Shown one piece after another: positions 1 through 64,000 of a stretch of 64,000 bases of DNA (position 1 is its first letter; each line of letters starts with the position of its first letter). The DNA is from Chiloscyllium plagiosum (taxonomy: Eukaryota), in the NCBI RefSeq assembly GCF_004010195.1, contig NC_057723.1:17050387-17114386 (forward strand), in the 5' to 3' direction. The notes under the pieces were generated by a model. It was given only the letters and a program-made list of their open reading frames with translations. It ran no database searches and had not been told where the DNA came from. The position numbers were made by a program, and so were the translations under genes.

Positions 1-1296
1 TATAGTTGTCTTTCTTGACTTCTCTTGTTCTAACTTTCCCTTCAATTTCCTTTTTAAACATCCAGTTTGTCCCCTCCCCCCCGCTACTTAGTTTAAATGT
101 AGCGGTGCTGCAGTGGAAAACCTGCCTGCCAGAATGCTGGTCCCTAACCTATTAAGGTGCAAACCGTCTCTCTTGTAGAATTTATGTTTACCACAAAATA
201 TACCCCAGTGATCCACGAACTTAAATCCTTGCTTCCTGCACCAGTTCCCCAACCACACGTTCAAGTCCATTATCTCCCTGTTTCTGGCCACACCAGCACG
301 AGGAACTGGAAGCAAACCGGAGATAACCACCTTGGACATCCTGCTTTTCAGCCTTCTTCCCAGTTCTCCGAAGTCCCTCTGTAGTTTGTTCCTCGTCTTC
401 TTCCCGACATCATTTGTGCCGACATGTACCACCACCTCTGGCTCTTCACCCTCGTCCTTGAGGATTTCCTGCACTCTGTCCGCGATGTCTTTCACCCTGG
501 CACCAGGAAGGCAAAACACCATCCTTAAATCCCGTCTGCTGCCACAAAAACCCCGGTCAGTTCCTCTCACGATGGAGTCCCCTATTACCACGGCTCTGTG
601 CGATGTCCGACTCTTCCGCTCTGCCTCTGCGCCAACCTTTGATTGACAGACCTGGCCGCCTTGCGAACTGGCAGTGTCATCAGTCTCTACTGTTTCCAAA
701 AGCTTCAACTTGTTCCTGTCAGGTATTTCTCCCGGGGTCTCTTGCACCTGTCTCCTCTCTGCCTTCCTCATCGTCTGCTGTCTTCTGCTCTCTTCTGGTA
801 TGATCGGTGTAATAACCTCGCTGAAGATCTTGTCCGGAAAGATCTCGTTCTCTCGGATGAGCCTAAGGTCCTCGAGTTCTTTCATCAGCGCTGCAATATG
901 CTCGGTCAATAGCTGAATGTGCACACACTTTCCCCACACATATACGAGCCAGACACACCAGAGTCGTTGACCTCCCACATCAAGCACGTAGCGCACTGAA
1001 CCAGCTGGGCAGTCATGTCTTCACCCTCTTCAACTGTGGTGTAATCACTTCACTCAAACTTCTTGTCAAAGATTCCTGAGCTGAAGCCTCACTCTTTGAA
1101 CCAAACTTCCTTAGACCCTCTTTGTGGCAAGTCTGTGGACTCTTAATTTAGGTTAGAGGAGGAGGGAGGGAGGGAGACCCTACTTTGTAGGACCTGGGGT
1201 TTAGAACTCACCCACTCTAATAGCAATCACTTACCTTCCCGACCGGCTTTGCACTCCGCCTGAACTTCCGCCCAGCTCCCGCCGCTCTCTGCTGCG
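1..1296 (-). mobile_element. 5' portion of a young CR1-clade LINE (5'UTR + ORF1; ORF2 lies off the left edge)
   Basis: CpG-rich, low-decay segment encoding an SGNH-esterase ORF1; GC-rich 5' end near 1296 abuts an older CR1 fragment. Confidence 0.88.
88..1016 (-). pseudogene. CR1 ORF1 protein: N-terminal Cys zinc-finger, coiled coil, SGNH/GDSL esterase; one frameshift at ~930-935
   Basis: ATG at 1016 gives MTAQLVQCATCLMWE..YMCG, which continues in the 88..996 ORF frame as KCVHIQLL; SGNH blocks VVIGDSIVRG, CLPGARVKD, VHVGTNDVG and DGLHLN are intact. Confidence 0.88.
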
Positions 1297-1760
1297 AAAT
1301 TGTCTGTATCTCTCTCACAAATTTCCTTTGCACTTATTATTGTGCTGTCTGCAGATTTGGCTACATGCATTCCTTCTTTCATCCAGTCATTAATATGTTC
1401 TGTAAACATTTGCAGTCACAGCATAGATCTTGTGAATTCTCACTGATTACAGGTTGCTGATCCTTCAACTAAGGTGAACAGCTGCTTTCTGTCAAACCTG
1501 GCAATGCCCTTCATAATGTTAAATTCCTCTAATTGGCAACTTCCCCATCAAACCCCCTCTGCTCTAAAGAAAATGGCCCGAGCTTATCTGGCCTCTCTTC
1601 TGAGCTGAAATGCTCCATCCCTGGTAACATCTCCTGATGAGTCTCCTCTGCACACCCTACAATGGGGTGATTAGGATGCAACACTGTACTCCAACTGTGG
1701 CCAATCACAAGTTCTGTACAGCTCCAACATAACACCCATGCTCTTATAATCTATGTCTCA
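1297..1760 (-). mobile_element. Old CR1 RT fragments
   Basis: Decayed AKSADSTII (FADDTK-like) and LPGMEHFSSEERPDKLGPFSLEQR (CR1 C-terminus). Confidence 0.7.
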
Positions 1761-3119
1761 TCACACATCGACTCAACACATTTTGCATTTCACACTACTG
1801 GGCTACAATACCCAACCTGAGTGGAGATGGCTAATAACTTAAATGGCCAGTTGCCTCTGTCAACCATGTATGCACAAAATGCCAGGAGCCTCCATCCCCG
1901 CTGATATGCAAATGGGCAGTGTTCAGTGTGGAATCTCGACCTATGATTTCCAGACATGTCTGCCATTTTTGCCACAATGGAAATTGGGGCCACTCAAATG
2001 ATTCACACTTTACTCATTTTTAATGTTTCATGCAAATAGTGGGCTGCCTTGGTCGGTTAAAGCAACTCATAAAATTCTCGACAAATTATTTTTATTTGAA
2101 AGATTTATGGTCAGTTTCTGTTCTCTGCAATCAGTCAGTGTTATTTCATTCATAGTATTCTTTCTGCCAATTGACATGTCTGTTAAATTGATTGTCTATT
2201 CATTGTGTCAAAAGCATTAAAGCAACTGGGTCACCTTATTTGCAAACATATTGCAATTTTTTTTTGAAGAAAAAGAATTGCTTCAAGTGGAGAATTTGGC
2301 CTGGTACAAAATGTTTCCTAAATCAACTTCATTGCAGTAATTTGCATAATGCAGCACATGTTTATGTACTGACCCTGTTGCAACCTTTGTTGTTTAACTG
2401 GTCTGCACAAGTACTGAATCAGCCATTTCAGAGAAGTGTGTGAGATATTTCTCCCAGTGAGGTCAGCAAGAAGCAGAAAAAGAACTTTGTATTTTCAGTA
2501 CATTGATGTATTCAGAAAGGTATTGGATGATTGGATTGTGCAAGGATATAGGAAAAAGGCAGGAGATAATACAGCCAGTGCACATATGATGGGCTGAATG
2601 GTCTCCTTCTGCAATTCTGTGAGTCTGTGAAGATAGGGCTGGCTGATGATCTGTTGCATTCAGCTTCAAGTGTCAGACCCATTTGAGCATCTGGTGTGAG
2701 ACAAGGTATGGAAACATTGTGATGATTTTGGCTGGGCTCCTGCCCTATAATTGTAGTCATATCAACAATATAAAGAAAATATGTTATAAATCAATTCAAA
2801 TGTTTGCAACACTTAAAACAAAAATGGCAATGCCACGGTGAGGGTTGACAAGAGATTTTGCTAGGGTAGTACTTGACATGAGAGCGATTTAGAAAGGCTA
2901 GAGAAGCTTCAAAAGGAGATGGTTAATAGAGGGTTTAACAAAGGTGTTCAAAAGTGTGGAAGAATAGAAAGGAGAAACTATATTCACAAGAGAGAGGGAT
3001 GCTAACCGAAGGATACAATTGGTGAAAAGGTGGGAGATGATAATCAGCAAGTTATGATCTGAAATAAGAATAGTAGAAGCGTATCGTATACACTTCTTGT
3101 AATATCGAGAAATGGGTAA

Positions 3120-3490
3120 AATCACTGGATGCTGCAAAGGCCATTGGTACTGATACCATTCCGGCAATAGTTTTGATGCCTTGTGCTCCAGAACTAGCCA
3201 TAATCCTAGCCAAGCTGTTTCACTTTAACCATAACCCTGGTATCTGATACCAGTATGGAAAATTGCCCATGTACGTCTTATCCACAGAAATCAGGAAGAA
3301 TAACACTTGGTCAATTACCATAGATCAGTCTATTCTTAACTGTTAGGAAAGTGACAGAAGGTATCATCAACAGTGATATCAAGCTGCACTTAATCAGCAA
3401 TAACCTGCTTACTGATACCTAGTGTGAGCTCTGCCAGAGCCACTCAGCTACAAGCCACGTTATAGCTTTCCTCCACACATTGATGGAAGA
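3120..3490 (+). mobile_element. CR1-clade LINE RT N-terminal fragment
   Basis: Reads as AKAIGTDTIPAIVLMPCAPELAIILAKLF, similar to the KAxGPDxIP..L..CA.EL motif. Confidence 0.7.
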
Positions 3491-3504
3491 GTAGAGTAGA
3501 CTAA

Positions 3505-3715
3505 CTTCATTTGTCACTTCTACCATATACAGCTGGTACAATAAAAACGAGACAGCGTTCCTCCAGGAACAAGATGCTACATGAACATACAGATGACACG
3601 AGAGTACCGTCGTACACAGGGCAGCATAAAGTGCATAGAAAAGTGCAAAACATGCAAGACAGCACAGTCACTCCTGATAAGACAAGGCAATAGGCACAGT
3701 GGTAGTCAAGAGAAA
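3505..3715 (-). mobile_element. Probable Rex1/Babar-type LINE 3'UTR fragment
   Basis: Minus strand ends ...gtgacaaatgaa, resembling the GTGACAATAAA 3' ends of the Rex1-like copies at 49755 and 62048. Confidence 0.4.
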
Positions 3716-3717
3716 TT

Positions 3718-3874
3718 TTAAAAATCATATAACATCAGTTTATAGTCCAACAGGTTTAGTTGGAAGTACAAGCTTTTGAAGCGCTGCATCTTCGTCAGAT
3801 AGCTAGTGGGGCAGGATCATACAACACAGAATTTATAGTAAAAGATCTAAGTATTGTACAACTGATGTGATGTA
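3718..3874 (-). mobile_element. Penelope family-B 3'/pLTR fragment (decayed hammerhead)
   Basis: tatagtccaacaggttt..tggaagtacaagctttt..gcgctgc, shared with copies at 7577, 47710, 50799 and 58749. Confidence 0.7.
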
Positions 3875-3946
3875 GAGAATAACCTCGGTTATTTGAACAT
3901 CAGTTATCCGAATATCGGATTATCTGAACAAGATCTCAAGGTCCCT
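3875..3946. mobile_element. Tigger/pogo-like MITE terminal region (one end only)
   Basis: Follows a TA; aacctcggttatttgaac..ttatccgaatatcggattatctgaac has internally repeated ttatccgaa motifs typical of Tigger-like TIR regions. Confidence 0.55.
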
Positions 3947-4536
3947 CTACATGCATTTCAATTGAAGTTCGAAATTTCTATTCTGCTTCCATTTAATGCA
4001 TCATTTTGTAAATTTGAACAGGAATATAGATCCAAGTATGCTTTAATAAATGATTAACTTCAAATATATGCTCAAGATGTGATGTCAGTGTTAAGTCTTA
4101 CACTTTTTATAAAAAAGGCTCTCCAATACTTAGTCTCCTCGAGGAGAAAGACTTGTGACTGTGAACACACAAGAACAACATATGTGCAAGCTTGAGCTGT
4201 GCGATTGAACAGCAAGATTCCGTCTCAACATTGACTCGCTCCATTTTGCAAACCCAACAATATTTTTCCTCAGTTCATTCCCCAGAGAGTTAATTTCAAA
4301 AACGCGCTCGCACTTTACATTTCCATTGCTTTTTGGACGGTGGGACGACACTGAACAGAAAGATACCAGCTGCTGTTGAGGACCGGGATAAAACCGAGAA
4401 AAACGCCAGCGACAACTTTCACAGACTTCAGTCAAACTCTAGCCAAAAAGTGATTCTGTTCATAAAATATCATGAATTTTTAAACAATATCCAGTGTTTG
4501 TACACATTTTATTGATTGAATGAAATAAAAGATGGA

Positions 4537-4900
4537 AATGTGTTGCTGGAGAAGCGCAGCAGGTCAGGCAGCATCTAGGGAACAGGAGAATCGACGTTTC
4601 GGGCATTAGCCCTTCTTCAGGAATGAGGAAAGTTTGTCCAGCAGGCTCAGATAAAAGATAGGGAGGAGGGACTTGGGGGAGGGGCGTCGGAAATGTGATA
4701 GGTGGAAAAAGGACAAGGTGAGGGTGATAGGACAGATTGGGCTGGGGGCGGAGAGGTCGGGAAGAAGATTGCAGGTTAGGGAGGCGGTGCTGAATTTGAT
4801 GGATTTGACTGAGACAGGCTGGGGGGAGGGGAAATGAGGAAACTGGTGAAATCCGAGTTCATCCCTTGTGGTTGGAGGATTCCTAGCCGGAAGATGAGGC
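4537..4900 (-). mobile_element. Young Penelope family-A 3' end with pLTR and hammerhead core; runs into the gap
   Basis: Peptide LIFRLGILQPQGMNSDF (GIY-YIG C-terminus), same family as 34450 and 40106; CpGs retained. Confidence 0.85.
4593..4620 (-). ncRNA. Minimal type-I hammerhead ribozyme core in a Penelope pLTR
   Basis: Minus strand CTGAAGA-A-GGGC-TAAT-GCCC-GAAA-CGTC: CUGANGA and GAAA boxes, 4-bp stem II, palindromic ACGT stem III, GUC triplet. Confidence 0.7.
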
Positions 4901-5674
4901 NNNNNNNNNNNNNNNNNNNNNNNNNNNNNNNNNNNNNNNNNNNNNNNNNNNNNNNNNNNNNNNNNNNNNNNNNNNNNNNNNNNNNNNNNNNNNNNNNNNN
5001 NNNNNNNNNNNNNNNNNNNNNNNNNNNNNNNNNNNNNNNNNNNNNNNNNNNNNNNNNNNNNNNNNNNNNNNNNNNNNNNNNNNNNNNNNNNNNNNNNNNN
5101 NNNNNNNNNNNNNNNNNNNNNNNNNNNNNNNNNNNNNNNNNNNNNNNNNNNNNNNNNNNNNNNNNNNNNNNNNNNNNNNNNNNNNNNNNNNNNNNNNNNN
5201 NNNNNNNNNNNNNNNNNNNNNNNNNNNNNNNNNNNNNNNNNNNNNNNNNNNNNNNNNNNNNNNNNNNNNNNNNNNNNNNNNNNNNNNNNNNNNNNNNNNN
5301 NNNNNNNNNNNNNNNNNNNNNNNNNNNNNNNNNNNNNNNNNNNNNNNNNNNNNNNNNNNNNNNNNNNNNNNNNNNNNNNNNNNNNNNNNNNNNNNNNNNN
5401 NNNNNNNNNNNNNNNNNNNNNNNNNNNNNNNNNNNNNNNNNNNNNNNNNNNNNNNNNNNNNNNNNNNNNNNNNNNNNNNNNNNNNNNNNNNNNNNNNNNN
5501 NNNNNNNNNNNNNNNNNNNNNNNNNNNNNNNNNNNNNNNNNNNNNNNNNNNNNNNNNNNNNNNNNNNNNNNNNNNNNNNNNNNNNNNNNNNNNNNNNNNN
5601 NNNNNNNNNNNNNNNNNNNNNNNNNNNNNNNNNNNNNNNNNNNNNNNNNNNNNNNNNNNNNNNNNNNNNNNNNN
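4901..5674. other. Assembly gap (774 N)
   Basis: N run. Confidence 1.
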
Positions 5675-7229
5675 TTTTTTTTTGTTTGGATGAAATGTGG
5701 ATAATATTGGATAATAAATAAAGTTCAAAATCAGCTGGGACTAAATTAACCAAAGGTGCATTTACCAAGATTGAATCTTTGCCTGATGCTATAAATGTAA
5801 TAAAATTTTACTGGGCCAGATTGATCAGAGTGACAAGCAGTAAAGCTGACTTCAATTCTTTTCTGCTAGTTATAGCCTACCCACTTAAGGGAAGGGATCA
5901 GCATTCAAAGCCAGTTCTTTTAGATCAGCAAAGCTGCCAGTCCTTCCGCCTTCTACCCCACCACGGCAATCCCACCTCTGAGTCTAAATCTTGGTAGAAT
6001 GAAAACAGGATTGAGATCATGGTTGCAAATGATCCTTAGTTGCTGAAAAATTCATTGAACACTTTAATAACTAAAGTCTTCACAGATTACGGCACTAGAA
6101 ATAAGTGAAATTATTGTATGATGGAAGTAGAGTGAATGGCCAGGAATATCATGGGCAGCATATTAATAATTTGCAATGGCCATTTGTACTGAATGGTGTG
6201 TGTGCAGACCTGCAATGGACTGGACATCACCATTTCCTTATTCTTACATTTGCACTTCAGAAATGCACTTCAGAAATATACATATAACTCTCAAAGGATC
6301 AAAATGTTTGGAACAAGGTATGGCTGGGTACTGACTACGAAAGAGGCAAAGGAAGGGACAACGTTTCTGTACAAAATGACAATTTGCAAAAATGAACTAG
6401 CTTATTCTCTGGTGGCAGGACGAATTCTCTCAGGATTTCTGTTGTAAAGTTAGCTTAATTTCCGCACTGACACACTGATATCTGCAAAGTTTGGTGCAGA
6501 TCATATTCTTTCATCCTCATGAGCGTTGTCACTCCCAGGGAAGTAGGATTAAGCTAAGAATTGCCTCTGCTTCCCCCATTTAAATTTGTTTCACCCTATA
6601 TTACCTTAAAAAAATGCAACATCTAAAAGAACTTTTCAAATCAAATCAACTTCTAAGCTGTTAGCTCAACGATTGTATGTCCATCAGCTTCCACGATTAA
6701 GGAAACTATTATGTGCATCTTGGCTAACATGCTCAAACATGGTGGACTTTGTTCCTCCTTAATTTAGCAGTAGACATAGCTCAGAAATGCTCAGTGTTAG
6801 AAAAACATCGAAACTTTCAAAATGGTACACGATGGTCCAAAGATTGTCATTCCTGGAAGGGATCATGTTTACCAACATGGTAATATCAGGGAAATGTGAA
6901 TGTCTATGAAGTCTTTGTGGTTTCACAGCAAGGCTGGTCTAGGGAATGCCTCACATTTGCCTTGAGTCAGGATGGCTTAGTCATGGGGTTCAGTAACCAG
7001 TGCACTAATTGTTTCTTAGTGAACTTCACAGCAGAAAATGTACTTCGACCCCTATATAAAATGGGCTCCATGAAATCAAATGGTTTATTATATAAAATAT
7101 TTTACAAAAAGAGTACTCTTAGATGATAGATACTGCTGGTCAATTTGAGACAGCTTTATAGCATTAGGCACATTCTCTACAGAGTTTAAACAGAAACGAC
7201 AAGTTATATTGGCATAATTTTTGGCAAAT

Positions 7230-7570
7230 TAAAACATCTCATGGAGCTTCACAGAAGCATTATGAACCAAAGTTAAATACCAAGTATCATATGATATTAG
7301 GGTAAATGGCTGAAGGTTTGATCAAAGAAGCAGGTTTATAAATGAAGAAAGAAACAAGCAAATAAGTCTGCAAGCTTTAGGGAGGCAACTCCAGAGCTTA
7401 GGCCTTGGCAGATGGACATTGTCACCAGTGATGGAACTATTAAATGCAAGACGCTGAAATTAGATAAACATAGATTTCCAGGAGGGTTTTGGGGGATGGA
7501 GGAGATTACAAAGATAGCAAAGAGCAAGGGCATGAAGGGATTTCAAAACAGGAATGAGAATTTTATTATT
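7230..7570 (-). mobile_element. Old L2-like LINE 3' fragment (mirrored at ~11106-11446)
   Basis: ggaggcaactccagagcttaggccttggcag motif recognised as an L2 C-terminal segment. Confidence 0.5.
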
Positions 7571-7576
7571 GTGCTT

Positions 7577-7660
7577 CACCTGATGAAGGAGCAGCGCTCC
7601 AAAAGCTAGTGCTTCCAATTAAACCTGTTGGACTATAACCTGGTGTTGTGTGATTTTTAG
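7577..7660 (+). mobile_element. Penelope family-B pLTR unit with mutated hammerhead (mirrored at 11016-11099)
   Basis: CAC-CTGATGA-A-GGAGC-AGC-GCTCC-AAAA-GCTA-GTG; GAAA box mutated to AAAA. Confidence 0.75.
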
Positions 7661-8418
7661 CTCAGTCAAAAGAAGTACATTTAAAGTTCTGTGAATTGAG
7701 AGTCACATTGATCCAACCTATGTGTTAGGCTAGCGTGGTAGAGCAAGATTATACCCTGAAGAATACAACATAGCAAGATGTCAATCATGGATACAAAGTC
7801 AGGGAATGAAGGTAACGGTGAATTCTGAGTGAGGCAGATTCACTGTGGATTACTGTCTCACAGATGATTAGTGGCTCATTCCAGATAGCAGAAGCCTGCT
7901 ATTACTGTTCGCGCCCGCCCTCCACTTCCTCTCAACCACAGAGTGGTTGAGGTCTGGAAGTGACAAATAATAAGGAGAGACAACAAAACTAAACATCAGA
8001 AAAAGTGAAGAAATGAACCTGTTTGGTTTACAGATTAAACGTTGCTCTGTCTAAATAACAGCTGAAGAATTAAATCTATACTTTTCTTAAACAAACTCTT
8101 AGATTAGTCAAGAAATTCCAATGCATGATTTGACACTTTGCAATCTGGCTGCAAATTATACTGAGATCTATATTTAAGTGATAACTTCTTTTAGCCAAGA
8201 GTCAGCAAGGCAATTGATAGGTTCCGTGAAACATCACGGTGATTTATCAAAGACTGGGAACATATTGCTTGCCAAGGACACTGCAGACAAATGCTTTGGC
8301 TGGGACACTAACTTTATTTATTAAAGTGAATTGTTAAAATTAATCTCAGAGTTCATCATAAAAGCATACAGAACAAATAGGCAGTTCAGTCGATAGTGTC
8401 TGTTTTAGTTCTTCAAAA

Positions 8419-8561
8419 GGCAGCAAGGTGGCTTAGTGGTTAACACTGCTACCTCACAGCACCAGGGACCTGTGTTCAATTCCAACCTCAGGTGACTGTG
8501 TGGAGCTTGTACATTCTTCCCGTGTCTGTGTGGGTGTGCTCCAGTTTCCTCCCACAATCCA
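8419..8561 (+). mobile_element. HE1 (V-SINE) 5' half, truncated at the inner arm boundary
   Basis: tRNA-like head ggtggcttagtggttaacactgct, B-box gttcaattcc and V-domain start. Confidence 0.85.
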
Positions 8562-8769
8562 CAATCCCACAATGTTTGAGAGAGGGTCTGCGTGAGTGTG
8601 ATTGTGTGTGTGCACATGTGTGTGTTTGTGTATGTGTGTATGTGTAGTATAGTGGGGTCATAGGACACAGAATTTATAGTAAACAAATCAAAGTGTCATG
8701 CAACTGATGCCATGTATTGATCAAACCTAGAATGCTGTTAAGTCTTTAATCACTTAGAATAGGTTGCAA

Positions 8770-9560
8770 ATGGCAGTGACTGCTCTTGATACCAAGGCAT
8801 GAAATTAACATCTAGAAGAATCAAAGTGCTCTAGCAATACTGAAGGCAATGGGATTGGGGGATTTCTTCACTGATTAGAACTATATGAAGCACAGGGGAA
8901 GATGATTGTGTTTGTTGAAGGTCAATTATTTCAGCCAAAGAGCATCACTGTAGAAATTTCTCTACCTGGTGAATTGGATAATCCATAGAAGTACTGTAGC
9001 TAGAACAGCAGGTGAAGCAAAGAATTCAATATTGAGTAACTGTCTCTCTACTGCTGACAACCACCCAAAGGGCACAATGCTAGAAATGTGGTGAAATACC
9101 CACCCAGTCTAAATGGCTGCAGCTTTAACAAAGCTCAAGAGATTCAGAACCATCCAGAATAGAGTGTCACATTTTAGTGGCACCCTATCTACCACCATCT
9201 ATATTTCCTCTCTTCACCTCTGATGCACATTGGCGGCAGTGTGTAACATTTATATGATGCCCTGTAATAACTCACCAAGCCTATTTTGACTGCACTTTCC
9301 AAACTCACAACTTCCACTAACTCAAAGAACAAGAGCTGCAAATGCATTAGAACATCACCAACTACAAGTTCCCCTCCAAGACATACACCACCCTGGTTTG
9401 GAATTATTCTATCATTTCTACACAGCTGCTGGATCAAAATGATGGAAGTCTTCCCTAAAATTACTGTGGGTGTACCCACCCTGTCTGAACAACAGAGGAT
9501 CAAGAAAGCAGGGAATTAGGGATAGACAATGAGTAATGATGTAACCATCCACCATATCAT
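8770..9560 (+). mobile_element. Decayed CR1-clade fragments in the palindrome spacer
   Basis: Similar to the CR1 at 24830-26450 (gaagatgattgt..gttgaaggtca; aagctcaagagattcagaaccatccag). Confidence 0.6.
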
Positions 9561-9939
9561 GTGAACAAATAAGAAGAATATCCCATTTGCTGACACAAAT
9601 GATCCAAGAATGAATGATGGCTGCACATGCTCATTTCTATTTTTTAAACTGTGAATGCCCACATAAATGAAACAGACCCTGATTTATTAAAATTACTTTA
9701 TTTACTTTCTTTTAACCAATATATTTTTCATTTTCCCTAATATTTAGGGCTTTTTAATCAGGTTTTATCACTCTTTACTTGAATATATTTGAAACGCTGC
9801 TGCTACTGATTTTGCTCTCAGCTGTCATCAAACAGAACCTAAAAAAATCAAATAGTAATTACCAAGAGGAAATTGGATCTCTACTTAAAAGGATCAGCTC
9901 TTGGGGTATGAAAAAAAAGCACATAATCAGAGGGAGCAG

Positions 9940-10257
9940 TTAGAGTTAGAATGCCACCTGTGTGGGAACAGTCCCTTCAGCCCAACAAGTCCACACTGAC
10001 CCTCCAAAGAGTATCCCACACAGACCCATTCCCCTAACATTTACCCCTGACTCATGCATCTAACCTATACATGCCATAATTTAGCATGGCCAATTCATCT
10101 GACCTGCACATCTTTGGATTGTGGGAGGAAACTGGAGCACACCCACACAGACACGGGAAGAATGTACAAGCTCCACACAGTCACCTGAGGTTGGAATTGA
10201 ACACAGGTCCCTGGTGCTGTGAGGTAGCAGTGCTAACCACTAAGCCACCTTGCTGCC
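9940..10257 (-). mobile_element. Full-length HE1 (V-SINE) spanning the inner boundary of the right arm
   Basis: Head, V-domain (gatgtgcaggtcagatgaattggccatgctaaatt) and HER1-like tail (ggacttgttgggctgaaggg..(tctaac)n). Confidence 0.88.
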
Positions 10258-13200
10258 TTTTGAAGAACTAAAACAGACACTATCGACTGAACTGCCTATT
10301 TGTTCTGTATGCTTTTATGATGAACTCTGAGATTAATTTTAACAATTCACTTTAATAAATAAAGTTAGTGTCCCAGCCAAAGCATTTGTCTGCAGTGTCC
10401 TTGGCAAGCAATATGTTCCCAGTCTTTGATAAATCACCGTGATGTTTCACGGAACCTATCAATTGCCTTGCTGACTCTTGGCTAAAAGAAGTTATCACTT
10501 AAATATAGATCTCAGTATAATTTGCAGCCAGATTGCAAAGTGTCAAATCATGCATTGGAATTTCTTGACTAATCTAAGAGTTTGTTTAAGAAAAGTACAG
10601 ATTTAATTCTTCAGCTGTTATTTAGACAGAGCAACGTTTAATCTGTAAACCAAACAGGTTCATTTCTTCACTTTTTCTGATGTTTAGTTTTGTTGTCTCT
10701 CCTTATTATTTGTCACTTCCAGACCTCAACCACTCTGTGGTTGAGAGGAAGTGGAGGGCGGGCGCGAACAGTAATAGCAGGCTTCTGCTATCTGGAATGA
10801 GCCACTAATCATCTGTGAGACAGTAATCCACAGTGAATCTGCCTCACTCAGAATTCACCGTTACCTTCATTCCCTGACTTTGTATCCATGATTGACATCT
10901 TGCTATGTTGTATTCTTCAGGGTATAATCTTGCTCTACCACGCTAGCCTAACACATAGGTTGGATCAATGTGACTCTCAATTCACAGAACTTTAAATGTA
11001 CTTCTTTTGACTGAGCTAAAAATCACACAACACCAGGTTATAGTCCAACAGGTTTAATTGGAAGCACTAGCTTTTGGAGCGCTGCTCCTTCATCAGGTGA
11101 AGCACAATAATAAAATTCTCATTCCTGTTTTGAAATCCCTTCATGCCCTTGCTCTTTGCTATCTTTGTAATCTCCTCCATCCCCCAAAACCCTCCTGGAA
11201 ATCTATGTTTATCTAATTTCAGCGTCTTGCATTTAATAGTTCCATCACTGGTGACAATGTCCATCTGCCAAGGCCTAAGCTCTGGAGTTGCCTCCCTAAA
11301 GCTTGCAGACTTATTTGCTTGTTTCTTTCTTCATTTATAAACCTGCTTCTTTGATCAAACCTTCAGCCATTTACCCTAATATCATATGATACTTGGTATT
11401 TAACTTTGGTTCATAATGCTTCTGTGAAGCTCCATGAGATGTTTTAATTTGCCAAAAATTATGCCAATATAACTTGTTGTTTCTGTTTAAACTCTGTAGA
11501 GAATGTGCCTAATGCTATAAAGCTGTCCCAAATTGTCCAGCAGTATCTATCATCTAAGAGTACTCTTTTTGTAAAATATTTTATATAATAAACCATTTGA
11601 TTTCATGGAGCCCATTTTATATAGGGGTCGAAGTACATTTTCTGCTGTGAAGTTCACTAAGAAACAATTAGTGCACTGGTTACTGAAGCCCCATGACTAA
11701 GCCATCCTGACTCAAGGCAAATGTGAGGCATTCCCTAGACCAGCCTTGCTGTGAAATCACAAAGACTTCATAGACATTCACATTTCCCTGATATTACCAT
11801 GTTGGTAAACATGATCCCTTCCAGGAATGACAATCTTTGGACCATCGTGTACCATTTTGAAAGTTTCGATGTTTTTCTAACACTGAGCATTTCTGAGCTA
11901 TGTCTACTGCTAAATTAAGGAGGAACAAAGTCCACCATGTTTGAGCATGTTAGCCAAGATGCACATAATAGTTTCCTTAATCGTGGAAGCTGATGGACAT
12001 ACAATCGTTGAGCTAACAGCTTAGAAGTTGATTTGATTTGAAAAGTTCTTTTAGATGTTGCATTTTTTTAAGGTAATATAGGGTGAAACAAATTTAAATG
12101 GGGGAAGCAGAGGCAATTCTTAGCTTAATCCTACTTCCCTGGGAGTGACAACGCTCATGAGGATGAAAGAATATGATCTGCACCAAACTTTGCAGATATC
12201 AGTGTGTCAGTGCGGAAATTAAGCTAACTTTACAACAGAAATCCTGAGAGAATTCGTCCTGCCACCAGAGAATAAGCTAGTTCATTTTTGCAAATTGTCA
12301 TTTTGTACAGAAACGTTGTCCCTTCCTTTGCCTCTTTCGTAGTCAGTACCCAGCCATACCTTGTTCCAAACATTTTGATCCTTTGAGAGTTATATGTATA
12401 TTTCTGAAGTGCATTTCTGAAGTGCAAATGTAAGAATAAGGAAATGGTGATGTCCAGTCCATTGCAGGTCTGCACACACACCATTCAGTACAAATGGCCA
12501 TTGCAAATTAAGGTAATATCTGGAATATTGTGTGCAGTTTTGGTCGCCATACTATAGGAAGGATGTGGAGGCATTGGAACGGGTGCAGAGGAGGTTTACC
12601 AGGATGTTGCCTGGTATGGAAGGAAAATCGTATGAGGAAAGACTGAGGCACTTGGGGCTGTTTTCACTAGAGAAAAGAAGGTTTAGGGGTGACTTGATTG
12701 AGGTGTACAAGATGATTAGGGGGTTAGATAGGGTCGACAGTATGAACCTTTTCCCGCGTATTGAGTCGGGTATTACAAGGGGGCATAGCTTTAAATTAAG
12801 GGGGGGTAGATATAGGACTGATGTTAGGGGTAGGTTCTTCACTCAGCGAGTCGTTAGTTCATGGAATGCCCTGCCAGTAACAGTGGTGGACTCTCCCTCT
12901 TTATGGGCATTTAAGAGGGCATTGGATAGGTATATGGAGGATAGTGGGTTAGTGTAGTTTAGGTGGGCTTGGATCGGCGCAACATCGAGGGCCCAAGGGC
13001 CTGTACTGCGCTGTATTCTTCTATGTTCTATGTTCTATGTTCTATTAATATGCTGCCCATGATATTCCTGGCCATTCACTCTACTTCCATCATACAATAA
13101 TTTCACTTATTTCTAGTGCCGTAATCTGTGAAGACTTTAGTTATTAAAGTGTTCAATGAATTTTTCAGCAACTAAGGATCATTTGCAACCATGATCTCAA

Positions 13201-13536
13201 TCCTGTTTTCATTCTACCAAGATTTAGACTCAGAGGTGGGATTGCCGTGGTGGGGTAGAAGGCGGAAGGACTGGCAGCTTTGCTGATCTAAAAGAACTGG
13301 CTTTGAATGCTGATCCCTTCCCTTAAGTGGGTAGGCTATAACTAGCAGAAAAGAATTGAAGTCAGCTTTACTGCTTGTCACTCTGATCAATCTGGCCCAG
13401 TAAAATTTTATTACATTTATAGCATCAGGCAAAGATTCAATCTTGGTAAATGCACCTTTGGTTAATTTAGTCCCAGCTGATTTTGAACTTTATTTATTAT
13501 CCAATATTATCCACATTTCATCCAAACAAAAAAAAA
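10115..13536 (-). repeat. Right arm of large inverted duplication (2888 bp + 534-bp CR1 insert)
   Basis: Base-for-base reverse complement of 5675-8561, with about 6 substitutions and one 1-bp indel seen by eye. Confidence 0.98.
12511..13044 (+). mobile_element. Young 5'-truncated CR1 (HER1-like) insertion, present in the right arm only
   Basis: Uninterrupted ORF 12532-12957 (QFWSPYYRKDVEALERVQRRFTRMLPG..LFSLEKRR..FFTQRVV..WNALP); (TTCTATG)n tail; empty site ttgcaaatta|ttaatatg in the left arm. Confidence 0.95.
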
Positions 13537-14074
13537 CTTCTCATAAAAAGTAAGACTTGGCTATCCCTAAGGCTGTGCACTCTTCCACCATGTAGGTGTA
13601 AAAAGCTGAAACAAAGTCAATATTTTTTGACTTGAAAGACTATATGCTAATATATGGGAGAAGTGAGTACTTGTTATCAAAAGACAGCCTGTTAAAACAA
13701 ATTTATGTTTCAATTTACTTTTCAGTTGTTAAGAAAGTGTATTTTCAGTACAATCTGCAAAAATGTTATTATTCTTTATGCTGCATCTTTGGGGAACATT
13801 AAATGAGTAACTGCAATAATTTAAGTCACTTTTGAAAATGGACACTATATAAAAAGCTGAAAATGTGCACTTTTAATATGGAGCAAGATGCAGTTACTAT
13901 GTGTTGTATTAGTTTTTTTTCTCCCTCTTTCTATTTCTTGGACATTTGCATTATGTCTCCAATTTTACCAAATAGTTTCATTTCCTGCTCACAGTTTATT
14001 GGAGGCCTTGTGATTTTTACATTGTCGGTCTGTAAGATCAATCAACTCAATATCTGCAGTCCTTACAATCTCCA

Positions 14075-14410
14075 AATTGCTGAAAAGTCTGACGTGCTGT
14101 GCTTTCTCAGCTCCACATTTTATCAACTCTGACTTCCAACACCTGCAGTCCTTATTATCTCCATGTCCCACAGACAGCAGGTTCAATATGCAATTGGAAC
14201 AATGAAGCCAAACTCTGCATGTGCAGAGTCAAAAAGTGTGGTGGTAGAAAAGCACAGCAGGTCAGGCATCAACCGAGGAGCAGGAGTGTCGATGTTTCAG
14301 GCAAAAGCTCTTCATCAGGAATGTGGAGAGGGAAGGGGACTGAGAGATGAATGGGGCTGGGGGTCGGGCTGGGGGGGAGGGGAAGGTAGTTGGGAAGGTG
14401 ATAGGTTCAG
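14075..14410. mobile_element. Penelope family-A pLTR fragments in both orientations
   Basis: gtgctgtgctttctcagc..ctgcagtcc, and aaaagcacagcaggtcaggc..gatgtttcaggcaaaagctcttcatcaggaa. Confidence 0.65.
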
Positions 14411-14464
14411 AGTCGGCTGTTATTACATTGCCATGATTGTTGTGAAGTCTATAGCTCAAAGGGG

Positions 14465-14925
14465 AAGGGGCGATGGTCTGCTGGTATTACCACTAGCTTA
14501 AAAATGTGTTGCTGGAAAAGCGCAGCAGGTCAGACAGCATCAAAGGAGAAGGAGAATCGATGTTTCGGGCATAAGCCCTTCTTCAGGAATCTGCTGCGCT
14601 TTTCCAGCAACGCATTTTTAAGCTCTGATCCCCAGCATCTGCAGTCCTCACTTTCTCCCAGTTGGTATTATCACTAGACTATTAAACTGAGGCATGATTT
14701 CAAATCCTGCCATAACAGATGGTGGAAGCTGAATTCAAGAAAAGTCTGGAATTAATTATGACAATGAAACTATTGTTGTTTGTCAGGAAAAGCCCATCAA
14801 GCTCACTAACATCCTTCAGGAAAGGAAAATACTGTCCTTACCTGGTCTAAATCACTAGAGCCACAGCAATAGTTGATTCTGAACTGCCCTGTGGGCAACA
14901 CCACATCCTTGGAATGAATTTAAAC
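14465..14925 (+). mobile_element. tRNA-head SINE (shark-type), interrupted by a Penelope-derived unit
   Basis: A-box-like head, tcaaatcc B-box, body shared with 33310 and 54330. Confidence 0.65.
14497..14662. mobile_element. Self-complementary Penelope family-A unit with hammerhead core and 15-bp TSD
   Basis: Arms aaaatgtgttgctggaaaagcgcagcag / ctgctgcgcttttccagcaacgcattttt; TSD tggtattaccactag / tggtattatcactag. Confidence 0.8.
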
Positions 14926-16544
14926 GAGTTCCATCACACTTCAAAGTAGCATTTGTATTTGAAGCATTTTGATTGTGAACTCATTCTTCATTTTGGGTAG
15001 CTGTGCTTGTGTGGTGCACAGTCTTTCTACCCAGCATGCTGAATTATATGCTTTCTATATGAATATCAATTGGTTCCCAGAAGCATAGGAAATTGTCTTG
15101 AAAAACTCTTTCTTATAGATTAGGAAAGTGTTCGAACTAGGCATTTAATATTGAGCCATATTGTTCTATACCTGAACCTACCATAGCACATGTGTAAGTG
15201 AGCTATCCCTATTTAGTAGTACATACATAGAAACTGTAATTGAAGTGTCCACTTATAGGGCAGTGAAGATTAGCACCTTTGTATACAGTACAGACAAGGG
15301 TTAAAATATAGTCAGAAAAATTCACAAAATGTCAAATGTGAATGAATTGTCCCTTTTGTCTGTTATGTAACAGCCTTACAACTTCTCCCATTTCTTATTC
15401 CCGAAAGTACAAAGTGGTTATTTAGTGGGGCAGAAGGTCATGTAATAAAATATAATGCACTGAGTGAAACAGGAAAGAGCAATTCACTTAATGGATTAAA
15501 AGAATGAGAATATGTGAATGTGTTAAGATTGCTGCCTTTTCATCATATTGAAAAGGAAAATACGCTTTTGATAATCAGTTGTTCAACAACTATCACTTGC
15601 TGAACTCTTAAAGTGTTATTATGAACTGACTGGATGGAATTTTCCCCTCAGCATGGTGTGGGCAAAGTTAGGAAACTGAAAAAAAATCAGAATCTTGATG
15701 CTGCAAAGAAGTGTCATTTAGGATTTGAATCTCATTATAGATTGGCAACCATCTCATTTCCATGCATTTGCTTTTCATTATTATCCTGAGTCACCTGATT
15801 TATGTTCCACTTTCTCTTTCACCCTTCCTTCCCTGAGGAACTAACTGGTATAAACTCCTGACATGCAAGCTTACATGGGTAACTGGAGTGTTCAGCTCAC
15901 TGATTGCTTGTCCCAGCCATCATCCAAGTGCGTGTGCAGCACAGTATCCCTGCAATTTACACCAGCCTCCTCTATCCATGCAAGGAAGCTTGGCAAACTA
16001 CTAGCCTCACCACATCATCATGCCCACTCCTGGACCAACTTGCACACCACATCAAGCCTTCATCACTGTACCCTGAAGTTTAGACGCACCTCTGACTGGC
16101 ATGTTTCTGCCAAGTTGTTTTGTGTACGGGGACCTATTCTTCTTCATATGATCATGTAGTGGTTCTTAGCTTGCTTTCTCTGCACTGACTCACTTTATAC
16201 TCACTTGGAGGCTGCCAGCCCCTTTGTGGCTGACAGGGCTTTCAGTCTGAAGTTACAGTGTGCCACCTTCTGTGTCTTTAATTGATTTTAGAGCAGAAGA
16301 AGACGCATGCAGCTTGCCATGGTAAGGAAAGCTGACATGACAAACAGGTGGAAAGGTCATTACCTGCCACCATTGGTGTGTCAATATCACACCTGCAACA
16401 TAGACCAGTCGCTTTTATGGGAAATGCAAAAATCAAAGGGGAGCAGTCCTTAGTGAGGTGAACCAGGACCACAGCCATTCAGAGGCTGCTATTAAAGCTC
16501 AGTCAATGGGCTCCAGTCCAGGGGATTGGCCACAGTCCTAAGGT

Positions 16545-16855
16545 GGGGGAAAGTGAGGATTGAAGATGCTGAAGATCAGAATCGAGAATGTGGTGCTGGA
16601 AAAGCACAGGTCAGGCAGCATCCGAGGAGCAGGCGAATTTACGTTTTGGGCATAAGACTTTCAAAAGGAATGAGGCTTGTGAGTAATGGAGGTAGAGAGA
16701 TAAATGGGAGGGGTGTGGGGCTGGCATTTATCTCTCCAGCCCCATGGCCCACCAGTCTCATTCCTGATGAAGGTCTTATGCCCAAAGCATTGATTGTTCT
16801 GCTCCTTTGATGATGCCTGACTGGCTGTGTTTTTCCAGCACCACACTCTCAACAG
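16545..16855. mobile_element. Palindromic Penelope family-A unit (decayed)
   Basis: gagaatgtggtgctggaaaagcacag ... ctgtgtttttccagcaccacactctc inverted arms. Confidence 0.75.
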
Positions 16856-17249
16856 TCAATAAGGCTATTAGTTCCTCAAGAATCTGGGAATCTATGCTTT
16901 TGATGTCTGAGAACTGGAACACAGTCCATCCAGCAGGTCAAATGCAACCTGTTTAAAAATTACAGGTGGTGGGGCTGTGGAGACATCAGTTCAGGGGGAT
17001 GGACCAACATTGCCTGATTGAGAAAAAGGTGGTGGGGGCAAGGTGGGTGCAGAATTGAACTGTGCTTGAACTGCATAAAAGAATAGTTAGTGGTGATGCA
17101 GGGGCAGATGTGGTGATGTGGCCCCAGTAAATAAGTAATAAGTATGGAGGGCAGGGAGAGTTAGTGGTTTGGGTGAATAAGGTGGCTGAGAGTCATTGAG
17201 TGGATCTGAGAATTCTGGTCCATAAGCCTTGGTGCAATATATGTGGCAT

Positions 17250-18425
17250 GGCAGTGCTAGATTGAATGGTGGCCTATGGATCATACCTAACCAATCTGTT
17301 AGAATTTTTTGAGAGAGGTAACAGGTAAGTTGGACAGAGGAGACCCAGTGGATGTATCTATTGAGATTTCCAGAAGCCCTTTGACAAGGTGCTGCACAGG
17401 AGGCATAAGATAAGGGGCAAGATACTAGCATGGATAGAGGATTGCCTGACTGGCAAAAGGCAGAAAATAGGAATAAAGGGGTATTTTTCAGGATGGCGGC
17501 TGGTGACTAGTAGAATTCCACAAAAGTCCATATTAGAACCACAATCATTCATGTTATATATTAGTAATCTGGGGGAAGGAACTGAGGGCATCATTGCAAG
17601 GTTTGCAGATGACATAAAGATAGATGGAATAACAGGTAGTACTGTGGAAGTGGAGAGACTGCAGAAGGACTTACATAGGCTGAGAGAGTAGTCAAGGAAG
17701 TGTCAGATGGAATTCCATGTGGGAAAGTGTGAGGTTATGCCACTTTAGTAGGATGCATAGTTGTATAAACTATTTTCTAAAAGAGGAAGGCTTTGGAAAT
17801 CTGAAACACAAAGGGACTTGAGAGTCCTAGTTCAGGGTTCTCTTAAGGTTGACATGCAGGTGCAGTTGGCAGTTAGGAAGGCAATTGCAGTGTTAACATT
17901 CATTTGAGAGGGCGAGAATACAAGAGCAGGGAAGGGGTACTACTGAGACTGTTTAAGGCTCTGGTCAGAACACACTTGGAATATTATAAGCAGTTTGTGC
18001 CGAAATCAAAGAAAGGATGTGCTGGCTTTGGAGAGGGTCCAAGGGGATGAAAGTCTTGTCACATGAATAGTGGTTGAAAACCCTGTTGTCTCTACTGAAT
18101 GGAGTTCAGAAGGATGGGTGGGGATCTCATCACAACTGCCAGTACACTGAGAGACGTGGATAGAGTAAACATGGTGAAGGTCTTTCTACTAGTAGGAGAA
18201 ACTATGACCCAAGGGCACATCCTCAGAATGAAGGGACAAGCCTTTAGAACTGAGGTGAGGGGGGGAATTTCTTCAACCAGAGGGTAGTGAATCTGTGCAA
18301 CTCATTACTGCAGGTTACAGGAAAAAGGCAGGATAATGGGGTTAAGAAACCTATAAGGGCATGATTGAATGGCGGAGCAGACTTGTTGGATTGAATGGGC
18401 TAATTCTACTCATATATTTTATGAC
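17250..18425 (+). mobile_element. CR1 RT pseudogene fragment with 3' end
   Basis: LAWIEDCLTGKRQKIGIKGYFSGWRLVTSRIPQKSILEP..IARFADDIKI; CR1 tail. Confidence 0.9.
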
Positions 18426-20089
18426 TTGCTGGCTCTGGCAGACTGAAGTAGCAGAGAAAAGGTGGGTGAACTTATACTTGTTAAACACAGAATCATTGAC
18501 CTTCTTCTTGCATTGCTGGACATCTCACTTCAACTGAGGCACATCACTGATGCAGGATGCCACTTGAGTCCAGACTGGCTGTCTCTGGTGGCATGGCCTT
18601 TTGTGGCTGTCAGCAGGGGAACAAATGGGCCTCCCATCCACCACCCTGTCTGCCAAAACCTCCAGGTTCCTGTCTGCAAAGCAGAGTGCATGTTACATTT
18701 TGTGCCATAATGCCCTGTCAACATGGTGTGAGAGGTACTCCCTGGCTTGCAGCACCTGAAGTGAAGTGCAGCTGAGCTTTACATATAGTCTGAGCAGCAA
18801 GAACAGTGCAATATCCAAATAGTGGTGAATGCTTTGGTTTTAATTGTGTTCAATTCCACGAGAAAGGAGCTGGAAAGCCTGGATGCGGGGTTAATGAAGT
18901 GCAGTGTAGGAAGATTCATATGAAAAATAGCTGCATGCCAAGGTAGACCAGACACCATAGGTCTCTCTCAACAATACACTCCACCTGCAAACAGGCAAGT
19001 TCTGTCTTTAGTCTCATATAGTTCTTTCTTATCAAAGCTTCAGCCATAGCAAGTCCGTTTCCATGGATTTGACCATTCTTGTGCTTAAATAATAAATTGT
19101 ATGTCCAATTGAATAAGTGAGTACATTTTAAAATAAGTTGCTATTACATTAACTGTGAAGACTGTTTTACAACTCGACTTCAATCCGTCTGCCCTGTACA
19201 CATCATTTAGCATTCATGAGTGTGAATCTCGTCGAGGTCCACTTATCATCTATTATCTACAGATGTCTGATATTAACAACTGTAAGTGTAGAAGTTAAGC
19301 AGGAGGTTAGTCCCCTTAGGTCTAAAAAAATGTGAAGCACTAAATGTCTGTGATTAACAGGGAGCCCAACCATTTAAAGTCTGTAAAATAACTCCACAAA
19401 TGCAGAAGTTAAACATAGGGTTCATCCTCCAGAGTACAATAATAAGAACAGCATCAATGTTGGAGGGCAAGTGAATGGATCTGGATGTAAAGCACTTGTA
19501 TGCATTAAGAGAGAAAATTGCCAAATGGCATTTCTGGCCCAAAGCCAAAGAATTGAGAACAAAATACTGCACCAATCAGTTAATGAGCTAAGGGGTCAAA
19601 TTCAGCTGGAATACTTGTCTTATCTGTTCACTGTTTCAGTAACACCCAGAAAATGACAATAAAATTTAACCGAATGTGCCTTAAAATACTAAATTACATT
19701 TAAAATAGCTATTACTCACAAATGCAGTATCAATTTATCTTTAAGCCATGTCTCTGTACAATATATTGCAGTTTATATAACATTTTAAGGCATTTCAACA
19801 AAATAAACACTTCTTGTTCCTCAGCCTTAACATCTTGTTATCTAACATAATGATTCTGGGATAATGCAGGGGTCTGCATTAAACTCCACTCAATCTGATA
19901 CAAGCTTGCATTGACATAATATAGACCATTATAGGAATTTGTGGAGCACAGACCTATATCCTCATTGCCTTAGAGTAACAATATTTATTTAGTTAATGTA
20001 ACTTGTACCTGACTGCTATCATGCAATAACTACATCTTGTTTAAGATAAGAGCCTCTTCTCTTCAAGACTCGCTAGTAGTCATTTCTCT

Positions 20090-20950
20090 ACCATGGCGAA
20101 AACAAATAGGCCCTTAGAAATCCAATCAAGGAAAGAGGAACAGTAGCAGAATTCTTGCCCACAAATATAACATGGTGATCTGTGGTGGTATTGCTTCATA
20201 ACACCATAAGGTACAATCATGGAATGTTAACTGGACTGCGAAGAACAAATTTCTAGAAGTCCAAGAGGGTTTACATTTTTCAAGACTTATTGCTTTCAGA
20301 AGCATTTACAGACAGACACAACTGCAAGCATTTAAATAAACAAGCAGCCAGCAGGAACTCATGAAAAGAACAACAAGGGAAATACAGCCCTATAGGCTAA
20401 AGTTTTTACTTTAGACCTGGTATCAATGCAAGAGATATATCACGTGATGAGAACAACTTAAAGACTAGTCATAACTGAGTTACCGATTCTGTTGGGAAGG
20501 AAGATCTGTAGGATCATTCCCAATTAGATGTTTGCCCAAGAAGCAGATGTTTCAGAACTCCTTGATTAAAGTTAAACATGATTTTCACTTTAAAACTCTC
20601 TAAATGAATGGCACAACAATAAAAGTCTGAGAAGATTTTAAGTGGAATAAAAGAAGTACTTGCTGTTCACAATGAGCGTTGTCACCATCACAAGTGTACA
20701 CCATGAAGCCCAGTGACAACAGGGAAATTAAGAACCATTGAAATACTTCATATCAAAATCATAGCATGGGCAAAGATGCTAAGCAGACTTAAGACAAACA
20801 AAGGGACAATTTAAAAGCTAAAGTGGACAGTATCTAATAAATAGAGGCTTTGAGGCTGCACTAATTGTGGGAGATCCATAATTCAAACCATGATTCTGGC
20901 AGGAAGAATTTAACAAAGCTAAGAACACAAGATTTTATTTGGGTCTCCAT
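20090..20950 (+). mobile_element. Possible ancient non-LTR RT fossil (RTE-like)
   Basis: Weak ordered traces resembling LFADD (MFAQE), FKYLGS (LKYFIS) and LLYGSETW (ALIVGDP); many stops. Confidence 0.25.
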
Positions 20951-21087
20951 GGAAAGGAGGTGGATTGTGTAGTAAGCATTGAAAGATGGACAATTTTCCA
21001 TTAAAAAGGAGGAAAATTCCATTTTATGCCCTTAATTTTTGAGTACAAAAATGAGGGAAAACCTGCACAAAACAGTACAATGATACT

Positions 21088-21265
21088 GGGTGGTATGGTG
21101 GCTCAGTGGTTAACACTGCTGCCTCACAGCACCAGGGTCCTGGGTTTGATTCCTGCCTGTCTGTGTGGAGTTTGCACATTCTCCCTGTGGGTGTGCTCTG
21201 GTTTCCTCCCACAATTCAAAGATGTGCAGGTCAGGTGAATTGGCCATGCTAAATTGCCCAATAGT
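21088..21265 (+). mobile_element. HE1 SINE, 3'-truncated
   Basis: ggtggctcagtggttaacactgctgcctcacagcaccaggg..gatgtgcaggtcaggtgaattggccatgctaaattgccc. Confidence 0.9.
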
Positions 21266-21494
21266 ACTGCAGAACTGAAAAACTTTGAAGTTAGAAAAAC
21301 AGATAGACACATTCGAAAGACTTGGCTGGAGAATTAATACTATCTGCAATATTAAAATAAAGGATGGACCAAATTGAACATAGGATAGAACTTCTTTGGA
21401 AAACAATCCTTATGATAAATAATTTGTTCAAAATTAACTATTTACTCACAAGCTAAACATGCAAATAATCACATACTGAGAAGGTTCTGGTTAA

Positions 21495-21700
21495 AGGGGT
21501 CACTTAGCTCATCTGGCTGGATAGATGGTTTGTGATGTAGAGTAACATCAAATATAAGTTTAATTCTCATACTGGCTGAGGTTACCAGGAAGGTCCCACC
21601 TTCTCAAGCTCACTCCTTGCCTGAGGTGTGTTGACCCTCAGGTTAAACTGTCACCAGTTATCTTTCTCTAATGAGAAAATGGTGACTTTACCTTTACTTT
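21495..21700 (+). mobile_element. Short tRNA-head SINE (family also seen at ~52925-53030)
   Basis: cacttagctca..tggctgg head; gcctgagg..tgaccctcaggttaaac..ctctaatgaga core. Confidence 0.6.
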
Positions 21701-22169
21701 TTTATCCTAGTTAAAAATCACTATAAGTTTTTTTTTATTCATGTAATTGAACACTTTGCCTTACCTTCACTTTTCATTGCAGTATTCAATAAAATCAATT
21801 ACTTTCATCACATTACTTTCATCACCTACTTTGTGTTGTTTTGCCTTCCTTGCCACAGTGTTGCTAATGGATCTGCAACAATGTCGATTGCTTCACCTAT
21901 CCCAAGATCCTGACTGTAGTTCTCAAGAATCTGATCTAAGTCCTATTACTTCCTCTCCTTCATGCTTTTTCCCAATGATCTCACACATAAGCATTGGGTC
22001 AACAACATCACAAACATTTCCATAGTAAGTTAATGAGTGCAGGGATAATGAAAAATAAAGAAGACTTGGTGCTGTGTAAGATGCAGCAGCTGAGTTTTTA
22101 ATGAATTAAAGCTTGTGGAAAATGAAGTATGGCAGTACAGCCAAGAGAGTAGTTGAATAGATGAGGTTG

Positions 22170-23450
22170 GAGGTGACAAGGATGGAAGTAGGAAGGGTAA
22201 GGCAGCAATGGAATCAGGTATTATTATCGAGGACAAGGTAGGTGGTCATTGTGATAGACAGATTATGGGGCCTGAAAACTTGACTCCAGATCAAGCAGGA
22301 GATTGTAACCAGATTGGTTCAAATTAATGTTGGGTGATTTGATTTGATTTGATTTGATTTGATCATTGTCACATGTACTGAAATACAGTGAAAAGTATTG
22401 TTTTCTGTGCTATCTGGGCAAACCATCCCTTACATAAGTACATCTGGGTAATAGAACATAATGCAAAATATAATGTTACAGTAACAGACAAGGGGCAGAG
22501 GAAGATCAATTTTAATATATGAGAGGTCCGTCCAAACATCTGATAACAGCAGGGAAGAAGCTATTGTTGAATTTGTTGTTACGTGTTTTCAAACTTTTGT
22601 AACTTCTGCCCAATGAAAAAGTGTGGAAAAGAGTATATTCTTGATCGGATGGGCCTTTGATTATGTTGGCTGCTTTCCTGAGCCAGCAGGGAGTCATTGG
22701 ATGGAAGGCTGGTTTGCAGGGTGGACTGGGCTGTATTCATAACTCGCTGTAGTTTCTTGCAGTCTTGGGCAGAGCAGTTGCCAAACCAAGCTGTGATATA
22801 TCTGGATAGGATGCTCTCTATGGTGCATTTATAACAATAAAGAGTAATTGTGGACATGTTAAATTTCTTTAACCTTCTGAAGAAGTAGAGGTGTTAGTGT
22901 GCCTTCTTAACTGTAATCTGACAGACTTAAAATTGAGACTTAAAAGAGTAGAACAACTATAATCGATGTGAGGAAAGGATCTGTTGGGGACAGCTCATGA
23001 AGAGTCACGCTCTAGTGCCACCTTGATGAGATCCAGCAAGAGAGATGGAATTGGTGATAAGGGAAGTTTTGATGATAATTGTCTTAGTCTTTCCATCCAG
23101 GAGGGTAAGACAAATCATGAAGAAGTGGAGTTGGAAGTTGCCAATTTGTATATATTTCACTGATGTTTTTGGATTGTCAGTGGCATACAGGGGCTTTAGA
23201 AGAAATAGTGCAGCAATGAGAAGGGAAGTCATTGATGAAGATATTATAGCTGTGATTGGAAAGGTAAATTTACCACTTAATTGGACTCCCATGAAGAGAC
23301 ATTAGAGGTCAATCTTATCAAAAGCAAACAAGATGATGTTTGAGTTGAATAATGTGCCATGGTCACTGTCAGAGATGTTATTTGTGACTTTCAATAGGAG
23401 CACTTTAATGTAGTGGAGGAATGGAAACCAGATTGGAGACTTTGGAACAT
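22170..23450 (-). mobile_element. Old L2 LINE RT fragment, interrupted by Rex1
   Basis: Minus strand FQSLQSGFH..KVTNNISDSD, similar to QSGFR..HSTETAL.KVTND. Confidence 0.65.
22335..22915 (-). mobile_element. Rex1/Babar LINE 3' fragment with (AAATC)n tail
   Basis: YKCTIESILSRYITAWFGNCSAQDCKKLQRVMNTAQ..KFNNSFFPAVIR; (gattt)n at 22336-22362. Confidence 0.88.
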
Positions 23451-23684
23451 CAATCAAAATATAAATCTAATAATTATTTGTTTGATTCCAGTAGTTTTAT
23501 TTGTGGTTGGGATCCAGCATTTTACATCTCTGTCCTCTTCAATTCAAAAGGAGTTTTTGAAAAGAAAACAAAGAAACCCAGATTATAGAAGTAAACCGCA
23601 TATTGATGTAAACATGAATTGGGGTTACAATGGGTATTGTCAGGCACTTTGGTATTTAGATGGCAGAAAGTTCTAATACATGTC

Positions 23685-23820
23685 AAATATATTATTGCAT
23701 TATAATAATTTATTACTTTATTACAATCATTACATTATAATTTCTTACATGTTAATAATTTATTGCATTATAATAATTTATTGCATCAATTTAATTATTT
23801 ATTTCATTATGATTTATTTG
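23685..23820. repeat. AT-rich degenerate tandem / low-complexity repeat
   Basis: ttattgcattataataattt occurs twice, with related units around it. Confidence 0.6.
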
Positions 23821-25625
23821 CTACTTACCCTTACTGTTTAGACAGCCACATTGCCTGTTCAGCGACTATTACAATAAATGGATACCTTGGCTGTTATTCA
23901 ATGGCTGAATGACTAGAGTGACTTCATTGATGTTCTGCATATATTGGATGTGGTGTAATGCTTTTTTGTAGTTCCTAGTGAAGAATTTAGTGATTCTGTG
24001 ACCTTTCAAATCATTGCATTGCAAACTAGATTGTTTTAAATTCTGAAATGCATGTCATAAATGTTGTTTTAAATCACCCAGACCAAGACAGCTTTAGAAG
24101 AAGTATTTTATTAGTTTTAATAATATGTGCATTTACAAGGTCTCTTATAATATTGCAGTATACCAAAATGCGTCACGCATTGATTTACTTTTGAATAGTA
24201 ATGAAAGTCCTTTGTATAAAGACCTGTCATCAAAAGCAAGTGCTTTTTTTTATGCAGGATACCTGGAATGGGAATTTAAGGATTGTGACAGAATAATTCA
24301 ATTCCTTACTTTGTGGTACTATTGGGTCTTTAAAGAAATATAACGTGGCCTCAGTAAACTTCTCCATTCAAATTTATTTTGTTCCCTTTAGGTAATGAAA
24401 GAAAGTACAATTCTCGTGTGCATTGAGAAGGGATTCCCCTTTGCCTCACTTTTATCTTGCTGTAATCATCGCGCATGAATTAAAAAAAAATATTCATTCC
24501 TGCTTTGGCAGAACCTAATCTGATCAGCATTCTCTAATCCACTGCCAACATTTGCAGCAAACCAACCACAAAGACATTTCTCCTTGACACAGAGAAATGA
24601 GAATGGGAGGTATCAAGCTTTTAAGTATATGATCCAGGATATGATCAGGAGTCTGCCAGTGGAATGAGGCATTGCTTCCATTTTCTTTCTCTTAGTCAGT
24701 TCCCATACAATTCGAATTAAAATTCTAAGTACTGATGATGTGTATGTATATTACATGTATTTAATTAGGGGAGAAACTTTCAGGTAAAAGATTCTCCTGG
24801 ACAAAAATAGAGATTCTGCATTATAGCCATAATGAAGTAAAGTGATGGAAGCTGTCACAACAGTACTATCAAACAGCATTTGCTTAGCATTACCCTGTTC
24901 ACTGACACTCAGTTTTGGCTCTGCCAAGATCACTCAGATCCTGATCTTATTGTAGCCTCAGTCTGAAAATGGGCAAAGTAATGGTGAAACACCAGAGATG
25001 AGGTGAGAGTGAGAGCCCTTGATAACAAGGCAACGTTTGACTGAGTGTGACATCAAGGAGCCCTGACAAAATTAACGTCAATGGAAATCAGGGAGAAAAG
25101 TCTCTGCTGGTTGAAGTCATGTATGCACAAAGGAAGATGATTGTAGTTGTTTGAGGTCAGTCACCTCAGTTCCAGGACATCTCGCTGGGAATTCCTCAGG
25201 ATAGGTCCTTTCTAATCACCCTGTTCAGAGACACTATTCTGCACATCTGGAGCAGATAGAACTTAAACCCAGGTCTCCTGACTCAGAGGTAGAGACACTA
25301 CCACCTTACCATGCAAGCTCATAATTTCTCAAAATAGTGTCTCAGGCATAACCATCTTGAACTTCATGATCAATTACCTTTTCTCCCTCATAAAACCAGA
25401 ATTCTGGATGTGCACCAAAAACTGAACACTGCTCAGCATCATTCATAATTCCTCAGATACTGAAGCAGTCCATGACCAAATGCAATGAGACCTGAACAAT
25501 ATCCAAACTTGAGCTGATATGTGACAGATAACATTTGTCCCACACAAGTGTCATGAAATTACCATCTCCAACAAGATAGAATCGGACCAACATCCCTTGA
25601 CATGCAATAACATTACCATCACTGA

Positions 25626-26005
25626 ATGAGGGTGACCTTATCGAAGTTTATAAAATCATGAGGGGCATGGATAGGCTGAACAGTCAAGGCAGTTTTCACA
25701 GAGTAGGAGAGTCCAAAACTAAGTTTAAGATGAGGGGGAAAATATGTAAAAGGCACCTGAGGGGCAATCTTTTAGTGTAGAGGGTAGTGTATGTATGGAA
25801 TGAGCTACCAGAGGAAATGTGGAGGTGAGTACAATTACAACATTTGAAAGGCATCTGGAAGGGTGCATGAATAAGAAGGGTGGAGAGTGATATGGACCAA
25901 ATGCTGGCAAATGAGACTAAATCAGTTTAGGAATCTGATTGGTGCAGATGGGTTGGACTGAGGGGTCTATTTCCGTGCTGTATAATACTGTGAGTCTATG
26001 ACTCT
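25626..26005 (+). mobile_element. HER1-type CR1 3' fragment
   Basis: gagggtgaccttatcgaagtttataaaatcatgaggggcatggatagg..; tail gagtctatgactctat. Confidence 0.85.
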
Positions 26006-26185
26006 ATCACTATCCTGGAAATTACCATTAACTGTAAGTTGAATTAGAGTAATCTCATAAATAAAATGGATACAAAAGCAAATTAGAAGTTAGGAATCCT
26101 GGAGCAGGTAACTTACTTCTTGACTCCTGAAAACCTGTCTATCATCAACAAGACACAATTCAAGAGCGTGATGGAATACTCCCCA

Positions 26186-26316
26186 CTCATTCCTGATGAA
26201 GGGCTCCTGCCTGAAACGTTGATTTTCCTGCTCCTCGGATGCTGTGTGGCCTGCTGTGCTTTTCCACGGCCACTCTAATTCAGTCTCCTCCAGTAACTGC
26301 AGTACTTACTTTCACC
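26186..26316 (+). mobile_element. Solo Penelope-A pLTR unit (131 bp) with hammerhead core and perfect 9-bp TSD
   Basis: TACTCCCCA at 26177-26185 and 26317-26325; CTGATGA-A-GGGC-TCCT-GCCT-GAAA-CGTT at 26193-26220. Confidence 0.82.
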
Positions 26317-28635
26317 TACTCCCCATATGTCTGGTTGAGTGTAATTCCAATAAAACTCAAGAAGCTTGACACTATCCAGGAAAAAACAGCCCATTTTATT
26401 GGCATCACACCCTCAAACATTCACTCTCTCCACTCCTGACACTGAGTAGAACAAGCCTCTCTCTTTCTTATATCACCTTTCTTATATCTCATTCTCTTTC
26501 TGTCTCACTCAGTCTCTGTTAACTATTTTTTTCTGACCACTGTTTCACTGTGTCTTGTTAACTGCCTAAATTTTTCTCCTTGCCTGTTTTTTTCTGTACT
26601 GCTAATTAAGAGACATACCGATCTGTTAATCATTTCATTTTCAAAGGCTTAATAACTGAAGTCAGTGAACAGAGAACTAGTATATAGGGAAGTTTCTTTA
26701 TTGACACATCTTGTTACACGGATTGATTCCCAATATATTAAAATCAACTTTGATTAGCTCTATTTAATGGGGATTGTCTGATAAATGAGATGGTTACATT
26801 TCTACCAATGGTCTCAATTAATATTCTTCAAGTGTGTTTAACAGTATTTTGTGAAATAACGATTGCTTTTAATAGCATTAATTGTTTTTCACCTGCTTCC
26901 TTTGAGCATATTTTTCTGCCATATTCCTCTCATTGGTTTGATCATTTTAACAATTTGGGTACAGCATTCTATTCTGTGAGCAGTCTGCATGAAATCTAGA
27001 CCTTGGTTCATTATCTGGTGGTGTGTCACACTGAGCTGATTTCAAGGCAGTTTTTTTTCTCAAAGGTGGTTTGCCACTTGGGGCAGGGAAGGAGGTCAGT
27101 CTCAAGGGTACCTCAGTTGGAATAGAATACAACCTGCATTATTGGCAGTGTTCTGAACAACCAACTGTCTTCTCGTCAATTGAGCTAATGGTGCATCCTG
27201 TTAATGTAAAAGTAAACAGACCTACTTTTAGGAAATATGAAAGAATCATAAGCCATGCTTTCTCACAAGACACTATGTCTTAGGTTTTGAATTTCCCATT
27301 AGACACAAGACTAATCATCCATATTTCCAGAAATTGTGTAACCATGATTTCCACTGAATTCCTGATCAATGAACATCAGCTCATTTCTGTAATGGGTGAC
27401 TGATTCTCAATGTGATTTTGTGTCTTGGCGGCAAGTTGCAGACCTGTTGTGACAGAAAATAAAGGACCAATATCAGAGTAAAACAGTTGCAGAATAAACA
27501 AGCAATGTGTGACAGTGTAGCACCAAAACAATGGATGTCTTGACATTTTGATGAGTAGTTCACTTTCTTGTCCTATTTGGTACTGTCAATGTACTTTCAT
27601 TTTGACTCAAGGCACCTGAATTGAATATTAGCTGTACAGGTAAGGATAATTTTAATCCTATCTACCTTTCCAGGAATTAGACTTGTGGGCAGTCAAAATC
27701 ACGAATGTTACTTGGCTGCCCTAGTGCCATCAATTTTCCACAATATTAACTTGCTCATTTGAGCAGGTTGTAAAGAGTTCTGTCCAAAGCTGTGGGTGTC
27801 CTTTTAAACCTATATATGTTGGGCTCCTGATGACATCATCAAGATCCCCCTGCAATGTTTATTGGACAGTCCAAAATATTTCTCGATGCCAATCCATCAA
27901 CACAATGGCTTGACATTAGAAGAGGCCGAAAGGTGTAGCTTTTAAATGTTTTACTTTCCCTATGGAGCTAGAAAGAGTGGAAGTGGCACACCAGAGCTCA
28001 CAGGAAAGCAGTATAATCTGTCACAATTTCTAGCCTAATCATCTCTCCTTTTGCCCCCTCATTGCTGTGTGATTCTGAGCATTTTCTTTTTCACACTCAA
28101 TTCATGCCACAAGCACAACAGCTGTGGGATTATGGGATGTGTATCACGTTCCCTATGAACACAGTGCTTCACAAACAGAGTGCAGGAATTTGTTGTTATA
28201 AAAATATTTAATTGCTAAATGAGTTAGAGCTCCATTGCATTTTGATGATTAACCTTTAACCTTTGTCGAAATGCATTTGGGGATTTATTGTTCAGCATGC
28301 AACCAAGTCATGACATTTATCTTCCAATTATCATCCTGTCCTTTTCTTTTTAACAAAAGCATCAGCTGATTTTGTTGTCAATTTTATGTTTATTACAGAG
28401 CCTAATGCGGTATGGAAGAGAAATAGTTAACAAGGAGATTTGGATTGTACTGCAATTTGTTTCGAAGGACAATCGCTTGGCTTTCAGAACGGGGCACCCA
28501 CTGCTCCCGATCTAAAGTCCCAGATTGAAGACGTTAGGCTGAAGAGTTTCCTAGAGGAAGAGGTGCTCAGAAAGAGCATGTGGTGTTCACAAAATCGAAT
28601 ATTACAATCTGAACTGCATACAGAAAAAGCAAACC

Positions 28636-28848
28636 AGTAGTCAGTTCCTCCATAATGTGATGGTTGCGTTCTTGTGCAAACCCCGCATTATAGAAAAATT
28701 GCACTTCAGAAACAGCACTTAAACATCACCTTACACAGCCAACACAAGTTTTAAAAGTTCACACTGTAGAAACAGCGTCCCAAATTCATCAATTGTATTA
28801 CAGTGAATTTGAGTTGACAAAACGCCTATTATATCAGAACAACCTGTA
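28636..28848. mobile_element. Tigger-like MITE
   Basis: Right end attatatcagaacaacctg-TA; decayed left counterpart cagt..gttcctccataatg. Confidence 0.5.
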
Positions 28849-29284
28849 CTGAGAATTTGAGGATGGGGTGAAAAACAACTAGGCAAACACAGAGTTGTCT
28901 AATAAATAATTTCCATCACTTCATTTTCTTGGTGGAATGTCGAGATGAAATTGCTTGACTTCTTAGATTGGAAAAGGCTATTCAGCCCATTGGAACACCT
29001 CCACCTGCATTTTGAATGTCTCTTGGAATGATAACTTAATACGTTTCCTCATATTTGATGATCTTTGTACAAAAAATCCTTTTTAATAAAGGAACATAGG
29101 AATATAAGAAGAGGAGTAAGTCATTCAGTCTCTTAAGCCTGTTCCCCATCATTCGTTGAGATCCTGGCTGATCTGTGGCCTTACTCCATAGCCACCTTTG
29201 GGTCATGTCCCTAAATAATTTTGCTTAGCAAAAATATATCTATCTCAGAGTTAAAATAAACAACTGATCAATCATCCACTGCCA

Positions 29285-29750
29285 TAAAAATGTAAATATT
29301 ACTGAAGAAACTCAGCAGGTCTGGCAGCATTTGTGGAGTGCAAGAAAAGTTAATGTTTCGGGTCCAGTGACCCTTCTACAGAACTGCTGCTGGCTAGGAA
29401 ATGGTGGCATATATGCTGAAGTCAGAGAAATGACGGTTGAGTGGGAAAGGAGTAAACAATAGTTGAAGATGGAGTCCAGAGGGAAAGAAAAACAGTGGAG
29501 CAGACAAAGGAATGGATAATGGTTATCCAGGGAGAAACAAGGGCTATTGTTTATTTCTTCAACTCCCCCTCCTTTCACCCTGTCTTTAGCATAAATACTA
29601 CCTTTCTCTAGCTACAGTTCTGTGAAAGCATCCCTTGACCTGAAACATTAACTTTGCCTTCTCTCCATAGATGCTGCAGATTTGCTTAGTTTCTCCAGTA
29701 GTTTCTGCTTTTGTTTCAGATTCCCATCATCTGTAGTTCTTTGTTTTATT
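29285..29750. mobile_element. Decayed palindromic Penelope-like unit inside a minus-strand CR1 3' fragment (29090-29910)
   Basis: gaagaaactcagcaggtctggcagcat ... atgctgcagatttgcttagtttctccag inverted arms. Confidence 0.65.
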
Positions 29751-29911
29751 CCAGCATCCCACAGCCATTTGTGGGATAAATTCCAAACATTTGTCAATCT
29801 TTGTGTTTGGATGTGCTTCCTAACATCTCTCCTGAGTGGTCCTGACCTAAATCTCAGACTATGTCCCTTCATTCTAGAATCTTCACCCAGAGGTAATAGA
29901 ATATCTATTCT

Positions 29912-30782
29912 AGCAGGAATAAAGGGAGAACTAGCCATTTGGATACAGAATTGGCTCAAAAGTAGAAGGCAGAGGGTGGTGGTGGAGGGTTGTTTTTCAG
30001 ACTGGAGGCCTGTGACCAGTGGAGTGCCACAAGGATCGGTGCTGGGTCCTCTAATTTTTGTCCTCAAAAATGACNNNNNNNNNNNNNNNNNNNNNNNNNN
30101 NNNNNNNNNNNNNNNNNNNNNNNNNNNNNNNNNNNNNNNNNNNNNNNNNNNNNNNNNNNNNNNNNNNNNNNNNNNNNNNNNNNNNNNNNNNNNNNNNNNN
30201 NNNNNNNNNNNNNNNNNNNNNNNNNNNNNNNNNNNNNNNNNNNNNNNNNNNNNNNNNNNNNNNNNNNNNNNNNNNNNNNNNNNNNNNNNNNNNNNNNNNN
30301 NNNNNNNNNNNNNNNNNNNNNNNNNNNNNNNNNNNNNNNNNNNNNNNNNNNNNNNNNNNNNNNNNNNNNNNNNNNNNNNNNNNNNNNNNNNNNNNNNNNN
30401 NNNNNNNNNNNNNNNNNNNNNNNNNNNNNNNNNNNNNNNNNNNNNNNNNNNNNNNNNNNNNNNNNNNNNNNNNNNNNNNNNNNNNNNNNNNNNNNNNNNN
30501 NNNNNNNNNNNNNNNNNNNNNNNNNNNNNNNNNNNNNNNNNNNNNNNNNNNNNNNNNNNNNNNNNNNNNNNNNNNNNNNNNNNNNNNNNNNNNNNNNNNN
30601 NNNNNNNNNNNNNNNNNNNNAAGAGGCATTTGGATGGGTATATGAATAGGAAGGGTTTGGAGGGATATGGGCCGGGTGTTGGCAGGTGGGACTAGATTGG
30701 GTTGGGATATCTGATCGGCATGGACAGGTTGGACCGAAGGGTCTGTTTCCATGTTGTACATCTCTATGACTCTATGATTCTA
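29912..30782 (+). mobile_element. HER1-type CR1 fragment spanning a gap
   Basis: GELAIWIQNWLKSRRQRVVVEGCFSDWRPVTSGVPQGSVLGP ... KRHLDGYMN; (ctatgact) tail. Confidence 0.92.
30075..30620. other. Assembly gap (546 N)
   Basis: N run inside a young CR1. Confidence 1.
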
Positions 30783-33309
30783 AATCACCAATTTATACTA
30801 ATGATCTTTTTCTGTATTTTATGTCTAGTCTAAGTACTATGTGTAGGATTTATTTTACAAAACCAGTTTAATGTTTTCTCTACTTTAACAATGGAAACAG
30901 ACTGAAAGATCAGTTGGAAGCATATGTTTGATGCAGCGTATTGACATTATGCCTTAACTTTAATATTGAGAGATAAATTCCAATGACACCTTATGATTAT
31001 GATTGACAATTTGTCGCGAATTACAGATAGTTATCTGCTGTGAGCTTATATTTATTAAGAACCAGTTGACACTGGCATCACCTCAATTTGCATTAGAGAC
31101 TTCGAGATATTTTCATAATAGCAAAAGTAGTAGTTGCTGGGATTCTCAAATGAAAATCCAAATTTCAGGAAACATAGTGGATCAGAAGTGATATGTGTAG
31201 AGAGTGAAGCAGATTTCATAATGGCCAGTAATGTTAACTGCAGCTTTCTTTTTACAGAGATATTTATGTTCTGTCAATCTGTGTTGGAAGCAAGTACTGC
31301 TCTCTCAGAATGAATGGAAAACATTTTAACAGATTATGCTTTCAGTTCCTCACAAGCTTTCTTTTACTCCTTCTCATACAATGCTATACCAATAATTGGT
31401 CAACCTTTTGCTCCACTGATGTTCACTTCACAAGTCTGATATTAACAGATTATCCATCTTCAACATATCTGGGCTCAAGAACAGTTGTTCTCATTTAAGT
31501 ATTGGATCAATACTTCTACTATAAATATTAAAGGCAAATTGCTTTTTTGGGAGAGATAGGAGAAATTAACAATTTCAAGGTATAGTTCTAAAAATGATGC
31601 TGCTTTGAAAGTTGCCAGTCATGTGATACTCTTGACAGAGAGTATAGTAGTGTGATTTGTTCCTTTAGTTTTCTTCCTTTGCCACTGGTGACATTGACCT
31701 ATGTGGTTCTACTGGCAAGAATGTTTTCTTATATGTTATCTTTATAACAATTCTTTATGTCAGAGCTTAGCAGGCTAGTCCCTTGCTCTTATCTGGAAGA
31801 ATAAACAGGAATTTCAGGAAAGCATGTAGAAAATGCAAACAACTTTATCCTGACAAATATTCTGTAACTCCAGTGTGCAATTAGAATGGACTTCAAATGG
31901 TTCTACAATGAATACCCTGACCATGGCTATTAACAATGCTGATAAAACTGGAAAGAAAGCCCTGCCTGCGCAGAAAAGCCAAAATAAAAAGAGAAACTCT
32001 GGACCTATTCAAAGCTCCTGTCAAAGATCTGAAGAGTATGCAGTCAGGATAATAATAGTAACCTGCTTTGTTTGGAGTTTTATGTTAATACTGTAGAATC
32101 ACAGCCACAGACGAATACTGGGGCTACTCCCTGAAGATGTTACCAAGTGGCTAGGAGTTAATAGAGGTACCTTTGTGGTTACAGTTGTAGCAGCAGCAGT
32201 TCTATTTCCATGATTAACCTAGAAAGGCCTCAGAAATAATTTACATGGTGATAGATGATTTTTATTCTGAGACATAATTTATAAAGTGCCTGGATATCCC
32301 ATTTTACATATAAATCTAATTAAAACACCTACAAACACTTTTGAAGCAATCATGAACTTAACCAAAAAATGAATATTTACTCTAACACTTGCACTTAAGT
32401 CTGCCCTGTGACCTCTTGAATGAATTAATTGTGACTCGTGATCAATTAATAATTGATGTTTGTGTTTGAGATGTAAATTACATTGACACATTACCATAGA
32501 AACCATGTAACCTTAAATCTCCCATCTTTGAAACCGCCAAAAAACATCATAGTTATAAAAAAAGTGTTGATTCCTATTCCTGTTGGTGTTTTGATACCCT
32601 TAACCTTCTCCAATTTAGCCCTATTTTACATACTTTGGGACATCCCTGTGATGTGCCAGGCAACTGAAGCATGATAGTGCAGGGGGAAACATCATGCCTT
32701 GGAACAGGAAGTCTTTCATGTGATTACTCAATTATTTAACAGGAAAGATAGAAGAAAACATTGACATAACCCGTGCTCTCTCCCCTATTATAAACAAAAT
32801 AATAGATTAGGTTCTAAAATCCTTAAGGGGCCAAGCAGGAAAAGTAGCAATATGCCTGGATAATTACAGGGAATGGGATGCACATGATGGAGTGGAATAA
32901 CAATCTGCTATACTTTGGGCCCGCAATTCCAATAATCTATTTTGCAGAGGAAATGTATTTGTCTATCTCATGCCTGTTACTTTGGTAGGTCTTGGGGAGT
33001 TTTCAGATGGATAGGGGAGGACGGGTGTCCTTCCAGCAACAACCAGTGACTCCTCAGTGATGTTGCTCAGCACGACTTTTGCCCTCTGGATATTGAGCCC
33101 AGGGAGACAACAGTGACTGATCTCCTCACTACTACCTAACTGACATGGGCAGAATGGGGGAGAATGTGAGTCTACTCAAATGGAAAACCAGAACGCACCA
33201 CAATATTTCAAGCATCTTTCACAGAGTGGCAAAGGATCTTTGAGACGACGTGAAATTTGTGAGTGCTCAATCCATTAACGCAGAACATTAGCTTGCCATT
33301 TCCCTGTGA

Positions 33310-33612
33310 TGCTTTGGTTGTGGGTTCAAATCCTATGATGGAAGGTAGTAATGTTCAAATTCAATAAGAATATGGAATTAAAAGTTAGTTTGATGATCAC
33401 AATGCAATCATTGTTGTTTAAAAAATATCTGCTTAACTTTAGAACATTTAGAGAAGGAAATCTGTTGTTCTTACTTGGTCAGGTCCAGATCCACAGCAAT
33501 ATGGTTAACTCTTAATGGCCAGGTAAATGGCCCGAGCAAGCTACTCTGTTCAAGGGTCAATTATGGTCAATAAATGTTGACCTAGCCAGTGACACCACAT
33601 CCCAAAAATATA
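33310..33612 (+). mobile_element. tRNA-head SINE (same family as 14465)
   Basis: gggttcaaatcc B-box; ccagatccacagcaatatggttaactcttaa; aataaatgttgacctagccagtgacaccacatccc. Confidence 0.7.
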
Positions 33613-34449
33613 AGGTATGATTATGGCTGATCTCATCTCAGCCTCAATTCCAATTTCCTGCCTGCTTTCCATAATCATCCAATTTCTTACTAATTCAAAA
33701 TCTGTCTCTTCCTTGCATTTACTCAATGTCAACATTTAGGAATGAACAAATAACTCAACCGTGTATCTACAATCTGCCTCCAGCATTAAGGTCCTTCGAT
33801 ATTTATTACTGATAGGGCACCAAATATTTTACTGAGTTGACAGACAACTCAAAATCTAACCCCATCAATGACAATGAAGTGTTTTGAATAGAACAAGTAA
33901 TTCATATCATTGAGGTGGAATGCAACTTCACAAGCTGCTTTAATCAGGGATACTGTGCAGTATTTATGAACTTCAGACAGAGCAGAAAATAATTTTATGG
34001 AGACTGAATGGAGAAGCACAATCTGTCTCAGTCACTAATACAGTGCAAGGCTCCTTGTGGCATCTCCAAATAAGTTTGCCATCGATTACAGAAAAAGATT
34101 ATGGATTGCAGAACATTTCATCCAACCTTATGCTATTAATCACAAAATATCAAATCCTCATTACACCACACAACTAATTGTCTCATATATTAAAGAACTG
34201 TCTACTTTTGAGACTTAATTACAAATGAGCTGTTCATTATTTGTAAGTAATGCAAATCAAAGGGTTTGATTCTAATGGTGACATATGGGAAAAGCTGGAT
34301 ATATTTCATTAGAATTTGCATTGTGAAGCTTCTGATTTTTTGGGGTATAATGTTATATAACTTAAAGATCTCTCCAGCATCAAATATATCCTATTGAGAG
34401 CAAGGAATGTTCGCTGTTGGCCAGGACAGAAACACGGTATTTCTTTGGG

Positions 34450-35430
34450 TAAAAACAAAGACTGCAGATGCTGGAAACCAGAGTCTCGATTAGAGTGGTG
34501 CTGGAAAAGCACAGCAGGTCAGGCAGCATCCGAGGAGCAGGAAAATCAAAGCTTTCGGCAAAAGCCCCTCGTCAGGAATAGAGGCAGGGTACCTGCAGGG
34601 TGGAGAGATAAATGAGAGGTGAGGGTGGTGCTGAGTTGGAAGGTTGGAGCTGAGGTGAGGTGGGGGAAGGGGAAATTATGAAACTAGTGAAATCCACATT
34701 GGTGCCATGGGGTTGAAGTGTTCCGAGGTGGAAGATGAAGCATTCTTCCTCCAGGCGTTGGGTGGTGAGGGAGCGGCGGTGGAGGTAGCCCAGGACCTGC
34801 ATGTCCTCAGCAGAGTGGGAGGGGGAGTTGAAATGTTGGGCCACAGGGTGGTGGGGTTGATTGGTGTGGGTGTCCCGGAGATGTTCCCTAAAGCGCTCTG
34901 CTAGGAGGTGTCCAGTCTCCCCAACGTAGAGGAGACCGTATCAGGAGAAACAGATACAATAAATGATATTGGTGGATTGTGCAGGTAAAACTTGATGGAT
35001 GTGGAAGGCTCCTTTGGGACCTTGGATGGAGGTGAGGGATGAGGTGTGGGCGCAGGTTTTGCAATTCCTGCGGTGCAGGGCAGAGGTTTTGCAATCCCTG
35101 CGGGGCAGGGCAGGGTGCCAGGAAGGGAGGGTGGGTTGTTGGGGGGCGTGGACTTGACCAGGTAGTCACAGAGGGAACAGTCTTTGCGGAAAACGGAAAT
35201 GGGTGGGGAGGGAAATATATCCCTAGTGGTGGGGTCTGTTTGGAGGTGCCGGAAATGTTGTCAGATGATGTGGTTTATGCGAAGGTTGGTAGGGTTGGAG
35301 GTGAGCACCAGGGGGGTTCTGTCCTTGTTACAGTTGGAGGGGTGAAGTTTGAGGACAGAAGAGCGGGATGTGGACGAGATGCATTGGAGGGCATCTTTAA
35401 CCATGTGGGAAGGGAAATTGCGGTCTCCCC
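34450..35430 (-). mobile_element. Penelope family-A 3' fragment (GIY-YIG region + pLTR), with an internal 30-bp tandem duplication
   Basis: AQHFNSPSHSAEDMQVLG..RLEEECFIFHLGTLQPHGTNVDF; duplication at ~35048-35110. Confidence 0.9.
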
Positions 35431-36299
35431 GTATTTCTTTGCCCTGCTCGGTGAAAGAGTTATTCATGGAAAATTCTCAACCTGCAAACCATGGGAAGAA
35501 GTCACTGTATCACCTGAAGAGTTGGAATGACATAATTGCCATACATTTGGCTTAACCTTTCTGCCTCCCCCTTGTCAATTGTCAGTGGATTATGATTGAT
35601 TATGGTTAACAACACCCCTGCTCCGCCCAGGTTTTTCAGGGATCAGTTCAATCTTCATGCAAAGCACCCATAAGAGTATAATGACAACATGTGAGAAAAA
35701 CAAAGCCTCTGACTTGTTTCCCACAACTTCCAACTTTGAACCAACAGGAACAGGGAGGTCTATTAAGTCCTAATATTTACAGTTGTGATATTTTTAGGTC
35801 TCCTGCTAGGCAACCCATCTAATACATTTACTAACTACTCCCTTCACCACTGATACACAATGGCTGCAGAATGTATCATCTACAAAATGCACTGCAGAGA
35901 ATCATCAATGTTCCTTAGTCAGCAGCTTCTAAATCTATGGCCTCAACTAATTAGAAGGACAAAAGCAGCACATACATAGGAACACCATCACCCACAAAAA
36001 CAAAGGAAAAAGAGGCAAAAACTGACGTTGCAGGTAAAGCTCAGCAAGTCTGGCAGCTTATGTGAAGAGAAATCAAAGTTAACTTTGCAGGTTCAATGAC
36101 CCTTTCTCTTTTGGTTTTTGAAGGAAAGAGAGGCATCCTTATGTCTACATGTCTCAGTCTTTATTTTTATAATAGAAACAAGTGAACATTCTCTTTCTCA
36201 TTCTACCCTCATCTCCCCACCCCTTTAAGGCCAAATGATGCACTTGTTCCACACTGACTCAATTCTCCAATGGTAGTATCATCAAACTAAAGAATTGTG

Positions 36300-37790
36300 A
36301 CACCACAGAAGGAACCCATTCAGTCTATCATGTCTTCAAATGAGTACCTCACTGAGAGACATCTTACTGCATTTCCCTATAACTAACCGCACCTTGCTTC
36401 TTTTCAAATAACTACTTAATTTCCTTTGAAGGCCTCCACAACATTCTTGGGTACTGCATTCCAGAACCGAATTATTTACTGTATGAAAATGCCTTTCCTC
36501 GTATCACTTTTGTTTCTTATTGCTAAAATTTAAATTTATGCCCTCTTGTTCTCAATTATCTCACAAGTGGGTACACTTTCTCCCCATTTACATTGTAATG
36601 CCTTTCATGACTTTGAATTCCTCAATCAGATCGCCTATCTTCCTTCTCTTTTCCAAGTAGAACAATTCCATCTTCTTCACTGTATGAATATACTGACACG
36701 GAACAAGAATAGGCCACTTGGCCCTTTGAGCCTGCTCTGCTATTCAATCCAATCATGGCTGACTCTATTATCACAGAGACATAGTTAACAATCGCACAGC
36801 ACCAAGTTATAGTCTAACAGGTTTATTTGGAAGCACTAGCTTTCGAGGTGCACCCCAGTCCAACACCGACACCTCCGAATCATCACAGAGACAGTGAGTG
36901 AAAGTAAGGAGAATACCTTTACACTGGAATATCATACGTTGGAATGTCATTAAACTGCCTTAAAGGTACAGTGTAAAGACACCATCTCTACTCCCCCTCC
37001 CCCCAGTAGAGTTGTGCCCTTGCTTTTCTAATGTGTCTTCATGTTCCTCTGACCAAAATGTATCACCTCACATTTCTCTGCAATGAACTTCATCTGTCAA
37101 CTACTTGCCCACTCCGCCAACTTGTCTGTGCCATTTCAAAGCTTGACACTATCCTCCACACAGTTTACAATGCTTTAAAAGTTCATTCATACATAAATTC
37201 TGACATTATGTCCTGCACACTAATGTCTAGATCATTAATACATATTTAAGGGATAGCATGGGTTCCAAAACTGGCCCCAAGGGATCTCCACTGCCAACCA
37301 TGCCCTAGCACATAATCATCAATTAAGGATTACCCTCACCTCTCCGCCAATTTTGTATCCATGTTGTTATTCTCTCTTTTAATGCATAAGCTGTAATATT
37401 ACTCTCCACTCATTCGGGTGGCTCTGCATCAAATCTGTACTGAAACCTCATGGTATAATATTTACACAGCTTTGCCCTGATCTCTGCTGCCAAATTTAGA
37501 AAGAAAATATCCAGTAAGTAAGTAAAACATAGTTTTCCTTCAAGAAATTTAAACTGGCTTTCTTTAATTAATCAGACTTTCTCCACATCACAATTAAGTT
37601 TCTCCTGAGTTGCCACATTTAGAAATTCCCTAACCTCTGAAGTCAAACTTTCTAGTCTATAATTGCTTGACTTATTCTTACATCCATCTTTGAACAAGGG
37701 CATAATGTATGCAATTCTCCAGACCTCTGACATCACGCCAACTCACTTTTAAGGAAGACGGAAGAATTATAGCCAGTGACTCCACCTGAG
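36300..37790 (-). mobile_element. Old CR1 fragments
   Basis: CR1-like 3' tail at ~36300 and decayed RT-like sequence to ~37790; small family-B Penelope insert at ~36785-36880. Confidence 0.55.
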
Positions 37791-38744
37791 TCTTGACCAA
37801 TATTTTCCCAACCTCCCATCCTGTTCACAGGCTTGTAATTCAGTTCTTTGATCTGTCTGCCAATTTCTCTTTTGGGGTTCCATTTCACCACAATTCGACC
37901 ATATCAGCTTCCACAATTAGTTTGCATTCATTAATATGAAATAAAAGAACAATTGAGTTATTCAAACTAACAAGAGTAGACAATGATTTACAAAACTTTT
38001 GTGTGGATTTGAGGGCACATATGCATGGCTTACATCTGTCTCATCCTCCAATTTTTATACTCACATATGTCTGTCATTATTACAATACCTTTGAGGTCTT
38101 GCTTGCTAAATTTCTACCAAGCTTCCTAAATTTTGATGAAAAGATAACTTCTCTTTTTCTACCTATGCTGTTAGTTCCGATGCGAATAATGGATCCTAGG
38201 AGTTAAAATGGAGGCAGAGTTAATCATAAGCATTGTCAAGACAAATGGAGCATAAGATGGGAAGGTTTACAGGAAGATGAGATTGGTGGAAATTCTAGCT
38301 CATTATGCAAAGATATAGAATTATGTAAAATATAAAGAAACAGGTGATTTGCCTCAAATCGACTATGCTGGTGTTTATGCTCCATTTGAAGCTATTTTGA
38401 TTGTTGCTGACCTGAATCAACCATCATAACTATCTATTCCCTTCTCATTAATATGATCACCTCATTTTCTCCTAAATGCAGCACCACTTCTTTCCACAAT
38501 TTCTTGCTTTTGGCAATTCTGGATTCTCACCACTCATTAGATGAAAATCCTCCTTCTGAATTATCGGTTTGATTTCCTGGTGACTATTTGACATTATTGG
38601 TCTGTAGTTATACCCCTCCTCAGAACAGTTCATGAGATCAAAACCCTTAATCATTTTAATAAATCTATTAATAAATGAATAAGTCCCTCAGCCATCCTTT
38701 TTTCAAGAGGGAAAACTTCCAACTTGTGGATCCTTTCTTGATAT

Positions 38745-39561
38745 TGTTATGCTCCCAGCTGATGGTATTATGGGAAAAATCAGATTCTAGGGTAAAACCT
38801 GGCATAGTAAGCCATAAGTTTATTTTGTTCTTAGTTCCCATGATAGTGAGTCAATGAACATACTCATGAATCTGTTAATATTCTTTAACAAAAGAATATA
38901 AGTTTATTGCTCAAAGAAGAAGAGCTATAATCGACAAAAGACAATTTCGCAAGATCTTAAAAAATTAACAGCATAAACAAAGATTCGATGTATTTCCCAG
39001 CAAAATCTTTAGTAGCTATTCAATCCATGTGAAGTATAACATCTGCATTAACCTGTAGATTTTGTATTTAATAGACTCTCTCTCTGGCTGAGGTACCACT
39101 TCCTAACTCAAGTAGCTTAAACTTTTCATCTGTTCAGGTAGCTTGAAAGATTTCCAGTTCTGATGGCCTCGAAACTTCTTTCAAAATATGATAACCTCAA
39201 CAAACTTTGACAAACTCTCACCACTTGGAGAATCCAAAAACTAATAAACTGCCCTTCTGCAAGGATAAAGTTGCTCTCTTGAACTGAAATATGATTCTTC
39301 TGAACTCTGATTCTGGACGCAAACTACTACTAGCTCCTGTCAATTTTTGGATGTCTGAACTCAGTATTGTAAACAAATCATCTATTAACTCCAGAGCAAG
39401 CTGGCCAGGCACTTATATCAAAATCACATGCATGTTTGGAAATTATGTTTATAACTCAGAATTCCAAATAATTTTCTGACCTCTTAAAAAAATACCTTCA
39501 CAGAACAATATCCAAATCCATTTGCCTCTCCCTTCAAATCTGCATTTCAAATGAAGTAACA
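38745..39561. mobile_element. Probable solo LTR (~817 bp) inserted in a minus-strand CR1 (38330-39680)
   Basis: TGTTA...TAACA termini, TAT on both flanks; CR1-like sequence resumes on either side. Confidence 0.55.
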
Positions 39562-39719
39562 TATTATTCACCTTTCTCACAATATGTATTCAAACACATT
39601 TCTGCTGTCTTTCTTGTAAATCTTCTTCACACACTTTCTATACCTTTCCTGTAATATGTCAACCAGAACTGCACTCTAAGTATGCTGATTTTCTAAGGGA
39701 ACATTCACCTAGATCTTAC

Positions 39720-39890
39720 TTGCTCTCACAGATGACAAAACAAATTTCATGCTACTGTTTCAAAGGAGAGCAGGGGGTTCTCCCTGAAAATATTTATCCC
39801 TCAACGAACACCTTAAAAGAAAGGGTTGCTGATTCTAATTTATGGTAGTATCAGTACACACTTTTGTTGCAAAATATTGACTGTTGTGTG
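39720..39890 (+). mobile_element. DeuSINE (SacSINE1/AmnSINE1-like) Deu-domain fragment
   Basis: ctactgtttcaaaggagagcagggggttctccc..aatatttatccctcaac resembles the Deu-domain core as I recall it. Confidence 0.55.
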
Positions 39891-40105
39891 ATAATCACAT
39901 CCTAGAACAGCCCCCAGTTTGAGCTCAGTTACAGTTCCAAACACGATACCCCAAAATGTCAAGCTCTCAGCTGAATAGAGATGAATTGGCTCCTCTTACT
40001 TATTCACTCACATCTTGCTTTGTCACCACAAGTTTAATTTTCAAAGGATTTGCTTCACTTGCGCATATCTTCCTCCTAGGCCAAATATATGTAAGATTTA
40101 TAAGG

Positions 40106-42170
40106 GGTCGAGAATGTGGTGCTGGAAACATGCAGTCAGTCAGGCAGCATCCAAGGAGCAGGAGAATCGATGTTTTGGGCAGAAGCCCTTCATCAGGAAT
40201 GAGGTTTGTGGGCCGGGGGGCTGAGAGATAAATGGGAGGGGGATGGGGGGAAAGTAGCTGAGAATGCTATGAAGATGAAGGTGGGAGAGAAGGTGATAAG
40301 TCGGAGAGGAGGGTGGAGTGGATAGATGGGAAAGATGATGAACTGGTCAAGAGGGCGGTGCCGAGTTGGAGGCTTAGGACTGGGATAAGGTGGGGAAAGG
40401 GAAAATGAGGAAACTGAGGAAATCTACATTAATCCTGTGTTGTTGCAGTGTCCCAAGGGGAAGATGAGATGTTCTTCCTCCAGGTATAGAGTGGTAACGG
40501 TTTGGCGATGGAGGAGGCCCAGGACCTGCATGCTCTTGGCGGGGTGGGAGGGACAGTTGAAGTTTTCAGCCATAGGATGGTGGGGATGATTGGTGTGGGT
40601 GACCCAGACATGTTCTCTGAAATGATCTGCAAATTGGTGTCCTGTCGTGCCGATGCAGAGGAGACCACATTGTGTGCAACGGATACAGTAGATGTCATTA
40701 GTGGAGGTCCAGATAGATTTCTATTGGATGTGGAAGGATCCTTTGGGGACTTGGATGGAGGTGAGAGGGAGGTGTGGGCACAGGTTTTGAACCCTGCGGT
40801 AGCAGGGGAAGGTGCCTGGAATGGGGTATGGGCTGGTGGAGTGCGTATATCTGACAAGGAAGTGTGGAGGGAATGCCCTCTCCAAAATGCTGATAGGGGT
40901 GGGGAGGGAAATATATCCCTAATAGTGGGGTCTGGGGTCTGTTTGTAGGTGGTGGGAGTGGCAGAGGTTGATGCGATGTATACTGAATTTGGTGGCATGG
41001 GATGTGAGGGCAAGGAAGTTTCTGTCCTTGTTGAAAGGGGAGGGGTTCAAGGGTGGAGGTGCAGGAATTGGAGGAATTGTGCTGGAGTGCATTGTTGACC
41101 ACGTGGGAGGGAAAATTGTGGTCTTTGAAGGAGGAGACCATCTGGGGTTTTCTATGGTGGAATTGGTCATCCTGGGAACAGATGCTGCAGAGCTGAAGGA
41201 ATTGGGACTAAGGGTTGGCATTTTTACAAGATGCAAGGTGGGAGGAGGCATCATTCAGGTAGCTGTGGGAGTCAGTGGGTTTGTAGTAGATCTCCGTGGT
41301 TAGTTGGTCACAGGAGATGGAGATGGAGAGGTCCAGGAAGGGGAGGGAGGTGCCCAAGATGGTCCAGGTAAACTTGAGGTAGGGTGAAAGGTGTTAGTGA
41401 AGTTGATGAACTGTTCAACCTCCTCGTGGGAGCATGAGGTATCACCAATACAGTCATTGATGTAGTGGAGGAATGGTGTCGGTATAACTGCGGAAATGGG
41501 CTGTTTCATGTACCCGACAAAGAAGCAAGCATAGCTGGGGGTCATGCGGGTGCCCATGGCTATCCCTTTGGTTTGGAGGAAGTGGGACGATTGGAAGGAG
41601 AAGTTGCTAATGGTGAGGACCAGTTCAGCCAGGCAGACAAGGGTGTCAGTGGAAGTGTACTGGTTGTGACGGAGGGCTTGGAGACCTTGTCATGACAGAT
41701 TGATGTGTACAGGGACTGAATGTCCATGGTGAAGCTAAGGCGAAGGTAGCCAGGGAAACAAATTCTTGGAGGAGGTGAAGGGCGTGGATAGTGTCCAGAA
41801 TGTAGGTGGGAAGTTCCTGGACTGGACGGTGTCAATTTATGCAGTGATGAGTTCAGTGGAACAGGAGCAGGCTAAGACAATGGGTCTACTGGGGAAGTCA
41901 GGTTTAGTCGGAGGTAGAATCGGGTGATGCAGGGTTTGCAGATGATGAGATTGGAGGCTGCGGATGGGAGATCCCTAGAAATGACAAGATTGTGGGGATG
42001 ATGGTTTGGTGATGGGAGGTGAGGTCATGACCAAAGAGGGGGTAGCAGTAGGAGGAGGTGTCTGTGAGTGGGCACCTGGCTTCAGCAGTGTAGGGGTCGG
42101 TGCACCAAACTATCACAGCGCTTCTCCACCCCCCAACCCCACACACACCCACCCCCTTTCTGCTGGTTTT
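40106..42170 (-). mobile_element. Penelope family-A element, ~2 kb, degenerate RT + GIY-YIG
   Basis: TMDIQSLYTSI (motif A), MGTRMTPSYACFFVGY (B'), FLHYINDCIG (C), DIYCIRCTQCGLLCIG (GIY-YIG); tttataagg on both flanks. Confidence 0.93.
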
Positions 42171-42171
42171 A

Positions 42172-42823
42172 TAAGGAGCCAATTTAACAAGCCTTTCTTG
42201 AATTCTGGCCATGCTATGGCTTTAAGAGGTGTGTTTTGTCTGCTTTCTTTCAGAGACAGAGACAAGGGTAGGAGCAGAGTAGTCAGTGAGAAGATAAGCA
42301 ATTTGTGAGGGATTAGGGTGTTTTTTAAAGTTGGAAAAATAGAAGCAGATTGAATGGGTGTGGTCAAGCTCTCACAAATCTAGGATTTTTAGTTATCTTT
42401 CAGCAATTCTTGATGGGGTCTCAGCAGGGTTAGAAGGCAGTAAGTCTCCCTCACTGCTACACTCTCTCTCGCCGAATTGTCTTTTGATGATCTTTCCTCC
42501 TGGATAGAATTTGTGAAGTTACCTTTTTTTGCCAAGGTTGTATTTATAGGATGTTACAATATTGGAACACTTAATTAATAATAATCACTGTATCAATTAT
42601 CCTGTTAAGTTTTCCAATAGAGTTAAGTTATTCCAAGTTCTTCTTTCTTTTGTTGCACTTTAACTATAATGTTTGAAGAAATTATGTTTTGCTTAACATT
42701 GATTAGCTTGACCAAAGTTCACCTGGAACATAGGACCTGACATTTAACTTTAAAATAAGAAAAAGTTAAGTTCTCAGCTATCTTCTTAATATATTTTGAG
42801 GAGGTTTAGTCTAGTCGATAACA
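42172..42823 (+). mobile_element. Probable Gypsy-type LTR fragment
   Basis: Ends gaggtttagtctagtcgataaCA; LTR-like composition; 5' end unclear. Confidence 0.5.
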
Positions 42824-44550
42824 GAATTGACAAAGAAGTGAGTTTATTAGTTCACAAATATGAGAGGAAATAATAATGCAACAGATATATCCCCAGATTA
42901 CCAATTAGAATTGAGCCCAAAAGAAGATAAAAGTTAAAAGATATATAGATAATCTCTATAGGTCACTCATGAGGAATAGATTGTGGAACGTTGATTAGTT
43001 GACCAGTTAATTTGATAATTCTTTGTTTTGCAGATATTTGTAATCTTATTGTCCTGTTTTATTTTGACTGGCTTTCTGACTAGATGGTTAATCGTGCTTA
43101 GGAAGAGAGAAAAGGAGAGAAAGTATTTTACTTGAATGTTGAGCTGAATGGTGTTCCTTTAACTGTGACCTCCACAGCACACTCGTACCAGAATCTAGAC
43201 TAGCACAGATGAGTACCCCAGCTTTCTAACACACCTTCTTCCACTAGCAATCATAGATCATGCTGAATGGTTTTTTTTTATCAAGTTTCCTCAATACTTC
43301 ACAGATTTTGACATTCCACGCTTGGACTCTCTCTCTCCTTCCTGACAACTACTGAATTTATATCTGCCATCACTTTGGCTGCATCAGTCATCTTAAAAAA
43401 ATCTATATTTGAATTAAAGTTTAATTTTGAAATAGCTCCACAGAGGTCAGTATCAAGACATCAAGTCATTCTTTATTTCCATGTGGAGAGCCCTTGACAT
43501 TGATCCAGCTCCCTCAGAGCCAACTGTCAGAGTGAACAGGATATCTGACACTCCTGTTCTTATCTGTACGCCTGGGCTCCCACCAACATGTCTATGTCTA
43601 CATCCAATCCTGGCCACCAGACGTAACTTCTCGCCAACATCTTCATTTTGGAAACCCCAAACGACCCTAGTGGAGTTCAGCCAGTATCTGACAGCGACAT
43701 TTGCTTGAGACACTCACTCTTTCGTCCCATAATAGTGTGCCGTCTGCTACTGTGATTGGGTCTCTTCTTTTCCAAAAAGGTTTCAATTCTGGTTGCGACG
43801 GTCCTTTGGTTTCCCCTATCACCAACAGCTGTCTCAGTTGTGCCAGGAGTGGATTTTTCTGCATTCAAAATCTGACATTGTCAGCTGTGACTAGAAGTAT
43901 GGACTTTTGGTCTATCTGCCAGTGGGAGGGAGGGTGGTGGAGGGTGGTTCAGGGGAGAATCTCAATGCATCCAAATTTGCTACATTGCCTCCCGAATGGT
44001 GTTCCAACTTGTAATTTTACACACTTAGTACACAGCCCACTGCTGAATTCAGGCCGAAGCTACGGGTGGCACTGCCTTGTACTCTTTAATTTGACCTAGC
44101 AGGGGTTTGTGGTCTACCTCATCTTCTGTAAAGTTATTGGTAGAACTTCCTGACTCCAAATATGACTGCCAAACCTTCCTTTTCTATCAGGGCATTTTTA
44201 TGCTCTCCATTAGCCAAAGTCCTGGATGCATCTGTTATTGGCCGTTTTTTTCCATTGGGCCATCTATAAGCTAATACTACCCTGATGCTGCACAAGGAGG
44301 CACCGCATGTCAATACTAGATCTCACTTGGGATCACAGTGTGCCATCACCTTAGGGGATGATAGCTGTTTCTTCACTTCCCTGAAAGCTATGGCTTGGCT
44401 TTGTGACTATTTCCAAGGCTGACTCTTTTTTAAGAGTTGATGCAAAGGTACCAAGTTACGTACGAACTTTCCGTAATAATTCACCAGCCCAAAGGAAGGC
44501 AGTACAGATGTTGGAGCCAGGGCACCTTGATCACCATCACTTTGATCCTT

Positions 44551-45164
44551 CCAAGATGGCAGCTGGGGAGTAGTCAGCGCCCAGACTCTTGAGCTCAGGT
44601 CTCATCCATTCTTTCTGCTTTACTTTTCTGCTGTCCTTTTTTTAGTGTTTTCTACTTACCTTTTGGAGGTCGTGGATGCAGTGGTGGCAATGGAACATGG
44701 CAGTGGCTGCACACAAGTGCAAGCCCAGATGATGGTAGTGGCATACGATGGCGAAGGATAGTGGCAGCAGAGATATGGTGCTCAGGGCTGAGGCTTTTCG
44801 AGCAGCGGTGAAGCCTGGCATGCTGGAATGGGTCTTAGCCCAGTGAGAGTGAAAGCATGCAGGAGAGAGCAAGACCTCTTGAGGAAACCCAGCTTGGAGC
44901 ATCTGCAGGCCTATGGCTCAAGAAAGGACTGTAATGTCAGACATTTAACTTTATTTCTTTAATTTTCTACTTATATGCTAAGAAGACTGTAGTGTTGAAC
45001 TTTTAAATTGATTTCTTTATTTTTCTATTTCTGTAATTAAGATTTTGTACTGAGGTACTTTGTACCTAAGATGGCAAAGTGCATGGTAACATTGTACACT
45101 TTTCACTGTACTCTTGTACCCAGTATTTGAGTAGACATGACAATAAAATCTAAATCTATCTAAA
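44551..45164 (+). mobile_element. Non-coding ~610-bp Rex1/Babar-tailed non-autonomous retroelement nested in Gypsy pol
   Basis: Starts ccaagatggc; ends cacttttcactgta..gacaataaa(atcta)n; degenerate TSD tttgatccttcc / tttatcttcc. Confidence 0.65.
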
Positions 45165-46360
45165 TTTATCTTCCAACAGATAACTTGGTCTTATCGACGC
45201 TGTAGCACATGTAGGTCAATGAGGGTGCCTGGAACACAAATTATTCCCTTCTAAGGCATACATCTGCCTTAGACAAATGTCTAGGGACTACATCCAAGTT
45301 GTCTAAGAGCTCCTTATTGGTATTTCCTGTTATCAGCATGCCATCTAGATAGGTGGTGACATAGGGTAGACCTAATGAAATGTTCTCCATCATCTGCTAA
45401 TACCGTAAATAGTAGTCTCAATGTTGGTGTAAACCCTTATGGGTGTTCATTGTAGCATGTTTCTGGAAATCGTCTAACTGCAAGGGCAAGTACTTATGGC
45501 TCATATTCACCTTTATAAAGGACAACCCTAGCCAGCTTTCAGCATAAATCCTGTATTGAGGGACTGGGTATTTATCCAGTTGTGAAAAAGCAGTTTACTG
45601 CTTGTTTAAATTCCCCACAAAGGCGATCTGACCAGTCGGGTTTTACAATCGATGTGATTGGTGCTATCCATACTGCAAACTGTACAGATGTGATGATTCC
45701 TTTATTTTCCAGCCATCTGATTTCTGCCTCTACTTTTGCCCGTATGACAAATGGCACGGTTGGGGGCGGTGGGGGTGGGGTGGGGAGGGTGGGGAAGGTT
45801 GGATCTTGCAGAATCATGGAATTGCTTCCTGGTCTACATGCAAGGTGGCCTTGGCTCCTTTGATAGTCCCCAGACCTTCCTGAAACATTTTCAGTATTTA
45901 ACAAGGACTTCACGCAGGCAACCATTTTTTAATGGAAAAATGTTCAGCTAATCCAGGACAATCTTTCTCAACCAATTTCACCCAATTAAGCTTGTCCCCA
46001 GCCTTTTATTACAATCAGTGGTAACTGAACCAGCTCCTTCTCATAAGCGACTAAAACCAAAGTTGTATCTAAATCTATAAAGGTGCCTCAGTATAGGTTG
46101 TCAGCCTAGCCGAGGTCTTGCATAAGCTTAAGGATTGGAGTCCAGAATGAATTTTGTTAAAGACTGGTTCTGTGATTACTGAAACAGCCACACTAGTATT
46201 GAGCTCCAGTGGAACTGGATGACCATTTAACCACATGTTTATTTTGATTGGTTCTGATTTGGATGTTGCTAAGCAATTTAAATGCTCCAAACTAGGTATA
46301 GGTGGACCATCCAGGGTGTGCACTCTCTTGAATACCGCCCTCTGAGTTCTCTTACTCAAT

Positions 46361-46938
46361 TTCCTTTATTGGTCAGAGTATTGAGTACAGGAGTTGGAAG
46401 GTCATGTTGCGGCTGTATAGGTCATTAGTTAGGCCACTGATGGAATATTGCATGCAATTCTGGTCTCCTTCCTATCGGAAAGATGTTGTGAAACTTGAAA
46501 GGTGTTGCCAGGGTTGGAGGATTTGAACTATAAGGAGTGGCTGAACAGGCTGGGGCTGTTTTCCCTGGAGGCTGAGGGGTGACCTTATAGAGATTTACAA
46601 AATTATGGGGGGTATGGACAGGGTAAATAGGCAAAGTCTTTTCCCTGGGGTGGGGGAGTCCAGAACTAGAGGGCATAGGTTTAGGGTGAGCGGGGAAAGA
46701 TATAAAAAAGACCTAAGGGGCAACATTTTCACACAGAGGGTGGTACGTGTATGGAATGAACTGCCAGAGGAAGTGATGGAGGCTGGTACAATTGCAACAT
46801 TTAAGAGGCATTTGGATGGGTATATGAATAGGAAGGGTTTGGAGGGATATGGTCTGAGTGCTGGTAGGTGGGATGAGATTGGGTTGGACCAAAGGGTCTG
46901 TTTTCATGCTGTACATCTCTATGATTCTATGACTCTAT
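46361..46938 (+). mobile_element. HER1-type CR1 3' fragment nested in Gypsy
   Basis: SRTRGHRFRV..FTQRVVRVWNELP..FKRHLDGYMN; ctatgattctatgactctat tail. Confidence 0.92.
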
Positions 46939-49754
46939 TTAGGTGTAATGGGACTCTTTTGCTGTCTTAAGTCTGCAACTGAGTAGCACCTGATGAAAAT
47001 TTTAACTTTTTGACCAAGGCTTGGTTTTGATTTGGGGTTTTGTTGTGGGCTGACCTAGAATCCCTCTGTTCAGGATATGTCCTAATTGAGGCTCTGAAAT
47101 TGCCTTCAGTCAATTGTGGTTCCCCAAGCTCAGTTGGCCTGGTGAGGGTACCCACTCCAATCAGAATACCCTGCAACTCATCTGCTTCACTTGCTGAATT
47201 TTTCAAGGACAAAGCCAGTTGTAGGGCCTGTTTTAAATCCATTTTGGCTTCATCTTGTAGGCTTTTTTGCATGGTTACATCATTAATCCCAAATACTAAA
47301 CAGCCACTCAGCATCTCATTTAGGGTTAAACTGAAGCAACATGCCTCTGCCAGTTGTCTTAACCTAGTCAAAAATTCCACATACAGATTACATAGTTCTA
47401 GAATTACCAAGTAAAACTGATAGTGTCTCAAAATTGGAGAATTCTTGGGGTGATAACATTCCTTAACTAAATCCATCAACTTCTGAAAGCTTTTATTATT
47501 TGGTGCCTCAGGGAAAGTTAGGCTTCTCATAACCAAAAAAGCCGTGGATCCACAAGCTGCTTGGAGAATTACTCATTGCTCTTCATCTGCCCCAGTGTCA
47601 TTTGCCTAGAGAAAATAACATATTCTTTCCACATACTGGGCCCAGTCTTCAATGGCAGTGTCGAACGAGTCAAACTCCCCAAATAATGTCTTATGATCCT
47701 TCCCTACTAGTTACCTGATAAAGGAGCAGCACTCTGAAAGCTAGTACTTCCAAATAAACCTGTAGGATTATAACCTGGTGTCCTGTGATTTTTAACTTTA
47801 TTAACACGTGAAGAGTCCTTGACAAAAATTCACCTCCCTCAGAACCAGCTGTCAGAGTGAACAGGATGTCTGATACTCTCTTGTTCTTAGCAGTCAGCCA
47901 GGAACCAGATTAACAACCCCAATCAGGGAAATCATATTCTATGAGGGTCACCTGGCTGCCCTCGTTACAATCTCTACAAATATGGCTATAGGTAATCCAG
48001 GATTATAATCTGTCATCATGACAGCTGTAAAATGCTTTAAGATAGGTTACACCCAAAACATTGACTTCGCCATCTCCTGATGCTTCCTGGCTTGCTGTGT
48101 TCTTCTAGCCTCCAGTTGTCTACCTTGGAATCTAGCATCTGCAGTTTCTTTGTTGCTAGTAGAATGCTTTCAGGTTGTGAAAGATAATAGTATATTTGTT
48201 TTCCTTTTAAAAGTATTGAAGTCAGAATAAGAGTGAGATAGGCCTGGGAATACAAGGCTCTGTATAATTATAAGTGGGCAACAACATTCTGAGTGAGGAA
48301 AGATATTCAGAGATGATGAGTTTACTCTTTGTAAAGGAAATAAAGTTCAGCTCACCCTGACCATTTTGATATCCAAAGTGCTAATTAAAACAGCTAATCT
48401 ACCTACAACCAGAGACTCACTGCATTGTATCAAACACATGGAAAATGTAATTAGTCTGAGAAGAACCAACAATTATTGCAGAGGTCTTGCTGTCTTTCCC
48501 AAAACGTCAATAGAGTTAGATATCTGTGACAATGTGAACTAAGAATATATAAGCACCAACTAAAATGGAGGATTGAATCTTAGCAGCAGAAAATAATACA
48601 ATTGGAATACTGATCATTAAAAGTGGAAAAGAGCAATTGTAAACTTGCATCGCTCCTTCAGGAAAATGAATATGAAATTATTCCAGTGAATTGCTTTGGT
48701 GTCCAATTAATAACTTATTCAGAGAACACCTGATACATTTAAAAATCACATTCACAGCTTTTACTATTCGGATCACAAGCCAGCACATTATTCACAAGCT
48801 GCTATCTTACTCCTATCTCCTTTTAGTATTCTCTTTCCGCCTCTACTGTTTGATTGCATTAAAGCAATTCGCGTCCAGATACAGGCTAACCCTTTCAGCA
48901 CAGAATGTCCTTCAGAGATTAAACTTGTCTGCACTGAAGTGGCGAGCAGTATCATGTGGTAAAGCTCTAAAGGCCATTTTCTTACAGTGATTGAGGAATG
49001 ACACTCAGATGATCCTTTGTGTGTCATTGCCCCTGCTTCATATTATTATCACTAGTCCTGTGATGCTCCTTTCCTTGTAATTCTGCAAGAGGCTGATCTG
49101 GGGACAGAAGCCTGATGGGATAATGCAGCTGTGTATTGCGCAATGCCTCCCAGGGTCATGATGGAGACAGAAGGCATGTTTTTGTGCAATTGGCCCAACG
49201 TCAAATCACAGGACCAATAGACGTGTGAGAGAGTCAAGCTGTGAGGGCTCCAGAAAACAATTACTTTATATTTGTCACTGATCTTGATGGTTAGAATGCC
49301 ATAGTTCCCCTGTCAATGATGCTGAAATGATTGGATACATTTTAAATCGTGTAGCACTGTTGGTGTTGAGATACGTCACCTCAGCTATTAAACCACAACG
49401 GGCTCAATACTGACTGAATAGAGCAGAAGGGAGGAAGAGGGTCAGGGAATAATTTCCTGAGTGGAAGATCCATTCAGTGGAAGAGACAGATTCCAGCACT
49501 GCAGCAATGAAAATTGGGGTTTTGCAAGAGACCTGAATGCAAACATAGAGGCCACAATGAGCACATTGGCCATGGCTGGATGCAATATGTCCGAGCTGAC
49601 CGGTTCCACTTTCCAGCAGAATTCGTTTTCTTTTCTGAGACCTCAGCTGCAGTTTGAAAACCTGAGGTTTGGTAATTGCAAACACAATCCCCAGTTCTAC
49701 CATTTTGTATTGCACATTGCTAAAACTAATAGGCTCAGGTACAGATTACCTCTA

Positions 49755-50685
49755 AATTGAATTGAATTAAATTGAATTGAATTTAATTTACTTTAATTTA
49801 GTTTATTGTCACGAGCACCGAGGCACTGTGAAAAGCATTGTCTTGCAAGCAATGCAGGCAGATCTCAGAGTTAAGTAGCATTGATAAGTAAATAATGGGT
49901 AGACAGCGGCAAAGACAAAGGCACAGGTACAGGCAAATGCTAAGAGTTTGTGAGTCCATTCAGTATTTGAACAACCATAGGGGAGAAACTGTTTTGAATG
50001 TATTCAGGTTTCTGTACCTTCTCCTGTTTTATAAATTCTCAAGGATCGGGTTCGCAGGAGAGTAGTCTGACACAGACCAGGAGAAAAGAACTGAGAGACG
50101 AGTTTGCTAGAATATAAGTATTTTATTCCCCGCAGTGTCGCCTCAACCAGGTCTCGTACTTACAACGGGTCTGGTTTATACTCACTCTACATGTTACCGG
50201 AACTGGGAGCCGTCAGTTCTCGTAGAGCGGTTGCCAACAACCCACGCTCAGCGGTTAAACGTAACCCAGAGCAGACTCTACCGAACTGGGGACTTTCCCA
50301 GCTTATATACTCTTTCGAGATCTAAACATTCATGCGAACAACAGGGCAAGACTCTTTACGAGTTTCAGCTGGAACCAATTAAGCTTGCAACATCCTGTTT
50401 GACAGTGTCTGTTCCTTATCAAGGCTGGTAGCATAAACACCATAAGCAACACATTCCATTCCGGCAACATATTCATGCGAACAACAGGGCAAGACTAAGC
50501 AACACCTTCCATTCCGGTAACATATTCATGATAAGATTCACACATGTATTGGGACATAATTTTAACCCTTTCACCACATCTCCCCAATGGTAGAGGTTGT
50601 AAAAAAGCATTATCAGGGTGGGATGGATCTTTGAGAATGCTGGCGGCCTTTCCTTGACAGCGGGCCTGGTAGACAGCAGACCTTT
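49755..50685 (-). mobile_element. Rex1/Babar LINE 3' fragment, interrupted by a solo LTR
   Basis: Colinear with 62048-62612; (ttgaa)n tail; KAASILKDPSHP. Confidence 0.88.
50025..50578 (-). mobile_element. Young solo LTR (554 bp) with 5-bp TSD TCTCC
   Basis: TG..CA ends; TCTCC at 50020-50024 and 50579-50583; empty site visible in the paralog at ~62290; minus-strand TATATAA (~50303-50309) and AATAAA (~50122-50127); U3 direct repeats. Confidence 0.92.
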
Positions 50686-50798
50686 TCATCAATGTATACA
50701 TCTCTTAGGCTATAAAAGATAGCAAGTCATTTAATTCAAGATTTAAAACAGTTAAAGGATTTGATAAAGAAGATAGACAAAGACTGTTTCTTCTGGTG

Positions 50799-51017
50799 TG
50801 TCATGATTTGGAAATGCCGGTATTGGACTGGGGTGTGTAAAGTTAAAATCACACAAAGTCCAACCAGGTTTATTTGGAAGCACTAGCTTTCAGAACGCTG
50901 CTCCTTCATCAGGTGATTGTGTTTATCACAATCACTTGATGAAGGAACGGCACTCCAAAAGCTAGTGCTTCCAAATAAACCTGTTTGACTATAACCTGGT
51001 GTTGTGTGATTTTTAAC
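50799..51017. mobile_element. Palindromic Penelope family-B unit with two hammerhead-like cores and 9-bp TSD
   Basis: TSD cttctggtg / cttctagtg; minus-strand core CAC-CTGATGA-A-GGAGC-AGC-GTTCT-GAAA-GCTA-GTG at 50881-50915. Confidence 0.82.
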
Positions 51018-52324
51018 CTTCTAGTGAGGGTTTCCAGAGTAAGGCAGCATAACTTTCCAATTAAAACTAGGCCTTTCAGGCAATGGTGAAGAAGCTCAGC
51101 AGGTCTGGCTGTATCTGAATGGGATTTGGAAGAGTCATATTGGACTCAAACTGTAGGCTCTGTGTCTCTTACCACAGATGCTGCCAGACCTCCTGAATTT
51201 CTACATCATTATCAGTATTTTGCTTTTATTCTCCGTTTATGCTGGAAATCATGTTGTTACATAATGGAACTCTCTCCCTCATCAAAAAGTTTTGAGATGA
51301 GGTCAATTGAAAACTTCAAAATTGAGATTGATAGGTGGATTTATTAAGAGATACAATGTCAATGGATTTGTGATACAGATGAACCATGATTTAATTGAAT
51401 GGAACAAGCTGGAGGGATTAAATCATCTTGTGTTGCAGCTATCTTTCAAATAGCCCACACCTGTAAGTTGTTGCACTGACAATGTTTATAAATTCATACT
51501 TTATAATCTCACTTCTTTTTGTTATCATATTACCACATTGTGAAATTGGAATTTATTGTTTAGCACATTCATTTTATGAGGTCACCTCTGAGACATGGAT
51601 TCAAATAGAATCCAATTCAATTCAGACAGGAAGCATTTGCTTGCTGATGACCTTTAATGGTGTCAAGTGAAGTGTGCTTAGACATTCTCAATTTAAATCT
51701 TTCGACCTTTCAATGAGACAACTCTGCTGATGGTAAAAATTGGATCTGTTTGTCAGTGAAGTAAATCCCAACACCAAAAGCTATGATCGAAAGCATGAAA
51801 ACCAGATTGCTTAACTAACGCTATCGTCAAAATCTCAGTGGTTTAAAGTTTGCCTCTGCTTTACCATAAAATGATTCCTAATAGTAAAAAAAAATCCTTA
51901 CATGGGAATTGCTGCAACTGTCCTAATTTTTCTGGTGTCTATAACTACATTGCACTAAAAATCCTTTTCCCCTAAGATGCAAGCCTCACCTGTATTGGTG
52001 TATTTACTGACTAGCACCTTTGTTCCATACATTTATTTGTGTTTGCTCTTGCTTGTAATGTGTGTATTTATGTATATAATAAGAAATGTGTGTCATTGTT
52101 CAATACTGAGTCCAAAAATTGTTGGTTTATATTCAATTTCACAGATTTAAGTGCATTATCCAGTCTGACTCCAGTAAGTATTTTGGAAGAATTGCCATGT
52201 TGAAAGTGCCATTTGTCTGGGGAAATGCAGTTGTACATGGTGTCCTAACTGGCTTGCCAGTCATGCAATCACTGACTCCTCTGTAACTTGTTTTCACATC
52301 GATTTATGGAAAACATTTGAAACC

Positions 52325-52930
52325 TGGGTGTAATCTGACAGAAGCCTAAACTTTGTGGGGTTTGGTATGAATTATGGTAGAATCGTATGAGAATTCTGGT
52401 GAGGCTTATCACGACACTGTGGGAAACTCATTGCATTTTTAAAACAAGCTATGGCTATCTTAAATAAGATTGACTCTTTCTATCCTATTGTGGACTATTG
52501 GACTGAGTAAGAGGCAGGTATAAAGGGTGATGAACATGGGTGGCACAGCTATCACTTTTGGGGCAGGGTAATGAGGTATCCTGAGCAAGGGAGTAGGCAG
52601 TGCAGAGAGCCTGTCAGGGTAGTGAGGTATCCTGAGTGAGGGAGTAGGTAATGCAGAGAGCCTGCAGGGTTAGTGCTGTCAGGGTAGTGAGGTATCCTGA
52701 GCGAGGGAGTAGGCAGTGCAAAGACCCTGCAGGGTTAGTGCTGTCAGGGGTTGAGATGGATGACACTGAGCTGGAGAAGATGTTGCAGGCAATAGTGAGA
52801 GTGGCAGAACATGGATCCTTTTGGAAGGTGCGTCCAGTAACAGAAAGAGAGAGAGCAAGTGTGAAATATCAGAGAAAAGATGATAGCATTTACAATGGTG
52901 GAGGGGAGAAGGTCATTGACCTTCTTCCTA
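52325..52930 (-). mobile_element. Harbinger-like remnant
   Basis: EQHRKKVNDLL matches the Myb/SANT C-terminal motif also seen at ~18500. Confidence 0.35.
52564..52750. repeat. Minisatellite, three ~50-bp units plus 15-bp subunits
   Basis: cagggtagtgaggtatcctgagcgagggagtaggcagtgcagagagcctg x3; cagggttagtgctgt x2. Confidence 0.9.
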
Positions 52931-54329
52931 TGTTGTTCCACCTCTTCCCTCGCCTGAGGCATTATGACCCTCAGGTTAAACCACCACTGGGCATCTCTCT
53001 CTCTAATGAGAGAGCAGCCCTATGGTCCTCTGATGTTTTACTCATCCCAAGCAAGTGGAGAATATTCCATCATATTTTTCACTTGTGTCTTCTGGATGAT
53101 GGACAGGCTTTGGGGAGCCAAGAGGTGAAATAAATACTACAGACTTCTACCCTCTGACCTGCGTTTGTAGACAAACAACTGTTAAAAAACATGCCGAGTC
53201 ATTTATAAAGTGAAAACACAATTTTTGGTGTGAGAAATGTTTAGGTCAAGTTGGAGACGGATAATAGAAGAAAGTTGAATTCATAAGATGGCAAGCTGAC
53301 TATAAAACCTGATAAATGGCTTAATTTACATGATTAGAGGGAACAAAAAAGAGAGATATTGGTAGCCTTAGGAAATACTTGAAATTCACAAAAGAGATTT
53401 TTCTTTTGACAAAATTTCATTTAAAACCTCAGCTAATGCCACTTTCTTGATTCATTCCAATTACTGAATGAGCAATGAGCTTCCACTGTAATGTAAGAAG
53501 TGGAAAATAAATTCCAATTAAGTAATTTGTTGTAATTTTAATGTAGTCATGGAGGAGAGCTGTTCACAAACTCAAAGGACTGAGGAATGGTATGAACTTG
53601 GGATTTGAAGTTAGCTGGTAGTATCACATTGTATGAAATTAAAGCAGCCCAGTGCTTCTGCTTATTCCACTGCTTGAGACAAAAGCCATAGTATAGACAA
53701 ACTTTCTGTTTATGTGCAAGAGCCCAGAACAGCATTTGCACTATTATATACAAGGTGATTATAGTTAATCCATCACAAATAATTGGATCCTGTGTGCATT
53801 ATATTTACTAAATCTGGAAGACTCCTTTCAATCTAATGGTTTTTAAGGATTCCAGGTAAAATTAATCTTGGATGGTCCCAGTCCAGTGGGTGCAAGTCTA
53901 CAGCATAAAGCAATAAATCAGAATAAATTGGCACTAAACTGACAGTTTCATTCAGCGAGGTTATAAGAAGGGCTTGTAAGGGTAATACAAAAATTCACAC
54001 TATTGTCATAAAAATGCTCTTTGGAGTCCAGGACATCAGGCTTTTTACTCCGGTAAAGTACAACAAGCTGAAGCCTAAATTCTGCCTTTTTTTAAAAGCC
54101 CAGATTACAGAGAACTTTATGTATACAGGATGAGAGAAAAGAAGAATGAGACTGGGATTGAGTATTTTACCATCACCGATGTAATTCACCTTGATTAGAT
54201 GAAAGTCATCAATAAAAATAATCTGAGTAAAATTCAGAAATATCTGCATATTTGATCAAAAGTAAATATTTTATGCAAAATCTGACATTATTAGAATTTT
54301 TTTTGAATGCCTGGAATTTTTCAACAGCT

Positions 54330-54690
54330 TACTGAAAAGGAATGCTTATGGGATGTGAGCATTGCTGGCAAGGCCAGCATTTATTGTCCACACTTAATTG
54401 CTCTTGAACAGGCCATTTCAGAAACATGCACATTATTGTGGGGTCTAGAGTCACAAGTAAGCTAGATTGGATGAAGTTGGCAGAAAGGACATTTAGTGAA
54501 ATTGACGTCTCCTTTCCCAACAATCGATGGTAATTTCATTGTTACCATTACTGAGACTAGCATTTTAAAAACTTCCAGGTTTAAAATCTGCCAGACGCCA
54601 TACAGGGATTTGAATCCATCTCCCCAGAACGTGGACATTAAAATTACTTGTCCACTCAGATTGCCACTCAGCCACTGCCTCCCATGTGAG
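54330..54690 (-). mobile_element. tRNA-head SINE (family of 14465/33310)
   Basis: gggatgtgagcattgctggcaaggccagcatttattg tail; gggatttgaatcc B-box. Confidence 0.7.
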
Positions 54691-56259
54691 GTGCTTTTGT
54701 CTTCTGTGTTAAAATGGAATTTTATTTCCTGTCCTCTTACAATTCTATGACAAGAAAATAATTTATGAAATTTTCAAATGGGCTCCTTACCGTTCATGGG
54801 TCCCTTCGAGCTGTGAATTGAACTGTCAAAGTGACCCAGCAGCATTTAATCACATAATCTGATGGTGTGTAACTTTGAAATGACAGACTGCAAACGCTTT
54901 TTTATAGTGAGGACTTCATAGACCATGTCAGAAAATGATTTTTAATTCAAATTCAGTTTCAATTATTTTTTTTCTTTCTCTCTGTGGTCCTGTTGGATCT
55001 TTCACTTCTGCCTATTAACCCTTGCTGTCTGCACCAAGATACATTTACTGCTGTTAGTAGTGGGGAGGGAGCAATTGGCTATTCTTAATTGCTAAATTGT
55101 AAAGTAGCACTGAACATCATTTACCGAATAATTTTAATTTTTGTTCCCTTTGAGGAAGATTTATTATTGTCCATTAGGAAAAGATTTATAGAAAAAAAAT
55201 GATACCTATGCTTTGCCTGTGTACATTAAATTGACTTGAACCTTGCTGACCCAACCATCACATGCTGGCAGTTTTGGGAGAAGATAAAATGCAACAGAAG
55301 GAAAAATGATTTTTTAACAATTTCTATATGTGATTAATGTTGATATTATACAATGAGTGTGGCTTACAGAACAATGTCTTCTCTTTATACTCAACACCAC
55401 TTTCAATTAGTATAAGCTACGCTGGATATTTCACACTTATCATTTTACTGGAGATGTTCGGTTAAGAATTGGGTGGACAAAGTACTAATAATAACCATCC
55501 TATTAGAAATGCTTACATGTATTTGTGAAAATAATAAAGGTGGGATACCTTTATTATCATATCCACATACACAACTTGGAAAAAATACACACATTTTAGA
55601 TGTATTTGTGCTTAACAATGCTGGACATTTAGCAATCTTGCAACAGAAAAGGCTTAACATGAGCTGTCAGCTTTGATCTGCACTAGTGCACCGACACTGT
55701 AATGTTCACAAACCACATCCAACTGATTTCCAATTAACACTAAGAATGTCATGAGAAATGGGGAGAAGAAATACCACCCTACCCAACAGTTTTGCATGGA
55801 TCTTGGACCATGTTAGAGATTGCTTTATGAAATGAAAAATATCTCTGTAGTATCTAACATAATATCATCTTATTGCACACATGTGTAACCAATCTGACCA
55901 ACAACAGAGGTTTCAATTTATCATCTGTGTCTCATCCTCCAGCCACAACATTATAACTCTTTTGTGTTCTTTTCTCAAACCACTCTGGCTCAATGTTTCC
56001 CTCTTCTTTCAAAAGTTTAATAAAAACTTATCGCTTGAACCATGTTCTCAGTCACTCAATTTCCCATCTGCTGTTCTGTTTTCTCCTCATAAAGTTTCAT
56101 CATGAATAAGATCCACTGGTTTTTATGAGTGATATTAAATAAATATTGTTTGCTGATAAACTCTGTTGTAGTTCAAACATTGACATTTGCAAAGGGAATG
56201 ATTTGTCTTTAGTTTTCCACATCAATAGCAAAAAAAAAGGGGCACAGATAATTATTGAT

Positions 56260-56940
56260 CGATAAGGAAAGGGGGAAGTCTAACAAGACTTGGGTGTTCT
56301 TGCACATCAGTTGCTGTAAGTAAGCAAGTGCAGCAGCAGGTGAAGAGGTGAATGCTATACTGACTTTCATAGCAAGAGGATTTGCCGACAGGAGCAAGGA
56401 TGTCTTGTTGCAATTGTACAGGGCCTTGGTGAGACCACACTTCAAGTATTGTGTGCAGTTGTGGTCTCCTTGTTGGCAGAAGGATTTTCTAGCATGGAGG
56501 CACTGCAAAAAAAAGTTTACCATATTGATTCCTTGGATGACAGCATTCATATATGAAGAGAGACTGTTTGGTAAGGAGGTTAGAAGAATGAGAGGGCGAT
56601 TTCATAGAAACCAATAAAATTCGAACATGAATGGACAGAGTAAATGCAGGAAGGATGCGCTTTATGAGTGGGGAGTCGAGTATCATTGTTTAAGGATATG
56701 GTTAGGCCATTTAAGAGAGATTAGGAGAAATTTCTTTAAAGAAAGCAGGTGATGCCAAAACGTAGAATGTTTTCAAGGAGGATAGAGACATATTTCTGAG
56801 GGTTAAAAGGATCGATTGGTATGGGGAGAAAGGGGAGCAGGGCACTGAGTTGGATGATCTATTCTGATCATATTAAATGTCAGACCAAGCTCAAAGAACT
56901 GAATGACATACTCCTGTTCCTATTTATTTTGATACTATGT
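56260..56940 (+). mobile_element. CR1 3' fragment
   Basis: NAILTFIARGF..SKDVLLQLYRALVRPHFKYCVQLWSP. Confidence 0.88.
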
Positions 56941-58267
56941 TTTCCTTTAATTCGGTCTCCTTCACATGATACAAAATGAAGGGAAAAAGTGCAGTCTCAT
57001 CATCAAACTATTTATTACATTTACTGGAAATTACAGACTGAAAGCTTTTAGAAGGGAGAAATTAGCAAACCATGCTAGAAAATGACAGTTCTGAAATTAA
57101 TAATTCTGCAGTAAATTCTGTTTTTACCATCATCACTTATTTATCGTGCATACAATTTTCTCTAGCTTGCACTTTGACTCTGACATACTGCTGAATAATG
57201 TTAAATGTACATAAGGCTTTTAAAAATGTTTTCACACTAATAGGATGCCTCTGGCAAAGGAGCATTGCAGAATTTTTGTAGATAAGAGTGAGATTGTTCT
57301 GAAAGTGGGATAGAAGCTGTAGAACATATCAGGCACTGATACGTGGTAGAACTTGCAGCAGAACAGATCAGTGAATGATTACTCGTTGGTATTAGCCATG
57401 AGTAGCTAAGAATAGATTGTAGGTACTACAGAGATATAGGTTCTCAAGAGATCATTTCCAAGTACGCTGATGTACAAAACCCATCTCCATTAACATTCCC
57501 TACTTGCTCCACTGCCTGTACCTATTCATGGACTGAATTTGCATTATCTGTTATTGAAATTATACTGAATCATGGAACTGTTAGAGATGCATGCCAGTTT
57601 CAACTGGTGCTGTGAACTTTTGGAAGCTCATTAAAAACACGTCAGGTTTGAGAGTTTGTGAAGAAAAAGGAAAACCTGCTGAGGAGCCAGGAACGTTTCA
57701 ATAGGTAAGTGTAAAATGTTTTCACACTTCCAAATGTCACTATTAGGTGTTGCATTGTGACATAGATGAAGCAGTGCATTAAAAATACATCATACGGTTC
57801 TGTCCATTAAGGTAAGTTGACCCTTACATTTACCAGCATTGTGCAATTGTTCACATCCCTTATAGTACCAATGTGGCTGGTTCCATAATGTATCTAAAAA
57901 TGTTAGAGAAGAAGTCCCCTACTATCATGTTTGTGTGCTCTGATTAGATTGAATTAGTAGACATAGCTGAGTCAAATAAATCCTGCTTCTGAAAGTTGAT
58001 AAAATGATCTGCACCTATATGCCTCCCACTTATTGATGGACATTTTGAAATATTAATGGTTATCTCTTCTATCAGTGGAACTGGACATTTTGTTGTAACA
58101 GTTAATCATAATGAATTTTGACTTGGATTCAAAAGCTTCAGTTTGTTCAGCAATCATTGAAACCTTTACAAGCTGAGAATAACAGAAAATGGCTTTGATA
58201 TATTTTCTTAATTGTATACAAACCTAATCGACACATAAAGTATGACAAGTTTTTTTCACTTGGGTTT

Positions 58268-58617
58268 TCTGTTGGAATATTGCGTGCAATTCTGTACTCC
58301 TTCCTATTGGAAAGATGTTGTGAAACTTGAAAGGGTTCAGAAAAGATTTACAAGGATGTTNNNNNNNNNNNNNNNNNNNNNNNNNNNNNNNNNNNNNNNN
58401 NNNNNNNNNNNNNNNNNNNNNNNNNNNNNNNNNNNNNNNNNNNNNNNNNNNNNNNNNNNNNNNNNNNNNNNNNNNGGTATATAAATAGGAAGGGTTTGGA
58501 GGAATATGGGCCGGGTGCTGGCAGGTGGGACTAGATTGGGTTGGGATATCTGGTCTGCGTGGACGGGTTGGACCGAAGGATCTGTTTCCATGCTGTACAT
58601 TTCTATGACTCTATGGT
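58268..58617 (+). mobile_element. HER1-type CR1 3' fragment spanning gap 58361-58476
   Basis: LEYCVQF..SYWKDVVKLERVQKRFTRM; HER1 tail. Confidence 0.88.
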
Positions 58618-58748
58618 CCTGTATCAATCATGATGAGCTTGCAATAGGGGTTTCTTACATAGTTAAAGGTTTAATTACTTTTCCATGAATGCAAATCACT
58701 TCCTGTTGCTATGGTAGAGCTCCAAGTTACAATACTTAGTTTATACAA

Positions 58749-58970
58749 TCATGATTTGGAGGTGCCAGTGTTGGACTGGGGTATACAAAGTTAAAAATTA
58801 CACAACACCTGGTTATAGTCTACCAGGTTTATTTGGAAGCACTAGCTTTCAAACCATTGCTCCTTCATCAGGTGATTCTGGCCACAACCACCTGATGAAG
58901 GAGCTCTGAAAGCTAGTGCTTCGAAATAAACCTGTTGGACTATAACCAAGTGCTGTGTGATTTTTAACTT
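58749..58970. mobile_element. Palindromic Penelope family-B unit
   Basis: Arms 58788-58874 / 58889-58970 plus a ~40-bp unpaired extension, same architecture as 50799; acttagtt near both ends. Confidence 0.82.
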
Positions 58971-61900
58971 AGTTCTTACTGGGTGACTAGCTAGACATTT
59001 TCTTCTTCATGGTAGCTCAAGTCTTTTTATCATCCTTCTTTAATCAATCTGCACACTTTCCATTTTGAACTCCATTTCTTATAATCTTATCCATTTTTTT
59101 ATTCTGTTGAGGTCCTTTCAAGACACTTCTGTCCCCATCTTACAAAGAATTGCCGTGTTGTAACTGGAAACTTGAATGAACAGATCTCGAAATTTTTTCA
59201 TTTGAGTTAGCAATTTTATGTGGATAGTGAAAAGCCTATAATCTGAAACAGATCGCATAGGAAAACTTCTTGTCACACCCTATCAATATGAGTACAGTAC
59301 ATTATATTTGTCCCTATTCTCTATCTGCTACTTTAGCCAGTACCAACTAATTTTACAAGGTCACCTCTAATTCTACACATTTTAAAAAAAATTCTGATAA
59401 TCTTCAGTGTGGAATTAGAACAAACTTGTCTGAAGTTCATAAACAATCTCCATAGCCACATTCTTAGCAACCATGTTAATGACCTTCTCAAAGATTCAAT
59501 TAGATTAGCAAAGTGAGATCTACCATTATGTCTCCAGGCTGACATCAAGTAGCCTGTAGTTTTCCAAGTACTCAATCACCCTTTCCCCTATCAGCTTCTA
59601 ATAGTTACCATACAGTTGATATCAATAGAAAGTAAAACAGCAATTTGTGAATATAGACTGCTCGAAGTCAGCATCTGTAAAGAGAAAAACTTAATATTTG
59701 GGTGTAAAGCTTTCTTTCAGAACTCATTAAATAAAATATAAACAGACATCTTATTTGTGAAAAACAGAGAAAGGAATGGGCCATTGAGATTGGAGTATTT
59801 GTTATCTTTTTGCTTCAAACCTTTCTTCCTCAAACTGAAATTATGAAACTGGCAAAGTGCCTAGCATGCTAATTCACAGAAAGAAAGGATGCCTGGTTGT
59901 TAGTGTTAAGGATATTAAAACTCATTCAATTTCATTTCTCAATATTTTTATTTCATTGTCAATTGTCTTAGCAAGAAGTTTAAAATGAGCACCATAGCTA
60001 ATTTATTTAATGTTTGTTTCAGCTCTGTTAGACAAAAGTATATAATGCCTCTGTTTTGGGCATTGCATACATTAATGACACATTTAAATTGATTTATTCA
60101 TCAACATTGCTACAAAAATGGTTGATTCATGACTCATAAGAAGCATATACACAAACTGTCTGAAACGCAATTCTATTTCAGTGAAATCACCTTTGAATTG
60201 CCTCAGTACTGTTTGAAATGTTTTGTACATCTGATTTTCTGCCGTTTCCTTCTGCCCTTTATGAGCTTTTTGATTAGTTTGCAGTAAAGAAAACTTTTCG
60301 TTAAGCAATGTCTTATTTTAATTCGTTCTCAAATTCAAAATGATGTTGAAAAGAACTGCTAAGCATGATAACATTCATTGTGAAAGAAAAGCATTGCACT
60401 ATGCTTGTTTGATGATACATTTTTGGTTCTGTATGATTTTACTCATCATAAATTTGATTTTAATGGTTTAGCCTGAGTAACCTAATCTTTTGGCATGGTT
60501 TTCTTCATCTATTAGGAATGATCTCAAGGACACTGTGATCAGACCATATAATCTCTGATGCCATCTCAAGCAATAAAAAGAGTGGAGAGAATGGATTGAT
60601 GCAATTTTTACACTTCAAGCATAACATCAGAATTGGATCAGAAGAATCACATGATCACCTATGGAGGTGGAACTTCTGTCTTGGATATGCGGACAAAGTT
60701 GCAGAGTGGGGCACAAACTAGAACAGTCAGTTCTGGTGAAATATATAAACATACAATTATAGAATACTTGCAGTGCAAAAAGAAAAAAAAAGGAGGCCAT
60801 TGTGTATATGCTGGCTTTCTGGATGACTATTTCAGTTGACCCACTTTCCCAGTGACAGTGCACTTTTAAAACAAATATACAGATGCTTACCCAATCCTCT
60901 ATTGAAAGCTCCAAATGTGTTAGTCTTCTTTGTCCAGTCAGCTGCTGCTTTGCAGATCCTACCCACTCCACTCACAGCTTTTAAGAAACATTTTCTCACG
61001 TCAACTTTGCTTTCTTTTTGACAAGTTATCTTAAATCTATACCTTTGGATTTTGATTCATACCATCAGAGGAAATAGTTTCCCTCCATCTCATCTGTCCA
61101 ACACTATGATTTTGAATACCTCTATCAATCTTCAGTTTTTCTCTCTCTCTCTCTCTACTTTTTGTTCATTTTCTAGCTCTCTCTTTCCCACAATATGTAT
61201 TATATATTATTATTTATCTGTTTTATTATTCCTATGTCTTACAAAAAAACATACATAGTATAGAAATTACCTACCTAAGCATTCAAGCAGATGTTGTTTA
61301 TATTCTACTCAAGCTCTACAGTTGTAATGGGATTGACACACCAAATGACGTTTAATTTTTAAGTCAGCCTCACAAAACCACTTTCACGATATCAATCTTC
61401 GGATTGTTTGGGCTTCTCCACTAGTTGGATTTACTGTGTGGACAGGTTGATTTATTATATAGACAAGTCAGATTTATTATGTAAAATGCTTTGATTGCAT
61501 GAGTTACAATGCTAGACATAGATATTCATCTTCTTTCTCTAGATACTGACAGTTTTCAGAGCATTTCTCCAAGTGATCATCCAAATGCACAGTTATATGT
61601 TACTGCCAGCTCAGATCTGCACGCTCTGCATTTCATTCTGTAATGGCACATCAACATTTCAACACTCATGAGCTTTGGTTTACATCCGATCTTGTGTTTA
61701 AATAGATTAAACCATTGAAATCATCTTTACTCAAAAGGATAATCCAGCCGGCAGTATAAATTGTTTTACCTTCTCCTTGCAGTTCAAAGAAAAAAACACG
61801 TTTGTGCACAGAAATCCACTTGGAAGCTTGGAATAGTGAAGAGCTCAGTCATGCAAGACTATGATGAACTGAGATTAGCTGAGACTTTGTAGGATTTGAA

Positions 61901-62047
61901 GGCTTAAGTATTAAAGGAGTGCCAGCTTCATGACAAAGAATTTGATAAATCTTTTCTATTTCAGAGTAGGAAGAAGCAGAATTTCACTTTCTTTATAATT
62001 GTCACCTTTAAGTGATGAGATAGTAGTGTGATGCGTCTTAATACTAT

Positions 62048-62612
62048 TTATTGAATTGAATTTATTGTCACGTGTACCGAGGCACAGTGAAAAGCTTTGT
62101 CTTGCGAGCAAGACAGGCAGATCACAGAGTAAAGTAGCATAGATAAGTAAATAATAGGCAAACAGCGGCAAAAACAAAACACAGGTACAGGCAAATTTTA
62201 AGAGTTTGTGAGTCCATTCAGTATTCTAACAACAGTACCGTAGAAACTGTTTCGAAACCCGCTGGTGCGTGTGTTCAAGTTCAAGTTCTGTACCTTCTCC
62301 CCTATGGTGGAGGTTGTAGAAAAGCATTGCAAGGGTGGGATGGATCTTTGAGAATCCTGGTGGCCTTTCCTAGACAGAGGGCTTGGTAGATGGATTGTAT
62401 ACATGGGAGGTTGGCCTTTGAGATTGTCCGGGCCGAGTTCACCCCTCTCTGTAACCGTCTCCGATCTTGAATGGTACATTTGCCATACCAGTTAGTGATA
62501 CATCCAGACAGAATGCTCTTGATGGCGCACCTATAAAAGTTGGCAAGGATATTCGCCGTCATGCCAAATTTTCTCAGCTGCCTGAGGAAGAAGAGATGTT
62601 GTTGGACCTCAG
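62048..62612 (-). mobile_element. Rex1/Babar LINE 3' fragment
   Basis: LFFLRQLRKFG..FYRCAIKSILSGCITNWYG..RRLQR..ILKDPSHP..RTSGFRNSFY. Confidence 0.92.
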
Positions 62613-62729
62613 TCATTTACATTATGCATAATGTTTGTAAACACAGTCATCTCCTTTTTGTGAAAGTGTGATTCACTAAGGAAAATGTGGTATAATTAGA
62701 ACATGTCAAGGTAGTTTTACAAAAGGAAA

Positions 62730-64000
62730 CTCCTGTCTGGTAAAACTAAAGAGTTTTTTGAGGATATAAGTAGTAGGATGGGTAAAAGGGGAACACGTCA
62801 ATCTAACCTGTTGGATTTCCATAAGACATTCAGAAAGGTGTTGCAAAAATTTAACAAGCAAGATAAGGGCTCACGGAGTTGGGGTTGATATGCTAGCATG
62901 GATAAAGAATTGTTTAATGGGTCGGAAGCAGAGAGTGGGCATAAGCAGGACATTTTCAAGGTAGCAGGTTATGACTGGTGTAGCACCATTAGGCTGGGGT
63001 ATCAGCTAGTTATAATCCGTCTAAACAACTTTGATGAAGAGACACAGAAACATGGACCTACGTTTGTTGTTGCTGATACAAAGCTAGGTGGAAAGATATG
63101 TTGTGAGAAGGATGCGAAGATGAGGAGGAATTTCTTCTCTCTGGGTAAAGGATCTATGGAATTCTTTACTACAGAGGGCTATTGATGCTGGGTACTCCGA
63201 TATATTCAAGGTTGAGACAGATTTTTAATCGGTAAGGGAATCAAGAGTTATAGGGAAAAGGAAGGAGAGTGGAGTTGATGATTATCAGATCAGCCATGAT
63301 CTCATTGGCAGAGCTGGGTTGAATAGCTTACTTCTGCTCCTACATTGCTTGATCTAATGGACACAAAATAGCTGCGAAAAAAATAGATGGCTTAAATGAG
63401 TGGGCAACAAGATGTTAGATGGAATATAGAAAGGGACAATATGAAGATATTAAATTTGACTGTAAGAACAGAGAAGTAGAATATTTTTGGAAAGTGTGAA
63501 ATATGTAAATGTTGATGCTCAAAGTGATTGTTCCTCAAACACGGAATGCAGAACATCAGCCTGCAGGTACATCAAGCAATTGGGAAGACAGCTAACATGT
63601 TTGCCTTGTCTGCAAGGGGATTGGTGAACAAGAATAAAGAAATCTTACAGAAATGGTCAAACCTTTGGAAAATAATGTGCAGTTTTGGCCTCCGCATTTA
63701 GGGAATGATACTATCGGATTGGAGGCATTATAGCCAAGTTTAATTAGATTGATCTTTGTCCTGAGTTGAAAGGCTGAGTAAATTGGGCCTATAATATCTG
63801 GAGTTTAGACAAATGAAAGATGATTATGCTGACACGTAGAAGATGCCCCTGGAGGCTTGAGACTTTAAATGCTGACAGATTATTTCTGTTGGTCAGGAGC
63901 TCTGAAACAAGGGGTGCATTATTAGGATAAAGGACAGACTATTTAGGAATGAGATGAAAAGAAATTACTTTTCTCAGAGGAATGTGAATTTTTGGAATCC
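62730..64000 (+). mobile_element. Decayed CR1 RT, with a second CR1 3' end nested at ~63118-63357
   Basis: LDFHKTFRKV, VADTKLGG (FADDTKLGG-like), VQFWPP, FSQRNVNFWN traces. Confidence 0.8.

Follow-up and report, generated by a model that had tools for sequence, protein, structure and literature searches.

Among the marks listed for false duplications in genome assemblies is a gap beside the near-identical copies (Ko et al. 2022, PMC9516828). Fold-back inverted duplications, described in human chromosomes, have the order arm-spacer-arm (Hermetz et al. 2014, PMC3907307), and for short inserts such as those that polymerase-theta-mediated end joining leaves, repeated rounds of annealing and extension are the explanation given in print (PMC4032859). 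The locus described here, in a 64,000-nucleotide stretch of Chiloscyllium plagiosum DNA (the window), resembles each of these in part: two inverted arms, 99.8% alike in the assembly, flank a spacer, with a scaffold gap outside the left arm (Table 1). We consider it likely that the arms represent both alleles of a 2.9-kb segment that is present in single copy, the second of which was likely placed in reverse into the scaffold gap, and that the palindrome is probably present on no chromosome.

Self-BLAST and global alignment pair positions 5675-6168 with the reverse complement of 13043-13536 (494 bp, 100%) and 6167-8561 with that of 10115-12510 (99.7%). An earlier note described 5675-8561 and 10115-13536 as reverse complements of each other, which is exact apart from the differences that it listed, all of which were reproduced by alignment: six substitutions (left/right 6920/11757, 7140/11536, 7148/11528, 7198/11478, 8078/10598, and 8443/10233), one 1-bp indel (an extra base at 11688), and an insertion of 534 bp in the right arm only, which we take to be CR1-like and which contains an RT-like frame of 146 aa (12517-12957) and a TTCTATG tail. 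A 1.444-Mb sample of the assembly that includes the window holds no second local pair of near-identical inverted segments of at least 1 kb, so the inverted match of the arms is far beyond chance. A unique segment of the arm has two matches in the whole assembly, both inside this locus. The longest stop-free frames span 91 aa in the arm and 108 aa in the spacer, and the segment is apparently non-coding. We agree with the earlier note that the arms are not the TIRs of a transposon.

Table 1. Features of the locus in window positions; the labels MITE-like, Penelope-like, SINE-like, and CR1-like are our presumptions
Feature	Position	Strand	Remarks
Old MITE-like repeat	3873..4530	.	Broken off at 4530
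Young Penelope-like element	4533..4900	.	Runs into the gap; 39 other places, 98-99% over the full 365 bp
Scaffold gap	4901..5674	.	774 N
Left arm	5675..8561	-	Likely the CR1-empty haplotype of a single-copy segment, in reverse
Junction J1	8551..8573	.	Three tandem units CCCACAAT/CCACAAT/CCCACAAT
Spacer	8562..10114 (1553 bp)	.	Single copy in assembly; candidate inverted segment
GT-rich interspersed repeat, older, partial	8572..8660	+	Cut off at J1; 76-97% to L013-L020
SINE-like repeat	9940..10249	-	9940-10257 against L015, 9940-10239 against L033
Right arm	10115..13536	+	Likely the original position; haplotype with CR1-like insertion
CR1-like insertion, very young, 5'-truncated	12511..13044	+	Reported at 100% in 39 further places
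Downstream flank D	13537..14132	+	Single copy in assembly; graph break predicted at 14132

The left arm starts with the first base after the gap, and its outer end stops, as had been noticed earlier, at the N run within a T run: the nine T at the gap edge match the nine A at 13528-13536, with no foreign base. This edge is one of 13 among 87 gap edges that lack a match to a dispersed repeat, and the sole one with an exact local duplicate, in favor of the two-allele reading. Of the 45 gaps sampled, a duplicate adjoining the gap occurs at a single one; this rarity counts against reading the arms as two alleles, as does the occurrence in the assembly of gap-free fold-backs with short spacers, of which 1.444 Mb holds two. 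Two further observations at the gap point the same way: the arm ends exactly where the A9 run does, which is how a real outer junction or fork would behave, and on the two-allele reading, if gap sizes are arithmetic, about 3.7 kb of DNA would have to be missing from 4900 to the spacer, against 4 of the 45 sampled gaps that measure at least 3 kb and 7 that fall at 600-950 bp. The same outer edge and the same two gap-free fold-backs favor a private, young inverted duplication (U-arm'-J1-spacer-arm-D) carried by one of the sequenced animal's chromosomes and formed by fold-back or template switching, which we regard as possible but doubtful; the 774-N gap would also be consistent with the remainder of a short Penelope-like element together with the MITE end, but the lack of any foreign base beyond the arm speaks against a duplication.

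Among the matches listed, 10 loci of the MITE-like repeat extend beyond 4530 with one common sequence, and the last ~130 bp of this repeat have no match within positions 1-20000 of the window, so this end must sit in unassembled DNA. In 3 of the 9 Penelope-like copies checked (L022, L023, and L030), an N gap begins at the identical position of the element; the lengths of the copies do not separate the models. The repeat piece at 8572-8660 was considered as a continuation of the Penelope-like element and rejected, because the two do not align.

Depth and allele data come from contigs of other animals' runs, X1 and X4 being other animals of the best-matching species and X9 a related organism B; at 6696, 8226, and 8264, X1 matches neither arm, and the sequenced animal is therefore apparently not among the runs. 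Positions 5675-7602 are covered, without the CR1-like insertion, by a single contig of 2524 bp at depth 8.66 in X1 and by one of 2525 bp at depth 19.5 in X4, and a single contig covers 5675-7165 in X9, with a 740-bp overhang; rather than both arms, each of the three has one contig across the outer arm. The ratio of arm to spacer contig depth, a poor proxy for copy number, is 1.02 in X1 and 1.06 in X4, without the raised arm copy number expected of a true fold-back; the patchy X5 (5.7-48.3) and two half-depth X4 spacer contigs (8.0 and 7.8) were left out of these ratios. Three depth observations run against the two-allele reading, namely the arm/spacer ratio of 1.54 in X9 (arm/upstream 1.13), the deeper arm of X4 (20.2, vs. 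14.8 on the upstream contig), and the patchiness of X5.

The X1 and X4 contigs extend 596 bp beyond 5675. The 30-mer at 14103-14132 has one other place in the assembly, the common stretch beginning exactly at 14103, so a k=31 graph contig that enters D must stop at 14132, that is, at 13536+596. The contigs end exactly at this predicted break, and hence the gap edge has no fork in either X1 or X4. The exactness of the prediction makes it unlikely that the 596-bp overhang is gap content instead of D.

The two arms differ by 7/2887 (0.24%), and the left arm differs from X1 by 9/2742 (0.33%) and from X4 by 16/2700 (0.59%); in the epaulette shark, pi is 0.002 (PMC10587355). The copy-specific variants behave as alleles at four sites. 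X1 shares the state of the left arm at 8078 and at the 6988 indel, where X4 and X9 agree with the right arm; at 7148, all four runs (X1, X4, X5, and X9) have the right-arm state; and at the CR1 site, the contigs of the same four have the empty, left-arm state. Two derived left-arm variants recur in the single-copy contig of X1. Given the single-copy depth, an arm distance below that between animals, and these shared left-arm variants, the arms behave as two alleles.

An established palindrome, with arms that diverged after duplication or were kept alike by conversion and with the potential to yield ~2.9 kb of dsRNA, is accordingly very improbable. The identity of the arms itself agrees with it, and conversion could in principle carry left-arm variants to the main locus, but X1 and X4 have a single copy with no fork at its outer edge, the differences segregate among animals, the stop-free frames are short, and the six substitutions would require ~1.5 million generations (hand arithmetic from the epaulette-shark rate, PMC10587355, assuming mutation alone). 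The last figure also tells against the earlier note's proposal that the palindrome is very recent. Neither its alternative of arms kept homogeneous by conversion, other animals apparently having a single arm, nor its proposed dsRNA found any evidence, and its fold-back segmental duplication gives way, because the arm in X1 and X4 is single-copy and runs into D and the differences segregate, to the caveat that it had added itself, two haplotypes placed head-to-head, which the depth and allele evidence favors.

The SINE-like repeat crosses 10114|10115 intact, indicating that the right junction, J2, is ancestral; its left-side copy is cut at 8561. At J1, about 12 nt of the tandem units have no arm origin, and the junction reads as an iterated copying of 10116-10125 via 2-nt microhomologies, a putative mechanism; a tandem copy of at least 7 nt appeared at a random join in 28 of 200000 trials. 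Given this iterated templated insertion, J1, known from the assembly sequence, is probably a genuine scar of DNA repair carried by one chromosome.

The simplest source of the two-allele arrangement, and the one that takes the greater part of its likelihood although in itself it falls somewhat short of an even chance, would be a heterozygous inversion of the 1.55-kb spacer that the assembler walked through both alleles; we infer both the inversion and the path. One chromosome of the pair would retain the ancestral order U-spacer(+)-arm(with the new CR1)-D, and the other would have the spacer inversion, U-spacer(-)-arm(no CR1)-D, with a breakpoint inside the SINE that polymerase-mediated end joining may have sealed, with the ATTGTGG iteration at J1 as its trace. 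Collapsed in the assembly graph, the spacer would open into the arm at either end, and the path arm(allele 2, reversed)-J1-spacer-J2-arm(allele 1) would give exactly the assembled sequence. Among the best 40 candidates scored, a search that short overlaps would escape, no unplaced contig with either expected alternative junction and no second inversion junction was found in the assembly; the missing second junction weighs against the two-allele explanation. L170 was considered as a contig bearing an alternative junction and rejected as a paralog.

The two alleles could also have been joined without any rearrangement, if a gap-filling step jumped from the left end of the spacer to the SINE close by and wrote out the other arm allele; this improbable variant makes up the smaller part of the likelihood given to the two-allele reading. 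False duplications have been described as arising from gaps that were filled incorrectly (PMC9516828), the arm adjoins a gap, and copies of the SINE family lie densely (of 127 matches in 1.444 Mb, 94 span the break position), but no other copy in the 1.444 Mb shares at least 20 bases up to the break, and an iterated 7-8-nt templated insert would not be expected from an overlap jump.

J1 resembles a biological junction, which again favors the private duplication, as does the 1553-bp spacer, inside the range of 766-70,466 bp for human fold-back spacers (PMC3907307). Both copies would then be of the left-arm haplotype, and the assembly would have taken its left arm from the duplicated chromosome and its right arm from the other, so that the seven differences and the CR1 would still be allelic. 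However, the left-arm haplotype would be present twice for each right-arm copy, yet the main position has the right-arm state at 7/7 sites and the CR1, and X1, with two left-arm variants, shows one copy. A very young germline fold-back on one chromosome, with 2.9-kb arms and a 1.55-kb loop, is therefore a rather unlikely source of the locus. If true, J1 would record synthesis on the SINE that microhomology primed in three rounds, and the locus would be a kilobase-loop counterpart of the short fold-backs found elsewhere in a slow-mutating genome: a further private structural variant, marked by a clear scar of repair, in DNA that is apparently non-coding, and of modest interest for shark mutation spectra.

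On the two-allele reading, the locus is a caution that in a gapped assembly of short-read type two alleles can take the form of a 99.8% palindrome next to a gap, and such a false palindrome possibly exposes a hidden heterozygous inversion; the same test is advisable for other palindrome findings in this genome. A brief search that included PMC9668749, too short to support a claim of novelty, returned no description of a heterozygous inversion assembled as an inverted repeat, and the word "invert" is absent from the main text of PMC9516828.

As in the heterotype false duplications of Ko et al. (2022, PMC9516828), near-identical copies lie on one scaffold with an adjoining gap, the copy-specific variants stand at allele-level distance, and there is a boundary of heterozygous and homozygous sequence, here the young CR1. 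Unlike in those duplications, as the main text presents them, the copy is inverted and joined gap-free at a biological-looking junction, and the gap lies outside the pair rather than between the copies. With the fold-back inverted duplications reported by Hermetz et al. (2014, PMC3907307), the locus shares the arm-spacer-arm order, a single-copy spacer whose length their range covers, and, where spacer and inversion meet, 2-nt microhomology or an insertion. The fold-backs of that report, however, are megabase-scale with terminal deletions, and a fresh fold-back duplicate would have identical arms, whereas the present arms are of two haplotypes, and a single copy is present in other animals. 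The closest likeness of J1 is to the products of polymerase-theta-mediated end joining as described in PMC4032859, in which a short insert is templated beside the break in rounds primed by 1-2 nt; J1, a single junction seen in the assembly, differs from those cases in that it joins inverted ends rather than the ends of a simple deletion.

The two arms matched as the earlier note had described: self-BLAST, a repeat finder and global alignment bore out base for base that the left arm is the reverse complement of the right, and global alignment put the differences at six substitutions, a single added base at 11688 and, in the right arm, an insertion of 534 bp. In the genome assembly (G000; 3.56 Gb in 101,977 pieces), where the window is G000:C14:17050387-17114386, a unique segment of the arm matches these two places only; spacer and downstream flank D each occur once. 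No other local inverted pair of at least 1 kb at 97% identity or more was found in 1.444 Mb sampled from six G000 regions, including the region itself. Stop-free frames reach at most 91 aa in the arm and 108 aa in the spacer. The names CR1, Penelope, SINE and MITE are those that we take to fit the sequence features. Smaller structures seen along the way are included in the table; the tandem duplication among them could be allelic or real.

Features of the locus and other repeat pairs (window positions unless G000 is given)
Feature	Position	Description
Gap	4901-5674	774 N
Young repeat left of gap	4533-4900	98-99% to 39 other places
Left arm	5675-8561	ends at junction J1
Spacer	8562-10114	
Right arm	10115-13536	begins at junction J2 (10114|10115)
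CR1-like insertion	12511-13044	7 extra bases at 5' end; 2-bp TA overlap
Flank D	13537-14132	
Short imperfect hairpins	16584-16850, 50861-50987, 58785-58973	arm identity 75-85%; opposed repeat termini
Fold-back (L097)	G000:C2:50114908-50116172	gap-free; 573-bp arms, 99.8%; 119-bp spacer opening with a Penelope-like terminal piece; nearest gap >45 kb away
Inverted pair (L080)	G000:C14 block positions 455471-455964	gap-free; 207-bp arms, 98.6%; 80-bp spacer
Tandem duplication (L071)	G000:C14 block positions 366123-367431	649 bp, 99.4%; 11 bp between copies

Other animals were compared through the contigs of five of 24 sequencing runs (X1 and X4, from the best-matching species, X5, X6, and X9, from related organism B), and those of X1, X4, X5 and X9 were aligned to a reference with a single arm. 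At 6696, 8226 and 8264, X1 matches neither arm, and it is therefore not the assembled animal. On this reference, X1 and X4 each have one contig over 5675-7602, X9 has one over 5675-7165, and an X5 contig spans the CR1 site. Contig depth weighted by length, a weak measure of copy number, gave an arm/spacer ratio of 1.02 in X1 and, once two of its spacer contigs at half depth were set aside, of 1.06 in X4, whose upstream contig is lower, at 14.8. In X9 the ratio was 1.54, with arm/upstream at 1.13; X5 was too patchy to be included. The raised copy number expected of a shared inverted duplication was thus not seen in X1 or X4.

Given this weakness of contig depth, the break point was predicted independently. 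G000 contains a single further copy of the 30-mer at 14103-14132, and the shared stretch starts at 14103, so that a k=31 graph must break where contigs entering D end, at 14132. The X1 and X4 contigs both extend 596 bases past 5675, an end that falls at 14132 if they enter D; this agreement indicates that the outer end of the arm runs into D in both animals, with no fork. This test would miss a second copy that reaches past 14132, though the depth ratios disfavour such a copy. With the arm single-copy in the X1 and X4 contigs, the genomic palindrome proposed earlier is probably not physical, and the dsRNA envisaged from it requires both arms on one molecule, itself doubtful.

The distance between the arms is 0.24%; that of the left arm is 0.33% to X1, 0.59% to X4 and 2.6% to X9. 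Allele states come from the variant rows listed, which cover 8078, 6988 and 7148 and not 6920, 7140, 7198 or 8443. At 8078 and at the 6988 indel, X1 shows the left-arm state; X4 and X9 have the right-arm state at both, as does X5 at 6988 (it lacks cover at 8078). At 7148 all four runs have the right-arm state. The 6988 row, taken with X4 and X5 being one base longer, would represent the right-arm indel. That another animal has two derived left-arm variants at its single-copy locus is what alleles would show, whereas paralogues need extra events. At the rate given for another species in PMC10587355 (7e-10 per base per generation, CI 1.4-14.1e-10; pi = 0.002 in that species), six substitutions in 2887 bp amount, by hand arithmetic, to ~1.5 million generations, the scale of allele coalescence rather than of the "very recent" duplication once suggested. 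Under every model still considered, the arm differences are very probably allelic. The CR1-like insertion, with 39 other places at a reported 100% among the matches listed, is very young; absent from the contigs of X1, X4, X5 and X9, it is a usable polymorphic marker.

A SINE-like element spans J2 unbroken and its left-arm copy is cut at 8561, which marks the right arm as the original. J1 reads CCCACAAT-CCACAAT-CCCACAAT, then a truncated older repeat; on the minus strand this can be read as three starts at 10118-10124 (ATTGTGG), with AT and GG as the primers. Tandem copies of at least 7 nt arose at a random join in 28 of 200,000 trials of an approximate control, and iterated annealing and extension is how PMC4032859 accounts for such inserts. 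A chimeric join, with no real rearrangement, would give the same sequence, but we regard it as unlikely: the J1 insert looks enzymatic, and no other SINE copy in the sampled 1.444 Mb shares the 20 bases up to the break. A search of G000 for an alternative junction, in which the best 40 candidates were scored, turned up none. Our leading, still tentative, explanation for a second allele reversed at the far end of the spacer is a heterozygous inversion of the spacer. The spacer would then meet the arm at both ends, one allele through J1 and the other through J2, and just two arm copies would yield the assembled sequence.

On its left side the gap is an ordinary assembler break, since three of nine copies examined of the young Penelope-like family (L022, L023, L030) also give way to N at this position within the element; the young repeat there splits an old MITE-like element, whose last ~130 bp are absent from positions 1-20000 of the window. 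The right side is unusual: the arm opens with 9 T and zero foreign bases, and among 87 gap edges, 13 of them without a dispersed-repeat match, it alone exactly duplicates local unique DNA. Four gaps in the sampled G000 blocks are exactly 500 N, three without a repeat match on either side; unlike estimated gaps, these resemble scaffold joins of fixed size. Somewhat less probable than the spacer inversion is a private young duplication that lies on the left-arm chromosome, the assembly having drawn the right arm from the other one. It would account for the arm stopping at an A9 run, its spacer size fits human fold-back spacers (PMC3907307), and 774 bp is a more frequent gap size than the 3.7 kb that an inversion may need (7 versus 4 of 45 gaps).

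The assembled pair works like a heterotype false duplication as set out in PMC9516828, with a twist: the inner join here is inverted and gap-free. The depth and read-pair criteria for such duplications concern the source animal, whereas our evidence comes from the contigs of other animals.
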